From positions 1 to 61,244 of the forward strand of contig WJIO01000421.1 in assembly GCA_014730235.1 (NCBI GenBank): 61,244 nucleotides of DNA, given 5' to 3'. A model generated the notes under the pieces. That model was given only the letters and a program-made list of their open reading frames with translations. It did no database searches and was not told where the DNA came from. The translations under genes and the position numbers were made by a program. This document shows positions 1-61,244 of this stretch, in pieces; positions within the stretch are counted from its first letter, which is position 1; the number at the start of each line of letters is the position of its first letter. The DNA comes from Candidatus Poribacteria bacterium. Its GTDB lineage: Bacteria; Poribacteria; DTPJ01; WJIO01.

Positions 1-1
1 A

Positions 2-715
2 CATTATGTGGGGCATCGTGAGTGGAATATAGTGGAGGTAGGATCAGGTGATCCTAATTCATACATACAATCTCACCTTTGCTTCAAATTACCTAATGAA
101 GTCGACCTGGAAAGTTGTGCCTTGCTGGGTGTTACAGGCGTTGGCATGAGGCATATAAGGAGAATTGATGTTAGACCTGCTCAGAAAATTATGATCGCAG
201 GTTTAGGCCCTATAGGGCAATCCGCGGCCCAGTCAGCCAGAGCTTTTGGAGCTCATGTCACAGTATCAGATCTGAATCAGCAGCGTTTAAATGTGGCGAA
301 GGAACTAGGGGCACATGTATGTATAAATATATCCGAACCTCCCGGTTATGATTTACTTAAAGCTGGTGGGCCGTATGATTACATCGTTGATGCCTGCGGG
401 GCAAAATCCTTGTTTTCTGACATTATGGAATATGGTCTTTTAGCCCATAAAGGGGTTATTGGTGCTGTAGCCGTTAGGAGTGAAACTACCTTCCATTGGG
501 GAATGCTGCATGGTACCGAGGCATCCATTGAAGTTTCATGTCATTTCAGCCTGGATGATTTAAGAGTTATAATGCACTTTCTCATGTTAGGTATAATTAG
601 ACTTGAACCACTTATATCACATAAAGTCAGCATAGAAGAAGCACCGGAAATATACTCCATAATGAGGGATAAACCCTCTAACCTTCTGGGGGTTGTTTTT
701 AACTGGAAAGAATAA
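2..715 (+). CDS. Zn-dependent alcohol dehydrogenase (MDR) family protein, 5'-truncated by window edge
   Basis: Frame is open from base 2. Rossmann motif IAGLGPIG, V.D....RL..A.ELGA and C-terminal PLISH...EEAPE.Y typical of MDR enzymes. Confidence 0.8.
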   Translation, partial: HYVGHREWNIVEVGSGDPNSYIQSHLCFKLPNEVDLESCALLGVTGVGMRHIRRIDVRPAQKIMIAGLGPIGQSAAQSARAFGAHVTVSDLNQQRLNVAKELGAHVCINISEPPGYDLLKAGGPYDYIVDACGAKSLFSDIMEYGLLAHKGVIGAVAVRSETTFHWGMLHGTEASIEVSCHFSLDDLRVIMHFLMLGIIRLEPLISHKVSIEEAPEIYSIMRDKPSNLLGVVFNWKE

Positions 716-760
716 TCTGATTTATCTTTTTATTTAACGATTTAACAATTAAATTATATA

Positions 761-860
761 GTTCTTCCGGGTTTAGTGTGGTAAATATAAGGAACTTCCT
801 TATGCTGTCATTCCTGCTTTTGCAGGAATGACAAATTTTGTAATTTACCATCATTATAAA
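761..860. mobile_element. Degenerate ISL3-like MITE copy (left arm plus GTCATTCCTGC hairpin at 807-832)
   Basis: GTTCTTCCGGGTTTAGTGTGGTAA matches the arm of the intact copies; the right end is decayed and its boundary is approximate. Confidence 0.65.
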
Positions 861-952
861 GGTATTTTCTAAATACATTTTCCATTTTTTAACGATTACA
901 TTAATATATTAACGGTTACATAAAGTCACAATAAAAACAGGTTGGAATAATA

Positions 953-2179
953 ATGTCTAAAAAATTTATACAATACGGAGCTGGTAATATAGGTCGCTCT
1001 CTAGTCGGTCAATTGTTTTCAAAAGCCGGTTATGAGGTTGTCTTTATTGATGTTGATGAAAAAATAATAGACGCGCTGAATAGGGAGAGGAAATACCTTA
1101 TTCAGGTAAAAGATGAGGTTCCCCAGGATATATGGGTTGAAAATGTCCGGGGAGTCAATGGTAATGATATTGAAGCTGTTGTTAATGAAATAGCTACAGC
1201 CGATATGATGGCAACAGCGGTGGGAACAAACGCCCTCAAATATATATACGAAGTTATAGCTAAAGGCATAAAAGAACGTAAAGAGCCTATCAACATTATC
1301 ATATGTGAAAATTTACGCCATATGTCTAAAATTGTAAGGGAAAGCCTGACACAATATCTCCCGGAAGGTTTTCCTTTCCAGGAAAGAGTCGGTCTGGTTG
1401 AAACTACCATTGGTAAAATGGTTCCCATTATGCCCAAGGAGATAAGCGAGAAAGATCCTTTGTTGGTCTGGTCGGAGGCCTATAATTTGCTTTATGCAGC
1501 CAAAGATGGTTTTATTGGTGAGATTCCCGACATAGAAGGTTTAATTGTGAAATCCAATTTTGATGCCTATGTTGATCGAAAACTCTTCATACACAATCTT
1601 GGTCATGCCATTACTGCCTATCTGGGTTATCTGGTTGATCCTGATAATATTTACATATCCACAGCCATTGAAAATGAATTTGTAAGGCATATTACTGAAG
1701 CGGCTATGTGGGAATCAGGAAGAGCATTAATAAGGGAATATCCCTTTGAATTTGACGAAGACAGCCAGCGAGAACACATAAACGATTTAATATGCAGATT
1801 TGGTAATATCCATCTGGGTGATACGATCTACCGCGTAGGTCGTGATGTACCCCGTAAAATTGGTTTCAATGAACGTCTTATAGGAGCGGCAAGGTTAGGC
1901 ATAAAAAACAACATAATGCCTAAATATACAGCTATGGGTGTAGCTGCGGCATTTTTCTTCCGGGCGGTTGATCAAAATGGCGAAATGTACGAAAATGATA
2001 AAGTTTTTGCCGAGGAACTGGAAAGACATGGTGTTAACTACATATTAAGCAATATATGCGGTCTTGATTCAAAAAAACACGGGGCGTTGATGGCCCTTAT
2101 TCGACATGCTCATAAACTGCTGATAGGCTGGGCCCGGGGAATGAGACAGGCAAAATTTGAAGATAATGAAGAAAAATAA
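953..2179 (+). CDS. mtlD: Mannitol-1-phosphate 5-dehydrogenase family
   Basis: QYGAGNIGRS, IIICENL, RKLFIHNLGHA and RVGRD..RK...NERL motifs of the mannitol dehydrogenase family. Confidence 0.75.
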   Translation: MSKKFIQYGAGNIGRSLVGQLFSKAGYEVVFIDVDEKIIDALNRERKYLIQVKDEVPQDIWVENVRGVNGNDIEAVVNEIATADMMATAVGTNALKYIYEVIAKGIKERKEPINIIICENLRHMSKIVRESLTQYLPEGFPFQERVGLVETTIGKMVPIMPKEISEKDPLLVWSEAYNLLYAAKDGFIGEIPDIEGLIVKSNFDAYVDRKLFIHNLGHAITAYLGYLVDPDNIYISTAIENEFVRHITEAAMWESGRALIREYPFEFDEDSQREHINDLICRFGNIHLGDTIYRVGRDVPRKIGFNERLIGAARLGIKNNIMPKYTAMGVAAAFFFRAVDQNGEMYENDKVFAEELERHGVNYILSNICGLDSKKHGALMALIRHAHKLLIGWARGMRQAKFEDNEEK

Positions 2180-2191
2180 CACAAAAAGAAT

Positions 2192-2220
2192 TTGACAGCC
2201 TAAATTCTTTGTGTTATTAT
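2192..2220 (+). promoter_or_regulatory. Sigma70-type promoter upstream of the LamG gene pair
   Basis: TTGACA (2192-2197), 17-nt spacer, TG-n-TATTAT extended -10 (2212-2220). Confidence 0.55.
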
Positions 2221-2345
2221 TGATTTAGATGGATTCTTCGGCGACTTCGATGAAATAAATATCCTCTTAATAAATTAAGAACATAATACCCAAAAACAAA
2301 AATATATAGAAATCTGTTTTCCCCTTATTTTCTGAATAAAATATT

Positions 2346-2442
2346 TGCTATTCCGACTTGAGTGTGGAAATGTAAAAAACATTGTCTAATTAAAACAGAT
2401 AATATCTTTTTTAATTATTACCACACCAAACCCAAAAAAATC
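2346..2442. mobile_element. Degenerate ISL3-like MITE lacking the central hairpin
   Basis: TTCCGACTTGAGTGTGG...ATTATTACCACACCAAACCC arms; flanks AAAATATT / AAAATACT (7 of 8 match) resemble a target duplication. Confidence 0.6.
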
Positions 2443-2474
2443 AAAATACTTTATTTCCAAAGGAGGTATTAAAA

Positions 2475-3251
2475 TTGAGAAAAACCATACTGATGGTTGG
2501 TCTGTTTATGTTTATTTTTATTAGTTGCCTTTATGCTTTTGATGATCCTGACCTTACTTTTTATTTCCCATTTGAGGCATTTGATGGTGATACAGCTCTG
2601 GATAAATCGGGCAAGGGTCACAATGGAACCATCAACGGCAATATAAAGATCGTTGATGGTGGCGGAAAAATAGGAAACGCCGCTGAATTTGAGCAGACCA
2701 GTTTTATTGATCTTGATGGTGCTAACTTTCCGCTGGAAGATATACCTGTGGAAGAGATGACTCTGATGGCCTGGATTAAACCGGAAAATACCGGTGGTGA
2801 TCATGCTATATTTAACGCCAGATCTGGTGATTCCACGTGGCTTATACATCCCGAAGCCAAAAGTTCCGGTCAATTTAGATGGCTGCTTCGTGCTGCTGGT
2901 GGTAACACTATCTTTGACATGAAGTTAGGTACGGTAGTCTGGGATGAATGGCAACATTATGCAGGGGTATATGACGGTGATAATGGTATTCTATACATAA
3001 ATGGTCAGAAAGAAGGCGAAATGGCTGGTGGTGCTGATATTTCCCCAGACTGGGCCCAGGGAGCACGTATTGGATATAATATTGATAATAACAGACCATT
3101 CACCGGTGTTATGGATGAGATTTCCCTGTGGAAACGAGCTTTGACACTGGATGAAATTACCGCAATTATGAATAATGGCCTTGAGGACTTCATGGCTGTT
3201 AATCCTGCTGAAAGTCTTTCTACCACATGGGGAAAGATTAAGAGCTTTTAG
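2475..3251 (+). CDS. Secreted LamG/concanavalin A-like domain protein with C-terminal TWGxIK tail
   Basis: AGGAGG RBS and TTG start, signal peptide, W.H.A.VYDG...LY.NG and F.G.MDE LamG motifs; ends AVNPAESLSTTWGKIKSF. Confidence 0.85.
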   Translation: MRKTILMVGLFMFIFISCLYAFDDPDLTFYFPFEAFDGDTALDKSGKGHNGTINGNIKIVDGGGKIGNAAEFEQTSFIDLDGANFPLEDIPVEEMTLMAWIKPENTGGDHAIFNARSGDSTWLIHPEAKSSGQFRWLLRAAGGNTIFDMKLGTVVWDEWQHYAGVYDGDNGILYINGQKEGEMAGGADISPDWAQGARIGYNIDNNRPFTGVMDEISLWKRALTLDEITAIMNNGLEDFMAVNPAESLSTTWGKIKSF

Positions 3252-3362
3252 TTTTATGTTACCGTATGAATAACTTAATTTATTGTGTATATCTTGAGCT
3301 TCAATAACCAGATTTTCTAATTTCAACTAAAATAATTAACATTTCTTGGAGGGAGAAAAATA

Positions 3363-4133
3363 ATGAAGTATACAATTTTAGCCTCAATTATTGCTCTGGT
3401 CATGGTTGCTAGTGTATCAGCCGATCCAGACCTGGTTCTCTATTTCTCATTTGACAATTTTGGTGACGTTGTACCTGATGAATCCGGCAAAGGTAATGAC
3501 GGAATGATTATGGGTTCAGTCGTTATGGATGCTGATGGCAACCGTGGTGGTGCAGCCAGTTTCGCGGATGAAGGTTATATTGACCTTGAGGGGGCAAATT
3601 TCCCTGCCTCTGATATTCCTGTTGAAGCTATGACTTTATGCGCTTGGGCCAAAGTTGAAGATACTGGTGGACACCACGCAATATTCAACGCCAGAGCCAA
3701 TGACGAAACATGGGTAATCCATCCTGAACTTCGTAGTGATGGAGGTTTCCGTTGGTTGCTTCGCGCCGCTGGTGGTAACACCATATTTGACATCCGCGCC
3801 GGTTCATGGACTCCGGGTGAATGGGTTCACTTCGGTGGAGTATACAGTTCCACTGATAGCATGGCCACCCTTTATGTAAATGGTGTGGAAGCTGGCACAG
3901 AAGATGCCCGTATACCTAACGCTCAGATTGTCAGTGATTGGGGTATGGGTGCAAGAGTAGGTAAAAATATTGATGATGCCAGACCATTCACCGGTCTTAT
4001 GGATGACCTGTGCATATACAAGCGGGCCCTTACCGTTGATGAGATCGCTGAAGTTATGGCCGGCGGTCCACCCAGCGCAGCTCCTGTTTCTCCGGAAAGC
4101 AGTCTTGCTGTTACCTGGGGCAGCATTAAATAA
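3363..4133 (+). CDS. Secreted LamG domain protein, tandem paralog of 2475-3251
   Basis: Shares IFNAR..D.TW.IHPE and FRWLLRAAGGNTIFD with the upstream gene; ends APVSPESSLAVTWGSIK. Confidence 0.85.
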   Translation: MKYTILASIIALVMVASVSADPDLVLYFSFDNFGDVVPDESGKGNDGMIMGSVVMDADGNRGGAASFADEGYIDLEGANFPASDIPVEAMTLCAWAKVEDTGGHHAIFNARANDETWVIHPELRSDGGFRWLLRAAGGNTIFDIRAGSWTPGEWVHFGGVYSSTDSMATLYVNGVEAGTEDARIPNAQIVSDWGMGARVGKNIDDARPFTGLMDDLCIYKRALTVDEIAEVMAGGPPSAAPVSPESSLAVTWGSIK

Positions 4134-4160
4134 ATCTTATTTCAATATATAGTCTTGATT

Positions 4161-4203
4161 AACCGTCAGTTCTGAGTTAAAATGAACTGGCGGTTTTTAT
4201 TTT
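4161..4203 (+). terminator. Rho-independent terminator after the LamG pair
   Basis: AACCGTCAGTTC ... GAACTGGCGGTT stem followed by a T-rich tract. Confidence 0.6.
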
Positions 4204-4205
4204 AG

Positions 4206-4325
4206 TAACCGTTAAAAAATGAGATTCTTTCGGGTTCAGTGTGGTAAATATAAGAAACTTCTTTATGCTGTCATTCCTGCTTTCGCAGGAATGACAACCA
4301 GGTGATATTCATTTTTTAACGGTTA
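4206..4325. mobile_element. Small element with perfect 17-bp inverted ends enclosing a partial ISL3-like MITE (4223-4295)
   Basis: TAACCGTTAAAAAATGA (4206-4222) and its exact reverse complement (4309-4325); internal GTCATTCCTGC hairpin at 4270-4295. Confidence 0.6.
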
Positions 4326-4358
4326 TTTCTAATGTTAAAATAATAGAAGGGAATAATC

Positions 4359-5339
4359 ATGACTCTTAAAGCAGGATTTATCGGTACAGGTGGTATATCG
4401 GCAAAACACCTCAATGCAATGAAGGCCATGAAAGATAAAGTTGAAATCAAGGCACTCTGTGATGTCAGTGAAGATGCAGCCAGAGCCAGGGCTCAGGAAT
4501 ACGGTGGAAATGTATATACGGATTATAAGAAAATGCTGGACGAAGATCTGGATATTGCGTTTATCTGTGTTCCTCCCGATTCCCATGGTGATATAGAGGT
4601 TCAATGCGCAGAAAAAGGTTTGCATATGCTTGTGGAAAAGCCTGTCAACCTTTATCTTGAAGATGCAATTAAAGCCAATGAAGCCATAAAAAAAGCCGGA
4701 GTTATTACCAGTGTAGGTTACCTTGCAGGTTATAATAACGTAGATTTAGCTGTTAAAAAATTCCTGGATGGTAAAACAATAGGTATGATCGTATCAGAGC
4801 GCTGGGGTGGAGTACCTGGTGATGAAAATCACTGGTGGCGCGTAATGGATCGCTCCGGTGGTATGCTTCACGAACAGGCTACACACCAGCTAAACACCAT
4901 GAGATATTACGCTGGTGATGTGGTGGAAGTATACAAAAGAGATGCTCTCCGAATCAACAAGGAACTACCAAATCATACAGTTCCCGATTGCGAAATAGTT
5001 ACCCTGTATTTCAAAAGCGGCGCAATTGGTTATATTACTACTACATGCACCATGATAAACGGCGGGGGATGGGGAAGAATGGATATTATCGTTGAAGGCC
5101 ACATGAGAATACAACCGGGCAGAAACGATTTAAAGGTTATACCTGATGGTGCTGCTGATATTGTGGTAAGTGATGAACCAGTATTGGACCTTGATCAATC
5201 ATTTATTGAAGCTATAATTATCGGTGACAGATCCCTTGTAATTGATAACTACGAAAATGGTCTTAAAACAGCAGCTATTACCCTGGCGGCTAATGAATCA
5301 GCTAGAATAAATAAACCGGTATCAGTATATCAGCCTTAG
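4359..5339 (+). CDS. Gfo/Idh/MocA family oxidoreductase
   Basis: GFIGTGGIS, D...ICVPPDSH, G.HMLVEKP motifs. Confidence 0.9.
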   Translation: MTLKAGFIGTGGISAKHLNAMKAMKDKVEIKALCDVSEDAARARAQEYGGNVYTDYKKMLDEDLDIAFICVPPDSHGDIEVQCAEKGLHMLVEKPVNLYLEDAIKANEAIKKAGVITSVGYLAGYNNVDLAVKKFLDGKTIGMIVSERWGGVPGDENHWWRVMDRSGGMLHEQATHQLNTMRYYAGDVVEVYKRDALRINKELPNHTVPDCEIVTLYFKSGAIGYITTTCTMINGGGWGRMDIIVEGHMRIQPGRNDLKVIPDGAADIVVSDEPVLDLDQSFIEAIIIGDRSLVIDNYENGLKTAAITLAANESARINKPVSVYQP

Positions 5340-5387
5340 TGGCTCAAATGACATTTTAATTTAATACATAAAAGGGCTTTTTGTTTA

Positions 5388-5416
5388 TTGACATAGAATG
5401 GCTAAATATGTATAAT
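5388..5416 (+). promoter_or_regulatory. Consensus sigma70 promoter upstream of the ECF sigma gene
   Basis: Perfect TTGACA (5388-5393), 17-nt spacer, TATAAT (5411-5416). Confidence 0.75.
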
Positions 5417-5572
5417 AAGGTTAAATATTTAGGTATTCTAATCAATTGTTCTGCATTGTCAATTGTTGTCATCTAAACACATTTGTTCTTTGCAGAAGAT
5501 GTAGTTGCTATTTAACAGAAATGATTATAGGATTATCATGAAATATTATTACGAAGGGAAATGTTAATGTAA

Positions 5573-6118
5573 ATGGAGAAACTTAGAAAGGAATTTGAAG
5601 ATACAGCTTTAGAGCATATGGGAGCTATATATAGCGCAGCCTTGCGAATGTCTAAAGATAAATCTGAAGCTGAGGATCTGGTTCAGGATACATATTTAAG
5701 AGCTTATCGTTTTTTTGATAGATTTGAACCGGGCACTTCGATTAAAGCCTGGTTATTTAGAATACTTAAAAATACATATATAAATAATTTTAAAAAAAGA
5801 TCAAAAACTCCTGAACACATAGATTTTGATCGGCTTAGATTATCCGAAGAGGAACCAACAAGCTCTCATAATCCGGAGGAGGAAGTGTTATATAGCACCT
5901 TTGGTGATGAGCTTATGCGCTCAATAGAAGCTTTACCGGAAGAATTCCAAAAAGTTATAATGCTGTCTGATGTCTACGGATATTCATATAAGGAAACGGC
6001 CAAAGAGCTTGGTCGTCCAATAGGAACTGTTATGTCAAGATTGCATCGAGGACGAAAATTATTAAGAATTAGCCTTTATGAACAGGCTAAAGAATTGGGG
6101 TATGCAATCGAAGGCTAA
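5573..6118 (+). CDS. ECF RNA polymerase sigma factor (SigR/SigH-like)
   Basis: EAEDLVQDTYLRAYRFF..F.PGTSIKAWLFRILKNTYIN (region 2) and SYKE.A..LGRPIGTVMSRLHRGR (region 4). Confidence 0.9.
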   Translation: MEKLRKEFEDTALEHMGAIYSAALRMSKDKSEAEDLVQDTYLRAYRFFDRFEPGTSIKAWLFRILKNTYINNFKKRSKTPEHIDFDRLRLSEEEPTSSHNPEEEVLYSTFGDELMRSIEALPEEFQKVIMLSDVYGYSYKETAKELGRPIGTVMSRLHRGRKLLRISLYEQAKELGYAIEG

Positions 6119-6141
6119 TTATACTGAACTAAAAAATGAAA

Positions 6142-6177
6142 TAAAGACCGGATTCCTGATCAGGTTTCCGGTCTTTA
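6142..6177. terminator. Hairpin between the sigma gene and iscS
   Basis: TAAAGACCGGA ... TCCGGTCTTTA inverted repeat with internal CCTGATCAGG palindrome. Confidence 0.5.
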
Positions 6178-6190
6178 GTATTTATAGGAG

Positions 6191-7378
6191 ATGAATATGG
6201 AAAGAATTTATATGGATCATAACGCTACAACTCCTGTTCACCCGGAAGTTCTTGCTACTATTTTACCTTATTACAATGAAAAATTCGGAAATGCCTCAAG
6301 TGTTCATACTTTTGGACGAGAGGCAAGAGCTGATATGGAGGAAGCCAGGGAAAAAATTGCTGATTTTATTGGTGCCCAGCCCAGGGAAATCATATTCACC
6401 AGTGGAGGAACTGAATCGGATAATATGGCCATACTGGGTGCTGTATCTAAAAATGTTAAAAAAGGCAAGCATATTATAACCTCATCCATTGAACATCATG
6501 CAGTATTAAACACATGTAAATATCTGGAAAATAAAGGCCACGAGGTTACATACCTGAATGTAGATAAATATGGCGTGATTAATCTTGATCAACTCAGAGA
6601 TTCCATAAAAGATGATACTGTTTTAATTACCATAATGCATGCAAATAATGAAAATGGTACTATCGAACCTATAGAAGAAATAGTTAAAATCGCCGCAGAA
6701 AAAGGTGTGTTGGTACATTCGGATGCAGTCCAGACGTTAGGAAAAGTGCCTATCAATCTCAAAGAGCTGGGTGTTGACCTTATGACCTTTTCAGCTCATA
6801 AAATTTACGGTCCAAAGGGCATTGGTATACTCTATATCCGGCGAGGAACCCGGATAGACCCTTTAATCCGGGGGGGACATCATGAAAGGAATTTGAGGGG
6901 TGGAACTGAAAATGTTCCAGCTATTGTTGGTTTTGCAAAAGCCCTGGAAGTTGCCAATTCTGATATGGATGAAGAGCAAAGCCGCCTGTGGAAATTAACA
7001 GAAAAGCTTAAAAACGGCTTGCTGGATCAGATTGATGACTTGTTTATAAATAGTCATCCGGAAAACCGGGTACCCGGCACAATGAATATTTCTTTTGACT
7101 ATCTTGAAGGTGAGTCTATAATCCTAAGCCTTGATATGAAAGGTGTGGGAGTTTCTACGGGTTCAGCATGCACATCCGGAACTCTGGAACCATCCCATGT
7201 ATTATCAGCCCTGGGTTTACCAATAGCTGCTGCTCAGGGGGCTATAAGATTTTCACTGGGTAGATCCAACACTGAGGAACATGTGGATTACATACTGCAG
7301 GAATTACCTCCTATAATTAAAAGGCTAAGGGATATGTCACCCTTATATGCCGATAAGATGAAGAATAAGTCCTGTTGA
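6191..7378 (+). CDS. iscS: Cysteine desulfurase, NifS/IscS group I
   Basis: YMDHNATTP, GNASSVH, PLP-lysine SAHKIYGPKG, catalytic STGSACTSG. Confidence 0.92.
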   Translation: MNMERIYMDHNATTPVHPEVLATILPYYNEKFGNASSVHTFGREARADMEEAREKIADFIGAQPREIIFTSGGTESDNMAILGAVSKNVKKGKHIITSSIEHHAVLNTCKYLENKGHEVTYLNVDKYGVINLDQLRDSIKDDTVLITIMHANNENGTIEPIEEIVKIAAEKGVLVHSDAVQTLGKVPINLKELGVDLMTFSAHKIYGPKGIGILYIRRGTRIDPLIRGGHHERNLRGGTENVPAIVGFAKALEVANSDMDEEQSRLWKLTEKLKNGLLDQIDDLFINSHPENRVPGTMNISFDYLEGESIILSLDMKGVGVSTGSACTSGTLEPSHVLSALGLPIAAAQGAIRFSLGRSNTEEHVDYILQELPPIIKRLRDMSPLYADKMKNKSC

Positions 7379-7407
7379 TTTGTGTTTATATTTGCTATAT
7401 TTATAAT

Positions 7408-7435
7408 TATAGGGCACGCGCTGGCGTGCCCTATA
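7408..7435. terminator. Bidirectional hairpin between convergent genes (REP-like)
   Basis: TATAGGGCACGC-GCTG-GCGTGCCCTATA, 12-bp perfect stem with AT-rich flanks. Confidence 0.65.
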
Positions 7436-7439
7436 TTCT

Positions 7440-9356
7440 TTATTTTGCTATGGTGATCTTTTTTGTGGCGGCAAATTCGCCAGCTTTCAAGGTATAGAAA
7501 TAAACGCCGCTTGCCACACGCTCTCCTGTCTCGTTTGTGCCATCCCAACGTGCAGCTTTGTCTTTTGTTACATAAACGCCGGGTTCCTGACTTCCTAGTT
7601 TTATGGTCTTTATCAACTGGCCGTTTACGCTGTGTATATCTATAGATACTTCACCAGCCTGGGGTAGCTGATATGGTATCCAAACTTCCGGGTTTGCTGG
7701 ATTTGGGTAGCTGTCCAGAGCAGCGAATTCCAGGGTTGTTTTGGTTTGCGCTGCCGGAGCTGCTTTTGAGCCATGGGCAGGAATCAGATCAGGTGGGTCT
7801 TCCATGAATATCCTGAAATAGGGCCTACCCAGCCATACTTCTGTTCCACCGTCGCTATCTGTACCAAATTCCAGGTCACCCTGTGTAAAGGGATTACCTG
7901 TAGTAATAAAAAGCCCTACAGGTGATGAAACCATAGTACGAGCGCCGTAATTCAGAGGATTGCCAAATCCTGTTTGTGTTACCTGATACCATTTCCATCC
8001 GTTCCAGCTTTTCCACAGGTCAAAACCACCCTGGTTAGCCCATATAGAGGGCATCAGGTAATTTTCTAAAAGCTCTATAATGACCGGGGGCAATTCACCT
8101 ATATCTATAAGCTGTTGTAAAGCCGCTATATCCATAGGTAGATATACACTGGTTGAGTCAAGAACAGCGACATAAAGCCAACCTTCATGCTCTTCCATAG
8201 CCCATACATAACCGGCAAACAGGTTACCAAAACCGCCCTCTTTACCGCTTATGGGCCATTTTCTTCCCTGGTCTGTATCTACCTTGTCGCCGCAAACTAC
8301 CTGCCAGTAGCCGTTAGGCCATATCCTGGTGACACCCGGATATGTTCCCGGCGCGGGATTACCTTCGCCCACATACATTTTTCCCTTGAACGGTTGTAGA
8401 GTCATACCTAAAGGAATTTGCTGTCCTCGACCTGCGCCTCCTGTTATAATAGGTTCCCATTGATAAGGACGAACGCCGGTGGTTTTAGCTCTCCAGACTT
8501 CATATCCGTTAAAGTTAAATGTTCCCACATAAAGGTAATTTCTCAAAACAGCCATATCAAAAATACCAACGTTATCAAGATTACCAAAAGCAACCTCGCT
8601 GGCAGGTCTGAAAGTAATTGTATCACCTGCTACAGTACCCTCAAAGATTACCGGCACACCGCCTTCTGCAGATGCTGTATATAATTTGCCGTTATGGGAA
8701 ACCAAAGCCCTGTAAGAGCTTATATATCCACCAGGATCAGGGATTACGTCCCAATCAAATATAATTTCCATAGGTGTAAAGGTAATTCCGTCAGTTGTCC
8801 TGAGGATTCGCGCCGCCAGCCCGATTTCTGTAAAACCCCCAAAACCCAGAGGTGAGTTACCAATATAAAGCGCACCATCATGAACCACCATATCCCGATA
8901 GCCATGATCCAATGGCAGAGCAAACACTTCGGGATTATCGGGTGGATTTATAAATGGTGGGCCAATTTCCAGGTCTATAGTTTCTGACTTATAGGCCAGA
9001 CGCCACTGTTTGGTTGATGGTGTATATTCCCATACTTCAGCTCGCAGGTCTAATGCCAGGAGTTCCTGGAAAGTCTCTGGTATGATAACCTTGTTGTTCC
9101 CTCCCGGAGACTGACCCTGGCTGATAGCTCCGGATAATTCAAATATGTGCCTGCAAGTTCCTACATAAAACTTACCATTGAACCATGCACTCGACCAACC
9201 ATAACTATTCCCCGAATCGCCAATGCCATTGCCGGCAATCCTTTTAAAATCGCTAAAATACAGGGATCGGGAATAAACTTGAGAATAAGTTATAACGGTA
9301 AATAATAAGGTTAATAATAAAATTTTTAAAATACTTTTTGAAGATACCTTTTTCAT
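7440..9356 (-). CDS. Secreted putative beta-propeller protein with C-terminal FlgD-Ig / T9SS type A-like sorting domain
   Basis: Signal peptide, repeated G.LYVGT-like blades, C-terminal SYPNPANPEVWIPYQL..WDGTNETGERVASGVYFYTL.AG.FAATKKITI.K. Confidence 0.75.
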   Translation of the reverse strand: MKKVSSKSILKILLLTLLFTVITYSQVYSRSLYFSDFKRIAGNGIGDSGNSYGWSSAWFNGKFYVGTCRHIFELSGAISQGQSPGGNNKVIIPETFQELLALDLRAEVWEYTPSTKQWRLAYKSETIDLEIGPPFINPPDNPEVFALPLDHGYRDMVVHDGALYIGNSPLGFGGFTEIGLAARILRTTDGITFTPMEIIFDWDVIPDPGGYISSYRALVSHNGKLYTASAEGGVPVIFEGTVAGDTITFRPASEVAFGNLDNVGIFDMAVLRNYLYVGTFNFNGYEVWRAKTTGVRPYQWEPIITGGAGRGQQIPLGMTLQPFKGKMYVGEGNPAPGTYPGVTRIWPNGYWQVVCGDKVDTDQGRKWPISGKEGGFGNLFAGYVWAMEEHEGWLYVAVLDSTSVYLPMDIAALQQLIDIGELPPVIIELLENYLMPSIWANQGGFDLWKSWNGWKWYQVTQTGFGNPLNYGARTMVSSPVGLFITTGNPFTQGDLEFGTDSDGGTEVWLGRPYFRIFMEDPPDLIPAHGSKAAPAAQTKTTLEFAALDSYPNPANPEVWIPYQLPQAGEVSIDIHSVNGQLIKTIKLGSQEPGVYVTKDKAARWDGTNETGERVASGVYFYTLKAGEFAATKKITIAK

Positions 9357-9517
9357 TTTTATATACCCCTCTTTATCTTCTTTAAAAATAATACCCTCTA
9401 AGCCCTAATAAATAATTAATCATACATCCCCAGATTTAATTATCACCCCTTCCCTTGCTTATTTAGATATAATTCCACTTCTTTTCCCCTCCCGGAATAA
9501 TTCAATGAAATTAAAAT

Positions 9518-9560
9518 TATAGTTAAAAGGGGTGTGTATTACACACCCCTTTTAACTATA
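9518..9560. terminator. Perfect 21-bp palindrome between the tandem propeller genes
   Basis: TATAGTTAAAAGGGGTGTGTA-T-TACACACCCCTTTTAACTATA. Confidence 0.6.
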
Positions 9561-9575
9561 TTTATTTTGCAAAAT

Positions 9576-11468
9576 CTACTTTGCTATGGTAATTTTCTTT
9601 GTAGCGGCAAATTCGCCAGCTTTTAGAGTATAGAAGTAGATTCCGCTGGTTACTCGCTCTCCTGCCAGGTTTGTGCCGTCCCAGTAGGCAGCTTTGTCTT
9701 TAGTCATGTAAACGCCGGGTTCCTGGTTTCCCAACTGTATAGTCTTTATCAACTGGCCGTTTACACTGTGGATATCAATTGATACTTCAGCGTTATAGGG
9801 AAGCTGATAGGGTATCCAAACTTCCGGGTTTGCAGGATTAGGATAGCTTTCCAGAGCAGCGAATTCCAGAGTTGTTTTGGTTTGTGCTGTCGGAGCTGCT
9901 TTTGAACCATTGGTGGGAATCAGATCAGGCGGATTTTCCAGTAAAATTCTGAAATATGGTCTACCCAGCCACACTTCTGTTCCGCCTTCATAACCCATGT
10001 TATAGGCTGTATCACCCTGGGTAAAGGCGTTGGCGGTACACAGGAAAAGTCCTTCAGGTGATGATGTAAAGGAGCGAACACCATAGTTTAATGGATTGCC
10101 AAAACCTGTCTGGGAAATCTGGTACCACTTTCTGCCGTTCCAGCTTTTCCAAAGGTCAAAACCACCCTGGTTGGCTCTAATGGACGGTATGGTGTAATCT
10201 TGTAATAATGATCCAAGAATAGGTGGAAAGTCCGGTATATCTGAAAAGTCTATATAAGGTAGGAATGAACTGGTTACGTCATAAGTACCGGCATAAAGCC
10301 AGCCATCATGCTCTATCATGCGCCAGACATATCCTGTAAAAATGTTATCGAAGCCGCCCTTCATGCCGCTGATTGGCCATTTCCAGCCCACTCTATCTCC
10401 GCAGACTATCTGCCAGTAGCCATTGGGCCATATTCTTATTAAGCTGGGATAAGTTCCGGGAATTGGCATAGGCATACCTGTGCCTACATACATCTTGTTT
10501 TTGAATTCATACATACTCAGCACTGCACCGGCCATCTCTCCGCCGCCAGCGCCGTTTTCTATTATCCTTGTCCAGTTATATGGACGACCACCACTAACGT
10601 CAGACCTGTAGACTTCATAACCGTTGTAATTCATGGTACCGGCGTATATACAGCCTCTCATTTTTGCCAGGTCAAATATACCGGTGTTATCCGGGTTGCC
10701 AAAAGCGGGAAAACTTGCTGGTCTGAAAGTGGCCGTATCACCTTCTATAGTGACTTCAAAGACTATAGGTGTGCCACCTTCTGCTGGTGCTGTATAGAAT
10801 TTGCCGTTCAACGGAACCAGAGACCTGTAAGAGCTTATGAAACCTGCAGGTTTAGGCATTACATCCCAGTCAAAGACAATATTCATAGGTGTGAAGTTTA
10901 CGCCATCGGTGGTCTTGAGTATTCGGGGAGTAAGACCATACATGGATAACATTCCAAAACCTACAGGTACAGTCGTAATATAGAGCGCTCCATCATGAAC
11001 CAGCATTGCCCGATAACCATTATCCTTTGGGATCATGACTTGTGTTGGTGGAGTTGCAAAAGGAGGCCCAATAACAACAGGTTCTGGCGTAGTTTTAAAT
11101 GCAAGTCTCCACTGTTTTGTATTGGGTGTATACTCCCAAATTTCCCCGGCCAGGTCCAGTGATATTAGCTCTTCAAAAGATTCCGGCACATCTACGTTTG
11201 GAGCAGGCATTCCCATAAGGGACATCATTTCCAACACATAGCGTTCTGTCCCCACATAGAGCTTACCTTTAAACCATGCGCTGGACCATCCGTAGCTGTT
11301 GCCGGGATCGCCGAAACCGTTTTCGCTGATTTTTGTAAAATCACCTCTATACAGAGACCTGGCATAAGTTAGTTGGTTGGTTGACAATAAAAACAGAACA
11401 ACGAGGGCAAATGTCAACAACAATCCCATGCGATTTTTCCATATTTTTCGCAATTTCTTCTCCTCCAT
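9576..11468 (-). CDS. Tandem paralog: secreted beta-propeller protein with FlgD-Ig CTD
   Basis: Colinear with 7440-9356 (NSYGWSSAWF.GK.YVGT, GGFDLWKSWNG.KWYQ) with a near-identical C-terminal domain. Confidence 0.75.
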   Translation of the reverse strand: MEEKKLRKIWKNRMGLLLTFALVVLFLLSTNQLTYARSLYRGDFTKISENGFGDPGNSYGWSSAWFKGKLYVGTERYVLEMMSLMGMPAPNVDVPESFEELISLDLAGEIWEYTPNTKQWRLAFKTTPEPVVIGPPFATPPTQVMIPKDNGYRAMLVHDGALYITTVPVGFGMLSMYGLTPRILKTTDGVNFTPMNIVFDWDVMPKPAGFISSYRSLVPLNGKFYTAPAEGGTPIVFEVTIEGDTATFRPASFPAFGNPDNTGIFDLAKMRGCIYAGTMNYNGYEVYRSDVSGGRPYNWTRIIENGAGGGEMAGAVLSMYEFKNKMYVGTGMPMPIPGTYPSLIRIWPNGYWQIVCGDRVGWKWPISGMKGGFDNIFTGYVWRMIEHDGWLYAGTYDVTSSFLPYIDFSDIPDFPPILGSLLQDYTIPSIRANQGGFDLWKSWNGRKWYQISQTGFGNPLNYGVRSFTSSPEGLFLCTANAFTQGDTAYNMGYEGGTEVWLGRPYFRILLENPPDLIPTNGSKAAPTAQTKTTLEFAALESYPNPANPEVWIPYQLPYNAEVSIDIHSVNGQLIKTIQLGNQEPGVYMTKDKAAYWDGTNLAGERVTSGIYFYTLKAGEFAATKKITIAK

Positions 11469-11470
11469 AA

Positions 11471-11974
11471 TTATTGCTTAATTGATTTCATAGCTTGAGC
11501 AATATAAGCTATATGACTCATCTCCTCTTTGATAACCTGTTCCACTTCCTCCTTTCCGAGATTTTCGGGAACCATTTCTTTCATTCCAAGATAAAAAGCA
11601 ACGGAATCTTTTTCCACAGTCATTGCAGTCTGAAGAATATCCTCCATAGTTTCTTTACCGGTAAAATTTTTGGATGGATCTTCTTTGGTGTTGAATATAT
11701 GACCATCAGCTATAGCGTTTAGGTATAAGGCTGTTAAATTATCTCTGTCAAAATTAGGATCTACTACAGGAGTTTCATTTTGTTGAACTGCTTTTGCATG
11801 CATGTCAGCAAAAATTTGCCTGTGTTTTTTTTCCATATTGGCCAGAAGCTCCAGTAGTTTACGGCTTTCGGAATCTTTTGTTAATTCAGCAGCCCGGGTG
11901 TAAAATTTTTCACCGTTGATTTCTATACGTTCTGCTATTTCATATATCTCATCAGCATTGAATTTTATGCTCAT
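11471..11974 (-). CDS. Rubrerythrin/erythrin-like ferritin-fold diiron protein without rubredoxin domain
   Basis: Two E...ExxH-type half sites (AERIE..GEKFY...MEKKH; AMTVEKDS..FY...EEMSH). Confidence 0.8.
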   Translation of the reverse strand: MSIKFNADEIYEIAERIEINGEKFYTRAAELTKDSESRKLLELLANMEKKHRQIFADMHAKAVQQNETPVVDPNFDRDNLTALYLNAIADGHIFNTKEDPSKNFTGKETMEDILQTAMTVEKDSVAFYLGMKEMVPENLGKEEVEQVIKEEMSHIAYIAQAMKSIKQ

Positions 11975-12000
11975 GTTTTATAAATTTACCCCTATAAAAA

Positions 12001-12035
12001 CAATGACAGTTCTGGTTAAACCAGAACTGTCATTG
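12001..12035. repeat. Perfect 17-bp palindrome with CAATGAC...GTCATTG ends (possible terminator or REP)
   Basis: CAATGACAGTTCTGGTT-A-AACCAGAACTGTCATTG. Confidence 0.6.
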
Positions 12036-12049
12036 TTAATCAAATTTAG

Positions 12050-12538
12050 CTATTCACGCTTGCCTAACTGTACGTCCAGCATAATCATGCCGTTGCCGGA
12101 ATCACCAATGCGTTCCAACCATTCGACAATTTTAGATACGCTGGCTTCTTCTTCCACCTGTTCGGTAACAAACCACTGGAGCATAATACCCGCAGGTTTG
12201 TCGTCTTCTTCAGCAGCCAGGTCAACCAGATCGTTGATTCTTCCAGTTATATATTTTTCATGCTCGTAAGCGGCTTTGAAGGCATCCAGAGCCGAATCCC
12301 AATCAGACTGAGGCTGTTCAATAGCTTTTAACATGACCCTTCCGCCTCGTTCAACTATATGACCATATATTTTCATGGCATGGCCCATTTCCTCTTTTGC
12401 CTGGGCCTCCATCCACTTTGCCATACCTTCCCAACCACCGGCATGGAAACATGTGGCCATGGAAAGATAGATATAATACGAAAAGAGTTCGGCATTAATC
12501 TGATCGTTAAGAGCATCCTGCATTTTTTGTCCTATCAT
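12050..12538 (-). CDS. ftnA: Non-heme ferritin
   Basis: LNDQINAEL.S.Y.YLSMA, EEMGHA.K, WFVTEQVEEE ferroxidase motifs. Confidence 0.9.
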   Translation of the reverse strand: MIGQKMQDALNDQINAELFSYYIYLSMATCFHAGGWEGMAKWMEAQAKEEMGHAMKIYGHIVERGGRVMLKAIEQPQSDWDSALDAFKAAYEHEKYITGRINDLVDLAAEEDDKPAGIMLQWFVTEQVEEEASVSKIVEWLERIGDSGNGMIMLDVQLGKRE

Positions 12539-12562
12539 AATTTTCCTCCTGATTTTTATTTC

Positions 12563-13159
12563 TTATGTTTTTATGGGTTCTGAGAATTTTTTTACAGCCT
12601 CTGAACCCAGTTCAAACGCTTCTTTCAGGGCATCACTGTTTTCCAGTATGGCCCCTTTTTTATCAACTCTTCGATAGAAAAGTCCTCCTTCGTAGCTCAT
12701 ATCCAGAGCATCAAAGAAGTATTTTGCGGTTAATTCAACACCGGTAAAAAGATTGCTTCCTCTGGTCGCCCCTACGGCGATCAGATAGCCTTTACCGCTG
12801 TCGTAGTGTTTTCTTTCTTCTTTTGTCTTTTCCAGCATACGCTTTGCCCACATAGCCTGACATCGGTCAATCAGCAGTTTGACCTGTGCGCTCATATCGT
12901 AAAAGAATATGGGAGAAGCAAGAATTATTATATCCGCAGCCTGAATTTTCGGGTATATTTCCTGCATAGGGTCTTTGACAACACATTTACCGGTTTTATC
13001 ACATCCGCCGCATTCCCTGCATCCGGAGATATCCAGTTTTCGGGCATATACAGCTTCCACTTCAGCACCGGCGGCTTTTGCACCTTCTAAAGCCTTATCC
13101 AGAAGTATATCGGTATTTCCTCCTTTACGAGGACTTCCATAAATTCCTAATAATTTCAT
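12563..13159 (-). CDS. Iron-sulfur flavoprotein / NADPH-dependent FMN reductase family
   Basis: GSPRKGGNT FMN loop; compact CxxCxxCx5C motif (CRECGGCDKTGKC); ASPIFF. Confidence 0.85.
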   Translation of the reverse strand: MKLLGIYGSPRKGGNTDILLDKALEGAKAAGAEVEAVYARKLDISGCRECGGCDKTGKCVVKDPMQEIYPKIQAADIIILASPIFFYDMSAQVKLLIDRCQAMWAKRMLEKTKEERKHYDSGKGYLIAVGATRGSNLFTGVELTAKYFFDALDMSYEGGLFYRRVDKKGAILENSDALKEAFELGSEAVKKFSEPIKT

Positions 13160-13170
13160 AAGATTTTTTT

Positions 13171-13287
13171 GGTTCTTCCGGGTTCAGTGTGGTAATAATT
13201 GAAAATTCTCTTAGCTTGTCATTCCTGCTTTCGCAGGAAACAGCATAAAAAGTTTCTTATCTTTACCACACTAAACCCAGAAGAACC
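13171..13287. mobile_element. Intact ISL3-like MITE (117 bp)
   Basis: 25-bp terminal inverted repeats GGTTCTTCCGGGTTCAGTGTGGTAA (23 of 25 match), flanked by GATTTTTTT on both sides; internal GTCATTCCTGC remnant. Confidence 0.85.
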
Positions 13288-13339
13288 GATTTTTTTGCTA
13301 TAGGGCATATATGATATGCCCCATATAAATATTACTGTG

Positions 13340-13915
13340 TTACATTTTGTCGTTGAAGAACAGATAATCGCTGTCTTTCGCGCCTTTATGGCAGGCTATA
13401 CAGCCAGCATCCATACCTTTTGCGACTCTACCGGCCATGGCCATACCTTTTGGGTTCTTATCAAGAGAACCGTCAGCCAGGTATTTGGCCCAGAACCAGT
13501 CGTTGTTGTCAGGATCATAACCTTTCTTTTGCTGGAGCATAATGGTAACTGCCGCAAGGTATTTCTGAGGGTCTTTTGCCACGTCTTCCATGGAAAGCTT
13601 ATTACCTGATTTATCTTTGCCCATGTAGTTATCTTTTATTATGATGTGATATGGTGTTTCATTAACGGTGACTACACCATAAAACATTTTCAGATAAGCT
13701 CCATGAGGTGACTGACCGAGATATACATCGGTCTTGAAAGGCCAATCGGTATAACCTTTCATGGCTTTCCAGAGCTTTTTAGCAAATTCCACATCATCTT
13801 CAGTACCAAAAGGCATAGTCATTTTTTCTTCACCAACTACATACTGGGGTACTACTGCAAGAGAAAGGGCCAGAACCAGTATAAAGGCTGATAAGGATAC
13901 GATAAGAGACTTCAT
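13340..13915 (-). CDS. Periplasmic cytochrome P460 / cytochrome c'-beta family protein
   Basis: Signal peptide, G.SPHG, IIIKDNY, NDWFWAKY and a single C-terminal CxxCH (CIACH). Confidence 0.75.
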   Translation of the reverse strand: MKSLIVSLSAFILVLALSLAVVPQYVVGEEKMTMPFGTEDDVEFAKKLWKAMKGYTDWPFKTDVYLGQSPHGAYLKMFYGVVTVNETPYHIIIKDNYMGKDKSGNKLSMEDVAKDPQKYLAAVTIMLQQKKGYDPDNNDWFWAKYLADGSLDKNPKGMAMAGRVAKGMDAGCIACHKGAKDSDYLFFNDKM

Positions 13916-13948
13916 TTTTTACCTCCGGAATTAGTGGTTTGTGTATGA

Positions 13949-15244
13949 TTATCTTAGAGCAAAGACCTCATAATGGATTTTGCTCTTTTCCGCACCGAGG
14001 GACAGAAGATGATTTTCCACCGATGTCATCATAGGCGGTGGACCGCACAGGAAGAACTGAGTATCCTGAAAATCTTCTACATATTTTCGGATTATATCGG
14101 CATCAACATAGCCTTTTTCTCCATGCCAATCTTCCTGTTCCGACATCACATGAACTACTTTTAAAGATGAAATCTCTGATTCTATCTTCTGTAACTCTTC
14201 TCTGAAAACAATATCCTGATCAGTTTTATTTCCCCAAATTAGAGTAACACGCCTCTCTATACCTTTTTCATGAATATACCTAAGCATGCTCATAAAAGGG
14301 GTTATACCTATACCACCGGCGATAAAAATCAGGTTTTGCGCGTCATGGTTTAAAAAGCTAAAAACGCCGTAAGGTGCATCTATATAGGCTTTATCTGACA
14401 CTTCTGTGTCTTTTATTGTGGAGGTAAAATCACCCACAGATTTAACGCTAATGGAAAGCCGATCCATTGTGGGACTTGCTGAAATAGTAAAAGGATGGGA
14501 TTCCGAAGTCTTGCCGTTCCTTATTAGATTGATAATCATAAATTGCCCGGGTTTGTAGTTGGGTTTATCGCCATCAAAGTAGAGACTCCATGTATCATGG
14601 CTTTCCTGAACTACATCGGAAACTTTGTAGGGGTTTCTTACCACCCTTATCCTGTTAAATATCCTGTATATTGGCACAGTTAGATAAATACCCGCCAGCG
14701 CCAGCCAGTATATCTTCAAGGGAGTCCAACCATACTGAAAATCAGTACCCAGAAAAAAGCTGTGCAAAAAAACCAAAGGGAATATTACATAGCCAACCCT
14801 GTGTATATTTTTCCATGTTTCATATTTTATGCTGATCCTGCTGTATAAAATAGCCGCTCCGGCGGTGACAATCATTATAGAAAGAGCAACTATACCCACG
14901 ATTTTCCAGGGTGGAAAACCCGGTATGTAACCTTGTATAAAAGGACCAACGTAAAGCAAGGCCGGGTGTATAAGGATCAATATAAGTCCTATTATACCGG
15001 TTTTACGGTGTAACGCAAGAAGCTTATCCATCCCCATTCCCCGCTCTATAAACCTCAATCTGGAACTCATAATATATTGAAAAAGCAGAAATATGAACCC
15101 AACCAAAGCCAACATTCGCGCTGCTTCTGTCATTATGGAAATATAATAAGGTTCATAAAGCCGGGGGATCATGTCTTGAACCCAGAAGATCAAAGGAAAT
15201 ATTATAAATAAACCCATTATAATCAGCAGAACTGACCGCTTCAT
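13949..15244 (-). CDS. Ferric-reductase-like transmembrane (heme b) domain fused to an FNR-type FAD/NAD(P) domain
   Basis: About six hydrophobic helices with four conserved His (LHRK, IHP, IHRV, LHS); HPFTIS, FIAGGIGITPF, FLCGPPPM, C-terminal E.F. Confidence 0.85.
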   Translation of the reverse strand: MKRSVLLIIMGLFIIFPLIFWVQDMIPRLYEPYYISIMTEAARMLALVGFIFLLFQYIMSSRLRFIERGMGMDKLLALHRKTGIIGLILILIHPALLYVGPFIQGYIPGFPPWKIVGIVALSIMIVTAGAAILYSRISIKYETWKNIHRVGYVIFPLVFLHSFFLGTDFQYGWTPLKIYWLALAGIYLTVPIYRIFNRIRVVRNPYKVSDVVQESHDTWSLYFDGDKPNYKPGQFMIINLIRNGKTSESHPFTISASPTMDRLSISVKSVGDFTSTIKDTEVSDKAYIDAPYGVFSFLNHDAQNLIFIAGGIGITPFMSMLRYIHEKGIERRVTLIWGNKTDQDIVFREELQKIESEISSLKVVHVMSEQEDWHGEKGYVDADIIRKYVEDFQDTQFFLCGPPPMMTSVENHLLSLGAEKSKIHYEVFALR

Positions 15245-15924
15245 TTCCCATCACCAACTTTAATTTTCTCATTGTTGCTCAGAGATGTAACATAAGTTGT
15301 AAGAGCAACCATCTCTTCGCTGTCCAGCTTTAGGGATTTTCCTTCCATAATCATTGATATACACATGTTATTCATCATGGACAAAGTAATAACGCGTTTT
15401 GCCGATTCTTTGAACTTGGGGAATGTAGCCGCTGCACCTTTTAGGGTGGGTATTTTCATATCCATCATCTGTCCACCGGTGGTTTCACCGTTGGGATGAC
15501 AGCTATTACAGCTTGTTCCAGTTGTTCCCAGTTTGGTATCGTTGAATAGGGCTTTACCTTTTGCAATAACTTCAGCTATGGGATCATTAATACCTTCGGG
15601 TTTGGATTTTGGGTCACCGGGATGAGTGTTAGCAGCAAATTCCTTGTCATTGGTGTACCCGTCTTTATCGGAATCCAGCTTGGCCAGTTCGTCAACGTAC
15701 CTATCCCCGGATTTCATGGCAATATTGCGCCAGTCTTCACCAAAATCATTACGTTTTCCGCCGCCTTTGGGATTTTCATGACATGTGCCGCATCCAAAAC
15801 TTTCACCCTTATCCGGGAGTCTACCCAATCGGAAAGGTCTACCTGAAACAACAGAAATTAAAGTCAGGGTAAAAACAATACACGTAGTGATTGCGATAAT
15901 ATACTTTTTTGATTTACTTTTCAT
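15241..15924 (-). CDS. Periplasmic diheme c-type cytochrome (N-terminal CxxCH plus DxDxDG domain; C-terminal TsdA/SoxA-like domain)
   Basis: Signal peptide, CGTCH and CNSCH, DSDKDG motif, TL..MNN.C...M.G..L..DSEEM.AL..Y segment; ATGA overlap with the next gene. Confidence 0.75.
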   Translation of the reverse strand: MKSKSKKYIIAITTCIVFTLTLISVVSGRPFRLGRLPDKGESFGCGTCHENPKGGGKRNDFGEDWRNIAMKSGDRYVDELAKLDSDKDGYTNDKEFAANTHPGDPKSKPEGINDPIAEVIAKGKALFNDTKLGTTGTSCNSCHPNGETTGGQMMDMKIPTLKGAAATFPKFKESAKRVITLSMMNNMCISMIMEGKSLKLDSEEMVALTTYVTSLSNNEKIKVGDGK

Positions 15925-15938
15925 AAGTTCACTCCTAT

Positions 15939-18500
15939 TTACTTTGTTATAAAATGATAAATATCCCTTCCTTCGGACAGAATTTGGAATATAACGGCTG
16001 ATGTTATAGTTGCTGATGTAACGGCGTCAGTCTTTGCATCAAAATCAAAGGGTTGCAGTATTGATCGACCAATAACATTATTCCGCATTTTTTGCACGTC
16101 TTCCTCACTCCAGACTTTGTTTCCATACTTTGTAAGGTGTATCGGTTCAAAGGCTATGACCTTACCTTTTTCATCAAAGGCATAGATAAATTGTATCGCA
16201 TGACATATGTCACAGACCGATTCTTTGTTAGCGACAACAATGTAATATCTTTTATTATCGCTTATTGTCTGATAGACTTTATTTTCATCTTGTGTAGGAA
16301 CGGATTCTTTCTCTACGATTATTCCCTCATCTTTCGTTATGCTGACAAAAACTTCTTTAACTTTGTTATACAAAGCCTTTCCTGTTAGTTTAAATTCCGT
16401 ATATTCAACAAAATCCTGGGATTTAATCCTATCCTGTTCCTGCTGTACTATTTCATCCTTGTATTCCAATACCCGTTTGATTTCACCCAGATAAGATTCA
16501 TACGATCTTATCAGACCCACATGGGCCTCTACCGCCACCAGATTTCCATTTATATTTCGTCTGAGAGTTACGGTGTATGGGGTTCTAATAGAGTTAGCCA
16601 GAGCTTTATATGTTGAAAAATCCGGGTCGGGCATTATTGGATAAGGTACATTACGTTTTTCCTTGAAATCATCCACTTCGTTCTGATTGTTGCCTACACC
16701 TACGCCTATTATTTTTATGCGGTTTACCAGTTCTGAATCATTTTGTATAGCTGAAAAAAGCTGATTAAATATAGGAGCCTGCATCTGGCAACTGGGACAG
16801 TATACGTTCATAAACTCAAGTATAACTATATCTGCCTTTGCTTTATTTAATACAGGTCTAGCTCCTTCTTCAAGCCCCAAATAGTTTTTTTCCTCATCGT
16901 TTAACTGAGAAATATCAATAGATGCAAAACCCTCCAATTTACCTTCCTCTACAGGCATACTGATACTGGTACTTTTTTCTACCAATTCGGGAAAAGTTTC
17001 TGCATTTCCAGTACCCTCGGATATTGAAGCAAACATATCCTGCAAATTGCTGTTAAGATTCCACCAACCGTTCTTAAAAGAGGTATAATCCGGCGCTCCG
17101 GTCATGGCTGAAGCGTAGCGAATGGAATTGGTATAAAACAACCACTGGCGCATCCATTTATGTTCTATGGATTCATCGAAGGGGTTGCTGTTATCAGCCA
17201 GCTTTGCATCCCAGGCTTTTTGCATGAGTTCGGTGGAAGTTTTAATCATCAGGTCAGTTTCTGCGATAGTCTTATACATCTTTCCAAAATGGGCTGTTAC
17301 CCATGTAGAACCGTGACAGGATTTGCAGATATTTTCCATTTCTCTCTGGCGCTTGGTCTGTTCTTCCTCGTCCAGCAAAAATTCCGATGCAAACTCACCG
17401 TCAAAAGTTACCGGAAGAGGTAAGCCATCTTTATTTTTAATCTCATAGGTTTTCCCGCTTTTGGGTTGAGGATGGGAATATATAAGGCCGAAAATTCTTA
17501 CCCATAATCTTTCCCCAAAGTCATGAGTTCTTTCGGCTATGGTTCTGCCCTCAGAAGTTACGACCATGCTGTTATGACAGACAGAACAGGTAGGCGCGCT
17601 GAAATGTTTGCCCAGTTCCCAGGGAACCTGATCCCACTGCCATTCATCATGCTTGGAGTTGTATATATTGCCGTGTTTGCTTTCGTTATAAACGTTCCAG
17701 GCCGGAACATCCGGTTCCAGGTGACACTGAGAACAGGTGTGAGGTTTTCTGGCAATTTCTATGGAAAAACTGTGGCGAGGGTGACATGCGGTACATGCCC
17801 CACGAGTTCCATCCGGATTTATCCTTCCCACACCTTGATTCGGCCAGTTGCTGAATACCGGCAGTTTCATTTCACCCACATCAGTATAGACTTCCTTCAT
17901 CCAATCCACCCGGACTTCAGTTCCATGGCAGGAGTAACAGGTCTCCTGTTTTGTGGAGTCGCTGGCCGGAAGACGGTGCATCATATCATTGTTAAATTCC
18001 CTTAAGCCTGTAGTTGTTTCCACAAGGCTGTGAAATACAGGATTTTCCCGCAGGTTATCCAGGGCATGGGCTTTTTTGCTACCCGTAAACTGATCCACCT
18101 CTGTCGGATGGCATATCTTACAGTCACCGGGGGAAACAATTACATTTATGGGAACGCCGGCATGCTCAAAGTTATCAGTATGATCCTGAGGGTTGAGGCC
18201 ATGACATTCATAACATCCAACGGCTACGGATTTAAGTTCGTCAGGTACGCTTTCGGCTGAGAACCTGCGTTGATTTTCCGGAAGGTTCATGGCCTGCTCC
18301 GGGGTCATTCTGGCATGCCTGCTGTTTCGCCAGTCCTCTATTATGCCCGGAGAATAGTTTATATGGCACTCTATACAAATTTCTGTATCTTCGCTGAGGG
18401 GTGGACTCGTCACGGATTCTTCCGATTGGGCATATACCAGGACTGTAATTATTACTAGGGATAAAAATGCCGCTAATGTTACTATCCGTGATGTTTGCAT
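15939..18500 (-). CDS. Octaheme hydroxylamine oxidoreductase-family cytochrome fused to a TlpA/redoxin domain and an FMN-binding domain
   Basis: Eight CxxCH motifs with WPNQGVGRINPDG, RHSFS...AR.P..C and ESKHG; then FMNVYCPSCQ thioredoxin motif; then a ninth CxxCH (CDICH) and DAVTSAT. Confidence 0.85.
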   Translation of the reverse strand: MQTSRIVTLAAFLSLVIITVLVYAQSEESVTSPPLSEDTEICIECHINYSPGIIEDWRNSRHARMTPEQAMNLPENQRRFSAESVPDELKSVAVGCYECHGLNPQDHTDNFEHAGVPINVIVSPGDCKICHPTEVDQFTGSKKAHALDNLRENPVFHSLVETTTGLREFNNDMMHRLPASDSTKQETCYSCHGTEVRVDWMKEVYTDVGEMKLPVFSNWPNQGVGRINPDGTRGACTACHPRHSFSIEIARKPHTCSQCHLEPDVPAWNVYNESKHGNIYNSKHDEWQWDQVPWELGKHFSAPTCSVCHNSMVVTSEGRTIAERTHDFGERLWVRIFGLIYSHPQPKSGKTYEIKNKDGLPLPVTFDGEFASEFLLDEEEQTKRQREMENICKSCHGSTWVTAHFGKMYKTIAETDLMIKTSTELMQKAWDAKLADNSNPFDESIEHKWMRQWLFYTNSIRYASAMTGAPDYTSFKNGWWNLNSNLQDMFASISEGTGNAETFPELVEKSTSISMPVEEGKLEGFASIDISQLNDEEKNYLGLEEGARPVLNKAKADIVILEFMNVYCPSCQMQAPIFNQLFSAIQNDSELVNRIKIIGVGVGNNQNEVDDFKEKRNVPYPIMPDPDFSTYKALANSIRTPYTVTLRRNINGNLVAVEAHVGLIRSYESYLGEIKRVLEYKDEIVQQEQDRIKSQDFVEYTEFKLTGKALYNKVKEVFVSITKDEGIIVEKESVPTQDENKVYQTISDNKRYYIVVANKESVCDICHAIQFIYAFDEKGKVIAFEPIHLTKYGNKVWSEEDVQKMRNNVIGRSILQPFDFDAKTDAVTSATITSAVIFQILSEGRDIYHFITK

Positions 18501-18715
18501 ACTATTAACCTTTCAATACTTGGGGATTCTTACTTTATGTATGTAAACGGCATGTGATAAAAGATTCAAAAGAGCACACTAACACTGTTTAAAGCCCTTG
18601 ATGAATTATCTTTGGACATATTGTCTCATATATTTAACATATTTTCAATATTAATTTTCCAAGCTTCGGATATCAGATGCTTATTTTTTTTTGGGGATCT
18701 TAATTTGAAAAATTT

Positions 18716-18879
18716 GGCTCTTCCGACTTGAGTGGGATAAAGATAAGAAACTTCTTTATGGTGTCATTCCTGCGGAAGCAGGAATCTAGTCTTTATGCGC
18801 ATCTACTGTATTCCTACTTCTGCAGGAATGACAAGCTGAGAGCATTTTCAATTATTACCACACTAAACCCGGAAGAATC
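18716..18879. mobile_element. ISL3-like MITE with long GTCATTCCTGCGGAAGCAGGAATC...GCAGGAATGAC core
   Basis: GGCTCTTCCG left end, CCGGAAGAATC right end, 8-bp direct repeat AAAAATTT on both flanks. Confidence 0.8.
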
Positions 18880-18886
18880 AAAAATT

Positions 18887-19681
18887 TTAATTCAGCATCT
18901 TGATCCTTGCCCATGCAATACCAAGCTTATCTTTTGGTGTAACAGCCAGCCCGTCGGCCTGGAAATTTTGCTGTACTTCTGCCTGAGTAAGGGCTTTTTC
19001 GTAGATGCGCACCTCGTCTATATATCCCTGTATAGTATCAGTGTTTTTGCCGTCTGCCCGATCTCCGATACCAAAGAATAAATTTCCACCTACAAAGTTA
19101 CTGGAAAGAGAGTAAGTTTTTACAGCTACACCGTTTTCGTAGTATTTCACAGTCTTACCATCCCATGTTCCTACCAGGTGCAGCCAATCCTCCAGGGGTA
19201 TATCCTCCTGTATCATATCATCTTCAGCCGCACAGCTTTCCCCATCTGCTCTAAGGAAAAAGCCATGCTGATCATCGTCATCATCGTAATAAAGACTGGC
19301 CACGTTTAGATTACCTGCGTCGGTATCATCCAGGGATAAAATACGGTTCCAACTATCGTCAAGGGCATTTATAAAGACCCAGCATTCCAGGGTTATCTGC
19401 TGATAATCTCTGTTAATTACCTCAGAATTAATCAGGATACAATCGGCATCACCATCGAGAAGCAGACATTCACCTATTTTACCTGGGGCCAGCTCCGGAT
19501 CACCTTTGATCTCTCCATGACTCTCGCCAAAAACATCCTGGACAATATTATCGGCTATAGTAGCTTCATCCATAGGCCAGTAAGCCAGCAAACCATTAGT
19601 GACAGCACCAGCCCTGACTAATTGTGGATAGAATAAGATTATTAAACATGATAGAGAAAAACTTACTAAAAAACCTTTCAT
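18887..19681 (-). CDS. Secreted LamG domain protein with C-terminal W.RIK tail
   Basis: Signal-like MKGFLVSF... (start taken downstream of the ORF-track start), WLHLVGTWDG...YYENG, QGYIDEVRIY; ends AVTPKDKLGIAWARIKMLN. Confidence 0.8.
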   Translation of the reverse strand: MKGFLVSFSLSCLIILFYPQLVRAGAVTNGLLAYWPMDEATIADNIVQDVFGESHGEIKGDPELAPGKIGECLLLDGDADCILINSEVINRDYQQITLECWVFINALDDSWNRILSLDDTDAGNLNVASLYYDDDDDQHGFFLRADGESCAAEDDMIQEDIPLEDWLHLVGTWDGKTVKYYENGVAVKTYSLSSNFVGGNLFFGIGDRADGKNTDTIQGYIDEVRIYEKALTQAEVQQNFQADGLAVTPKDKLGIAWARIKMLN

Positions 19682-19713
19682 AATTTCAATTTCCTCCTTT
19701 GTAAATTCATGAT

Positions 19714-20790
19714 TTAACCAATTCCATAACCGCATTTTCTCATACATTCTATCACTTTTTCAACAGGCACAGCATGTGCTGTATTACCATCGCGTCCGAC
19801 CATCTTATTGGCCCGAAACAGGGAATTTATTATAGCCTCTTCAATGGATTCGATACATGCTCTGAAAAAACTGGTGATGTTTTTCCATACCAGGGACATA
19901 TCATGAGAAGCACCCTGGAATAGTGGAACGGTGGAAAAAGCCAGAGCAATGTCGCCGCTTCCGTGAGTGGCCATCCCACCGGTTCGGGCCAAGCCAAAGC
20001 TGGCCCTTCTGGCAATGCGTCTCAGACCTACAGGATTAAACGGTGCATCGGTGGCAATTACCATAATTATCGATCCCTTTGATTCTTTTTCAGACTTCTG
20101 CTGGATCATCCTTCCCACAGGTACTCCGTCAATACACAGATCCCCGGTACCTCCCATATTATTCAGGGCCAATGCCCCCAGGACGTAGGTCTCTCCGCCG
20201 CAGTCAACCAGCCTGGATGCCATACCGATACCGGATTTATAACCAAAACTGCGCATTCCTGTACCTGCGCCAATACATCCTTCACTCAGGTCTTTTGAGG
20301 CATTTTCCAAAGCGTTAAAGACATGTTCCCGGTCAACATGCATGCCCCATATATCGCTTAGATTGCTGTCGTTACACTCCATAACAACAGGATTGACGGA
20401 TAATATGCGATGGTCTATTTGCATCATCCATTCCACCAGATGTTGACTGACTTTTCCTACATTCAGGGTATTGGTAAGCAATACAGGTGTTTCTATCTCC
20501 CCCAGTTCATCAATTTGCATCAATCCTACAGATTTTCCAAAGCCGTTTATAACATCAACGGCAGCCGGGAGTTTATTTCTATGGGGTGACATATCCTTAT
20601 CCGGTATTATAGCTGTTACGCCGGTTCTCACAGGGCCTTTGCCCCTGACAAGTTCCCCTGCACCCCAGACTAATGTTGAATGTCCAATTTTTACATCGGC
20701 TACATCACATATAGTGTTGGTTTCCCCGATAGGCATTATGCCAATTTTTATCCCTAGTTCTCTGGCTCTTGGTCGTTCAGATGTTTGCAT
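19714..20790 (-). CDS. dmpA: P1/S58 family peptidase (DmpA-like L-aminopeptidase/D-esterase)
   Basis: N.I.DV..VKIGH.T, TGVTAI, NGFGKS.GL.Q..ELG..ETP.LLTNT, GSIIMVIATDAP, GSGDIALAFST. Confidence 0.85.
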   Translation of the reverse strand: MQTSERPRARELGIKIGIMPIGETNTICDVADVKIGHSTLVWGAGELVRGKGPVRTGVTAIIPDKDMSPHRNKLPAAVDVINGFGKSVGLMQIDELGEIETPVLLTNTLNVGKVSQHLVEWMMQIDHRILSVNPVVMECNDSNLSDIWGMHVDREHVFNALENASKDLSEGCIGAGTGMRSFGYKSGIGMASRLVDCGGETYVLGALALNNMGGTGDLCIDGVPVGRMIQQKSEKESKGSIIMVIATDAPFNPVGLRRIARRASFGLARTGGMATHGSGDIALAFSTVPLFQGASHDMSLVWKNITSFFRACIESIEEAIINSLFRANKMVGRDGNTAHAVPVEKVIECMRKCGYGIG

Positions 20791-20803
20791 CCGGATTTTT
20801 CTC

Positions 20804-22309
20804 CTATAACTTCTTTACTTCTACTCTTTTAACTGTCAAATCTCCTCCAATAACGGCGAAGCGGAAGTCTGCGCCGTTATTGCGGTTTACAAACCGGCCG
20901 TCGGTAACTTTAAATTTCGCTTTCTTCCATTCTTCAGTTTCACCAACAGAAACATCTCCACCGGCTTTAAAAGCACCTTCCCTGACTGAACCCTCGGGAT
21001 CTGTGCTATCATACTGCAACACGATCCTTTCACAGCCGGCATCCAGGTATGTCAGTTCTATTTCCACAGGGATTTCCTGATCAAATAAAAAGCTGTCGTC
21101 TATTTTTACATACAGATAGCGACCACCGTATGGGTTAGAGCGAGTATGCACGGCGGGTATATCATCAATTTTAATTTGCTCTATCAACCCATCTCCTGAA
21201 ATTGGTATACTTAAACCGTTTTCACCTTCCACGCTGTCCCAGTATACATGATCAGCTTCACTGTAAGGCCCGTCAGGGGTTAGCTGTATATCTTCCTTGA
21301 ACATACCGGCATATTTAGCCGTCATCTCTATATATTTACGTCCATATTCTACTGTATGGCATATATCCGTTCCCTCATGGAGTTCATTCCATGTCTCCAC
21401 CATCACCATATTAGCCCTTCGTTTGGGACTTTGAGCCAGCAGCATTTCCCAGGCCCGGGCGTAGAACTGACCACCTTCCCTGTCCACTACCAGGGGTTTA
21501 CGGCCGGGAACGGCGTGATGATCATATCCCGGTCCCAGGGCTACAACGTCATTCCATCGAGGGCCTAAAGCTCCACCCCAGGCGTAGGTAGCATCGGCAT
21601 CCCCCTGCCAGGATATTTCCTTTACTATGTAAGGGCGACAGGCGAAGTCCTTCTCAAATTCACTGTAGACATAATTCAGGGCGGCTGGATCCTGCTTTGC
21701 GGCAAAGGCGGCGGAATACAGGAATATAACAGGACTTTCATCAACCATAGCCCACATACGAGGCGGTATGAGCGAATAATAATCCCGAATGGTGTTATAC
21801 AACCATTCCTTGCCCTCTGGCGTGGTAAGATCTACATGGATTTGCTGTGGGTTGTGACTCAGGGTGCTGGTGTCATAAAAAAGCCCTACTCTAGGAGGTG
21901 ACTCATCAGCTTTATCCAATTCATCCCAGGCCTCCACCAGCTTTGGCAGGCCTTCAAAACTCCATGATTCATAGCCCGGAACGCCCCAGTAAACCGGAGC
22001 GATAAAATCAATCCTTGCGGCTTTTACGTCCTGTAACTCCCGTTTCCACCAGTCTGATGAATCATAGCTGTAATCCTCTGTATTAGCAGGATGGTCTACC
22101 AGTGCATCGCTGCCATCTGGATTGATAAAATGCTCCTTTGTATGTATATTATACCAGTAAAAGAAATATGTTCCCACTAAAGGTTCATTAATGCCGTAAC
22201 TATCAGCTCTGGATAAATCTTCTTTTGTAAGGTTAATGTATTGGCCGGGGGGTGATGGAAAAGCTGCTAAGCATGAAACACAACATGTTACTGCCAGGTA
22301 AATAAGCAT
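20804..22309 (-). CDS. Secreted DUF5010-like glycoside hydrolase-type protein with C-terminal CBM-like domain
   Basis: AGGAGG RBS before ATG 22309; TYFFYWY, WWKREL.D...A.ID, PGYD and VETWNELHEGT motifs of GH99/GH71-like TIM barrels. Confidence 0.65.
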   Translation of the reverse strand: MLIYLAVTCCVSCLAAFPSPPGQYINLTKEDLSRADSYGINEPLVGTYFFYWYNIHTKEHFINPDGSDALVDHPANTEDYSYDSSDWWKRELQDVKAARIDFIAPVYWGVPGYESWSFEGLPKLVEAWDELDKADESPPRVGLFYDTSTLSHNPQQIHVDLTTPEGKEWLYNTIRDYYSLIPPRMWAMVDESPVIFLYSAAFAAKQDPAALNYVYSEFEKDFACRPYIVKEISWQGDADATYAWGGALGPRWNDVVALGPGYDHHAVPGRKPLVVDREGGQFYARAWEMLLAQSPKRRANMVMVETWNELHEGTDICHTVEYGRKYIEMTAKYAGMFKEDIQLTPDGPYSEADHVYWDSVEGENGLSIPISGDGLIEQIKIDDIPAVHTRSNPYGGRYLYVKIDDSFLFDQEIPVEIELTYLDAGCERIVLQYDSTDPEGSVREGAFKAGGDVSVGETEEWKKAKFKVTDGRFVNRNNGADFRFAVIGGDLTVKRVEVKKL

Positions 22310-22400
22310 AATAACCTCCTGGAATTCGGATTTTAATTTCAAATTATATATCTGTCCTATCATATTTTACATCTTTAATCTTTCTATGTCTACACATTTT

Positions 22401-22698
22401 CCAAGCATAAATTTTACATCCCTGTGTTATTGCGAAGAACGGAGTAACAAATAAATTTTTTAGTCTATATCAGAAGTTTTGGTTCATCCAGTTTGAGTGT
22501 GGAAGTATAAAAAACATTGTCCAATTAAGAAAAAACATCCTCCATTTGTCATTCCTGCGGAAGCAGGAATCCAGAAGTATCAGCACAAATACTGGGTTCC
22601 CGATTCCGCAGGAATGACAAGCTGAGAAAATTTTCAAATTATTACCATACTCAAACCAGAAGAGCCAAAGTTTTCACGGACATAAATTTTATACTTGG
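22401..22698. mobile_element. Composite small element (CCAAGCATAAA...TTTATACTTGG) containing a nested ISL3-like MITE (22481-22666)
   Basis: Outer inverted ends and a perfect 8-bp flanking repeat CACATTTT; colinear second copy at 29201-29493. Confidence 0.8.
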
Positions 22699-22829
22699 CA
22701 CATTTTAACTATTTTATTTATGGGAAAAAGATGTTAAAATGTTATTAGGACTGATATTTCTCAAAATTAACTAAAACCAGATGTTGCAGTGCTTAAAGAG
22801 ACACTAGCAAATGAAAATGCTATCAGGCT

Positions 22830-22876
22830 GTCATTCCTGCTTCAAGCTTTTTCAAAAAGCTTGAAGCAGGAATGAC
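22830..22876. repeat. Stand-alone perfect 23-bp GTCATTCCTGC hairpin
   Basis: GTCATTCCTGCTTCAAGCTTTTT-C-AAAAAGCTTGAAGCAGGAATGAC. Confidence 0.75.
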
Positions 22877-23114
22877 ATAGAACTATATTTTTGGAGCATT
22901 TTCATCCGTTTCTTGATGCTGAATTCTTATAAACATTGGTTTTAGAGATTTTTTAGAATTCTCAGTTATAAGGATTTTACATTTTTAACGATTACAGAAA
23001 CGACAGACAAAGTAGTTTTCTCTTGTTTAATTTGCGATCTTTCTCCATTACCACATTTAACCTGAAAAAAACTCTCTTTTTTATTACGATTTATTACGAA
23101 AGGAATTATAGTAA

Positions 23115-24521
23115 ATGAAGGATAAGAGACCAAATATCTTATTTATAATGTCCGATGACCACGCGTCCCATGCCATGAGTTGCTATGGAAGCAGGATAAA
23201 CGAAACGCCGAATCTGGATAGAATCAGCGAAGACGGTGTAAGATTTGACAACTGTTTCTGCACAAACTCCATTTGCACACCCAGCAGAGCCACAATTCTC
23301 ACTGGTACATATAACCACATCAACAATGTAACAACTCTGGCCAGCAGGATGGATAACCAGCTTCAAACTTTCCCAAAACTGTTAAGACAAAGCGGATACC
23401 AGACGGCCATCGTGGGTAAATGGCATCTGGGGCAGGGGCCGGAGCATGAGCCAACAGGGTTTGATTTCTGGCGGGTTCTTCCGGGTCAGGGACTTTACCA
23501 TAATCCTATAATGATTGATAAGGACGGAAAACGGGAGCACAAGGGATATGTTACCGACGTTATAACGGACATGAGTCTGAACTGGCTTAAAGAGCGGGAT
23601 AAAAGCAAGCCTTTCTGCCTGCTGTGTCATCATAAAGCCCCGCATCGTCACTGGGAACCGGATGAAAAACACGCCCACATGTATGACGACATAGACATTC
23701 CGGAGCCTCCTACTTTTAACGACGATTACAGCAACCGGGCATCTGCCGCCGAAGCTGCTGCCATGCGCGTTGATCGAGATATGAACGAAAGAGACCTCAA
23801 AATGCCAGTGCCCGAAGGCTTGACCAAAGAGCAGGAAAAAAGCTGGAAATACCAGAGATACATAAAAGACTATCTACGGGTTGTAGCCTCAATTGACGAT
23901 AACGTGGGTCGTCTGCTGGATTATCTGGACGAAGAGGACTTAACTGAGGATACACTTGTGATATACACATCGGATCAGGGCTTTTTCCTGGGTGATCACG
24001 GCTGGTATGACAAGAGGTTTATGTATGAAGAATCCCTTAGAATGCCCTTTATAGTACGCTATCCCAGGGAGATAGAACCGGGAACTATAAACAAGGATAT
24101 GGTTCTTAACCTTGATTTTGCTCCGCTGTTTCTTGATCTTGCCGAAGTTGATATTCCCGATGATATGCAGGGAAGAAGCTTCAGGAAGATATTACAGGGA
24201 GATACCCCTGACAATTGGCGTACATCAATGTATTACCGATACTGGATGCATAAAGCCCATCACAACGTATATGCCCATTACGGAATCCGAACGATGGATT
24301 ACAAGCTGATATATTACTACTCCGACGCCCTGAGTCAACCTGGTGCTGTGGATGAAACCTACGAACCGGAATGGGAGCTTTTTGATCTGAATAAAGACCC
24401 GTATGAATTAAACAGTGTTTACGACGATCCGGCCTATGCCCATATAGTTAAAGAACTGAAAGACGAAATGCACCAGCTTCAGTCAGATGTGGGCGATGAA
24501 AGATATGAAAAAGACAAGTAA
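23115..24521 (+). CDS. Formylglycine-dependent sulfatase (Cys-type)
   Basis: PNILFIMSDDH, CTPSRATILTG, GKWHLG, YTSDQG..LGDHG..DKR..YEES. Confidence 0.92.
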   Translation: MKDKRPNILFIMSDDHASHAMSCYGSRINETPNLDRISEDGVRFDNCFCTNSICTPSRATILTGTYNHINNVTTLASRMDNQLQTFPKLLRQSGYQTAIVGKWHLGQGPEHEPTGFDFWRVLPGQGLYHNPIMIDKDGKREHKGYVTDVITDMSLNWLKERDKSKPFCLLCHHKAPHRHWEPDEKHAHMYDDIDIPEPPTFNDDYSNRASAAEAAAMRVDRDMNERDLKMPVPEGLTKEQEKSWKYQRYIKDYLRVVASIDDNVGRLLDYLDEEDLTEDTLVIYTSDQGFFLGDHGWYDKRFMYEESLRMPFIVRYPREIEPGTINKDMVLNLDFAPLFLDLAEVDIPDDMQGRSFRKILQGDTPDNWRTSMYYRYWMHKAHHNVYAHYGIRTMDYKLIYYYSDALSQPGAVDETYEPEWELFDLNKDPYELNSVYDDPAYAHIVKELKDEMHQLQSDVGDERYEKDK

Positions 24522-24522
24522 T

Positions 24523-25245
24523 ATGTATGAAGAGAGAAAATACAGAGGTTGGGTAAAACACAGAGACCTGGTTCCCTTCAATGTTATGGTGGAGGAAACG
24601 GACTTGATGATACTATGTGATACAGATTTATCTGTAAAAGCAACTGAATTCATCAAAAAACACAGGAAGCAGATCAAAGATTATATCTTTCATCACAAAG
24701 GCTTTGCTGAATCCCTGAAACCTTTGAAGATTTCCCATAATGCACCTCAGATAGTTAAGGACATGGCAAAAGCTTCATCTTCTGCTGATGTTGGCCCTAT
24801 GGCATCCGTAGCCGGGGTTATGGCCGAGTATGTGGGTAAGGATTTGCTAAATCTAAGCAGTCAGGTTATCGTGGAAAATGGCGGGGATATTTTTATCAAG
24901 AGCGATAAAGAGCGTTTAATGGGAATATACGCGGGTAAATCCCCCTTTACCGGTAAGCTGGACATGAAGATAAAACCAGAACAGACTCCCCTGGGAATAT
25001 GCACATCATCGGGAACTGTTGGTCATTCCCTGAGCTACGGTAAAGCCGATGCGGTTATCACCATATCAAAGACGACAGCCCTGGCCGATGCTGTGGCCAC
25101 AGCCGCCGGTAACGTGGTAAAATCCGCCCATGATATACAAAAGGGAGTGGATTTTGCCAGAAATATTGATGGTATTGACGGCGTGGTGGTTATAGTGGGA
25201 GACAAAATCGGTGCCTGGGGTAACGTGGAGTTGACCGGTAAATAA
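24523..25245 (+). CDS. UPF0280 / ApbE-like family protein
   Basis: V.ETDL.I, GPMASVAG, VIVENGGDI, GICTSSGTVGHSLSYGKADAV, ADAVATA..N. Confidence 0.85.
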   Translation: MYEERKYRGWVKHRDLVPFNVMVEETDLMILCDTDLSVKATEFIKKHRKQIKDYIFHHKGFAESLKPLKISHNAPQIVKDMAKASSSADVGPMASVAGVMAEYVGKDLLNLSSQVIVENGGDIFIKSDKERLMGIYAGKSPFTGKLDMKIKPEQTPLGICTSSGTVGHSLSYGKADAVITISKTTALADAVATAAGNVVKSAHDIQKGVDFARNIDGIDGVVVIVGDKIGAWGNVELTGK

Positions 25246-25294
25246 TCATGAAAAGAGGCACTAAATGTTGGAATAATTAATACAGGAGAAAATT

Positions 25295-26539
25295 ATGATG
25301 AAATTATACATAATGGCTGTTTTTATCATGTTTAACATAGCATCGTTATGCTGGACTGATATTTATGCAGGGGTTGGAAAACGCGTTGTTACCCCTGATC
25401 CTCTGCTGCCGGTTTCCGGTGGAATCGGCCCATCCACTCCAGCCACGAGAAAATTTGGTGACCTGTGGGTTCGGGCTATGGTGTTGGAAAAAGATGACAC
25501 AAGAGTTGCTATCGTCGGGGCGGATTTTCTGGGCTTTCCCAAAGTTCTGGGAGATCAGGTGCGGAAAAAGGTGAAGGGAATTCCGCCGGAAAATATAATT
25601 ATCGGTGCAACCCATACCCACAGCGCGCCGGATATGTATGGATTCCCTGACGAAGAGGGAAATTTCTCCATTGACATGGAATATGTGGAAGGGGTATGCG
25701 AACAAATGGCCCATGCAGTAAATGAAGCTGTGGATAACCTGCAACCCGTCGTTATTAAAATAGCCACAGGAGAAGCTCAGGAAGGTATAGCCTATAATTA
25801 TTACGCTCCTGACCTGTATGATCCCCGATGCGATGTTATCCAGGCCCTTGGCCGGAACAATAAGCCTGTAGTTACTTTGGTAAATTACGCTGTCCATCCC
25901 GAAGTATTCGGTTCCCGAAGGGGTATTTGCAGTCCGGATATGATCGGCCCTTTTTATGAGTATATAGAAGAGAAAACCGGCGGTATGGCCATTTTCATGA
26001 ATGGGGCCCAGGGTGGAATGGTAACAGCGGACAACAGAAACCCGGGAACCGGCGAGGAAAACCACATATGGGAAGAATGTCAGCGGATCGGAAATTTGCT
26101 AGCCAAAGAAGCGTTAAAGATAATTAATGATGCAGAAATACAGGAAAATCCAAGGCTGGAATGTTACGCCAGAACCTTTACCTTTCCTATGGATTCAGAG
26201 CTTTTAAGAATGATACTGGAAATCTCACCCCTGGGATACGAAGCCAATCCTGACGGTTCAGCACCTACCCAGGTAAACCTGATAAATCTTGGTAACGCCC
26301 GGATATTAACCATACCCGGAGAGGCCTTACCCAATATCGGTTACTATCTAAAACGTAAAATGCATGGTGATCATAATTTTCTCTTTGGACTTACCAACGA
26401 TGCTTTTGGTTATATACTAACCAAAGTAGATTGGAACAGTTTTAAACGCTATGATTATATTTCCAAAACATGTCTGGGTGAAATGACCGGGGAAATATTT
26501 ATTGAAGAAGCCTTAAAGTTTGCTGATGAGCATCCTTAA
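25295..26539 (+). CDS. Secreted neutral/alkaline ceramidase-like amidohydrolase
   Basis: Signal peptide, IIIGATHTHSAP, NYAVHP, NGAQG and TIPGE motifs. Confidence 0.7.
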   Translation: MMKLYIMAVFIMFNIASLCWTDIYAGVGKRVVTPDPLLPVSGGIGPSTPATRKFGDLWVRAMVLEKDDTRVAIVGADFLGFPKVLGDQVRKKVKGIPPENIIIGATHTHSAPDMYGFPDEEGNFSIDMEYVEGVCEQMAHAVNEAVDNLQPVVIKIATGEAQEGIAYNYYAPDLYDPRCDVIQALGRNNKPVVTLVNYAVHPEVFGSRRGICSPDMIGPFYEYIEEKTGGMAIFMNGAQGGMVTADNRNPGTGEENHIWEECQRIGNLLAKEALKIINDAEIQENPRLECYARTFTFPMDSELLRMILEISPLGYEANPDGSAPTQVNLINLGNARILTIPGEALPNIGYYLKRKMHGDHNFLFGLTNDAFGYILTKVDWNSFKRYDYISKTCLGEMTGEIFIEEALKFADEHP

Positions 26540-26545
26540 AAAATG

Positions 26546-26664
26546 GGTTCTTCCGGTTTTAGTGGGGTTATAATTGAAAATCCTCCCAGCTTGTCATTCC
26601 TGATTTCGCAAAATGACATTATAAAAAAGTTTCTTATCTTTACCCCACTCAAGCCGGAAGAGCC
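26546..26664. mobile_element. Intact ISL3-like MITE
   Basis: GGTTCTTCCGG ... CCGGAAGAGCC ends, perfect 8-bp flanking repeat AAAAAATG, decayed GTCATTCC core. Confidence 0.85.
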
Positions 26665-26760
26665 AAAAAATGGAATAAAACTATACTTTTATTCTGTTTT
26701 AAAATCGATTCTAATCAAAAGGCTTTGAACATAAATAAAAATATAAAAACGGAGGAAAAA

Positions 26761-27429
26761 ATGGAAGAAAGCAAAGGTATGCTCTTGATTGGGGACAAAG
26801 CTCCCAGTTTTGAGGCTTCAACATCACATGGAACTATAAACTTTCCAGAGGATTACAAAGGCAAATGGGTAGTTCTGTTCTCTCATCCTGCCGACTATAC
26901 ACCAGTATGTACAACGGAATTTGTAGCTTTTGCCAAACGTAACGACCAGTTCCAGGAATTGAATACGGAGCTTGTTGGGCTTTCTATTGACCAGGTATTC
27001 TCCCATATCAAATGGGTAGAATGGATCAAAGAAAATCTTGATGTTGAAGTTCCCTTCCCAATCATTGCTGACAACACAGGCAGTATAGCCGCTAAGTTTG
27101 GTATGCTTCACGCCGAAGCATCTGGCTCTCAGACAGTCCGGGCAGTATTCGTTATTGACGACGAAGGTATAATCAGGGCGATAATCTATTATCCTTTGAA
27201 TATCGGTAGAAATATGGACGAAATAGTAAGGTTGGTAAAAGCTTTACAGACTTCCGACGAAGCGGAAGTAGCTTTACCGGCAAACTGGCCAAATAACGAA
27301 CTTATTGGTGACCATGGAATAGTGCCTCCTGCAACTTCTGAAGAAGATGCTAAAAAGCGTCTTGAGGCGGCTGAAGCCGGTGAAATGGAATGTTTTGACT
27401 GGTGGCTCTGCCATAAGAAAATAAAGTAA
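26761..27429 (+). CDS. Peroxiredoxin, Prx6-type with C-terminal CxDWWxC
   Basis: [14 protein letters not shown] peroxidatic motif, GRN..E..R, C-terminal CFDWWLC; GGAGG RBS before ATG 26761. Confidence 0.9.
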
Positions 27430-27438
27430 ATAAAATGT

Positions 27439-27470
27439 TTCAGGGACGGAACGATATTTCCGTCCCTGAA
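27439..27470. terminator. Bidirectional hairpin between convergent genes
   Basis: TTCAGGGACGGAA-CGATAT-TTCCGTCCCTGAA. Confidence 0.65.
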
Positions 27471-27512
27471 TTCATTGGCTTGATCGCTTTTGATAGCAAA
27501 AATCAAAGCAAT

Positions 27513-28052
27513 CTAAGGAATCGTGGCGTTATCATAATCCAACTTATTAATCTGATTAAAAGATTCATCAATTTCCAGTAAGATCTCTTTAGCCGATGAA
27601 ATTGGTTCGGTATTACACACCGGGATTTTATGAAACCGGTTTAATTTCATATCCTGAGAAAAAATCCTGGCCTTGTCTTCATCCAGGTTGTTTATCTCCT
27701 GTTCAATTTCACCGGCCAGAGCTATAACCTGTGATGCAAGATGGTTATAACGTCTCGCTTTTTCATACAACCTTGTGGTTGCTGCATTATGATGCCTTAG
27801 AAATTCTGAGCGTTCTATATCTTCTATCTCCCTCTGCAATTCCTTTCTGCGGTAATTTAAAGAATCTACATAATCTTCCAACTCAGTCAGTTCCTTATAT
27901 AATTCTTTTGCAGGAATTTTTCCCCTCATGGAATCATCAGCCGCATTTTCTAATATATCAATTTCTTTCTCAAGCTTATGGATTTTAGCACACGATTCTG
28001 AAATTTTTTCATTAATCCTCTTTAGCTTTGCCTGTATAATCGCTTTACTCAT
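27513..28052 (-). CDS. Hypothetical coiled-coil protein
   Basis: 179-aa ORF with upstream AGAGGGG RBS; heptad-like K/E/L-rich composition; no family recognised. Confidence 0.6.
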   Translation of the reverse strand: MSKAIIQAKLKRINEKISESCAKIHKLEKEIDILENAADDSMRGKIPAKELYKELTELEDYVDSLNYRRKELQREIEDIERSEFLRHHNAATTRLYEKARRYNHLASQVIALAGEIEQEINNLDEDKARIFSQDMKLNRFHKIPVCNTEPISSAKEILLEIDESFNQINKLDYDNATIP

Positions 28053-28245
28053 AAATATTACCCCTCTGTATATAAATAAATACGAATCGTGAAGGCACTG
28101 AGCAATGAGGAATTTTATAAGATTTTAGCTTAAGGCAATTATTATTTTTATAGAATGTGTTTGAAAGTAAAATCGCAGGTTCCTCAGACCTTTTAACAAA
28201 TTAGTCGTTATTTATGCTAATAATCGGTTGCTTGGAAAGTATATA

Positions 28246-29100
28246 TTACTGCTTTACATCACCCCATACCGTTGATAATTTACCAGCGGGTTCAACTGGT
28301 GCCAGAGTACCGAGATAACCCATAATATTTTCGTGGAGTTTAATCATAGCATCGGCAAATTCACAATCCTCCTCCACTGAACGGAAAACAGTAAATCGCC
28401 AACCGCTTATTATGATTGTTCCGTCACCAACTTCATATTCAACCAGGGGGCATACCTGACCAAACCAACCCTGGGGGTGGGGCTCCTGATAAGCCATTCC
28501 CAAAACCCTACCCTCTTGCGGCGGGCCGGCTGGATAAAAATCACACATGGCATCATGACCATAACAGTCTATATTGAAACCTTCTGCAGGATCTAACCCT
28601 AATTCATCAAAACCGGCAAAAACCGGATGTTCTTCCTCACCAGGAGCGGCTATTATACCCGATGGTGAATGGTCAACATTAGGAGCACAAAACCTTGGTT
28701 CCAGGCTTTCCAATTCCAGATCGAATACATAGTGAAAAGCTACCTGGGAAAGAAAAAGAGATCCACCGGATTCTACAAAATCCATAAAAGCGTTCATGGT
28801 TGCCTGCTCCAGAAACACAGGTGGTATGTCCTGCTGATTTGCCCTGTGCCACCATACTACCTGGAAATCCCCAAGTTCAACCGAATTCCCATTTTCATCC
28901 TCAAATTTACCCGATCCTGCTGGATGAATAAGAGTCGCGTTATAATTATCCACAGCCCAGTTATATTCAGCTTCATCCTCTGGTGGCACATCAGCCTCTG
29001 CTTCCAGAAAAGCCATGTTAATACCAGCGGCAAAGATAACCTGAGCAGAAATCAAACTAATAAAGCAAATAAGTACCGATATATAGAACTTATTCTTCAT
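28246..29100 (-). CDS. Secreted DUF4960-like protein with C-terminal TVWGDVK tail
   Basis: Signal peptide, L.DF.VVWWH and FV..GGSLFLS (glutamine amidotransferase-like fold); ends APVEPAGKLSTVWGDVKQ. Confidence 0.65.
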   Translation of the reverse strand: MKNKFYISVLICFISLISAQVIFAAGINMAFLEAEADVPPEDEAEYNWAVDNYNATLIHPAGSGKFEDENGNSVELGDFQVVWWHRANQQDIPPVFLEQATMNAFMDFVESGGSLFLSQVAFHYVFDLELESLEPRFCAPNVDHSPSGIIAAPGEEEHPVFAGFDELGLDPAEGFNIDCYGHDAMCDFYPAGPPQEGRVLGMAYQEPHPQGWFGQVCPLVEYEVGDGTIIISGWRFTVFRSVEEDCEFADAMIKLHENIMGYLGTLAPVEPAGKLSTVWGDVKQ

Positions 29101-29200
29101 TATTATACCTCCCTAAAGGTAATGATTTAGTAAATTTTACCGAAATTACAATAAGATATTAAACCAATTAATTGCAATTGTCAACTTTCATTTACTGAGC

Positions 29201-29493
29201 CCAAGCATAAATTTTACATCCCTGTGTTATTGCGAAGAACGGAGTAACAAATAAAGTTTTTAGTCTGTATCAAAATTTTTGGTTCATCCACTTTAAGTGT
29301 GGAAGTGTAAAAGACATTGTCCAATTAAGAAAAAGCATCCTCCATTTGTCATTCCTGCTTCAAGCTTTTTGAAAAAGCTTGAGCAAAAAGGAATAAGAGT
29401 TTCGCAGGAATGACAAGCTGAGAAAATTTTCAAATTATTACCATACTCAAATCGGAAGAGCCAAAGTTTTCACGGACATAAAATTTATGCTTG
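29201..29493. mobile_element. Second copy of the composite element, with nested MITE at 29281-29462
   Basis: Colinear with 22401-22698; ends CCAAGCATAAA / TTTATGCTTGG; central hairpin carries TCAAGCTTTTTGAAAAAGCTTGA. Confidence 0.8.
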
Positions 29494-29628
29494 GTGTAGG
29501 AGATAATGTATTGATCATAACCGGAGAAAATGGTATTATATTAAAATGTGATATTGAGATACCATATCCATAAAAATTAAGAAGAAAAATAAAATGATAT
29601 ATAATGTTATTAATAAGGAGTATAACAA

Positions 29629-30384
29629 TTGCGATTCAAAGACAAAACAATACTGGTTACTGGCGGAGCTATGGGCATTGGGTCGGCTACAGTAAAACGC
29701 CTTGCTCATGAAGGGGCAAACGTTATTATGGCCGATATTGACGAAGCGGCAGCCAATGAAAGAATAAAGGAGATAGGATCCAAGAGAGTATTTTACCAGT
29801 TTGTAGACCTTTCAAAGCCCGATTCTATAACAAAGATGGGTCAGGAAGTCGCCGGGAAATTCGACAGCTTAAATGGTCTGGTAAACAACGCCGGAATAGT
29901 TAATCCTACTTCCATCGCAGACACAGGCGACAAAGACTGGCATCCCCAGATGACAATAAACTTACGGGCCCCGGCTTTATGCTCAAAATCACTGCTTCCA
30001 TTGCTAAAAAAAGGTCCTGGTCACATAGTAAATGTGTCATCAGAAGGCGGATTTCGTCCCAGACCCGGTAACTGGGTATACGATGCGTCCAAAGCCGGAA
30101 TATGTGCCTTAAGCCGAACAATGGCCTGCGAGTTTATCCATTATGGCATGAGGGCAAATACAGTAGCCCCCGGATGGACAGTCACTGAAATGCACTTCAG
30201 CAAAGCTGAAGAACCGGCAAAACGCAAGGAAGAGCTTGAAAACTTGTCCTATAACGGGGCAATAATCCAGAGACTGGCCCGACCGGGGGAAATAGCTGCT
30301 GCCATCGTCTTTTTGTTAAGCGACGATGCTTCGTTTATAACAGGTACGACAATTCATGTTGATGGCGGAAGAGTGGGGAATTAA
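29629..30384 (+). CDS. Short-chain dehydrogenase/reductase
   Basis: TGGAMGIG, NNAG, VSS, YDASK catalytic YxxxK, N.VAPG, ASFITG..I.VDGG. Confidence 0.92.
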   Translation: MRFKDKTILVTGGAMGIGSATVKRLAHEGANVIMADIDEAAANERIKEIGSKRVFYQFVDLSKPDSITKMGQEVAGKFDSLNGLVNNAGIVNPTSIADTGDKDWHPQMTINLRAPALCSKSLLPLLKKGPGHIVNVSSEGGFRPRPGNWVYDASKAGICALSRTMACEFIHYGMRANTVAPGWTVTEMHFSKAEEPAKRKEELENLSYNGAIIQRLARPGEIAAAIVFLLSDDASFITGTTIHVDGGRVGN

Positions 30385-30438
30385 GTAATTGCTAAAAAAA
30401 ATGAAAGATATGTTTACTCTACTCGCTTTAATCTTGCA

Positions 30439-30717
30439 TTAATAAGACATCTTTATTCCACCCCAAACGGTTGTTATAGGTGGCACACCGGTCAGCTTTT
30501 TAACTTGGGTCGGTGTATCAATACCCACGCGCACAACCTCGTATTCAGTATCAGCCGTAGGTTCAGCCAAATCAAAGCGAGCGTTTACAGCATACAGTGA
30601 ATCTTCAAATTTTGCTATCGTCGTAGGAACCCGGAAATCTGGGTTGGTTATATACTCCATAACAACCCCCGAAGTAAGATCAGAACTTACCTGCACCACA
30701 GCGATCTGGTTCTGCTT
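30439..30717 (-). pseudogene. 5'-truncated remnant of an SMP-30/gluconolactonase-like propeller gene with TVWGGIK tail
   Basis: NQIAVVQVSSDLTSG...FRVPTTIAKF..SLYAVNARFD resembles the last blades of that family; no RBS, signal peptide or N-terminal part; abuts the upstream gene's stop. Confidence 0.6.
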
Positions 30718-30732
30718 TCAGGTAATGGAATA

Positions 30733-32655
30733 TCAGGGAAAAGGTTGATAAATAGTGGTATCCAGAGCCACGCCGATTATGCTCCATATGCTTCCTATTG
30801 TCAGATCGCCCAGGGCAAGGCCGAGAAACAGCGGAACTGAACGGCGATATAGTTTAAGGCCTCCGTATTTCAGGATGATCCACTTGGCCATGTAGCTTGC
30901 AAAGAAGCAACTCCAGAGGTTATACATGCCCCAGTCGCCAGCCATAGCATATCCCAGGGGATGAAAGGGAAACCATAGGAATCTGGTTCGCAGGAATGTG
31001 AGCGCGGATGCTATTAAAAATCCCACACCCATAAAGATAGTTCCTATACTGTTGGGTTCGGTAGGATAATATATCCAGTTTTGCAGTCGGGAGTATGTTT
31101 CATTACCAAGACCAAGGGTCCAGGGGCCGAAATATCCCGATGAAGCACCGGTTTTATAATATAGATGCAGGTAAATCCAGAAACAGGCTATCACCGTTAC
31201 AAAAGCCGATAGCACTATACCCAGGGACAACCTTCGGGAGCGATATCCCGAAAGATTAGTCATCTTCATACCCTCAAGCATGTGGGGCATAGGATGACTT
31301 CTGTAAGTCCGGTTAAAGAAGCTATACATGGCAAAGGCTGTCAGGGAATTCTTACCGATGCGCTGACTGCCAAGAGCTGTTATCATCATCTGTCGGGGGT
31401 TAAGACCACTCAGGCTGTGTACGCTGAGCCCCAACTCGGCCCGCATTCGGGTAATGAAGGTGGCGATTAGATAATACATTAAAAAAAAGATTGGGATCAT
31501 ATATATGGACATACCGATCCTGGATGAAAATACAGAGAGAATAATAAGACCAACCACAAAACCAATAACAGCTGTTCTATAGGATAAAGGTTCATCAGAA
31601 TCTTCATGAGGTACAGGTTTAAAAACCCTTATGATAACATTTTTCAAATGTTCCCGACCCATCCACAGACTGAAGATAATCACACTTACCACAGCACCAA
31701 AGGCCTGCTCGCTTTGATACGGGAAATTGGGTAGACTCCTGAAACCCACCAGTCCACCCACCATTAACTCCGCCTTGTAAAACCAGTAAAACGACCAGCA
31801 CGACAGCAGTAAATCTATAGGTATAAGAAAGCTCATACCGATAACAAAGGGATAGAAAGAAAGTCTGACACCTCCCATAAGACTCCAGGGCCTTTCAGTA
31901 AGGCCTGCCAGATTTCTGCGCTTTACTGGAATTTCCGGTATAGTTGGAACAAAATATTTCAGGCCGTTCACGACGCTTATAAAAGCCGCTATGCCAAATC
32001 CTATCCACATTAGTTTATTTCTGAAGAATTTGCTCTTTTCGGTAGTCATTTCCAGGGGAAGCCGTATCATGGGATATGTAAGCTTTTCCCGTTCTGTCCA
32101 TTGCTTTCGCAGGATACTGCAAAGACATAACATGGTAAAAACCAGAAGTGTAATAAAACCAAGCCATATTAAAACTGGTAAAACCCAGGGCTTTATATTT
32201 CGCCAGAAATAAAGGCTTGACGAACCTTTGTAGTAACCCTCCAGAGCCGTTTCGTCATTAACTACCAGATACCGAGGTAAGTTGTCCCAGATCAATTCCT
32301 TCCACTCATTTTCTGGCGTGGCAAAGTAAAAAGCATGTCCCATATTGGAAACCAGTATCTGAAGCATATCTATAGAGGCCAAACCTGAAGATACACTGAG
32401 CATTACATAAATAGTAATAAGCTCCCCCTGGTTCAATACTGTCCTCTTAAAGACTTTCTCAGAAAACAGGTTAAACAGGAAGGCAAACAGGAAGATAAAA
32501 ACTACATTGAAAAACGGAATTATCAGCGTGGGATGGGTATACCTGACGACTTCCAACTGGGCAATCCAATAGACGTTGATCGGTATAAGCAATATGCTGA
32601 GTATTATGGCTCTGAAACCTATGGTTCGTTGATTCGATGTAGAATTGCCTTTCAT
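30733..32655 (-). CDS. DUF6785/DUF6784-type polytopic membrane protein (putative OPT-like transporter)
   Basis: ELITIYVM, YFATPENEW, LRKQWTEREKLTYP, RMRAELG, HPMPH.LEG.K, PFHPLGY, FLGL.LGD motifs; many TM helices. Confidence 0.75.
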   Translation of the reverse strand: MKGNSTSNQRTIGFRAIILSILLIPINVYWIAQLEVVRYTHPTLIIPFFNVVFIFLFAFLFNLFSEKVFKRTVLNQGELITIYVMLSVSSGLASIDMLQILVSNMGHAFYFATPENEWKELIWDNLPRYLVVNDETALEGYYKGSSSLYFWRNIKPWVLPVLIWLGFITLLVFTMLCLCSILRKQWTEREKLTYPMIRLPLEMTTEKSKFFRNKLMWIGFGIAAFISVVNGLKYFVPTIPEIPVKRRNLAGLTERPWSLMGGVRLSFYPFVIGMSFLIPIDLLLSCWSFYWFYKAELMVGGLVGFRSLPNFPYQSEQAFGAVVSVIIFSLWMGREHLKNVIIRVFKPVPHEDSDEPLSYRTAVIGFVVGLIILSVFSSRIGMSIYMIPIFFLMYYLIATFITRMRAELGLSVHSLSGLNPRQMMITALGSQRIGKNSLTAFAMYSFFNRTYRSHPMPHMLEGMKMTNLSGYRSRRLSLGIVLSAFVTVIACFWIYLHLYYKTGASSGYFGPWTLGLGNETYSRLQNWIYYPTEPNSIGTIFMGVGFLIASALTFLRTRFLWFPFHPLGYAMAGDWGMYNLWSCFFASYMAKWIILKYGGLKLYRRSVPLFLGLALGDLTIGSIWSIIGVALDTTIYQPFP

Positions 32656-32763
32656 TTTTGCCTTTCTTTTAAACTAATCGCTAAAAAATGAATATAACTT
32701 TATTTGTATAATTTGTGGTTCTTCTTCATTACCACACAAAAAGCTGAAGAACCACACAAATTA

Positions 32764-34683
32764 TCAATTCCAACCAGCCCCGGATGAGGGCATGTAAACC
32801 TTAAACACAAGGCTGACTATACTCCATATACTCCTCAATGTAAAATCTCCCAGAACAAGACCCAGGAAGAAGAATGTGGCCTTACGGTGGGTTTTTATGC
32901 CGCCATATTTCAGGATTATGGACTTAATCATCCAGCTTACCATTACCGGAAACCAGAAATACACCATTCCACCCCACGCGCCGCCAGAAAGGACGTAGCC
33001 CGATGGATACAGGGGCCACCACAAAAAGCGTGTGCGCATAATATGCAAAAAGGTCACAAACAAAAATCCCCCGCCCATGAACTGCAAGGCTTTTACATCC
33101 GTTCCCTGGGGATACTGAAGCCAGGCCTGGAGAGGGTTATAGACTTCCCATCCAGCATTACCTATCCAGCCCTGAAGCCTTCCCAGCGTGCCGTAATGAT
33201 ATGTAAAATGAAGGTATGACCAGAAACTTGCTATGGCCCCAAATCCAACGGCCAGAAGTATAGCCTGAACCAGTCTTTTGTTGTTCATTCCTGTTCGTTC
33301 CGCTATCTTAAAGGCTTCTATCTGGCATGGCATAGGATGGGCCCGGTTGCACCTGTTGAAGGGGTAGATGAAAGACATGATAGTAAGATTGTTTCCAAGA
33401 AGTCGCCTTGAACCGAACATCTGAACCATAATACCCCTGGGGTTGATACCAACAACCTCGTGATAAGGAGGACCTAATTCAGCCCTTACCCGGGCTATAG
33501 CTATGGCGAAGAGTATATATATAGCAAAGAAAACTAGTATGGCCCATATAGACATACCAGCGAAACGACAGAACAGCACAAGAACCAGAAGACACACAAC
33601 AAGCATGATTGCGGCTGTCCTGTAACGCATAGGCTCTTTTGAATCGTCCATCTTCTCTAAACCTAACAGGTGCTTGCCAAAGGCCACAAGATGCCGACGG
33701 GCAAGCCATAAGGCAATTAGTGCAACACCTATCCAGGCTCCTGATGCCCTTTCGTTAAGATACAGTTGATTCCATCCTACAGCAGATGCAAACACCCTCT
33801 CAAACCTTGTAAGCCAGAAGAAGAACCAGCACGAAAAGGACAGGTTCAGTGGCATAAAGTACGTAAGCCCCACAATACCAAGATTGAAAAACAGTGTGAC
33901 ATAACCGATGGCGTTCCAGGGTTTTTCGGTGACGAACTGGTCTATCCTGTATGTATAGGGAATAGAAGGCACGGCAGGAACAAGGTCGTGTATGCCATTG
34001 AAAAACCTTATAGATCCAGCCACGGCCAGACCTATCCACATGAGCTTTGTCTTATAAAACTTTCGATCTGCTGCCATAGCCAGGGGAAGCTGGATTATGG
34101 GATAGCTGAGTTTTTCGTTTTCCGTCCATTGTTTCCGCAGGATGGAACTGATGCACAGCAGGGAAAAGTAAAGAAAGAAAATAAAAGCCGACCACACCAT
34201 AACCGGCACAAGCCATGCTTTCATGTTTTCCATTACATGAAAACCCGATTCGCCGGTAAAATAACCTGACAATACATCCATATCCGAAACTGTCATCCAT
34301 GATGGTATATACTGCCAGAATAAGCTCTGCCATTCGTTTTCCGGTGTTGCAAACCAGTAGGGCTGTGTTAATGTTGCCAGCAGCGGCGTCATGGTTGTGT
34401 GGCCCGATATAGTAGATACCATAGTAACCATGACATATATGACCAGAAGTTCAGCCGGCGACAGGGCCAGCTTGCTGGAAATCCTGCGGAGGAAAAATCC
34501 TACCGTGATCAAAAAAGTGAGGGTAAAAATAGCGTTGGAAAAGGGATTTACCAGCGTAAACATGCAGTACCACTGCTCGCTGGATATTCCCACCCAATAT
34601 GCATTTATAGGCACCAGTATAAGACCCAGGATGATGGCCCTTAAAGTTATATCATCCCGACCCGATTTTTCGCTGTAGTTCAT
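32764..34683 (-). CDS. DUF6785/DUF6784-type membrane protein, paralog 2
   Basis: Same motif series (WFATPENEWQ, QWTENEKLSYP, RVRAELG, HPMP.Q.EAFK, FFLGLVLGD). Confidence 0.75.
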   Translation of the reverse strand: MNYSEKSGRDDITLRAIILGLILVPINAYWVGISSEQWYCMFTLVNPFSNAIFTLTFLITVGFFLRRISSKLALSPAELLVIYVMVTMVSTISGHTTMTPLLATLTQPYWFATPENEWQSLFWQYIPSWMTVSDMDVLSGYFTGESGFHVMENMKAWLVPVMVWSAFIFFLYFSLLCISSILRKQWTENEKLSYPIIQLPLAMAADRKFYKTKLMWIGLAVAGSIRFFNGIHDLVPAVPSIPYTYRIDQFVTEKPWNAIGYVTLFFNLGIVGLTYFMPLNLSFSCWFFFWLTRFERVFASAVGWNQLYLNERASGAWIGVALIALWLARRHLVAFGKHLLGLEKMDDSKEPMRYRTAAIMLVVCLLVLVLFCRFAGMSIWAILVFFAIYILFAIAIARVRAELGPPYHEVVGINPRGIMVQMFGSRRLLGNNLTIMSFIYPFNRCNRAHPMPCQIEAFKIAERTGMNNKRLVQAILLAVGFGAIASFWSYLHFTYHYGTLGRLQGWIGNAGWEVYNPLQAWLQYPQGTDVKALQFMGGGFLFVTFLHIMRTRFLWWPLYPSGYVLSGGAWGGMVYFWFPVMVSWMIKSIILKYGGIKTHRKATFFFLGLVLGDFTLRSIWSIVSLVFKVYMPSSGAGWN

Positions 34684-34698
34684 ATCACTCCCTGTGTT

Positions 34699-37143
34699 TT
34701 ATTTTTTCCACCATTGGGCGTCAGCGTCATCTTCTGTAATAAAGTTGTGATACCTTCCCATCCAGTAGGCTGTCAGATAACCTGCGCCGCTTATCTCCGA
34801 ACGTATGGCCCCGTCTTCCTGGGGAATAAGGGATGTATCCGTCCATGTTTGTCCCTTATCATTGCTAATATACATCCCGGCAGGAGTTCCTATCATAACT
34901 AACTGCTCATGACGAGTGGTATGTATAGTATAAACCCTGGGTATATCCAGACCATCACTACTTACAGACCAGTTTTTGCCTGCGTCAGTGGTTACGGCAA
35001 CACCGTTTTCCAAAACTCCGTACCAAATATCCGGATTTAAAAGGTCAATCCTTATATCGCTGATTTGAAATTCTTTCATAATCTGAAATAAGCATCGCAT
35101 TTCTTTCCGGGTTATATTGGGTGATCCCTTGGAACTTGAAGCCCATTTAAAGAGGGGTTCCAGCTCGCGAACAACAGGACACCAGCTTTGACCACCGTCT
35201 TCGCTGAAACTTACCATGACACCCCTTCGTTCCATCTCCACAGCCCGGAATATCCGCCCTTTTATATGAGGATCGCTTCTTAACCACAATGGCCTGCCGC
35301 CGATGGTATCAACACTGGAAAAACCCCGTTGGCGTTTTGGTTGAGGGAGGGCTTTCCATTCCAAATCCCTTTCCCTTTTTATATGAATTCCATGTCTGGT
35401 CATGCAGTAAATAACAGCGGAAGTTTCATTTAACTCCAGAGCCAGTGTTGAAGCAGGCGGAACGCCTCCACTTATGCAGTTCCACATTGTTCCCATATCC
35501 CTTTCACCCAATTCAATGCTCTTATATACGCCGTTTTTGCCTACAGCATACAGGACATGGGTATTATCGGGATCAAATCGAAGCTCTGAAGCCGGTTTTT
35601 TGTATACAGAACTCCATTGAACCCCGCCGTCCAGAGTGCGGTATATACCATCATCTGTAGCCGCAAAAGCCAGCCAGGGATAATCCGGGGAAAACAGGAA
35701 ATCGTTTACTTTTGGCAAACCTTCCATCTTATGCCATATCTCACCCTTGGTGTTGCTATAATATGAGTAACCAGAGGTGTCTGCGGCAAACTGGACGTAA
35801 GGATCATGGGGGGAAATTTCCAGTACCGATACGATCCGGGATGTCCACCCATCAAGTTTAAAGGGGCTTCCCTTCCATTCATACTCGTTATCCGATGCTC
35901 TTTCATATACCGGCAGGGGATTTAAGGCTTCTTTTTTACCGTCGGAATCGTAAAATTCAATATCTGTTCTTATACTGTTCATTCGGGGTTGGAAAATCCT
36001 ACAGGTGGGGTGTGTCTGCAAATTCCACAAAGAGCCTTCTTTGTCCGCGTAATCTTCGCCCAATACAGCACCGTAAACAAAATTGAACCAGGCCATTTTT
36101 TCATCCTTATGAGATTCCCATGAATCTTTTATGCATTTGCGATAGAAGGCTAATAGTTCCTTGTCTTGTTCAATAATATTCAATAGGTAAAGGTCACCCA
36201 GAAGATGATCTGTATCATCATAATTCCCCCTAGAAGGCCCCATTATGCTTTCCTGATTACGTTCCAGATCTTTCAGACCAAGTTTCTCTGTCCATTCCTC
36301 GTATAATGCCTTAACTTTATCATTGCCTGTGATTAATGCAGATATTTTTAAACCTGTAAGGGCCATAACCGAACCGCCAGAAGGTCTGTCGTTACCAGCC
36401 ATACCACGCCATCCACCGATTAACTCGGTGCTTATTCTTTCGTTATCTTCCAGCATGACAACCATATTGTTATTAAGGTGGGCCCAGTTTGACATATCTG
36501 TAACAATTTCTTTTATCTTGCCTTTCTGGGCAGGATCTGCGGCGATAAAATAGTATATACCTAATCCCCTGAAAACCTGATCGTAATTATGGTGGCTGGG
36601 GCCTCCCCGATAACGTAAATGGGAGAATTCACCAACCCCCTGCTTCCATAAATCCCGGGTTCCCACTCCGGCCCGTTCTTCGTAGGATGTACCATGACCC
36701 AGAGCCACTCCCCTAGCAAGGTAACCGGGCTGACCGCTGACCAACGTCAGAACACGTATAGAGTCAATAATCTCATCGGCTCTGGCGTAGGCTTCCCGGT
36801 ATTCTGCGCTGGATTCACCATAACGATTTTGCATAAAAGCCAATCTAAAAGCCTGGGATGTGAGAAGACATCCAGTCCATGAACTGGTGTGGGCTACGTT
36901 TGAAAGTCCTGTAGTACCATGATCAAACGTCCATCCGTTAGGCAGTTCGCCGGTTTCAATGATCTGTTGCCATGCACCTTCCTGAAGTCCGGCATAGTGT
37001 TTTGGCGGGATCAACCTTACGGATGAAGGATAAGAACCAAGTATATTATGACGCTCCTGGGCGTTTTCTTCAAAAAAAATCGCTTTATAGTGAAGTGTCT
37101 TCTTCCAGCTTCCTCGGTCATGATAGGTATATAATTCATACAT
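34699..37143 (-). CDS. Hypothetical 814-aa protein: putative alpha/alpha-barrel N-terminus plus BNR/VPS10-like propeller
   Basis: C-terminal BNR-like repeats (YRTLDGG..W, SEDGGQSW, TTDAGKNW, ISNDKGQTW); N-terminal helical domain with SG.PGYLARG. Confidence 0.6.
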   Translation of the reverse strand: MYELYTYHDRGSWKKTLHYKAIFFEENAQERHNILGSYPSSVRLIPPKHYAGLQEGAWQQIIETGELPNGWTFDHGTTGLSNVAHTSSWTGCLLTSQAFRLAFMQNRYGESSAEYREAYARADEIIDSIRVLTLVSGQPGYLARGVALGHGTSYEERAGVGTRDLWKQGVGEFSHLRYRGGPSHHNYDQVFRGLGIYYFIAADPAQKGKIKEIVTDMSNWAHLNNNMVVMLEDNERISTELIGGWRGMAGNDRPSGGSVMALTGLKISALITGNDKVKALYEEWTEKLGLKDLERNQESIMGPSRGNYDDTDHLLGDLYLLNIIEQDKELLAFYRKCIKDSWESHKDEKMAWFNFVYGAVLGEDYADKEGSLWNLQTHPTCRIFQPRMNSIRTDIEFYDSDGKKEALNPLPVYERASDNEYEWKGSPFKLDGWTSRIVSVLEISPHDPYVQFAADTSGYSYYSNTKGEIWHKMEGLPKVNDFLFSPDYPWLAFAATDDGIYRTLDGGVQWSSVYKKPASELRFDPDNTHVLYAVGKNGVYKSIELGERDMGTMWNCISGGVPPASTLALELNETSAVIYCMTRHGIHIKRERDLEWKALPQPKRQRGFSSVDTIGGRPLWLRSDPHIKGRIFRAVEMERRGVMVSFSEDGGQSWCPVVRELEPLFKWASSSKGSPNITRKEMRCLFQIMKEFQISDIRIDLLNPDIWYGVLENGVAVTTDAGKNWSVSSDGLDIPRVYTIHTTRHEQLVMIGTPAGMYISNDKGQTWTDTSLIPQEDGAIRSEISGAGYLTAYWMGRYHNFITEDDADAQWWKK

Positions 37144-37164
37144 TTTTTGCTTATCTCCTGTTAT

Positions 37165-38667
37165 TTACTGCTTCATTCTTTTCAATTCCTCTTCCCACCA
37201 CTTCAGGTATTCTTCAGGTGAGGCATCCGGTTCAAGTCCCCGGGATTTCATATTTTTAGCAAATCTTGTTTCAGCTTCGTTATCCCAGTAAGCCATAATA
37301 TCTTCATCTTCCGGCACTTCTCCATGATCACCGGTTTCTTTTATCCATGAATCCAGCTTTGAACTCAGGTCTTTGAGTATTTTCTGATGCTCAGGATCAT
37401 CAGCCAGATTATTTATTTCGTGGGGATCATTTTTCAGGTCGTAAAGTTCCTCTTCCGGTCTGTTTGGGGCCGTAAATCGTGCCTGTTCCGGTTTTAGTTC
37501 TCCTCTTTCCTGCATGATCTCCATAAGGGTTAAAACAGGATAAGCCTGTTTCTTGTATGCGTTGAAGTAGGTGTAAGGTCTTTCAGGATGGAAATTGCGT
37601 ATATATTTGTATTTCTTTGCTTGCACACATCTTATCCGGTCATCGGTTTCATCACAACGATCCCGGGCGGCGATTATATATTCCCTTTCGGTAAAATCAG
37701 AACCAAGAAAATCCTGTCCTTCCATATATTCCGGCACTTCTGCACCAGCTATATTTAACCATGTAGGCGCTAAGTCTACCATGCTGATCAAATCATCCCT
37801 TACCGTACCGGGTTGAATATGCCCGGGCCAGCGGACAATAAGAGGGATGTGTATACCACCATCATAAAGGAACTGCTTACCCCTCAGCATAGCACGACCA
37901 TGATCACCCCAGAAAAATACGACTGTATTATCTGCAAGTCCTTCATCTTCAAGCCTTTGCAGAACTTTACCGATTTTTTTGTCCAGATTTTGTATTGTTT
38001 CCAGATACAAAGCCCAGTCCAGCCGGGTTATAGGGTGGTCTGGATAATAGGGCGGGATTTCCACATCATCGGGATTGATGGGGTTATCCGGGTCTTTATG
38101 AAACACCCTGTGGGCTTCGTTAAAATGCACTTCAGCAAAAAAGGGTTGGTCTGATTTACGCTGACTCCAATCTGTTCCGTCAAAGGCTTCATCGAAGGAC
38201 ATTTTAAAGTTGTAATCCAGCTTTCCCTGGTGACCATCAGTCATAACCTGGCCGTTGCAGGTAAAATAACCGGCTTCCCGCAGGTAATGGGATATATGCT
38301 TTATATTATCCGGAAGCGGATTATCCCTGTTACTCCGGTGATGATGTCCTCCAAAACTAGTCTGATACATGCCTGTTACAACTGCTGATCTGCTGGCTGA
38401 ACATACTGGAGCAGTTACAAATGCATTGGTAAATTTAACACCTTCATCGGCTAATTGATCTATATTAGGAGTTTTTACCAGCGTGTTTCCGTAGCATCCC
38501 AGATCAGGAGAAAGGTCTTCTGTATCCAGCCATAGGATATTGGGACGCTTTTCAGGTTCTTCAGCATAGGCATTCCGTATAAAAAAATCTGACAACATAC
38601 CAAAGACAATACCGGCATTAAAGGCTTTAAGAAAATTCCTACTCGCAATCATCTGCTTTCTCCCCAT
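37165..38667 (-). CDS. Formylglycine-dependent sulfatase (Cys-type) with Tat-like leader
   Basis: PNILW...EDL, PVCSASRSAVVTG, FWGDHG, RGKQFLYDGG.HIPLI; N-terminal SRNFLK leader. Confidence 0.9.
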   Translation of the reverse strand: MGRKQMIASRNFLKAFNAGIVFGMLSDFFIRNAYAEEPEKRPNILWLDTEDLSPDLGCYGNTLVKTPNIDQLADEGVKFTNAFVTAPVCSASRSAVVTGMYQTSFGGHHHRSNRDNPLPDNIKHISHYLREAGYFTCNGQVMTDGHQGKLDYNFKMSFDEAFDGTDWSQRKSDQPFFAEVHFNEAHRVFHKDPDNPINPDDVEIPPYYPDHPITRLDWALYLETIQNLDKKIGKVLQRLEDEGLADNTVVFFWGDHGRAMLRGKQFLYDGGIHIPLIVRWPGHIQPGTVRDDLISMVDLAPTWLNIAGAEVPEYMEGQDFLGSDFTEREYIIAARDRCDETDDRIRCVQAKKYKYIRNFHPERPYTYFNAYKKQAYPVLTLMEIMQERGELKPEQARFTAPNRPEEELYDLKNDPHEINNLADDPEHQKILKDLSSKLDSWIKETGDHGEVPEDEDIMAYWDNEAETRFAKNMKSRGLEPDASPEEYLKWWEEELKRMKQ

Positions 38668-38793
38668 TTTATTTGCTCATAAAATTTATTATATCATAAA
38701 AGCTTTAATCAAAAGTATACATGAATCGGCAAATAACATCAATAACGAATATTTCCAGAGAATTTTTTAATAATTAAATCTTTAAATCTCCCT

Positions 38794-38825
38794 CAATCGG
38801 GGATATGAAATCATATCCCCGATTG
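38794..38825. repeat. Perfect 14-bp palindrome CAATCGGGGATATG...CATATCCCCGATTG
   Basis: Direct inspection; shares CCCCGATT/AATCGGGG with the hairpin at 56790. Confidence 0.6.
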
Positions 38826-38916
38826 TCCTTATCTTTTACGGATGTCAGATTTCTGATAGCCAGTATCAGATATTAGTGATATTTTTCTCACCAAAACCGA
38901 TTCTTTTTTATTTTTG

Positions 38917-39097
38917 GGTTCTTCTGGCTTTATTGTTTCTATGATTGAAAATTCTCTCAGCTTATCACTTTGTGATTGCGAGGAACAGAGTGACGAAGCA
39001 ATCTCATCCATACATTACACCTTTGAGATTGCTTCGCTTTGCTCATAACATATATAGTATATTCAGAAGTCTTCACGAACACAAACTTTATGCTTGG
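38917..39097. mobile_element. Degenerate composite element: ISL3-like arm, GATTGCGAG/GAAGCAATCTC...GAGATTGCTTCG hairpin and TTTATGCTTGG end
   Basis: Left arm matches the 13171 copy; right end matches the 29493 end; the core is a different REP-like hairpin. Confidence 0.6.
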
Positions 39098-39216
39098 ATA
39101 CCATTTCATCCTCTTAAAATATATAAAATTGGCATGCAGCTTGCAAAAATAGCTTGTTGTGTTTATAAAAATCTGCTTGTATACAATATCTATATCTATA
39201 AGGAGGATTAATAATC

Positions 39217-40269
39217 ATGAGAAAGCTTTTTGTTCTCATAATTTCTATTTTGATGGCTTTAACAATACAGGCCTTTGCGTGTTTTAATCCCACCGATATT
39301 TTTGCTACAGAAGTAGTATTAAACAAACCGGGAATTAATTACGACCTGACATTAATAAAGGCGGCTGATAACGTTACATCGAAAGATGGAACTTATTCTT
39401 ACCGTTCCCATTATGACAGTCGGGTTGCTGTAATTCTGGAAGAGATCAATGAGGGGGAACCGGTAAATTTAAAGGGATTAAGCGTTAGAGTGCAGATACC
39501 CACCCGGGAAACCAGAAGAGTTAATATTGTAGCCAGTGTTGAATTTGAATTGGAAGGTTTAATTGTGGATAACCTGGATAAAGATTTGCTAACTTCCCTG
39601 GGCTACAGTATTGATGTTGATGATATGGAAATTTTCAGACCAGAGGAACCGGGTGATATTGAAGATCCTATATCTCCAATTAATAACGCCGTTTTTCTGG
39701 AAAAAGATAATATTTTAATATCTATGATGGATATTGTAGTTTCTGATAGAAATAAAGTTATAGCGAGGTTCGAAGTCATAGATCAGCGGGAAATTGGCGA
39801 ACAACAGGTCAATGAATTTGGGCATATACTTAAATCCTTTGGTGTTGATGAATCGGTTATAGGTCAGATGTCTGAGAGTATAGAAAAATATGAAAATCAG
39901 GATCTAGCCGAAGCCGTTGATTTGGATAAAGAGAGTTTTGATTTCAAATCAGCCCTTAGAACCGAATTGGATTGGCTTAACATCAATGAAATCATAAAGG
40001 GTATTGAAAGAGAAGATATTACAGCTATTGCTGATATTGCAGAAGCGGGTTATGCTGGATGGAACTCAAGAATAGTTTACGACAGCGGTAAATGGATACC
40101 CTATGTCCAGACAGATAATCCCACTGTATTCCGGTCGCAGGACTGCGGGGGTTTTGACCCTGAAATTCTACCCTGGAATAATGAATCAATTATATTGCCA
40201 GCACCTAGCAGCGTCAGTCCAGAAGCTAAAGCTGTTATGACATGGAGCAGTATTAAGAACGGTATGTAA
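39217..40269 (+). CDS. Secreted hypothetical protein with C-terminal TWSSIK tail
   Basis: GGAGG RBS, signal peptide ending AFA-C, acidic body, ends SSVSPEAKAVMTWSSIKNGM. Confidence 0.75.
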   Translation: MRKLFVLIISILMALTIQAFACFNPTDIFATEVVLNKPGINYDLTLIKAADNVTSKDGTYSYRSHYDSRVAVILEEINEGEPVNLKGLSVRVQIPTRETRRVNIVASVEFELEGLIVDNLDKDLLTSLGYSIDVDDMEIFRPEEPGDIEDPISPINNAVFLEKDNILISMMDIVVSDRNKVIARFEVIDQREIGEQQVNEFGHILKSFGVDESVIGQMSESIEKYENQDLAEAVDLDKESFDFKSALRTELDWLNINEIIKGIEREDITAIADIAEAGYAGWNSRIVYDSGKWIPYVQTDNPTVFRSQDCGGFDPEILPWNNESIILPAPSSVSPEAKAVMTWSSIKNGM

Positions 40270-40299
40270 TACCATCATCCAAATTTAGCTTTGTATAAT

Positions 40300-40341
40300 A
40301 AACATTGTAGTGACACAGCACGCTGTGTCACTACAATGTTT
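40300..40341. terminator. Perfect 20-bp palindrome (GTAG-type REP-like) between convergent genes
   Basis: AAACATTGTAGTGACACAGC-AC-GCTGTGTCACTACAATGTTT. Confidence 0.65.
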
Positions 40342-40408
40342 GATTTATCTGGTGCCTTTGGGATATAAGTCAGCGCGTATCTGACAATACAATTACATTG
40401 AATTCAAG

Positions 40409-41515
40409 TTATTTGACCAATGCCCTCTTAGCCATCTGGCGACCTGTCCGGGTTAAGTATAGCCGTCCATTTTCCTGTTCGACTATATCTCTTTGTTTTG
40501 CATGAGTCAAAACCTTTTGGGCATATTCCCTGTCCCAGCCCACATGTTCATGCAGATGATCAACTCTGTTCTCAGTAGCTGATTCTGGCAGGTTTTCATG
40601 ATTAAACAGATGAACGGCAAGAGTCCACAGGGCAAATTCCCACCTGTTACGGGCATGTCTACGAGCCAGAGCAACCATACCCCGCTCCGGTGCAAAAAGA
40701 AGCCCCAGTATAAAGAAAATGCCAGTCATTGTAGCCATACATCCGGCTATGGAAGCATCCATAAAACGGGCCAGCCAGTATCCACTTATTCCGCTAATCA
40801 CACCTATTGACACACTTAAGCCCAGCATCCACATAAGGCTGTCAGTCAACAGGTATGCGGTGGCCGGGGGTGCGATCATCAAAGCAACAACAAGTATCGA
40901 TCCTACAGCTTCAAAAGCCCCAACGGTGGTAATAGAAACCAGGGACATAAGGGTATAGTGGATAAAAACAGGAGAAAATCCCAGAGCAGCCGCTAGTCCA
41001 GAATCGAAGGTGGCCAGCTTAAGCTCCTTGTAGAAAAGAGCGATAAAGAGAATATTAACTAGAAGCACAGCGGACATAACATACAGAGCTTGAGGCCCCA
41101 GATCGTATCCTGAAATCACAATACGGTTAAAAGGTGCAAAGGCTAATTCACCTAGTAGTACCGCGTCGGTATCCAGATGTACATTACCGGCATACCGGGC
41201 AATTAATATTACCCCGATACTGAAAAGCACCGGAAAGACAAGCCCTATGGCTGCATCTTCCTTTACCAGTCTGGTTCGGTTAAGCAGTTCCACCAATACC
41301 ACAGTTATTACTCCGGTAAAAGCCGCGGCGATTATAAGAAAAGGTGATGCAATGTTCTTTGTGACAAAAAAAGCCAAGACTATTCCTACAAGTATAGCGT
41401 GACTTATGGCATCACTCATTAAAGCCATTCTGCGCAGGACAAGAAAAACCCCCGGTAAAGCACACGCAGCCGCTACAACCGATGCAATAAGCTGAATTTC
41501 TATTTCTGCATTCAT
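40409..41515 (-). CDS. troD: Mn/Zn/Fe ABC transporter permease (TroD/MntD-like) with C-terminal winged-helix extension
   Basis: GVFLVLRRMALMSDAISHA.L.G, EDAAIG, F..VG.ILV.A.MI.PPATA. Confidence 0.85.
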   Translation of the reverse strand: MNAEIEIQLIASVVAAACALPGVFLVLRRMALMSDAISHAILVGIVLAFFVTKNIASPFLIIAAAFTGVITVVLVELLNRTRLVKEDAAIGLVFPVLFSIGVILIARYAGNVHLDTDAVLLGELAFAPFNRIVISGYDLGPQALYVMSAVLLVNILFIALFYKELKLATFDSGLAAALGFSPVFIHYTLMSLVSITTVGAFEAVGSILVVALMIAPPATAYLLTDSLMWMLGLSVSIGVISGISGYWLARFMDASIAGCMATMTGIFFILGLLFAPERGMVALARRHARNRWEFALWTLAVHLFNHENLPESATENRVDHLHEHVGWDREYAQKVLTHAKQRDIVEQENGRLYLTRTGRQMAKRALVK

Positions 41516-42651
41516 ACCTTCTTAACCTCTCTATGCTCCAGAATACGGTTTATTTCTTTTACTCCTCCCTGGGTTAAAGCCCATTCATCTTCATTTATAT
41601 TTTGCACCAGTCCTCTCCGTTCAAGTTCTTCCAGGCTTCGTTCTACACCACCCTGACCCATGCTCATAGTATTAAGCACAGATGCGGGATGACCGTGAGA
41701 TAAATCCTCATGTTGTTCCGCCAGCATACCCAGATCCAACAACACAGCTTCCAGGCGCAGACGCCTGTTGTTGCGTCGCTCCCTGAACCAACGCCACAGC
41801 AATCCCCGATTTGGGGCCAGAGTCATGGATACTGCTACAACAAAACTTATACACAGTACTATAGTAGGGCCAGTGGGGAGATGTGCTGTTACACTGCTGA
41901 TAATTGCCCCACTCATACCAGCTAATGCGCCAAAAACTGCCGATAATGCCACCATCAAACCCAGCTTATCAGTCCACTGACGCGCTGACGCTGCCGGTGC
42001 AACTATCATGGCACTCATCAATACAACCCCTACAGTCTGAAGCCCCAGCACAATAGCCACCACTAGAAGTCCGGTAAGAATGAAATCCAGCTTTTTTATA
42101 GGAAAACCAAGGCTCGAACCAAACTCCGAATCAAAGCTCAGCAGCTTAAATTCCTTCCAGAATACCATCATAATGATTAATACAGCCGCTCCCAGCAAAC
42201 CCATGATAATAACATCCCGCTCCATAAGGGTTGCAGCCTGACCAAAAAGAAAATTATCCAGACCGGCTTGAGTCGCTTTAGGCATTTTCTGAATAAAAGT
42301 CAAAAGCACAAGACCAAAACCGAAAAATACCGAAAGCACTATGCCCAACGCGCTGTCATCTTTTATACGTGTCTTGTTGAGAACTGCCATGATAAACAAA
42401 GTTCCCACCCAACCTGCTGCCGCTGCTCCCAGGATAAGCACAAGTGGAGCTTTACTTCCGGTTAGAATAAAGGCGATAGCTATACCAGGCAGGGCGGCAT
42501 GGGACATGGCATCACCTAAAAGGCTTTGTTTTCGCAATACAGCATAAACACCTAAGGCCCCGCTGACAATTCCCAGTATGCCGGAACCCAGAGCGACAGT
42601 GCGCAAAGTATAGTCGAACATAAGACCTTTAAGTATTTGCATTAGATTCAT
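41512..42651 (-). CDS. troC: Mn/Zn/Fe ABC transporter permease (TroC/MntC-like) with C-terminal winged-helix extension
   Basis: [46 protein letters not shown]. Confidence 0.85.
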
Positions 42652-43445
42652 TGTTTATCACCATCTGACAAAGAATTCTTCTGCTCTTTCGATTCTCTGG
42701 AAAAAGCCACCCGACCTGCATAAGTCAGGTGCAGATTTTCGTCAGTAAATACCTCTGCTACAGGTCCACTGGCAATACTACGGACATTCAGGAGAGTTAC
42801 CCAGTCGAAATATTCAATAACCGTCTGTAAATCATGATGAACTACAGCAACAGTCCGACCATCGGAGCGCAATTGCTGTAAAAGTTCCACAATTGCCTTT
42901 TCTGTTGTAGCATCTACACCCTGAAAAGGCTCATCCATCAGGTACACTTTGGCATCCTGAACCAAAGCCCGGGCCAGGAATACCCTCTGTTGTTGGCCAC
43001 CGGAAAGCTGGCTTATCTGGCGATTGGCGAAGTCCTGCATCCTCACCTTTTCCAGGGCCTGCATGGCCAGTTCCCGATCTTCTCTGCCGGGACGGCGTAT
43101 CCATCCGATGATACCGTATCTACCCATCATTACCACATCAAGAACACTTGTAGGAAAATCCCAATCCACACTTTCCCTCTGTGGAACATAACCTACAAGG
43201 CTTCGTTGTTGTTGGTATGGCTTGCCGTATATAAGCACCTGGCCTGCCGCAGGTTTAACCAGACCAAGTATAGATTTAATCAGTGTTGTCTTACCTGCGC
43301 CGTTGGGACCTACGATAGCCATCAATACCCCCGGCGGAACATTCAGATCAATATCCCATAATACGGGTTTATCACGATAAGCAACGGTTAGATCGTCAAC
43401 TCTAATTGCTTTTATTTCTTCATTATCCATGTTTTCCTCTTCCAT
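42648..43445 (-). CDS. troB: Metal ABC transporter ATP-binding protein (TroB/MntB)
   Basis: Walker [17 protein letters not shown] signature, LMDEP, HHDL. Confidence 0.92.
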
Positions 43446-43453
43446 GAATTTTA

Positions 43454-44416
43454 TTATTCCAGCAGAGAATTCACAATGGTATCGATATTATGTTTAACCA
43501 TACCAATGTAAGTTCCTTCAGGTGTATTGGGGTTACCCATTGCGTCGGAAAATAATTCACCACCAATTTCCACATCAAAGCCCCTAGATTTAACTGCCGC
43601 CTGAACTGCCTCAATATTTCGTTGAGGTACAGATGATTCTACAAATATAGCCGGAATTTTTCGTTCGGCAATAAAACTGGCTAAACTCTGGACATCCGCG
43701 GTTCCAGCTTCTGAAGCAGTGCTTATTCCCTGCAATCCCCTTACTTCAAAACCATAAGCGCTTCCAAAATAATTAAAAGCATCATGGGCTGTAATCAAGA
43801 CCCTTTTTTCAGCAGGAACTTTTTCCGCCTGATTTTTGACATATTCATGTAATTGTTTCAGTTCGTTAATATATTTTTCGGCATTTTGCTCATAGGTTGT
43901 CTGATTTTTTGTATCCAACTGGATCAATGAGTTCTTAATAGTTTGGGCGGCAGTTATCCATAAAGATATATCAAACCATATATGGGGATCATGAGCACCT
44001 TCAAATCCTGGTGGTGATTTTAGCAGGGATGGATTTACATCCTTTGTTATCGCTACAGTTTTAATGCCTCTACCTTGCATCTGCTCAAATACCTCAGCCA
44101 TTTTTCCCTCAAGATGCAGACCGTTGTAGAATATAATATCGGCTTCAGAAAGCCGACGCATATCACCTGCACTGGCTTTATATAAATGGGGATCAACACC
44201 GGGGCCCATAAGTCCTGTTACCTGTATCAGATCACCGCCGATCATCTCTGTGGTATTGGTAATCATGCCTGTAGTAGTGACAATTTTTAATTTTCCCTGG
44301 GATTTATCGGTGGCAGCTTTTTTGTCTTCTTTTGAACAACCGTTTGTTATCAAAATAAAAACTGAAAATATAAAAATTAAAGCACAAAGTTTTGATAATG
44401 AGCTTTTTTTCATCAT
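43454..44416 (-). CDS. troA: Metal ABC transporter substrate-binding lipoprotein (TroA/MntA)
   Basis: Lipobox [41 protein letters not shown]; start taken at ATG 44416 with RBS. Confidence 0.9.
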
Positions 44417-44508
44417 ACATCCTTTCCCGGCAAATAATATCATTCTCTATCTTTGCTTGGTCATATTTTAACGACTACATAATGTAAATAACAGAAGATT
44501 AACAAGAT

Positions 44509-44538
44509 ATATATAAGTATTATATATTGTTTTGTCAA
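44509..44538 (-). promoter_or_regulatory. Candidate tro operon promoter (-35 TTGACA) overlapping an AT-rich palindrome
   Basis: TTGACA on the minus strand at 44533-44538; ATATATAA-GTA-TTATATAT at 44509-44527 covers the spacer and -10 region. Confidence 0.35.
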
Positions 44539-44647
44539 GTCCTTTTTCTCTGAATTTAACAATGCGTTAGAACTCCAAATATGATATAATTCCCTATCGA
44601 CCTTTGGTAATTTTAAAATTATCTATATACTTACATGGAGAGTAAGG

Positions 44648-46567
44648 ATGGAGCAAAGCAAATTTAATTTAGGTCAGGATAAAAGATCCGTCGGTGTTAC
44701 CTGGAGAGCATTGCTGATAGGGATAATCCTTATTCCCATAAACGTATACTGGATTATGGATTCAGGTGGACAGGGCTATCCCACAACTGTATCCCTCTAT
44801 TTCAACGTTATCTTTTGTGTATTTTTATTAATAATTCTGAACCATATTACTAGTCGTATCTTTCCCAAATTAAGCTTCAGTCAGGGAGAATTACTGGCAG
44901 TTTACGTTATGCTTTCAGTATCCTCATCCATAGCTGGACATGATATGATGAGAGTCTTATCATCAATGCCAGCCCATCCGTTCTGGTATGCAACTCCCGA
45001 AAACGAATGGCAGGAGCTTTTTCATAGATATATACCCACATGGCTTTCTGTTTCAGATAAGAATATGCTGAACGACTACTTTAAGGGTGATTCCAGTTTT
45101 TACAGTATGCAAAACCTTAAATTCTGGCTTAAACCAGTGTTGTGGTGGAGTTCCTTTGTCTTTTGCCTACTTTTCGTTATGCTTTGTGTAAATACTATAG
45201 TCCGTCGTCAATGGACAGAACAGGAAAAGCTCAGTTATCCAATTATACAGTTGCCTTTGGAAATGACAACCAGCGGTGGTATAAAGGGTTTGATGCTGAA
45301 TAAGCTTATGTGGATCGGTTTTGGTTTGGCGGCTGTTGTAGATATAATAAATGGTCTTAATTTTCTGTATCCCTCCGTTCCCAGCATTGGCGGCAAATTA
45401 TACGACCTGCGACCTTTTTTTACTACAAAACCCTGGGATGCTATCGGTTGGACTCCTGTTGCTGTGTTTCCCTTTGCCATTGGCATTGCATTTTTCATAC
45501 CCCTTGATCTTTCCTTTTCATGCTGGTTCTTCTATTTATTCTGGAAGGTTCAGCGTATTCTCGGTTCAATTCTGGGACTCAGAAGTCTGCCGCGCTTTCC
45601 ATATATTGAAGAGCAGGCTTTTGGTGCATATATGGGATTATTTGTCATAGCCATATGGGCTACCAGAAAACATCTGATGGAAGTCATTAAGAAATTCTCC
45701 GGAATAAAATCCAGGGTTGATGATACCAAAGAACCGCTTCCCTACAGGTGGGCAGTTCTTGGTTTAATAGTCGCTTTTGCTTATCTGGTTGGATTTTGCT
45801 ATGTGGCCGGCATGTCCATATGGGTAGCAGTTTTATTTTTTGTAATATATTACGCAATTTCAACGGCAATATGCCGCATGAGGGCGGAATTAGGATCACC
45901 TGTCCACGATCTGCATTTCATTGGCCCTGATCAAACACTTCCCAAAATATTTGGCACTCGCCATCTGGGCGCAGCCAATCTTACCATGTTTGCATATCTT
46001 TATTTCTTCAACAGAGCATACAGAGGACACCCTATGCCGCATCAATTGGAGGGATTCAAGCTGGCCGAAAGGACAGGCATGAATTCCCGGCGGCTTCTTA
46101 TTGCAATGGTTATATCTGTTCCACTGGCGGCTCTGGCTTCGTTCTGGGCGCACCTGGATATATCCTATCGGGTTGGCGCGCCGGCCTGGTTTGCATGGGA
46201 ACCTTTTAACCGTCTCCAGAGCTTTTTATCCGCACCACAACCGCCGGATTATGGGGCAATTGTGGCATCCAACGTAGGATTTATTACCACGATTTTGTTG
46301 ATGTTTATGCGGGTTAAATTTTTCTGGTGGCCCTTTCATCCGGCCGGTTACGCTGTATCTAGTAGCTGGTCAATGAATGTGTTCTGGTTTTCCATAATGT
46401 TAAGCTTCTTTGCTAAGTATATCATAATGAAATCAGGTGGGATCAAGACACATAGAAAAGCTATTCCCTTTTTTCTTGGGCTTATACTGGGTGAATTTAT
46501 TGTGGGAAGCGTTTGGAGCATAATTGGTGTATCCATGCACAGACCCATGTATAGATTTCTATATTAA
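44648..46567 (+). CDS. DUF6785/DUF6784-type membrane protein, paralog 3
   Basis: Same motif series (WYATPENEWQ, QWTEQEKLSYP, RMRAELG, HPMPHQLEGFK, PFHPAGY). Confidence 0.75.
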   Translation: MEQSKFNLGQDKRSVGVTWRALLIGIILIPINVYWIMDSGGQGYPTTVSLYFNVIFCVFLLIILNHITSRIFPKLSFSQGELLAVYVMLSVSSSIAGHDMMRVLSSMPAHPFWYATPENEWQELFHRYIPTWLSVSDKNMLNDYFKGDSSFYSMQNLKFWLKPVLWWSSFVFCLLFVMLCVNTIVRRQWTEQEKLSYPIIQLPLEMTTSGGIKGLMLNKLMWIGFGLAAVVDIINGLNFLYPSVPSIGGKLYDLRPFFTTKPWDAIGWTPVAVFPFAIGIAFFIPLDLSFSCWFFYLFWKVQRILGSILGLRSLPRFPYIEEQAFGAYMGLFVIAIWATRKHLMEVIKKFSGIKSRVDDTKEPLPYRWAVLGLIVAFAYLVGFCYVAGMSIWVAVLFFVIYYAISTAICRMRAELGSPVHDLHFIGPDQTLPKIFGTRHLGAANLTMFAYLYFFNRAYRGHPMPHQLEGFKLAERTGMNSRRLLIAMVISVPLAALASFWAHLDISYRVGAPAWFAWEPFNRLQSFLSAPQPPDYGAIVASNVGFITTILLMFMRVKFFWWPFHPAGYAVSSSWSMNVFWFSIMLSFFAKYIIMKSGGIKTHRKAIPFFLGLILGEFIVGSVWSIIGVSMHRPMYRFLY

Positions 46568-46660
46568 TCATGCCTGAAAATATGTAAACCCTTTTTTTCA
46601 TTATGCGTTTTAAGAAGTCGTAAGCAAAGATAATTCCCTAACTTGATCAGGAGTTGTATA

Positions 46661-49600
46661 TTGCATAGCATATCCAAAATCCGGTGCGACAAGAAATTAA
46701 AATTATTTACCCCACCGTTATTTTTGTTGTATATAATCATTTATGGATTAACGGTTTTTTGTCCATCCTTTGCCAAAGAAGCTAAAACCGAATTATCAGC
46801 AAAAAAACATGATAAATTTAATATACATCTTTTGCAAAAAGACGAAACTCTATCCCATGTAGCTCTAAGATATTACAAGGATATTTCAATGGTAGGATTG
46901 CTGGCAAGGTATAATGATATAAACGATGTGCGGCGTATACCCGAAGGCAAAGAAATTAAAGTTCCCTATGAAATTTCATATACAATCAAACCCAATGATT
47001 CATTATCGGAGATAGCCCAGAAACTTCTGGGAAGCTGGCAGAAATACAGCATAATTGCTGAATATAATAAGCTGGAAGATCCCGGATTTGTGATCGCTGG
47101 TAGAGTTTTGAGGATACCGCTGCTTAAGCCTGATACTGAACCCCCAGAACCAGAAGCACCCCCTGCTGAAGTTGTGGAAGAAGACAAGCCAGAAGAACCT
47201 GAAAGAAAGAAAGTAGAAAAAGAATATCCAGTCGTTACCGAATCAGAAAAAGAAGAGAAAACCAAAGAGATAATAGAACCTACAAAAGAAACAGAAGAAG
47301 ATGTTTCCACAGAACCGGATGTAGATATAGAAAAAGAAACTAAACCGGAAACGGTGGTTGAGCCGCAGGAACCGGTTGAGGTAGAAACTGAAACCAAAGT
47401 TATTCCGGAAATATCCGAAGAACCCCCATCCCCTGCCTCAACGGAAGAATTAAAACAGGAAAAACCCAAAGACCATACCGCACCTATAGGCCCTATGCCT
47501 CAATCCAAATTCAGACTCGTCAGGGTAAAGCCAGATGATAAGGAAGAAGAAATCATACAGGAAGAATTTGGTGTGGAGCAGGAATGGCCCCTGGCCTCCC
47601 CCTGGGCCAGAAAAAAACTACAACCATCAGAAGAGGAAATAACCGAACCGGACAGGCTGTCGGCTGTATTGGATGCACTGAAAACCTGGGATCGTCCTAT
47701 TGAGGAATTAGAGGATAGCAAAAAAGCCCGATTTGACGAAAAGGGCATAAACCTGCCTATGGATTCACTGCTTCAGGTAACAGGATATAAATCCATCACA
47801 ATCCAGTATAATAAAACCCACTATTTTGGAAAATCCGATATAAACCGATACAGCGGATATTATTCCGGTGGCTATGGTTCAGGCTTTTATGATTATGATT
47901 ACGGTTATGATTCCTATGGTTACGGTAGTAGCTACAATAGCTACAGCAGTGGTTACAGCAGTTATGGAAGCGGCTACAGTTCCTCCAGGTATGGTTATGG
48001 CTATGGTCAACGAGAAGGCCCAAATATTGAACAGGAATTTGACATTCATATTCATGGACGAGTTGGTAAGCATACTCATGTGGATGTTGATTACAATGAT
48101 ACCGGCAGATCTCAATATGGCGGAATGGGTCAGAAGGAGCAGAAAATTTCTGTGTGGTATGAGGGCGATCCGGAGGATATAATCCAAAGAGCTGCATTCG
48201 GTGACATTCGCCTTGAATTACCCAACAGTCGCTTTCTTAATATGGGCAGAACCCTCTTTGGCGCACAAATGGTGGCAAAATTGGGTGATCTTAAATTAAC
48301 TGCCTTTGGAACCAGAACCAAAGGTATCAAAGGAACCTGGACATCCAAAGGTCAGTCCAGAAGGGCCGGAGGTGGAACCGGTACCAGGATCATGGATATT
48401 AATTATATTAAAGAAAGATATTATGCCATAAATGTGGATGAAGACGGTTTTATTAATGATTCGTATTTACCAATAGAAACAGGCAGCGAGCAGATTTATA
48501 TAGACGATGGTATCGGTACAAATAACGATTCAGGTATATCAACAGCCCAGGGATATTTCGACTATCAATACCCCGGTGATGATTACAGCATTGATTACTC
48601 TACCGGACAGATAGAATTTTTAAAGAATATATCCACAGGTTTTAAAATTGTGGTAGCTTACAGATATCGGGGTGGTGATGGTGGTTCTGTGGGTAATCCG
48701 GATTCTGTATTTGTGGATGATGATGATGATGGTATAACGGATGGATTAGACGATCCTGATGATCCTGTGGGTTATGTAGTTATAAAAGATTCAGCGGCTC
48801 ATGGTTCGGAACTGCGGAATGTATACAGTCTTGGAAACAGGAATATCGGCAGACGCAACTTTGAATTAAGCATCTGGCGTGAGGGTGCAACGGATTCTTT
48901 TGAAACAGGTGATGGTAAGGTAGCATATATACGTATATTCGGCTTGGATTCGGACAACGACGGTCTGGTTGATCCTGAACTTATAGACTTTGAAAGGGGA
49001 ATACTTACTTTCCCAAATCCCAAACCCTTTATCATTGATGATCCTGCAAGTCCTTATTATCAATACAGGGATGAATTAAATAACGAGGCAATATACTCAG
49101 AAAACCCCAACTATTCCGATCAGAAATACATTATCCAGGCGGATTATTCATACCAGACACCGAGTTTTTATCTTGGAAGATTAAATATAATACCTGAAAG
49201 TGAAGAAGTAAGGGTAAACGGTCAAAGATTGAATAGAAATACAGATTATATGATGATCTATGAGGTGGGCTCAGTAGAGATATTCAGGGAACTGGATGAA
49301 TATGACGAAATTACAATTGATTATGAATATATGCCTTTTGGCGGTCAATACCAGCAGACAATAGCAGGTATATGGGCTGAATATTCGTGGAAACCGGGCA
49401 AGAAAAAGGAAGAAAAGAAAAAAACTCACACAGATATGTATAGGGAAGACGGGGCCAGTCCCTTCTCCCAGGATACAGACAGCAGTGATTCCGACTACAG
49501 TCGTTATGGAAGCTCAAGCTCAAGTTTCGGTAACTATGGGTCTTTTGGCGGCAGCTATAATAGCTATGGAAGCAGTTATGGAAGTAATTACGGTAGTTAT

Positions 49601-52600
49601 GGTGGTTATGATAGCTTTAGTTCATATAGAGGCAGAAGAGGAAGTTTTGGATCAAGCCGGAGTTATGGTTCATCCCGCAGCAGTTTTTATACACCCCGAA
49701 CTGGTGAAGGCTTGAACCTCTCTATGGGATATGTATATAATACAGGAGAAAGAACTTCCGCAATTCCCGACGTTAATTCCGCTCCAAGTCGTCTCCAGGC
49801 TTTGGTATTTGGTGGAAACTGGGGTGATAAATTCAATATGGCCAGGGTTTTTGGACTTCTTCCCTTTGTATCAATAAAAGGCGAAGTGCCTTTTACGGTT
49901 TACCTGGATGGTGAAGCTGCCTATAGCCGTAATAATCCCAACAGCGTTGGCTATGCCATGATTGACAGTATGGAAGGTGCAAAAGAGAGCGCAAAAATGC
50001 CCACCTATAAGTTCTCCTGGAAAACTGCAAGCGTGCCAATGGATACGGAATCGGATAACGATATTTCAATTGATAACAGGGCGATTTTTCATATAGAAGA
50101 ATATGACGAAGATGCCAGCTACGGCAACTATATGAAAAACCGGGAAACCTCCGCTATTGAAATTAATCCCTTATCCAGAGCAACCCAGCAGCATCTTGTT
50201 ATGGAGATCGGGTATGATTTAAACGATGCTGCATCATGGGGAGCTTTAGCCTATCCTGTTTCTAACACCGGTGCAGATTTTAGCGAATATGAATTCCTTG
50301 AAATATGGATGAAGGTTGACGGTGATGAAAATGTAAATCTGCATCTGGATTTTGGTGTTATAAGTGAAGATACGGATGATGATTTTCGTTTGGATAGCGA
50401 AGACCTGCCCAGGGATATGCTCGACAGCAACGGTGATCATAAAATAGATATACTCGATCTGGATAAAGAAGACCTGCCGGAAGAGCATAAATATAAAGGG
50501 AACGGAAGCCTTGACCTGCGTGAAGATAACGGATGGGTCTACAACGATTTTAGTGGAAATGTAATTGACACTATTGGCAGGGAAAACTCGGTTCTGGATT
50601 CTGAAGACCTGGATGGAGACGTGGTATTGGATACAAACAATTCATATTTCGGTTTTACCATACCATTAAATAATATACCCAATGACTGGATCCGCAAAAA
50701 AACCAGCAAGACAGGATGGATATTCCTGAGTATACCTCTGGAAGAGGCTCTTCCAAAAGGACGTTCACCAAGCTGGGCAGTTATTAAGCATATGCGATTA
50801 TGGTTAGAGAAAAATATTCCCGGTTCTATAAATGGTAAATTCCAATGGTATTCAATAACTGTCGCTGGTAACAGATGGGAGAAAGGCCTTGTTGTTGAAA
50901 ATGAAACAGGCAAGCTTTCAGAAGATCTCACAAATGAAATTCTGGTTGGTACAAAAAACAACCACGAATTTGAAGATTACCTGGAAGAATACAGAAAGAT
51001 AGAGGATAACGAAGATTTTGATGTCCTGCATCCATATGTGGAAAGCGCATTTGGTCTGGAAAGCGACCAGAAAGAGCAATCATTAACTCTGAATTATGAT
51101 TTACAACCGGACACAACTGGTTACACCATGCGGGAATTATCCGGGGTTCGTCGTGGCGAAGGTCAGGATTTTTCAAAACATAGAGAGATGCGTATATGGT
51201 TGCATGGTGATGGTAGCGGTTTACCTTTCTTGATCAGGATGGGAAGCAATACCGATGATTTCGGAGCAGGAAGTCCTATAACAACAAAAGATGATGACAA
51301 TAACGATCCATATAACAATTATAACTATACTTATTCGTCATATTCATCAAGGTATGGAGCAAAAGGTTATTATGAGTATATCCTTCCCCTTGATTTTAAA
51401 GGATGGAAACTAATAAAAATATCATTTGCGGATAAAGATGATGATGGACATCCGGATGAATTAACGCCTATAAACGATCCTGCCATTAACAATATCCACG
51501 AAATACTTGTGGGTATTAAAAACGAATATCAGTATCCTGTAACAGGTGAAATATGGGTTAATGAAATACATTTAACAGATCCATTTGTCAAATCCGGCTG
51601 GGCAAGACGTTTTAATTTATCCGCAGATTTAGCCAATATTTTTGATATCAGAGCTGGTTATGCAAAGCAAGACAAGAATTTTGAAAATTCCGCAGGTCAA
51701 ACAGGCAGATCAAGCATGCGTTCTTATGGCTACAGCACCAGTAGTTATGATTATAATGTTGACACCCAATTTAAACTAATCTCATGGCTGCCTATGAGTT
51801 TTGGTATAAGTCACCGGGAATCGGAAAGCAGCAGTCTTTACGGAATAATCAGTTCCTATCAAAGCGGTCTAACAAAAACCGATAACAAGACTTTCAGCAT
51901 TAGCCTTGATAAAAGCCCTATCCCTCGGTTGTCTTTTTCATACGACAAGCAGAGACAGTGGAATGAAGTCAGAGGGGTGGAATTGAGTGACCTTTATTCA
52001 TCGGATGTGGGATATTCTCTTGGCAGTGTTTTGACAATTAACCTTGATTATTCCCATGAAGTATTGACAACGGAACAGGATTCATCGGAAGATGACACCA
52101 CTCCAACAAGTTCTTATTACTATTACGGCAGAGATACCGATACAATAGTTGACCGAGGCGGCATATCCCTTAGAATATCCCCTATAAAAAGCTTTAGCCT
52201 TGATCCATCTTATGAAGTCAGAAGGGAAATGGAGCGGGAGAAAGACGAAGATGACATAGAAGGTGGATTTCTTATTTCATCCAGAGACCAAAGAATATCC
52301 CTTAGACCGACCCTGAGAAAATTCTGGGGGGTTAAACCATCAATAAACGGCAGATATGGTTTCAGTGAAGACTGGTTTGGCGGCGAAAAGGACGTATCCC
52401 TCAACACAGATCTCGGTTTTGGGTTAAACTTTACCTTTAAGGACTGGTTTAAACCCAAGAAAGGGAAAGATGAACGAGGACGGGATAGGTTAACGGAATT
52501 GGGTAAAGATATTGACCTGTTGACTGAAGAAGACCTTCGCTCCCTGAGTGAGGAAGATATACAGGAACTCCTGGATGAAAAAACTCAGCAGGAACGGGGT

Positions 52601-53536
52601 AACTGGATCGAAAAGGAAAAGGATGAAATAAAGGAAAAGCTGCGTCAGCGAAAACTCGAGGAAGAAATGGATATAGAGCCTGATGCTGAAGGTGGTAATT
52701 TTGCCTTCCGGGCCTTAAAAAGAAGTGTATCAACTTTTTCCATTAATACTGATTTAAGATACAGTATCAATGACTACCTTCGCCGTTTAGATCCCACAAT
52801 GGGATTTTCGGATATAATGAAGCTGGAAGATGAATCCGAATTCCGAACAAGGTCTACCAAAACCAGAAGGTTTACCATCAGAGCAAATATGGATCCCATG
52901 ACGTGGGCTTCTCTGGGAACCAATATGTCACTAACCAACAGGTTTACTAAATCATCAGGAACAGCATCCGATTCTGATTCATCAACCGTTGGCGGCGATA
53001 TTAAAATATTTAGCTCTCAGACATCCTTTATGCTTAAATACAATATGACCACTCAGGATTCCAGCAACCAGAGCGGTAAAATATCCGACAGCATATCCCA
53101 TAATCCATCAGTTACTGTGCGAAAAAGCTGGTCTTCAGGAATCGGCTCATCTCTGGGATTTAGAATTACCTTCCGAGATTATGAACGTGGTGGAATAGAG
53201 ACAAGGTCAAGAATTTATGCACCAAACTTTAATATAGATTACGATCTGCATGTAAAGGGTGATGTTGATCTACCATTTGTACGCAAAATAAGCCTCGATC
53301 ATAATCTGGATATGAGCAATACAGTTTCAGTAATGGTACGTCGGGAAAAGCTGGGAATAAACCGGGATGAGAAATCAGAGCAGTATGGAACTTCTCTTGA
53401 TGTTAGTTATAATCTACGACAAACACTCAGAGCAAGTATGAGATTCTCTTTGGACTATAACCATGATAGGGTGGAAAAAGATGCAGATTATATATCTGTT
53501 TCAGGGTCCCTCATGCTAAGGGGTGAGTTTAGATAA
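46661..53536 (+). CDS. Giant SprA-like outer-membrane protein (T9SS translocon-like) with two N-terminal LysM domains
   Basis: AGGAG then TTG start at 46661; signal-like N-terminus; two LysM repeats; SprA-like segments (R.LFGAQ, NIIPESEEV.VNG..L.RN.DY, DFSEYEFLEIWM, ISEDTDDD..LDSED, EIWVNEIHL..P..GWA); amphipathic beta-strand C-terminus. Confidence 0.75.
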   Translation: MHSISKIRCDKKLKLFTPPLFLLYIIIYGLTVFCPSFAKEAKTELSAKKHDKFNIHLLQKDETLSHVALRYYKDISMVGLLARYNDINDVRRIPEGKEIKVPYEISYTIKPNDSLSEIAQKLLGSWQKYSIIAEYNKLEDPGFVIAGRVLRIPLLKPDTEPPEPEAPPAEVVEEDKPEEPERKKVEKEYPVVTESEKEEKTKEIIEPTKETEEDVSTEPDVDIEKETKPETVVEPQEPVEVETETKVIPEISEEPPSPASTEELKQEKPKDHTAPIGPMPQSKFRLVRVKPDDKEEEIIQEEFGVEQEWPLASPWARKKLQPSEEEITEPDRLSAVLDALKTWDRPIEELEDSKKARFDEKGINLPMDSLLQVTGYKSITIQYNKTHYFGKSDINRYSGYYSGGYGSGFYDYDYGYDSYGYGSSYNSYSSGYSSYGSGYSSSRYGYGYGQREGPNIEQEFDIHIHGRVGKHTHVDVDYNDTGRSQYGGMGQKEQKISVWYEGDPEDIIQRAAFGDIRLELPNSRFLNMGRTLFGAQMVAKLGDLKLTAFGTRTKGIKGTWTSKGQSRRAGGGTGTRIMDINYIKERYYAINVDEDGFINDSYLPIETGSEQIYIDDGIGTNNDSGISTAQGYFDYQYPGDDYSIDYSTGQIEFLKNISTGFKIVVAYRYRGGDGGSVGNPDSVFVDDDDDGITDGLDDPDDPVGYVVIKDSAAHGSELRNVYSLGNRNIGRRNFELSIWREGATDSFETGDGKVAYIRIFGLDSDNDGLVDPELIDFERGILTFPNPKPFIIDDPASPYYQYRDELNNEAIYSENPNYSDQKYIIQADYSYQTPSFYLGRLNIIPESEEVRVNGQRLNRNTDYMMIYEVGSVEIFRELDEYDEITIDYEYMPFGGQYQQTIAGIWAEYSWKPGKKKEEKKKTHTDMYREDGASPFSQDTDSSDSDYSRYGSSSSSFGNYGSFGGSYNSYGSSYGSNYGSYGGYDSFSSYRGRRGSFGSSRSYGSSRSSFYTPRTGEGLNLSMGYVYNTGERTSAIPDVNSAPSRLQALVFGGNWGDKFNMARVFGLLPFVSIKGEVPFTVYLDGEAAYSRNNPNSVGYAMIDSMEGAKESAKMPTYKFSWKTASVPMDTESDNDISIDNRAIFHIEEYDEDASYGNYMKNRETSAIEINPLSRATQQHLVMEIGYDLNDAASWGALAYPVSNTGADFSEYEFLEIWMKVDGDENVNLHLDFGVISEDTDDDFRLDSEDLPRDMLDSNGDHKIDILDLDKEDLPEEHKYKGNGSLDLREDNGWVYNDFSGNVIDTIGRENSVLDSEDLDGDVVLDTNNSYFGFTIPLNNIPNDWIRKKTSKTGWIFLSIPLEEALPKGRSPSWAVIKHMRLWLEKNIPGSINGKFQWYSITVAGNRWEKGLVVENETGKLSEDLTNEILVGTKNNHEFEDYLEEYRKIEDNEDFDVLHPYVESAFGLESDQKEQSLTLNYDLQPDTTGYTMRELSGVRRGEGQDFSKHREMRIWLHGDGSGLPFLIRMGSNTDDFGAGSPITTKDDDNNDPYNNYNYTYSSYSSRYGAKGYYEYILPLDFKGWKLIKISFADKDDDGHPDELTPINDPAINNIHEILVGIKNEYQYPVTGEIWVNEIHLTDPFVKSGWARRFNLSADLANIFDIRAGYAKQDKNFENSAGQTGRSSMRSYGYSTSSYDYNVDTQFKLISWLPMSFGISHRESESSSLYGIISSYQSGLTKTDNKTFSISLDKSPIPRLSFSYDKQRQWNEVRGVELSDLYSSDVGYSLGSVLTINLDYSHEVLTTEQDSSEDDTTPTSSYYYYGRDTDTIVDRGGISLRISPIKSFSLDPSYEVRREMEREKDEDDIEGGFLISSRDQRISLRPTLRKFWGVKPSINGRYGFSEDWFGGEKDVSLNTDLGFGLNFTFKDWFKPKKGKDERGRDRLTELGKDIDLLTEEDLRSLSEEDIQELLDEKTQQERGNWIEKEKDEIKEKLRQRKLEEEMDIEPDAEGGNFAFRALKRSVSTFSINTDLRYSINDYLRRLDPTMGFSDIMKLEDESEFRTRSTKTRRFTIRANMDPMTWASLGTNMSLTNRFTKSSGTASDSDSSTVGGDIKIFSSQTSFMLKYNMTTQDSSNQSGKISDSISHNPSVTVRKSWSSGIGSSLGFRITFRDYERGGIETRSRIYAPNFNIDYDLHVKGDVDLPFVRKISLDHNLDMSNTVSVMVRREKLGINRDEKSEQYGTSLDVSYNLRQTLRASMRFSLDYNHDRVEKDADYISVSGSLMLRGEFR

Positions 53537-53537
53537 T

Positions 53538-54137
53538 TTACCTTATTGCACTCCAGACTGTAAAAGTATATTTTGATCTTTCAATTAAAAAAGCTGGAGT
53601 ATTTGGCCTCCCGGGGGTAATAACAGAAAAGACGACAAAATCCATCTGATTGTTATCGGTATCAAGCCCGTCAGGTCGTCTTCCGATGCTGTATCCTGAA
53701 ATATCCAGAGTCGGTTCACCTTCCCCTGCAAAATTATTATCGACAAAATCGCCATATCCCACAGCGTCGGCAATTTCATTTCCCATATACAGCAATATAT
53801 TGTCAGGCCCGTTCTGAAAATTCACTTTAGGATTTACTACATCCGCATTTTCCACAGAATTGTCCTGAGCTACAACAAAGTAACCATCATGGGGTATTTC
53901 ATATCCTGCCAGTTCTATTCGGTTATATTCCTTTCCGCTGCCTCCATTAATCCCCAGGAGATAATATTCATCCAGGTTCATTCCCGGTTGTCCGGTCAAT
54001 TCAACAAAACAACCGGTATCAACTCCCGGAGAATCATAGAGGACTTCATTTATTACCAACCGGGCGAATACATAGTCAGAATAAAATAGGAAAAATAAAA
54101 TAAAAACAATGATTAAATTTTTTCGCCCCGCACACAT
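53538..54137 (-). CDS. Secreted lamin-tail-domain protein with TVWSAIR tail
   Basis: LVINEVLYDSPGVD..FVEL, FQNGPDN..L, SIGR.PDG.DTD.N..DF, TPG.PN. Confidence 0.75.
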   Translation of the reverse strand: MCAGRKNLIIVFILFFLFYSDYVFARLVINEVLYDSPGVDTGCFVELTGQPGMNLDEYYLLGINGGSGKEYNRIELAGYEIPHDGYFVVAQDNSVENADVVNPKVNFQNGPDNILLYMGNEIADAVGYGDFVDNNFAGEGEPTLDISGYSIGRRPDGLDTDNNQMDFVVFSVITPGRPNTPAFLIERSKYTFTVWSAIR

Positions 54138-54787
54138 TGACGAAGTTTCTCCATACCTTCCCTGATAGACATATCTCTATGAAAAACACTTGACGATCCA
54201 GCCACTAAAATCTCCGCACCAGCAGCGACCATCTTTGGAGCGTTTTCAAAACTCACATTACCATCAACTTGTATTTGGACGTCTAAACCCGCCGAATCAA
54301 TTTTATTCCTTAGTTCTCTTATCTTTCTGATGGCACTGGGTATCATCTTCTGTCCTGCAAATCCCGGATCAACAGACATAATTAAAACCATAAAAACCTG
54401 TTCAAGAATATAATCCAGGGATGATAAAGGAGTAGCGGGATTAATAGCGACTCCAGCCATTGCCCCGTTTTGCTTTATCAGGTCTACTGTTCTGTGGAGA
54501 TGCTTGCAGGCTTCCGTATGTATAACAAGCAAATCACTGCCAGTCTGGATAAAGCTTTCCACGTATCTCTCAGGATCATAGACCATGAGATGGGTATCAA
54601 AAGGTACATCAGTCATATTCCTTATAGATTTCAGCATATCAGGTCCCATGGTGAAATTTGGAACAAAATGACCGTCCATGATATCAAAATGAAGATAATC
54701 CGCACCTGCGTTTTCCAGTTCCTTAACTACTTCCCCAAGTCGGAGAAAATCGGCGCACATAATCGAAGTTGATACTTTTATATCCAT
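54113..54787 (-). CDS. rpe: Ribulose-phosphate 3-epimerase
   Basis: HFDIMDGHFVPN, D.HLMV, NPATP, MSVDPGFAGQK, VDGNV, LVAGSS. Confidence 0.95.
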   Translation of the reverse strand: MDIKVSTSIMCADFLRLGEVVKELENAGADYLHFDIMDGHFVPNFTMGPDMLKSIRNMTDVPFDTHLMVYDPERYVESFIQTGSDLLVIHTEACKHLHRTVDLIKQNGAMAGVAINPATPLSSLDYILEQVFMVLIMSVDPGFAGQKMIPSAIRKIRELRNKIDSAGLDVQIQVDGNVSFENAPKMVAAGAEILVAGSSSVFHRDMSIREGMEKLRQCVRGEKI

Positions 54788-54805
54788 AATACATCCTGTT
54801 TTAAA

Positions 54806-55372
54806 TCAAATGTTTTTCTGTGAATAGAAGGATAGCAATTTGGTACCATAACTATTTTGCCTGATAAGGGTCAGATTCCCCTCGCTTTCAAGGACATCCT
54901 CTTTAACGTCATGTTCCGCTATCAATAATCCATTATCTGCCAGTATGTTGTTTTTAAATATATGATTTAGGCTTTCTTTTACCAGACCTTTGCGATACGG
55001 TGGATCAAGAAAAATGATGTCAAACTGTTTGTTCTGCTTGTTAAAAAAAGCTGTAGCCTTTGACATATTCATCTTCAATAGAGTAATACCGGGAGAGTTA
55101 GGAGATAAGCTGATTTTAGCCAGATTCTGGGAAATTGCCTTTATACAAACTGGATTAGCATCAACAAATGTAACCTCAGACGCACCTCGACTGATTGATT
55201 CAATTCCCACATTGCCGCTTCCGGCAAATATGTCCAAAAACCTGGCATCAATAACCTTATCCCTGAGTATGCTAAACAGGGATTTTTTTACACGATCTGC
55301 CGTATACCTTATATCTGCGCCTTTTACTGATGATATTCTTCTGCCTTTATATTCCCCCGCAATTATCCTCAT
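54806..55372 (-). CDS. rsmD: 16S rRNA (guanine966-N2)-methyltransferase
   Basis: MRIIAG..KGR, R.T.DRVK..LF, FLD.FAGSG..G.E..SRGA, IFLDPPY. Confidence 0.93.
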   Translation of the reverse strand: MRIIAGEYKGRRISSVKGADIRYTADRVKKSLFSILRDKVIDARFLDIFAGSGNVGIESISRGASEVTFVDANPVCIKAISQNLAKISLSPNSPGITLLKMNMSKATAFFNKQNKQFDIIFLDPPYRKGLVKESLNHIFKNNILADNGLLIAEHDVKEDVLESEGNLTLIRQNSYGTKLLSFYSQKNI

Positions 55373-55374
55373 AT

Positions 55375-55821
55375 TTAGCTGTTAAATTCGGTTGGGTAAC
55401 CGCTTTTTTCCCACTCAGGCAAGCCGCCTTTAAGAAGTTTAAGATATTTCCTGTCAAAACCCAGTTCCTCTTCCAGTAATTGCGCCGACCTGGCGCTTGT
55501 GGCTTCTGACAGTCAGCTACAATAGAGAATTATATCTTTATCCTCTGGCAGTTGATTAACTTTTTCCCGCAAACCATCGGGATAGCTCATCCACAGCGCA
55601 TCTGGTATATGGGATATATCGTAACTTTGTTTACCGCGTACATCCACTATCACAATATCAGCTTGAGAATCTATTAGCTTTTTCAACTCATGGACGGTAA
55701 TTCTCTCGTAATCAGTTGTATCGTTATTATCAACATTATCAACAGAATTAGATTTTCCACAGCCGAAAGACATCATCATAATGAAAAGTAAAACAATATT
55801 TATAATAATAAGTTTTTTCAT
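55375..55821 (-). CDS. Selenocysteine-containing rhodanese-like lipoprotein (in-frame TGA at 55513-55515)
   Basis: Lipobox SFGC, IVDVRG...Y...HIP.A, then ILYCS-TGA-LSEATSARSAQLL...LLKGGLPEWEKSGYP to TAA at 55375-55377, 2 nt before the rsmD ATG; SECIS-like hairpin downstream. Confidence 0.85.
55482..55496 (-). promoter_or_regulatory. Bacterial SECIS element apical hairpin
   Basis: GCGCC-AGGUC-GGCGC starting 16 nt after the UGA; the loop matches the AGGUC of the E. coli fdhF SECIS. Confidence 0.75.
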
Positions 55822-55822
55822 G

Positions 55823-56749
55823 TTAAATTTTTCCAATAAGGTTTAATTGATCAATAAATTTCTGGGGTATCAAACCTGATATATCTATAGGAACATCCCA
55901 GGTGACAACGCCGCCTTTAGAATTTACATCCTTAGTATAACCAACTACGAATTCATCCACAAACCGGGGTTCACCGTGTCCCCAACGTTCCCCAAGATAG
56001 CTGAGTATGTGATACTGCGTTCCGTTCAGCCACCGGTTTGGGCAGATAGGAAATATTGTCGATATTTCCCCGGCTGTATAATCTTCATATTCCGTCAGGG
56101 TTATTACAGGGGTTTTAACTCCCGGATTAAAAGCTATTATGCTTTCGGGATTTCCGACTTTCAGGGCATAGGCAAAGCTCTTAAAGTTTGGCGGATCATC
56201 ATGTCTATACATTTCATCGGAGAAATAGCACCCGTCAATCCACCATCCATGAACCTTATTTCCCCATCTTAAAGACCATTCCCTTATTATCTTTTCCCAT
56301 TTTAACTGGAACTCGGCCAGTCGTTTGCCTGTTCTCTTTGGCCCACCTGAAGGCCATTGCCCTTCATAACCCCATTCCCATCCCAGACGTTCCATAGCTA
56401 CAGGATCAGCCGCCGGTGCACCGCTGGGTAGATAGACCATAAGCCTGATACCCTCTTTGGTCAAAGCATCTGCCAGTTCCATGATGAGATCGCGCTTTGA
56501 GCATTTGCTGGGTTTTATGCCCACAAAGGAATCATAGGTATCGTTAGGGGAACAATAATGACCGGAGTTTTGCCCTATGGTTATGAAATAATATGGAGTT
56601 CCTGTTGCTTTTAGCTGTTCTACCAGTCCATCTACGTTGAAATTATCAATCTGTGAATTCCAAACTTCTGCTGTGGTTTCTTTTCCTGTCAAATAGTGAG
56701 TAAAAACACCCCATTTAGCATCTTTGAACCAGTCTGTATTTGATTTCAT
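55823..56749 (-). CDS. Alpha-L-fucosidase-like glycoside hydrolase (GH29-like)
   Basis: WFKDAKWGVFTHY, RDL..ELADAL...G.R...Y, GWWIDG; start taken at ATG 56749 downstream of the hairpin; no signal peptide. Confidence 0.7.
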   Translation of the reverse strand: MKSNTDWFKDAKWGVFTHYLTGKETTAEVWNSQIDNFNVDGLVEQLKATGTPYYFITIGQNSGHYCSPNDTYDSFVGIKPSKCSKRDLIMELADALTKEGIRLMVYLPSGAPAADPVAMERLGWEWGYEGQWPSGGPKRTGKRLAEFQLKWEKIIREWSLRWGNKVHGWWIDGCYFSDEMYRHDDPPNFKSFAYALKVGNPESIIAFNPGVKTPVITLTEYEDYTAGEISTIFPICPNRWLNGTQYHILSYLGERWGHGEPRFVDEFVVGYTKDVNSKGGVVTWDVPIDISGLIPQKFIDQLNLIGKI

Positions 56750-56789
56750 GGTTTCTTTTCTTAATTTATGGTATTTGGTGAAAAGCACA

Positions 56790-56826
56790 CAATGACCGCC
56801 CCGATTGAAAATCGGGGCGGTCATTG
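56790..56826. terminator. Perfect 17-bp palindrome with CAATGAC...GTCATTG ends after queD
   Basis: CAATGACCGCCCCGATT-GAA-AATCGGGGCGGTCATTG. Confidence 0.65.
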
Positions 56827-56833
56827 AAAATAT

Positions 56834-57205
56834 TTAACGGGCAGAATAAGCGGCAGAACTGGTGGGAGATTCCCAGACCATCACTTTGCTGATCTTTCGT
56901 GAGTCCTTGTTAAAAACCTTTGACAACTCGTCAAATATCAGCTTTGCCATATTCTCTGTGGTGGGATTAATTTCGTCAAAGGGAGGAACTTCATTAAGGA
57001 ATTGATGATCAAACCTGTTCATCAATTCTTTGGTTTCTTTTTTTAAGTCTTTGAAGTCAATAACCATCCCCAGGTCGTTAAGTTCTTCAGAAGCCACAGA
57101 AACCTTAACCACCCAGTTGTGCCCATGCAACCTTTCACACTCACCGTTATAATGTCTTAACCTGTGGGCTGATGAAAAATGTGTTTCAATAGTTACTTCG
57201 TACAT
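56834..57205 (-). CDS. queD: 6-carboxytetrahydropterin synthase / 6-pyruvoyltetrahydropterin synthase family
   Basis: FSSAHRL, CERLHGHNW, GMVIDF..LK, DH..LN, NPT.EN.A, VWESP. Confidence 0.9.
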   Translation of the reverse strand: MYEVTIETHFSSAHRLRHYNGECERLHGHNWVVKVSVASEELNDLGMVIDFKDLKKETKELMNRFDHQFLNEVPPFDEINPTTENMAKLIFDELSKVFNKDSRKISKVMVWESPTSSAAYSAR

Positions 57206-57223
57206 TTTAACTCCTGCCAGAAA

Positions 57224-58114
57224 CTACATACCGGCAGCTTCCAGAATATCAGGAACTTTGTCCTCTTTGCCTATGGCCATGATATGCACACCGTCACAGA
57301 TTTTTTCGTCTTTAATCTCCTTTATCATGCGACCGGCGATCTCAATACCCTTTCTAAGGGCATTACCTTTGCCCTTAGGCACATTTGCCATTTCGTCTAT
57401 AAGTTCGTCAGGAACGAATATGCCCGGTACGTTGGCGTTCATAAATTTGGCCATCCTTGACGACACCAGAAGAACCAGTCCGGCCAGTATTTTAACATCA
57501 AACTGTCGTGCATATTTCATGAAATCTTTGAATCTTTCCAGATCATATATGGCCTGGGTCTGGAAAAACTCAGCACCGGCTTCAACTTTCTTCTCAAACT
57601 TCATCAACTGGGGTTCGATAGGGTTAGCCTCTGGTGTGACGATAGCACCAACGCAAAATTCCACAGCACCCTCTAATTCATTGCCGCCCAGATCAAATCC
57701 GGATTCCATGGTTCGCACCATCTTTACAAGCTGGACAGAATCCAGATCAAACACGCTTTTGGCTTCCTTGTGATCACCAACTTTAATGGAGTCACCTGTG
57801 AGGCACAGGACATTCCTAACTCCGCCGTAATAGGCAGCCAGAAGGTCTGACTGAAGGGCCAAACGATTTCTATCCCGACCCGTCATCTGAAGCACTGGTT
57901 CGCCGCCCCGGCCTTTTATCATTATTGATGTGGAAACAGACGGAAAGCGCATGACCGAACTCTGGTTATCGGTTACATTGAGGGCGTGTATCCTGTCTTT
58001 TAAGAGGTCGATGTGATGCAGCATGCTTTCCAGGTTAGTTCCCTTTGGAGGCCCGATCTCTGCTGTTACAACAAATTCACCGGAATTGAGTACTTCCCTG
58101 AAGGGTTTAGGCAT
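57224..58114 (-). CDS. metF: Methylenetetrahydrofolate reductase, catalytic subunit
   Basis: TAEIGPPKG, NVTDN, Q.T.RDRNR.ALQSDLL, N.LCLTGD, KK.EAGAEFFQTQ, DGVHIM. Confidence 0.92.
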   Translation of the reverse strand: MPKPFREVLNSGEFVVTAEIGPPKGTNLESMLHHIDLLKDRIHALNVTDNQSSVMRFPSVSTSIMIKGRGGEPVLQMTGRDRNRLALQSDLLAAYYGGVRNVLCLTGDSIKVGDHKEAKSVFDLDSVQLVKMVRTMESGFDLGGNELEGAVEFCVGAIVTPEANPIEPQLMKFEKKVEAGAEFFQTQAIYDLERFKDFMKYARQFDVKILAGLVLLVSSRMAKFMNANVPGIFVPDELIDEMANVPKGKGNALRKGIEIAGRMIKEIKDEKICDGVHIMAIGKEDKVPDILEAAGM

Positions 58115-58779
58115 TATTCTGACTCCTCTCTGCTTCCAATCAAAACTTTACCTGGTTTATCAACTTTTTGATGGTTACGGGGTGGATAGTATTTTTTCAT
58201 GGAATCCAATTTCCCCAGTTCCTCAAGACGTTTATAGATAAGAGTCCACGCACAGTCTTTTTCTGGATCTTCCTCACATTTACCATCGTTTGTTCCACCA
58301 CACGGCCCGTTAAGCAATCCTTTGGCACATTTGGTAACAGGACAAATTCCGCCTGTATATGCGATTACACAGTCACCACACTGCTGGCACACTTCGGCAA
58401 ATAGACCGAATTCTCCGCCCTCTTTGCCAATAAACAGGGTATCCAGGGCCGGATATGTGGGTTTATCCGAAAAAGAAGCCACAGTCTGAGTACCAAAAGC
58501 GCAGGCCATAACCAGAATGGAATCGGCTTTTTCAATTTTATCGGCCTGATCCTTCAGGGCATCATTAGTTAAATCGTCGCATGTAGTGGGTATAACCATC
58601 CAACCTACAACTTCTTTTCCTGCTTCCTGGAGCTTTTCCTTCATCTCCAGGACTTCATACTTGCCGCCGGTATGGCACATAGTGGCACATGTCCCGCAGC
58701 CTATAATATATACTTTTTCGTCTTTTTCAAGACATTCCTGAATTTGATCAAAGCTTTTCTGCTCTGTAATAGTCTTCAT
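58114..58779 (-). CDS. metV: Methylenetetrahydrofolate reductase small Fe-S/Zn subunit (MetV)
   Basis: GC.TCA..C..GG...V, CA.G.Q, CQQCGDC......GGICPV..CAKGLLNGPCGG..DGKCE......CAW; overlaps the metF start. Confidence 0.88.
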   Translation of the reverse strand: MKTITEQKSFDQIQECLEKDEKVYIIGCGTCATMCHTGGKYEVLEMKEKLQEAGKEVVGWMVIPTTCDDLTNDALKDQADKIEKADSILVMACAFGTQTVASFSDKPTYPALDTLFIGKEGGEFGLFAEVCQQCGDCVIAYTGGICPVTKCAKGLLNGPCGGTNDGKCEEDPEKDCAWTLIYKRLEELGKLDSMKKYYPPRNHQKVDKPGKVLIGSREESE

Positions 58780-58804
58780 TAAACCACCTCATGATTAAGA
58801 GGAT

Positions 58805-60010
58805 TTAAACTTTCACTTTATCGTTTACTCGTGATTCATATTCTTCTCTGTAAAATTCCATTGTATCAACAACAGAATTTGGCGCAGCCTGTCCTAATCC
58901 ACACAGGGAAGTAAGGGCCATGGTTTCCGAAAGGTCTTCCAGGAATTCCAAATCGATTCTGGATGCTGTACCTTCGGTAAGACGTTCCAGTATTTCCAGC
59001 ATGCGCTTTGTTCCTTCGCGACATGGAAAGCACTTTCCACAGGATTCCTCTTCAAAGAATTCCGCGTTCTTTTTCACCATCTCTATGACATCCCTGGTGT
59101 TATTAAAGACCAGCACACCACCTGCGCCTAATACTGTCTCAAATGTAAGCGGTGTATCAATATTTTCAAAAGGCACGATCCTGCCGGATGCGCCGCCTAC
59201 CTGCACCATTTTCACGTTTTCAGCGCCGGCTAAATCTTCCACTAGCTCTTTCAGGGAGCTACCCATGACCATCTCATATACACCGGGTTTGTTTACATCA
59301 CCGGAGACTGAAAGAACCTTTGTACCTTTACTGCTTTCGGTTCCTATGCTGTTGAACCATTCTTTGCCTTCAGCCATTATACGGGGGATGTTCATCAAAG
59401 TTTCCACGTTGTTGACGATAGTAGGCTTTCCCCACAGGCCTTCTGATGGCGGAAAAGGTGGTCGGGGACGGGAGTCACCCCGTTTTCCTTCTATGGATTC
59501 GATCAAAGCCGTTTCTTCACCGCAGACATAAGCACCTGCACCCTCGTATATTATAATATTAACATGGTCAAGGAATCCTTTGTCCTTAGTCTGATCTATG
59601 GCGTTTTGCAGGTTTTCCAGCAGGTAATGATATTCGGCTCTCAGGTATATGAAGGCTTCTTTCGCACCAATGGCATAACTGGCAATTGCAACAGCCTCAA
59701 TCAGACTAAATGGGTCTTCTTCCAGGATCACCCGATCCTTGAAAGTGCCTACCTCGCCTTCATCTGCATTGCAGATTACATATTTTTCATCACCTTTAGC
59801 TTTGCTGGCAAAATCCCATTTTAAACCTGTGGGAAAACCAGCACCGCCGCGACCTCTCAGGTTTGAGTCTTTGATTTCCTGTATGACTTCCGACGGCGTC
59901 ATATCCATTGCCTTTTTCAATCCGGCAAAGCCACCGTTGGAAATAAAGCTTTCTATATCTTTTGGGTCAATAACCCCGCAGTTTTTTAAAACAACTCGCT
60001 TCTCTGGCAT
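58805..60010 (-). CDS. NuoF/HoxF-like NADH-binding flavoprotein subunit, short form
   Basis: LRGRGGAGFPTG.KW, CNADEGE.GTFKDR, GAGAYVCGEET.L.ES.EG, PT..NNVET, ESCGKC.PCREG, CGLG; no C-terminal ferredoxin domain. Confidence 0.9.
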   Translation of the reverse strand: MPEKRVVLKNCGVIDPKDIESFISNGGFAGLKKAMDMTPSEVIQEIKDSNLRGRGGAGFPTGLKWDFASKAKGDEKYVICNADEGEVGTFKDRVILEEDPFSLIEAVAIASYAIGAKEAFIYLRAEYHYLLENLQNAIDQTKDKGFLDHVNIIIYEGAGAYVCGEETALIESIEGKRGDSRPRPPFPPSEGLWGKPTIVNNVETLMNIPRIMAEGKEWFNSIGTESSKGTKVLSVSGDVNKPGVYEMVMGSSLKELVEDLAGAENVKMVQVGGASGRIVPFENIDTPLTFETVLGAGGVLVFNNTRDVIEMVKKNAEFFEEESCGKCFPCREGTKRMLEILERLTEGTASRIDLEFLEDLSETMALTSLCGLGQAAPNSVVDTMEFYREEYESRVNDKVKV

Positions 60011-60040
60011 TAAGATCCTCCTGATGAGCGGAGTTGAGAG

Positions 60041-60487
60041 CTACTTATATTCTTTAAGAATCTCGATAACTTTTTCTGAAGTCAGATTACCGTATATTTT
60101 ATCATTTATCATCATTGCAGGGGCTTTGTCACAAGCTCCAATACAGTTAGTCAACTGTAGAGAGAATTTATTATCTTCGGTAGTCTGACCTATACCAATA
60201 CCCAGTTCTTTCTCCACCGTTTCTACTATTACATCACAGCTTTTGAGAAAGCATGGGGTGCTTTTACATATTCTTATAACATTTTCGCCAAGAAGCCCTG
60301 TGGAAAGGAAGGAATAAAAAGTCGCTACCTCGTATACTTCATTTATGGAAACTCCTAATCCCTCTGCCACTTGAGATATGGCTTCTTCCGGGAGATACCT
60401 GCATTTTTCCTGCACGTCTTTTAATACCGACAATATGCTGGTATTGTTATTGTGCCGGTTCAGCACCTCCTCAACGACCTTTTCCAT
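60041..60487 (-). CDS. NuoE/HoxE-like [2Fe-2S] subunit
   Basis: EVATFYS, CKSTPC and C.GACD.AP.M.IND thioredoxin-like [2Fe-2S] motifs. Confidence 0.9.
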   Translation of the reverse strand: MEKVVEEVLNRHNNNTSILSVLKDVQEKCRYLPEEAISQVAEGLGVSINEVYEVATFYSFLSTGLLGENVIRICKSTPCFLKSCDVIVETVEKELGIGIGQTTEDNKFSLQLTNCIGACDKAPAMMINDKIYGNLTSEKVIEILKEYK

Positions 60488-60514
60488 TACATACCTCCTG
60501 ATGGAATATCGGGT

Positions 60515-61192
60515 TTAACCAGTTATTAAAAGGGGTTTTCCCTTCTTTTTCCCGGCGAATTGTTCTTCCTTCTTTGTAAGAGCGCCAACCGGACATACTT
60601 CCACGCAAACGTCACAGGATTTACATACATCTTCCAGCGCTTGGTCTGTATCAACGGTCACATTGGAATCAAAACCTCTTCCTACTATCCCCAGAACACC
60701 CTCTTCTTTCAACTCCCGACAAGCCCTTACACATCTACGGCACATTATGCACTTGGTCATATCCCGGACAATATATGGATTAATTTCATCAGGAACATAG
60801 TAATGCTTTTTACCTTTAGCGCGGGTCAACGTCATACCCAGATCCGCTGCGATTTTACGAAGGTCGCAAATATTGGCTTTATCACACATCAGGCAGTCAC
60901 CGGAATGATCCGCAAATACTAATTCCAGTATTGCTTTTCGGGCTTTTATTACCTTGGGGGAGTGAGTTTGAACATCCATTCCCCGGCTTATTGGAGTATG
61001 GCAAGAAGCGACCAGGGTTCTGGAACCTTTTACTTCTACTACACATATACGACATGAACCTGTTGGAGTTAAGTCTGAAAGATAACATAAGGTGGGAATT
61101 TCTATGCCGTTTTCCTCGGCCAGTTCTAATATAGTCATTCCCTCTGAACCTTTTACATAAACTCCATTCAGAGTTAGTTCTACTTCACCCAT
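60515..61192 (-). CDS. HoxU / NuoG-N-terminal-like Fe-S subunit without a catalytic domain
   Basis: IPTLC...GSCRIC.VE...LVASC ([2Fe-2S]), HSGDCLMC...NIC (His-ligated cluster), CIMCRRCVRAC and CKSCDVCVEVCP (two [4Fe-4S]). Confidence 0.88.
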   Translation of the reverse strand: MGEVELTLNGVYVKGSEGMTILELAEENGIEIPTLCYLSDLTPTGSCRICVVEVKGSRTLVASCHTPISRGMDVQTHSPKVIKARKAILELVFADHSGDCLMCDKANICDLRKIAADLGMTLTRAKGKKHYYVPDEINPYIVRDMTKCIMCRRCVRACRELKEEGVLGIVGRGFDSNVTVDTDQALEDVCKSCDVCVEVCPVGALTKKEEQFAGKKKGKPLLITG

Positions 61193-61244
61193 AAATTATA
61201 TCCTCATTTACTAGTTAGTAGTCTTGTCTAAAGCCATATGTAGG

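Follow-up and report, generated by a model that had tools for sequence, protein, structure and literature searches.

A Short NuoEF/HoxU-Like Trio Encoded with MetV-MetF in Candidatus Poribacteria: A Candidate Five-Subunit, NADH-Linked MTHFR

Introduction

The electron donor of the MetVF-type MTHFR, together with energy conservation at the step that this enzyme catalyzes, is a long-standing loose end of Wood-Ljungdahl energetics. The question is raised again by a contig of Candidatus Poribacteria (61,244 nucleotides; the window, i.e., the stretch of DNA that was analyzed, is the whole contig, from a genome bin of 451 contigs that is 91.6% complete), where metV and metF follow genes for a HoxU-like, a NuoE-like and a short NuoF-like protein. 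Does this trio pass electrons from NADH to MetVF, does it divide them between methylene-THF and ferredoxin, or does it belong to another enzyme? The NuoEFG plus MetFV partnership is already in print: from genome data, Yi et al. (2021; Microbiol Spectr, PMC8515935) predicted a hypothetical "X-type" (group III) MetFV, composed of a NuoEFG homolog and MetFV, with Dethiosulfatarculus sandiegensis as the type example, and stated that this type is widespread in Chloroflexi. The form described here is a reduced variant of it.

Organization of the Gene Block

The five genes occupy positions 57224-61192, all on the minus strand, as the initial annotation had placed them (Table 1). The intergenic gaps, in the order from the HoxU-like gene to metV, are 27, 30, and 25 nt, and metV and metF overlap by 1 base, reading TAATG. 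The QueD/PTPS gene starts 18 nt after the end of metF and is probably cotranscribed with the block, although this does not imply a role in the complex. The G001 genome of the same order also has a PTPS gene, 3.3 kb downstream of metF. The hairpin beyond the QueD/PTPS gene probably ends the transcription unit; it comes from a consensus scan, which gives 7 such sites in the region vs. 6.9 expected from shuffles, and it was picked for stem length and position rather than on statistics.

Table 1. Genes of the block and the adjoining downstream features, in window coordinates
Feature	Coordinates	Strand	Details
HoxU-like Fe-S subunit	60515..61192	-	225 aa; Fer2_4, NADH-G_4Fe-4S_3, Fer4_Nqo3 (Pfam)
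NuoE-like [2Fe-2S] subunit	60041..60487	-	148 aa; 2Fe-2S_thioredx, PF01257
Short NuoF-like NADH/FMN subunit	58805..60010	-	401 aa; Complex1_51K, SLBB, NADH_4Fe-4S (Pfam)
MetV, Fe-S/zinc connector subunit of MetVF-type MTHFR	58114..58779	-	221 aa; C-terminal DUF5981/PF12225
MetF, catalytic flavoprotein of MTHFR	57224..58114	-	296 aa; PF02219
QueD/PTPS-family gene	56834..57205	-	123 aa; PF01242 8.9e-45; TIGR03367 115 bits vs. cut-off 89
Terminator-like hairpin	56790..56826	-	17-bp stem, 10 G-C pairs, T-rich tail

The operon had initially been thought to run past the edge of the window, where further subunits were considered possible. The two same-order relatives with upstream DNA, G001 and G002, speak against both expectations: in each of them the Fe-S gene is the first of the block, no additional subunit is encoded, and the upstream genes are fhs, fchA, folD, and nifU. 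A hydrogenase or formate dehydrogenase catalytic gene at this place, which had been named as the finding that would account for the diaphorase and leave metVF independent, is therefore absent from the lineage as far as G001 and G002 represent it. In the source genome fchA-folD-nifU lies on a separate contig that ends there.

Composition of the Subunits

The pair at the downstream end is readily assigned. MetV matches PF12225 (2.3e-34, 117.4 bits), contains the NGPCGG motif and has twelve cysteines that are invariant in 17/17 sequences. With cysteines for two [4Fe-4S] clusters and a position directly upstream of a MetF with the MTHFR domain (PF02219 4.8e-40, 138.1 bits vs. a cut-off of 24), it displays the defining features of MetVF-type proteins as they are given by Yi et al. 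(2021; PMC8515935).

The HoxU-like protein contains motifs for one [2Fe-2S] cluster (C36/C47/C50/C64) and three [4Fe-4S] clusters (H96/C100/C103/C109, C148/C151/C154/C158, and C190/C193/C196/C200). The Pfam scan finds only the three domains listed in Table 1, with no H-cluster, molybdopterin or any other catalytic domain, in agreement with the first description of this Fe-S subunit. It stays under every NCBIfam cut-off (HoxU model, 179.9 vs. 333; NuoG model, 170 vs. the equivalog cut-off of 470), and among solved structures it matches HydA1 best, over the 210 N-terminal residues of that protein (7q4v_A, 185 bits). The NuoE-like protein (PF01257 at 1.7e-48; cysteine pattern C74-x4-C79-x35-C115-x3-C119) passes the NuoE model NF005722 with 149.6 bits vs. 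a cut-off of 141 and is below that of the HoxE model (112.9 vs. 224).

The NuoF-like subunit scores below the NuoF cut-offs (447 vs. 558 bits), and its best solved match is chain 7t2r_B, at 445 bits vs. 357 bits for the Aquifex NuoF. In the alignment the FMN and NADH loops are conserved, and C324/C327/C330/C370, the ligands of one [4Fe-4S] cluster, are kept in 15/15 sequences. The protein covers only the equivalent of residues 115-529 of the 597-aa chain, so that, by this alignment and as had been noted from the start, it has neither of the accessory Fe-S domains that flank the core in HydB-type bifurcating subunits ([2Fe-2S] on the N-terminal side, 2x[4Fe-4S] on the C-terminal side). The same is true of its relatives: in all 15 members of the short clade the sequence outside the NuoF core amounts to 0 aa (N-terminal) and 0-9 aa (C-terminal), vs. 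132-321 aa and 65-509 aa, respectively, in 7 long forms.

These properties were compared with three known modules. The N-module of complex I (NuoEFG) was rejected on the NuoF and NuoG scores and on NuoH (PF00146), which was found in 0/3 genomes of this order (91.6, 97, and 88% complete), whereas the same search was positive in 11/14 known genomes that served as control. HoxEFU of the bidirectional [NiFe] hydrogenase HoxEFUYH is similar in its [2Fe-2S] E subunit, its FMN/[4Fe-4S] F subunit and its U subunit, where a single [2Fe-2S] cluster is joined by three [4Fe-4S] clusters, including one with a His ligand. However, HoxF is reported to carry an N-terminal [2Fe-2S] domain that is missing here, the HoxU and HoxE scores are far below their cut-offs, the partner is MetVF and not HoxYH, and hydrogenase genes are found neither in the block nor upstream of it in the relatives. 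Among solved structures, the NuoF-like and HoxU-like subunits match the HydABC/Bfu family best (7t2r, NiFe-HydABCSL; 7q4v, HydABC), but beyond the truncated match to the B subunit the similarity is limited to residues 2-210 of the A subunit (583 aa), and the N-terminal [2Fe-2S], C-terminal ferredoxin and catalytic domains are all missing; the NuoF-like protein thus lacks what defines the B subunit of a bifurcating module.

It may still be asked if the trio is the N-module of a complex I with its membrane genes elsewhere, or serves as diaphorase to a hydrogenase or formate dehydrogenase whose genes lie just past the end of the contig. The NuoE-like protein does pass the NuoE cut-off, and an FdhA-like gene stands ahead of NuoE-NuoF-MetV or of MetV in other loci from Dehalococcoidia. 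Given the missing NuoH, the folate and nifU genes upstream in G001 and G002, and the NiFe hydrogenase of this genome, which already has its own NuoE and NuoF, we consider this explanation very improbable.

Conservation of the Block across Genomes

The synteny survey that the initial annotation had proposed found 24 genome loci through MetV (by record title, 20 Chloroflexota, 1 Calditrichales, 1 Candidatus Poribacteria and 2 "uncultured bacterium"), and in 22 of them a NuoF homologue is encoded directly upstream on the same strand. The arrangement of the block is far more than chance. The short form itself recurs in 14 complete loci elsewhere, mostly of Dehalococcoidia, all with the gene order of the X type (NuoE, NuoF and NuoG homologues upstream of metFV), and 3 more loci are cut by contig ends. 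The distance between nuoF and metV is from -4 to 25 nt in 13/15 short-form loci, which carry three phylum labels; the two exceptions are due to an inserted transposase gene (G002) and a 93-aa ORF. In one Dehalococcoidia locus (L018) the block lies within the acs operon, 24 nt after cooS-acsB-acsC-acsE.

In the tree the short NuoFs form one clade (15 rows, support 100/99), apart from 7 long Bfu-type, 9 HoxF-like, and 2 NuoF rows, and among the loci examined its members are seen only beside MetV. The two other NuoF paralogues of the source genome retain extra domains, each with its own partners, i.e., a NiFe-hydrogenase cluster for one and a Stn-like pair for the other. The other components are less constant. 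The MetF adjoining MetV varies among loci (41-78% identity, at times on the opposite strand), and in some Dehalococcoidia members of the same MetV subfamily follow a long Bfu-type NuoF, a NuoF::GltD fusion or an FdhA-like protein, thus implying that MetV is a promiscuous connector. Among the longer MetV homologues found, 4/17 consist of a MetV domain fused to an RnfC-type Complex1_51K flavoprotein; these are distant homologues of the MetV described here (32-38% identity).

This survey bears on the idea of an independent diaphorase, e.g., an NAD(P)H:ferredoxin or flavodoxin oxidoreductase, that is only co-regulated with a ferredoxin-dependent two-subunit MetVF of the Clostridium ljungdahlii kind, with no stable five-subunit complex. 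Two-subunit MetFV enzymes that use reduced ferredoxin do exist according to Yi et al. (2021; PMC8515935), the block is kept in G002 in spite of the transposase gene between nuoF and metV, and the complex prediction described below is a weak pass only. Yet, the transfer from NADH to ferredoxin is uphill unless it is coupled to an exergonic step, and the module has no bifurcation domains. Moreover, the reading frames of nuoF and metV overlap or nearly adjoin in 13/15 short-form loci, with three phylum labels among them, the short clade is confined to the neighborhood of MetV, and fusions of MetV with a 51K flavoprotein occur, all of which makes two separate enzymes improbable.

The Proposed Enzyme and Its Electron Path

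On balance, we favor the reading that the five genes encode one soluble complex, a NADH:methylene-tetrahydrofolate oxidoreductase, i.e., a five-subunit MTHFR that is probably non-bifurcating. The part of the initial annotation that suggested a NADH-dependent multi-subunit MTHFR thus stands as the best reading, in view of the tight synteny across phyla, the separate clade of short NuoFs and the acs operon of L018; its "non-bifurcating" is what we infer from the absence of domains. NADH, the presumed donor, would be oxidized by the short NuoF-like subunit at its FMN, from where electrons would pass to the single [4Fe-4S] cluster of this protein, then along the [2Fe-2S] and up to three [4Fe-4S] clusters of the HoxU-like subunit, and further through the Fe-S clusters of MetV to the flavin of MetF, which would convert methylene-THF to methyl-THF. 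As it does in complex I and Hox, the [2Fe-2S] cluster of the NuoE-like subunit would lie next to the flavin.

The contact between the HoxU-like protein and MetV, which this path predicts, was addressed by complex prediction. The pair passed weakly (median 0.39; runs of 0.02, 0.43, and 0.39), with 0.00 for the best of 3 controls. The mark applied is reached by 116/157 solved complexes and 2/215 mismatched pairs; scores of at most 0.60 account for only 18/157 of the solved complexes and for both passing mismatches. At least 0% of contacts are shared among the runs, the partner pLDDT is at least 82, and no interface was returned; the prediction lends weak support to this contact.

The complex would be a functional analogue of RnfC2-MetV-MetF of Acetobacterium woodii, a NADH-dependent three-subunit MTHFR in which RnfC2, according to Yi et al. 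(2021; PMC8515935), is a fusion of MetV-domain and RnfC-type parts. In both, a Complex1_51K-type FMN flavoprotein with Fe-S clusters would feed electrons of NADH to MetVF, and no second acceptor is established in the published account of the A. woodii enzyme. Unlike the single fused MetV-like/RnfC-like input of A. woodii, three separate proteins of the NuoE, NuoF and HoxU kind would form a longer Fe-S wire here. The X type likewise has genes for NuoE, NuoF and NuoG homologues immediately ahead of metV-metF, all on one strand; the block differs from it in that the NuoG homologue is a 225-aa Fe-S head only, the NuoF homologue carries neither a GltD fusion nor accessory Fe-S domains and belongs to a clade of its own, and the host is one in which acetyl-CoA synthase was not found.

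The X type leads to the question of bifurcation, which Yi et al. (2021; PMC8515935) proposed speculatively for NuoEFG-MetFV and against which the domain content argues here. In a flavin-based bifurcating MTHFR, NADH would drive the exergonic reduction of methylene-THF together with the endergonic reduction of ferredoxin, and the [2Fe-2S] cluster of the NuoE-like subunit would be the low-potential exit. The top scores of the NuoF-like and HoxU-like subunits do fall on subunits of bifurcating enzymes (7t2r_B, HydA1), in sister loci this MetV subfamily is found together with full Bfu-type NuoFs or NuoF::GltD fusions, and a 2026 preprint reports bifurcation by HoxEFUYH, where HoxF has no C-terminal ferredoxin domain. 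But the same preprint places the N-terminal [2Fe-2S] cluster in the low-potential branch of Hox, and the subunit described here is devoid of this cluster as well as of the C-terminal 2x[4Fe-4S] domain. These domains are missing from 15/15 members of the clade, while paralogues of the same genome retain extra domains; furthermore, the A. woodii analogue is reported to depend on NADH and to show only very low activity with ferredoxin (PMC8515935). Bifurcation by the complex is, in our view, unlikely. Somewhat less credit still is due to the trio as a minimal bifurcating core that would do without either hallmark domain of HydB and pass electrons from NADH to both methylene-THF and ferredoxin; if it existed, such a core could in reverse let reduced ferredoxin help to push the oxidation of methyl-THF to NAD+. 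Since the NuoF-like subunit has neither accessory domain, the reaction of the favored NADH-linked MTHFR is most likely simple and reversible, although missing domains are not proof of this. The small, all-soluble five-protein form, whose NADH-binding module is plain and free of extra domains, and the long Bfu-type forms would make a good pair for testing which features confer bifurcation.

Genomic Context and Host Metabolism

The initial annotation assigned the enzyme to a Wood-Ljungdahl or methyl-oxidation route, and the first of these can largely be set aside. The acetyl-CoA synthase AcsB (PF03598) was found in 0/3 genomes of this order, an absence that is probable but not proven, as the source bin is 91.6% complete; the same search was positive in 5/5 Chloroflexota/Calditrichales genomes with short-form loci (L018, L028, L026, L035, and L039). 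A complete Wood-Ljungdahl pathway is thus unlikely here, and the enzyme would serve the methyl branch only. Together with the neighboring fhs-fchA-folD it may constitute a stand-alone methyl branch, which possibly works in the oxidative direction, on methyl groups that corrinoid methyltransferases supply; the direction is conjectural. The single MttB-family gene of the genome has no corrinoid gene beside it, and the fhs of this genome has a low score and an in-frame stop.

The module is therefore not confined to acetogen-like genomes: its host here is a heterotroph that degrades polysaccharides and bears a hydrogenase, with no detectable acetyl-CoA synthase, which points to the stand-alone methyl branch. 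MetF of the block is the sole MTHFR-family match in the source genome. G001 and G002 also encode a second, single-subunit MetF that scores higher (314-320 bits), and so the MetVF complex of these relatives is not merely a housekeeping enzyme.

The Block and Its Flanks

Five genes placed at the right end of the window, which is one complete contig of a 5.53-Mb genome bin (451 contigs, 91.6% complete), form a contiguous HoxEFU/NuoEFG-like and metVF block, as the initial annotation had noticed and as gene calls and domains confirm. The intergenic gaps are 27, 30 and 25 nt, and metV and metF overlap by one base (TAATG). The QueD/PTPS gene lies 18 nt 3′ of metF and is followed by a G+C-rich hairpin (17 bp) and a T-rich tail, which probably mark the end of the transcription unit. 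The listed ATG of a 333-aa ORF with a weak alpha-L-fucosidase match falls inside the 5′ arm of this hairpin, and the true start of that ORF is probably further downstream. On the 5′ side of the Fe-S gene 52 nt are left in the window, with all three frames closed. A promoter scan returned 21 sites vs. 19.6 expected. With a GC content of 0.44 the block does not stand out from the contig.

Positions of the block and of other features of the window
Feature	Position	Strand	Domains or remarks
HoxU-like Fe-S protein, 225 aa	60515-61192	-	Fer2_4, NADH-G_4Fe-4S_3, Fer4_Nqo3
NuoE-like protein, 148 aa	60041-60487	-	
NuoF-like protein, 401 aa	58805-60010	-	Complex1_51K, SLBB, NADH_4Fe-4S
MetV, 221 aa	58114-58779	-	PF12225
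MetF, 296 aa	57224-58114	-	PF02219
Hairpin with T-rich tail	56790-56826	-	3′ of queD
333-aa ORF	55823-56824		start probably further downstream
Predicted redox and oxidative-stress cluster	11471-18500		
DUF6785 + DUF6784 paralogue	30733-32655		~640 aa
DUF6785 + DUF6784 paralogue	32764-34683		~640 aa
DUF6785 + DUF6784 paralogue	44648-46567		~640 aa
LysM-containing protein, 2,297 aa	46643-53536		

The HoxU-like protein carries ligands for a [2Fe-2S] cluster (C36, C47, C50, C64), a His-ligated [4Fe-4S] cluster (H96, C100, C103, C109) and two ferredoxin-type [4Fe-4S] clusters (C148/C151/C154/C158 and C190/C193/C196/C200), i.e., the same four-cluster ligand set as HoxU and the N-terminal part of HydA. 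In the NuoE-like protein the cysteines are spaced as C-x4-C-x35-C-x3-C. In the NuoF-like protein the glycine-rich FMN and NADH loops are conserved in the alignment to solved homologues, and the four cysteines of its single [4Fe-4S] cluster are found in all 15 relatives. MetV contains the NGPCGG motif, and twelve of its cysteines are invariant in 17 of 17 sequences.

Distribution of the Block

A scan of 185,579 species, each represented by one genome, with MetV N-terminal patterns, which find only MetVs that share them, yielded 24 loci. By record title, 20 belong to Chloroflexota (mostly Dehalococcoidia), one to Calditrichales, one to Candidatus Poribacteria (genome G002) and two to "uncultured bacterium," one of them being G001; G001 and G002 are of the same order as the window's genome. 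At 22 of the 24 loci metV is preceded by a same-strand gene for a NuoF homologue. The complete short form (Fe-S protein of 221–231 aa, NuoE and a bare NuoF of 396–404 aa) is present at 14 loci, three loci cut by a contig end hold a NuoF fragment, 52–63% identical, that abuts metV, five carry long NuoF forms, and two have an FdhA-like gene overlapping metV, without NuoE/F. With the window counted, the nuoF–metV distance is -4 to 25 nt in 13 of 15 short-form loci. When short-form loci are compared in pairs, the distances of the four proteins are correlated (r = 0.82–0.90), which fits joint inheritance, though kinship of the genomes would give the same anyway. MetF is less fixed than the rest of the block: the copy beside MetV is 41–78% identical to that of the window, and several loci have it on the other strand.

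Among 41 genomes of the phylum, a NuoF at least 70% identical to the window's was found only in the three of this order, the others reaching at most 52%. Of 151 sampled genomes, eight had full-length matches to MetV (71–100% in the three of this order, 39–47% in five others), and 33 further genomes matched only MetV residues ~113–195, within frames of 511–610 aa; three of the distant metV loci had no NuoF inside 1.5-kb flanks. When an alignment profile of the short NuoF was searched against 1.84 billion representatives, only one short representative reached a family-like score (P0003, 398 aa, 519.6 bits); 25 of the best 150 matches, which come without genomic context, are of 445 aa or less, including one 242-aa fragment.

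A NuoEFG-type partner of MetVF was already in print, and on this point the initial annotation, which lists RnfC2 and HdrABC-MvhD, needs correction. Yi et al. (2021; PMC8515935) mention "NuoEFG homolog" genes upstream of metFV in Dethiosulfatarculus sandiegensis; their predicted "X type" is their phylogenetic group III and is described there as unstudied. This was the sole mention of a NuoEF-linked MTHFR in a non-exhaustive literature search, which returned no characterization or biochemistry of such an enzyme. The block is a variant of a known but biochemically unstudied kind; new here are the reduced form (an Fe-S head alone and a NuoF without extra domains), the clade of its own that it forms, and its occurrence in a genome where acetyl-CoA synthase was not found.

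Upstream DNA and Alternative Owners of the Diaphorase

In G001 and G002 the block is 60–78% identical to that of the window. The gene order in G001 is fhs, fchA, a beta-lactamase-family gene, folD, nifU, a gap of ~1.1 kb, the Fe-S gene, nuoE, nuoF, a 93-aa ORF, metV and metF, and in G002 fchA, folD, an unnamed gene and nifU precede the block by a 350-nt gap. The 93-aa ORF (L014:13188-13469) belongs to no known family; in G002 a gene for a 394-aa YhgA-like transposase (L015:1737-2921) lies between nuoF and metV, and both blocks are otherwise intact. The HoxU-like proteins of G002 (L016:3181-3852) and G001 (L017:6246-6911) have no cysteines matching C158 and C190, so that one of the two ferredoxin-type [4Fe-4S] clusters has probably been lost in them, unlike the window copy, which keeps all four cluster motifs. 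The window's own genome, G000, has a 2,961-bp contig (C289) with fchA-folD-nifU and a double-zinc-ribbon gene that stops where the block should start; no base overlap links its end to that of the window, and the join is therefore inferred from the relatives only.

A catalytic hydrogenase or formate dehydrogenase gene upstream of the block could account for the diaphorase and leave metVF independent. Such a gene was looked for and is absent upstream in G001 and G002, where nifU, folD, fchA and, in G001, fhs are found instead. The upstream genes thus do not refute the reading of the initial annotation. In both genomes the Fe-S gene is the first of the block, so that the further subunits expected beyond the window edge are not borne out.

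The trio as a diaphorase of a hydrogenase or formate dehydrogenase was rejected for this lineage, as the upstream genes differ and the NiFe hydrogenase has its own NuoE/NuoF. The latter are encoded in G000 on contig C322 (L040, 1074-8697) in a cluster of NuoE, a 1,057-aa NuoF::GltD fusion, a NuoG-like molybdopterin protein and NiFe small and large subunits, a predicted Bfu-type [NiFe] hydrogenase. A second, Stn-like pair on contig C246 (L041, 6150-10369) consists of an 802-aa NuoE::NuoF fusion with C-terminal Fer4 and a 545-aa HoxU::GltD-like protein. Both of these NuoF paralogues keep extra domains and have partners of their own. The sole molybdopterin enzyme named in G000 outside the hydrogenase cluster, a 714-aa protein that is followed by a Fer4_11 subunit and stands beside a rhamnosidase gene, is without a NuoG-like head, thus no obvious NAD-linked formate dehydrogenase was found in this genome. 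The trio as an N-module of complex I was likewise rejected, NuoH being detected in none of the three genomes of the order.

The Short NuoF and the Question of Bifurcation

The solved structures nearest to the NuoF-like protein are B subunits of bifurcating enzymes, 7t2r_B (445 bits) and HydB 7q4v_B (428 bits), followed by Aquifex NuoF (357) and Thermus Nqo1 (332), and bifurcation was speculated for the "X type" by Yi et al. (2021). It is nevertheless improbable that the present MTHFR complex bifurcates. The alignment covers only residues 115–529 of the 597-aa 7t2r_B, and the N-terminal [2Fe-2S] and C-terminal 2x[4Fe-4S] domains of the bifurcating B subunits are missing; there is no room for either, with 30 nt between the nuoE stop and the nuoF start and 25 nt between the nuoF stop and the metV start. 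None of the 15 members of the short clade has either accessory domain, which argues, not conclusively, for a plain NADH-linked enzyme: HoxEFUYH, whose HoxF lacks the C-terminal domain, is reported to bifurcate in a 2026 preprint. It keeps, however, an N-terminal [2Fe-2S] cluster that the authors of the preprint assign to the low-potential branch and that is absent from the window protein.

In a tree of 35 NuoF cores the short forms constitute a single clade (15 sequences, support 100/99), next to clades of long Bfu-type forms (7 sequences, 100/99), HoxF-like proteins from the same phylum (9, 100/100) and ordinary NuoFs (2, 100/100). Inside the short clade the window, G001 and G002 (99/98) stand beside 12 Chloroflexota/Calditrichales sequences (98/92). 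The branching order of the short, long and NuoF-containing clades is unresolved, so descent of the short from the long form is not claimed.

Proposed Mechanism

The most economical reading of the block is a five-subunit NADH:methylene-THF oxidoreductase. Electrons would pass from NADH to FMN and the NuoF-like cluster, through the HoxU-like wire to the MetV clusters, and finally via the MetF flavin to methylene-THF. The NAD+/NADH couple has an E°′ of -320 mV. The value given for the methylene-/methyl-THF couple is about -200 mV (PMC9586279), and the step is thus downhill. Beyond synteny, the reading is supported by the place of the block in a Wood-Ljungdahl operon at locus L018 and by natural fusions of MetV domains to RnfC-type flavoproteins, among them RnfC2 of Acetobacterium woodii (see below). 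Complex prediction of the HoxU-like protein with MetV gave a median score of 0.39 (runs 0.02, 0.43, 0.39) with 0.00 for the best of three controls; no interface was returned, contact agreement between runs is at least 0% and partner pLDDT is at least 82. Of 157 solved complexes, 116 reached the mark of this procedure, as did 2 of 215 mismatched pairs; only 18 of the 157, and both passing mismatches, did so with a score of 0.60 or less. The model would lend weak support to a complex.

MetV itself gave an AlphaFold2 model of mean pLDDT 62.6 (<50 in the Cys-rich C-terminal half), for which Foldseek returned generic alpha/beta folds and no PDB match at E ≤ 0.001; among PDB sequences a profile search found no MetV-containing structure, the sole match being a spurious one to a designed repeat protein.

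MetV as a Possible Connector

MetV appears to be a general-purpose connector for Fe-S heads of the NuoG type. In Dehalococcoidia the same MetV subfamily stands behind HoxU-like, NuoE and a 653-aa Bfu-type NuoF (L023), behind HoxU-like, NuoE and a NuoF::GltD fusion of ~1,040 aa (L020, L022), or behind a 925-aa FdhA-like protein, NuoE and a 639-aa NuoF (L019); in L025 and L030 the stop of an 885–891-aa FdhA-like gene overlaps the metV start, without NuoE/F. Seventeen longer MetV homologues comprise four fusions to RnfC-type Complex1_51K flavoproteins, nine MetV::MetF, three MetV::histidine kinase and one MetV::GltD-like protein. The NADH-dependent RnfC2 of A. woodii is such a MetV-domain/RnfC-type fusion according to Yi et al. 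(PMC8515935).

The kinase fusions (P0152-P0154) are of 523–527 aa. A histidine kinase gene also follows metV in L021, L023, L025 and L026 (Dehalococcoidia/Calditrichales), with two response-regulator genes nearby in three of them; these kinase-linked cases hint at redox or folate sensing via the MetV domain. A DUF3786 gene, a recurrent neighbor in Dehalococcoidia, lies 3′ of metF in L018 (10512-11258) and 3′ of metV in L025 (9652-10302).

Physiological Setting

In the Dehalococcoidia locus L018 the block begins 24 nt after cooS-acsB-acsC-acsE and therefore lies within a Wood-Ljungdahl operon. PF03598, the family of acetyl-CoA synthase, had no match in any of the three genomes of the window's order (91.6, 97, and 88% complete); the search does detect bacterial AcsB, since an AcsB-size frame of 736–753 aa was returned in five of five Chloroflexota and Calditrichales genomes with short-form loci. 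The interpretation in the initial annotation, an NADH-dependent, probably non-bifurcating multi-subunit MTHFR, largely stands, except for the upstream subunits and a complete Wood-Ljungdahl pathway. Methyl-group oxidation or C1 redox balancing is favored over acetogenesis, and this is the weakest link of the reading.

G000 has only the MetVF-type copy of the MetF family, and G001 and G002 each have in addition a higher-scoring single-subunit MetF. Full-length MetH was found in none of the three genomes, which encode separate homocysteine S-methyltransferase, pterin-binding and several B12-binding modules (4–5 B12-binding in G000). B12-binding and S-methyltransferase genes are adjacent in G000 (C346:2504-4155, L055). 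MttB-family methyltransferases number one, four and three in the three genomes, and one such gene on G001 contig C94 lies ~0.9 kb from a B12-binding gene. The formate-THF ligase gene of G000 is apparently split over C10:1471-2862 and C289:9-239; it scores 261 bits for positions 1–443 with one in-frame TAA (~842 bits in G001 and G002), and may be degenerating, divergent or mis-assembled.

The rest of the window encodes sulfatases, lectin-like proteins, multihaem cytochromes, rubrerythrin and peroxiredoxin, and taken together these features suggest a host that degrades polysaccharides under anaerobic or microaerobic conditions and has a stand-alone methyl branch. The putative redox and oxidative-stress cluster comprises an 853-aa multihaem cytochrome, a SoxA/TsdA-type cytochrome c, a ferric-reductase-like flavocytochrome, an FMN reductase, ferritin and rubrerythrin. 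Two of the three DUF6785 + DUF6784 paralogues are adjacent, and one stands beside the LysM-containing protein.
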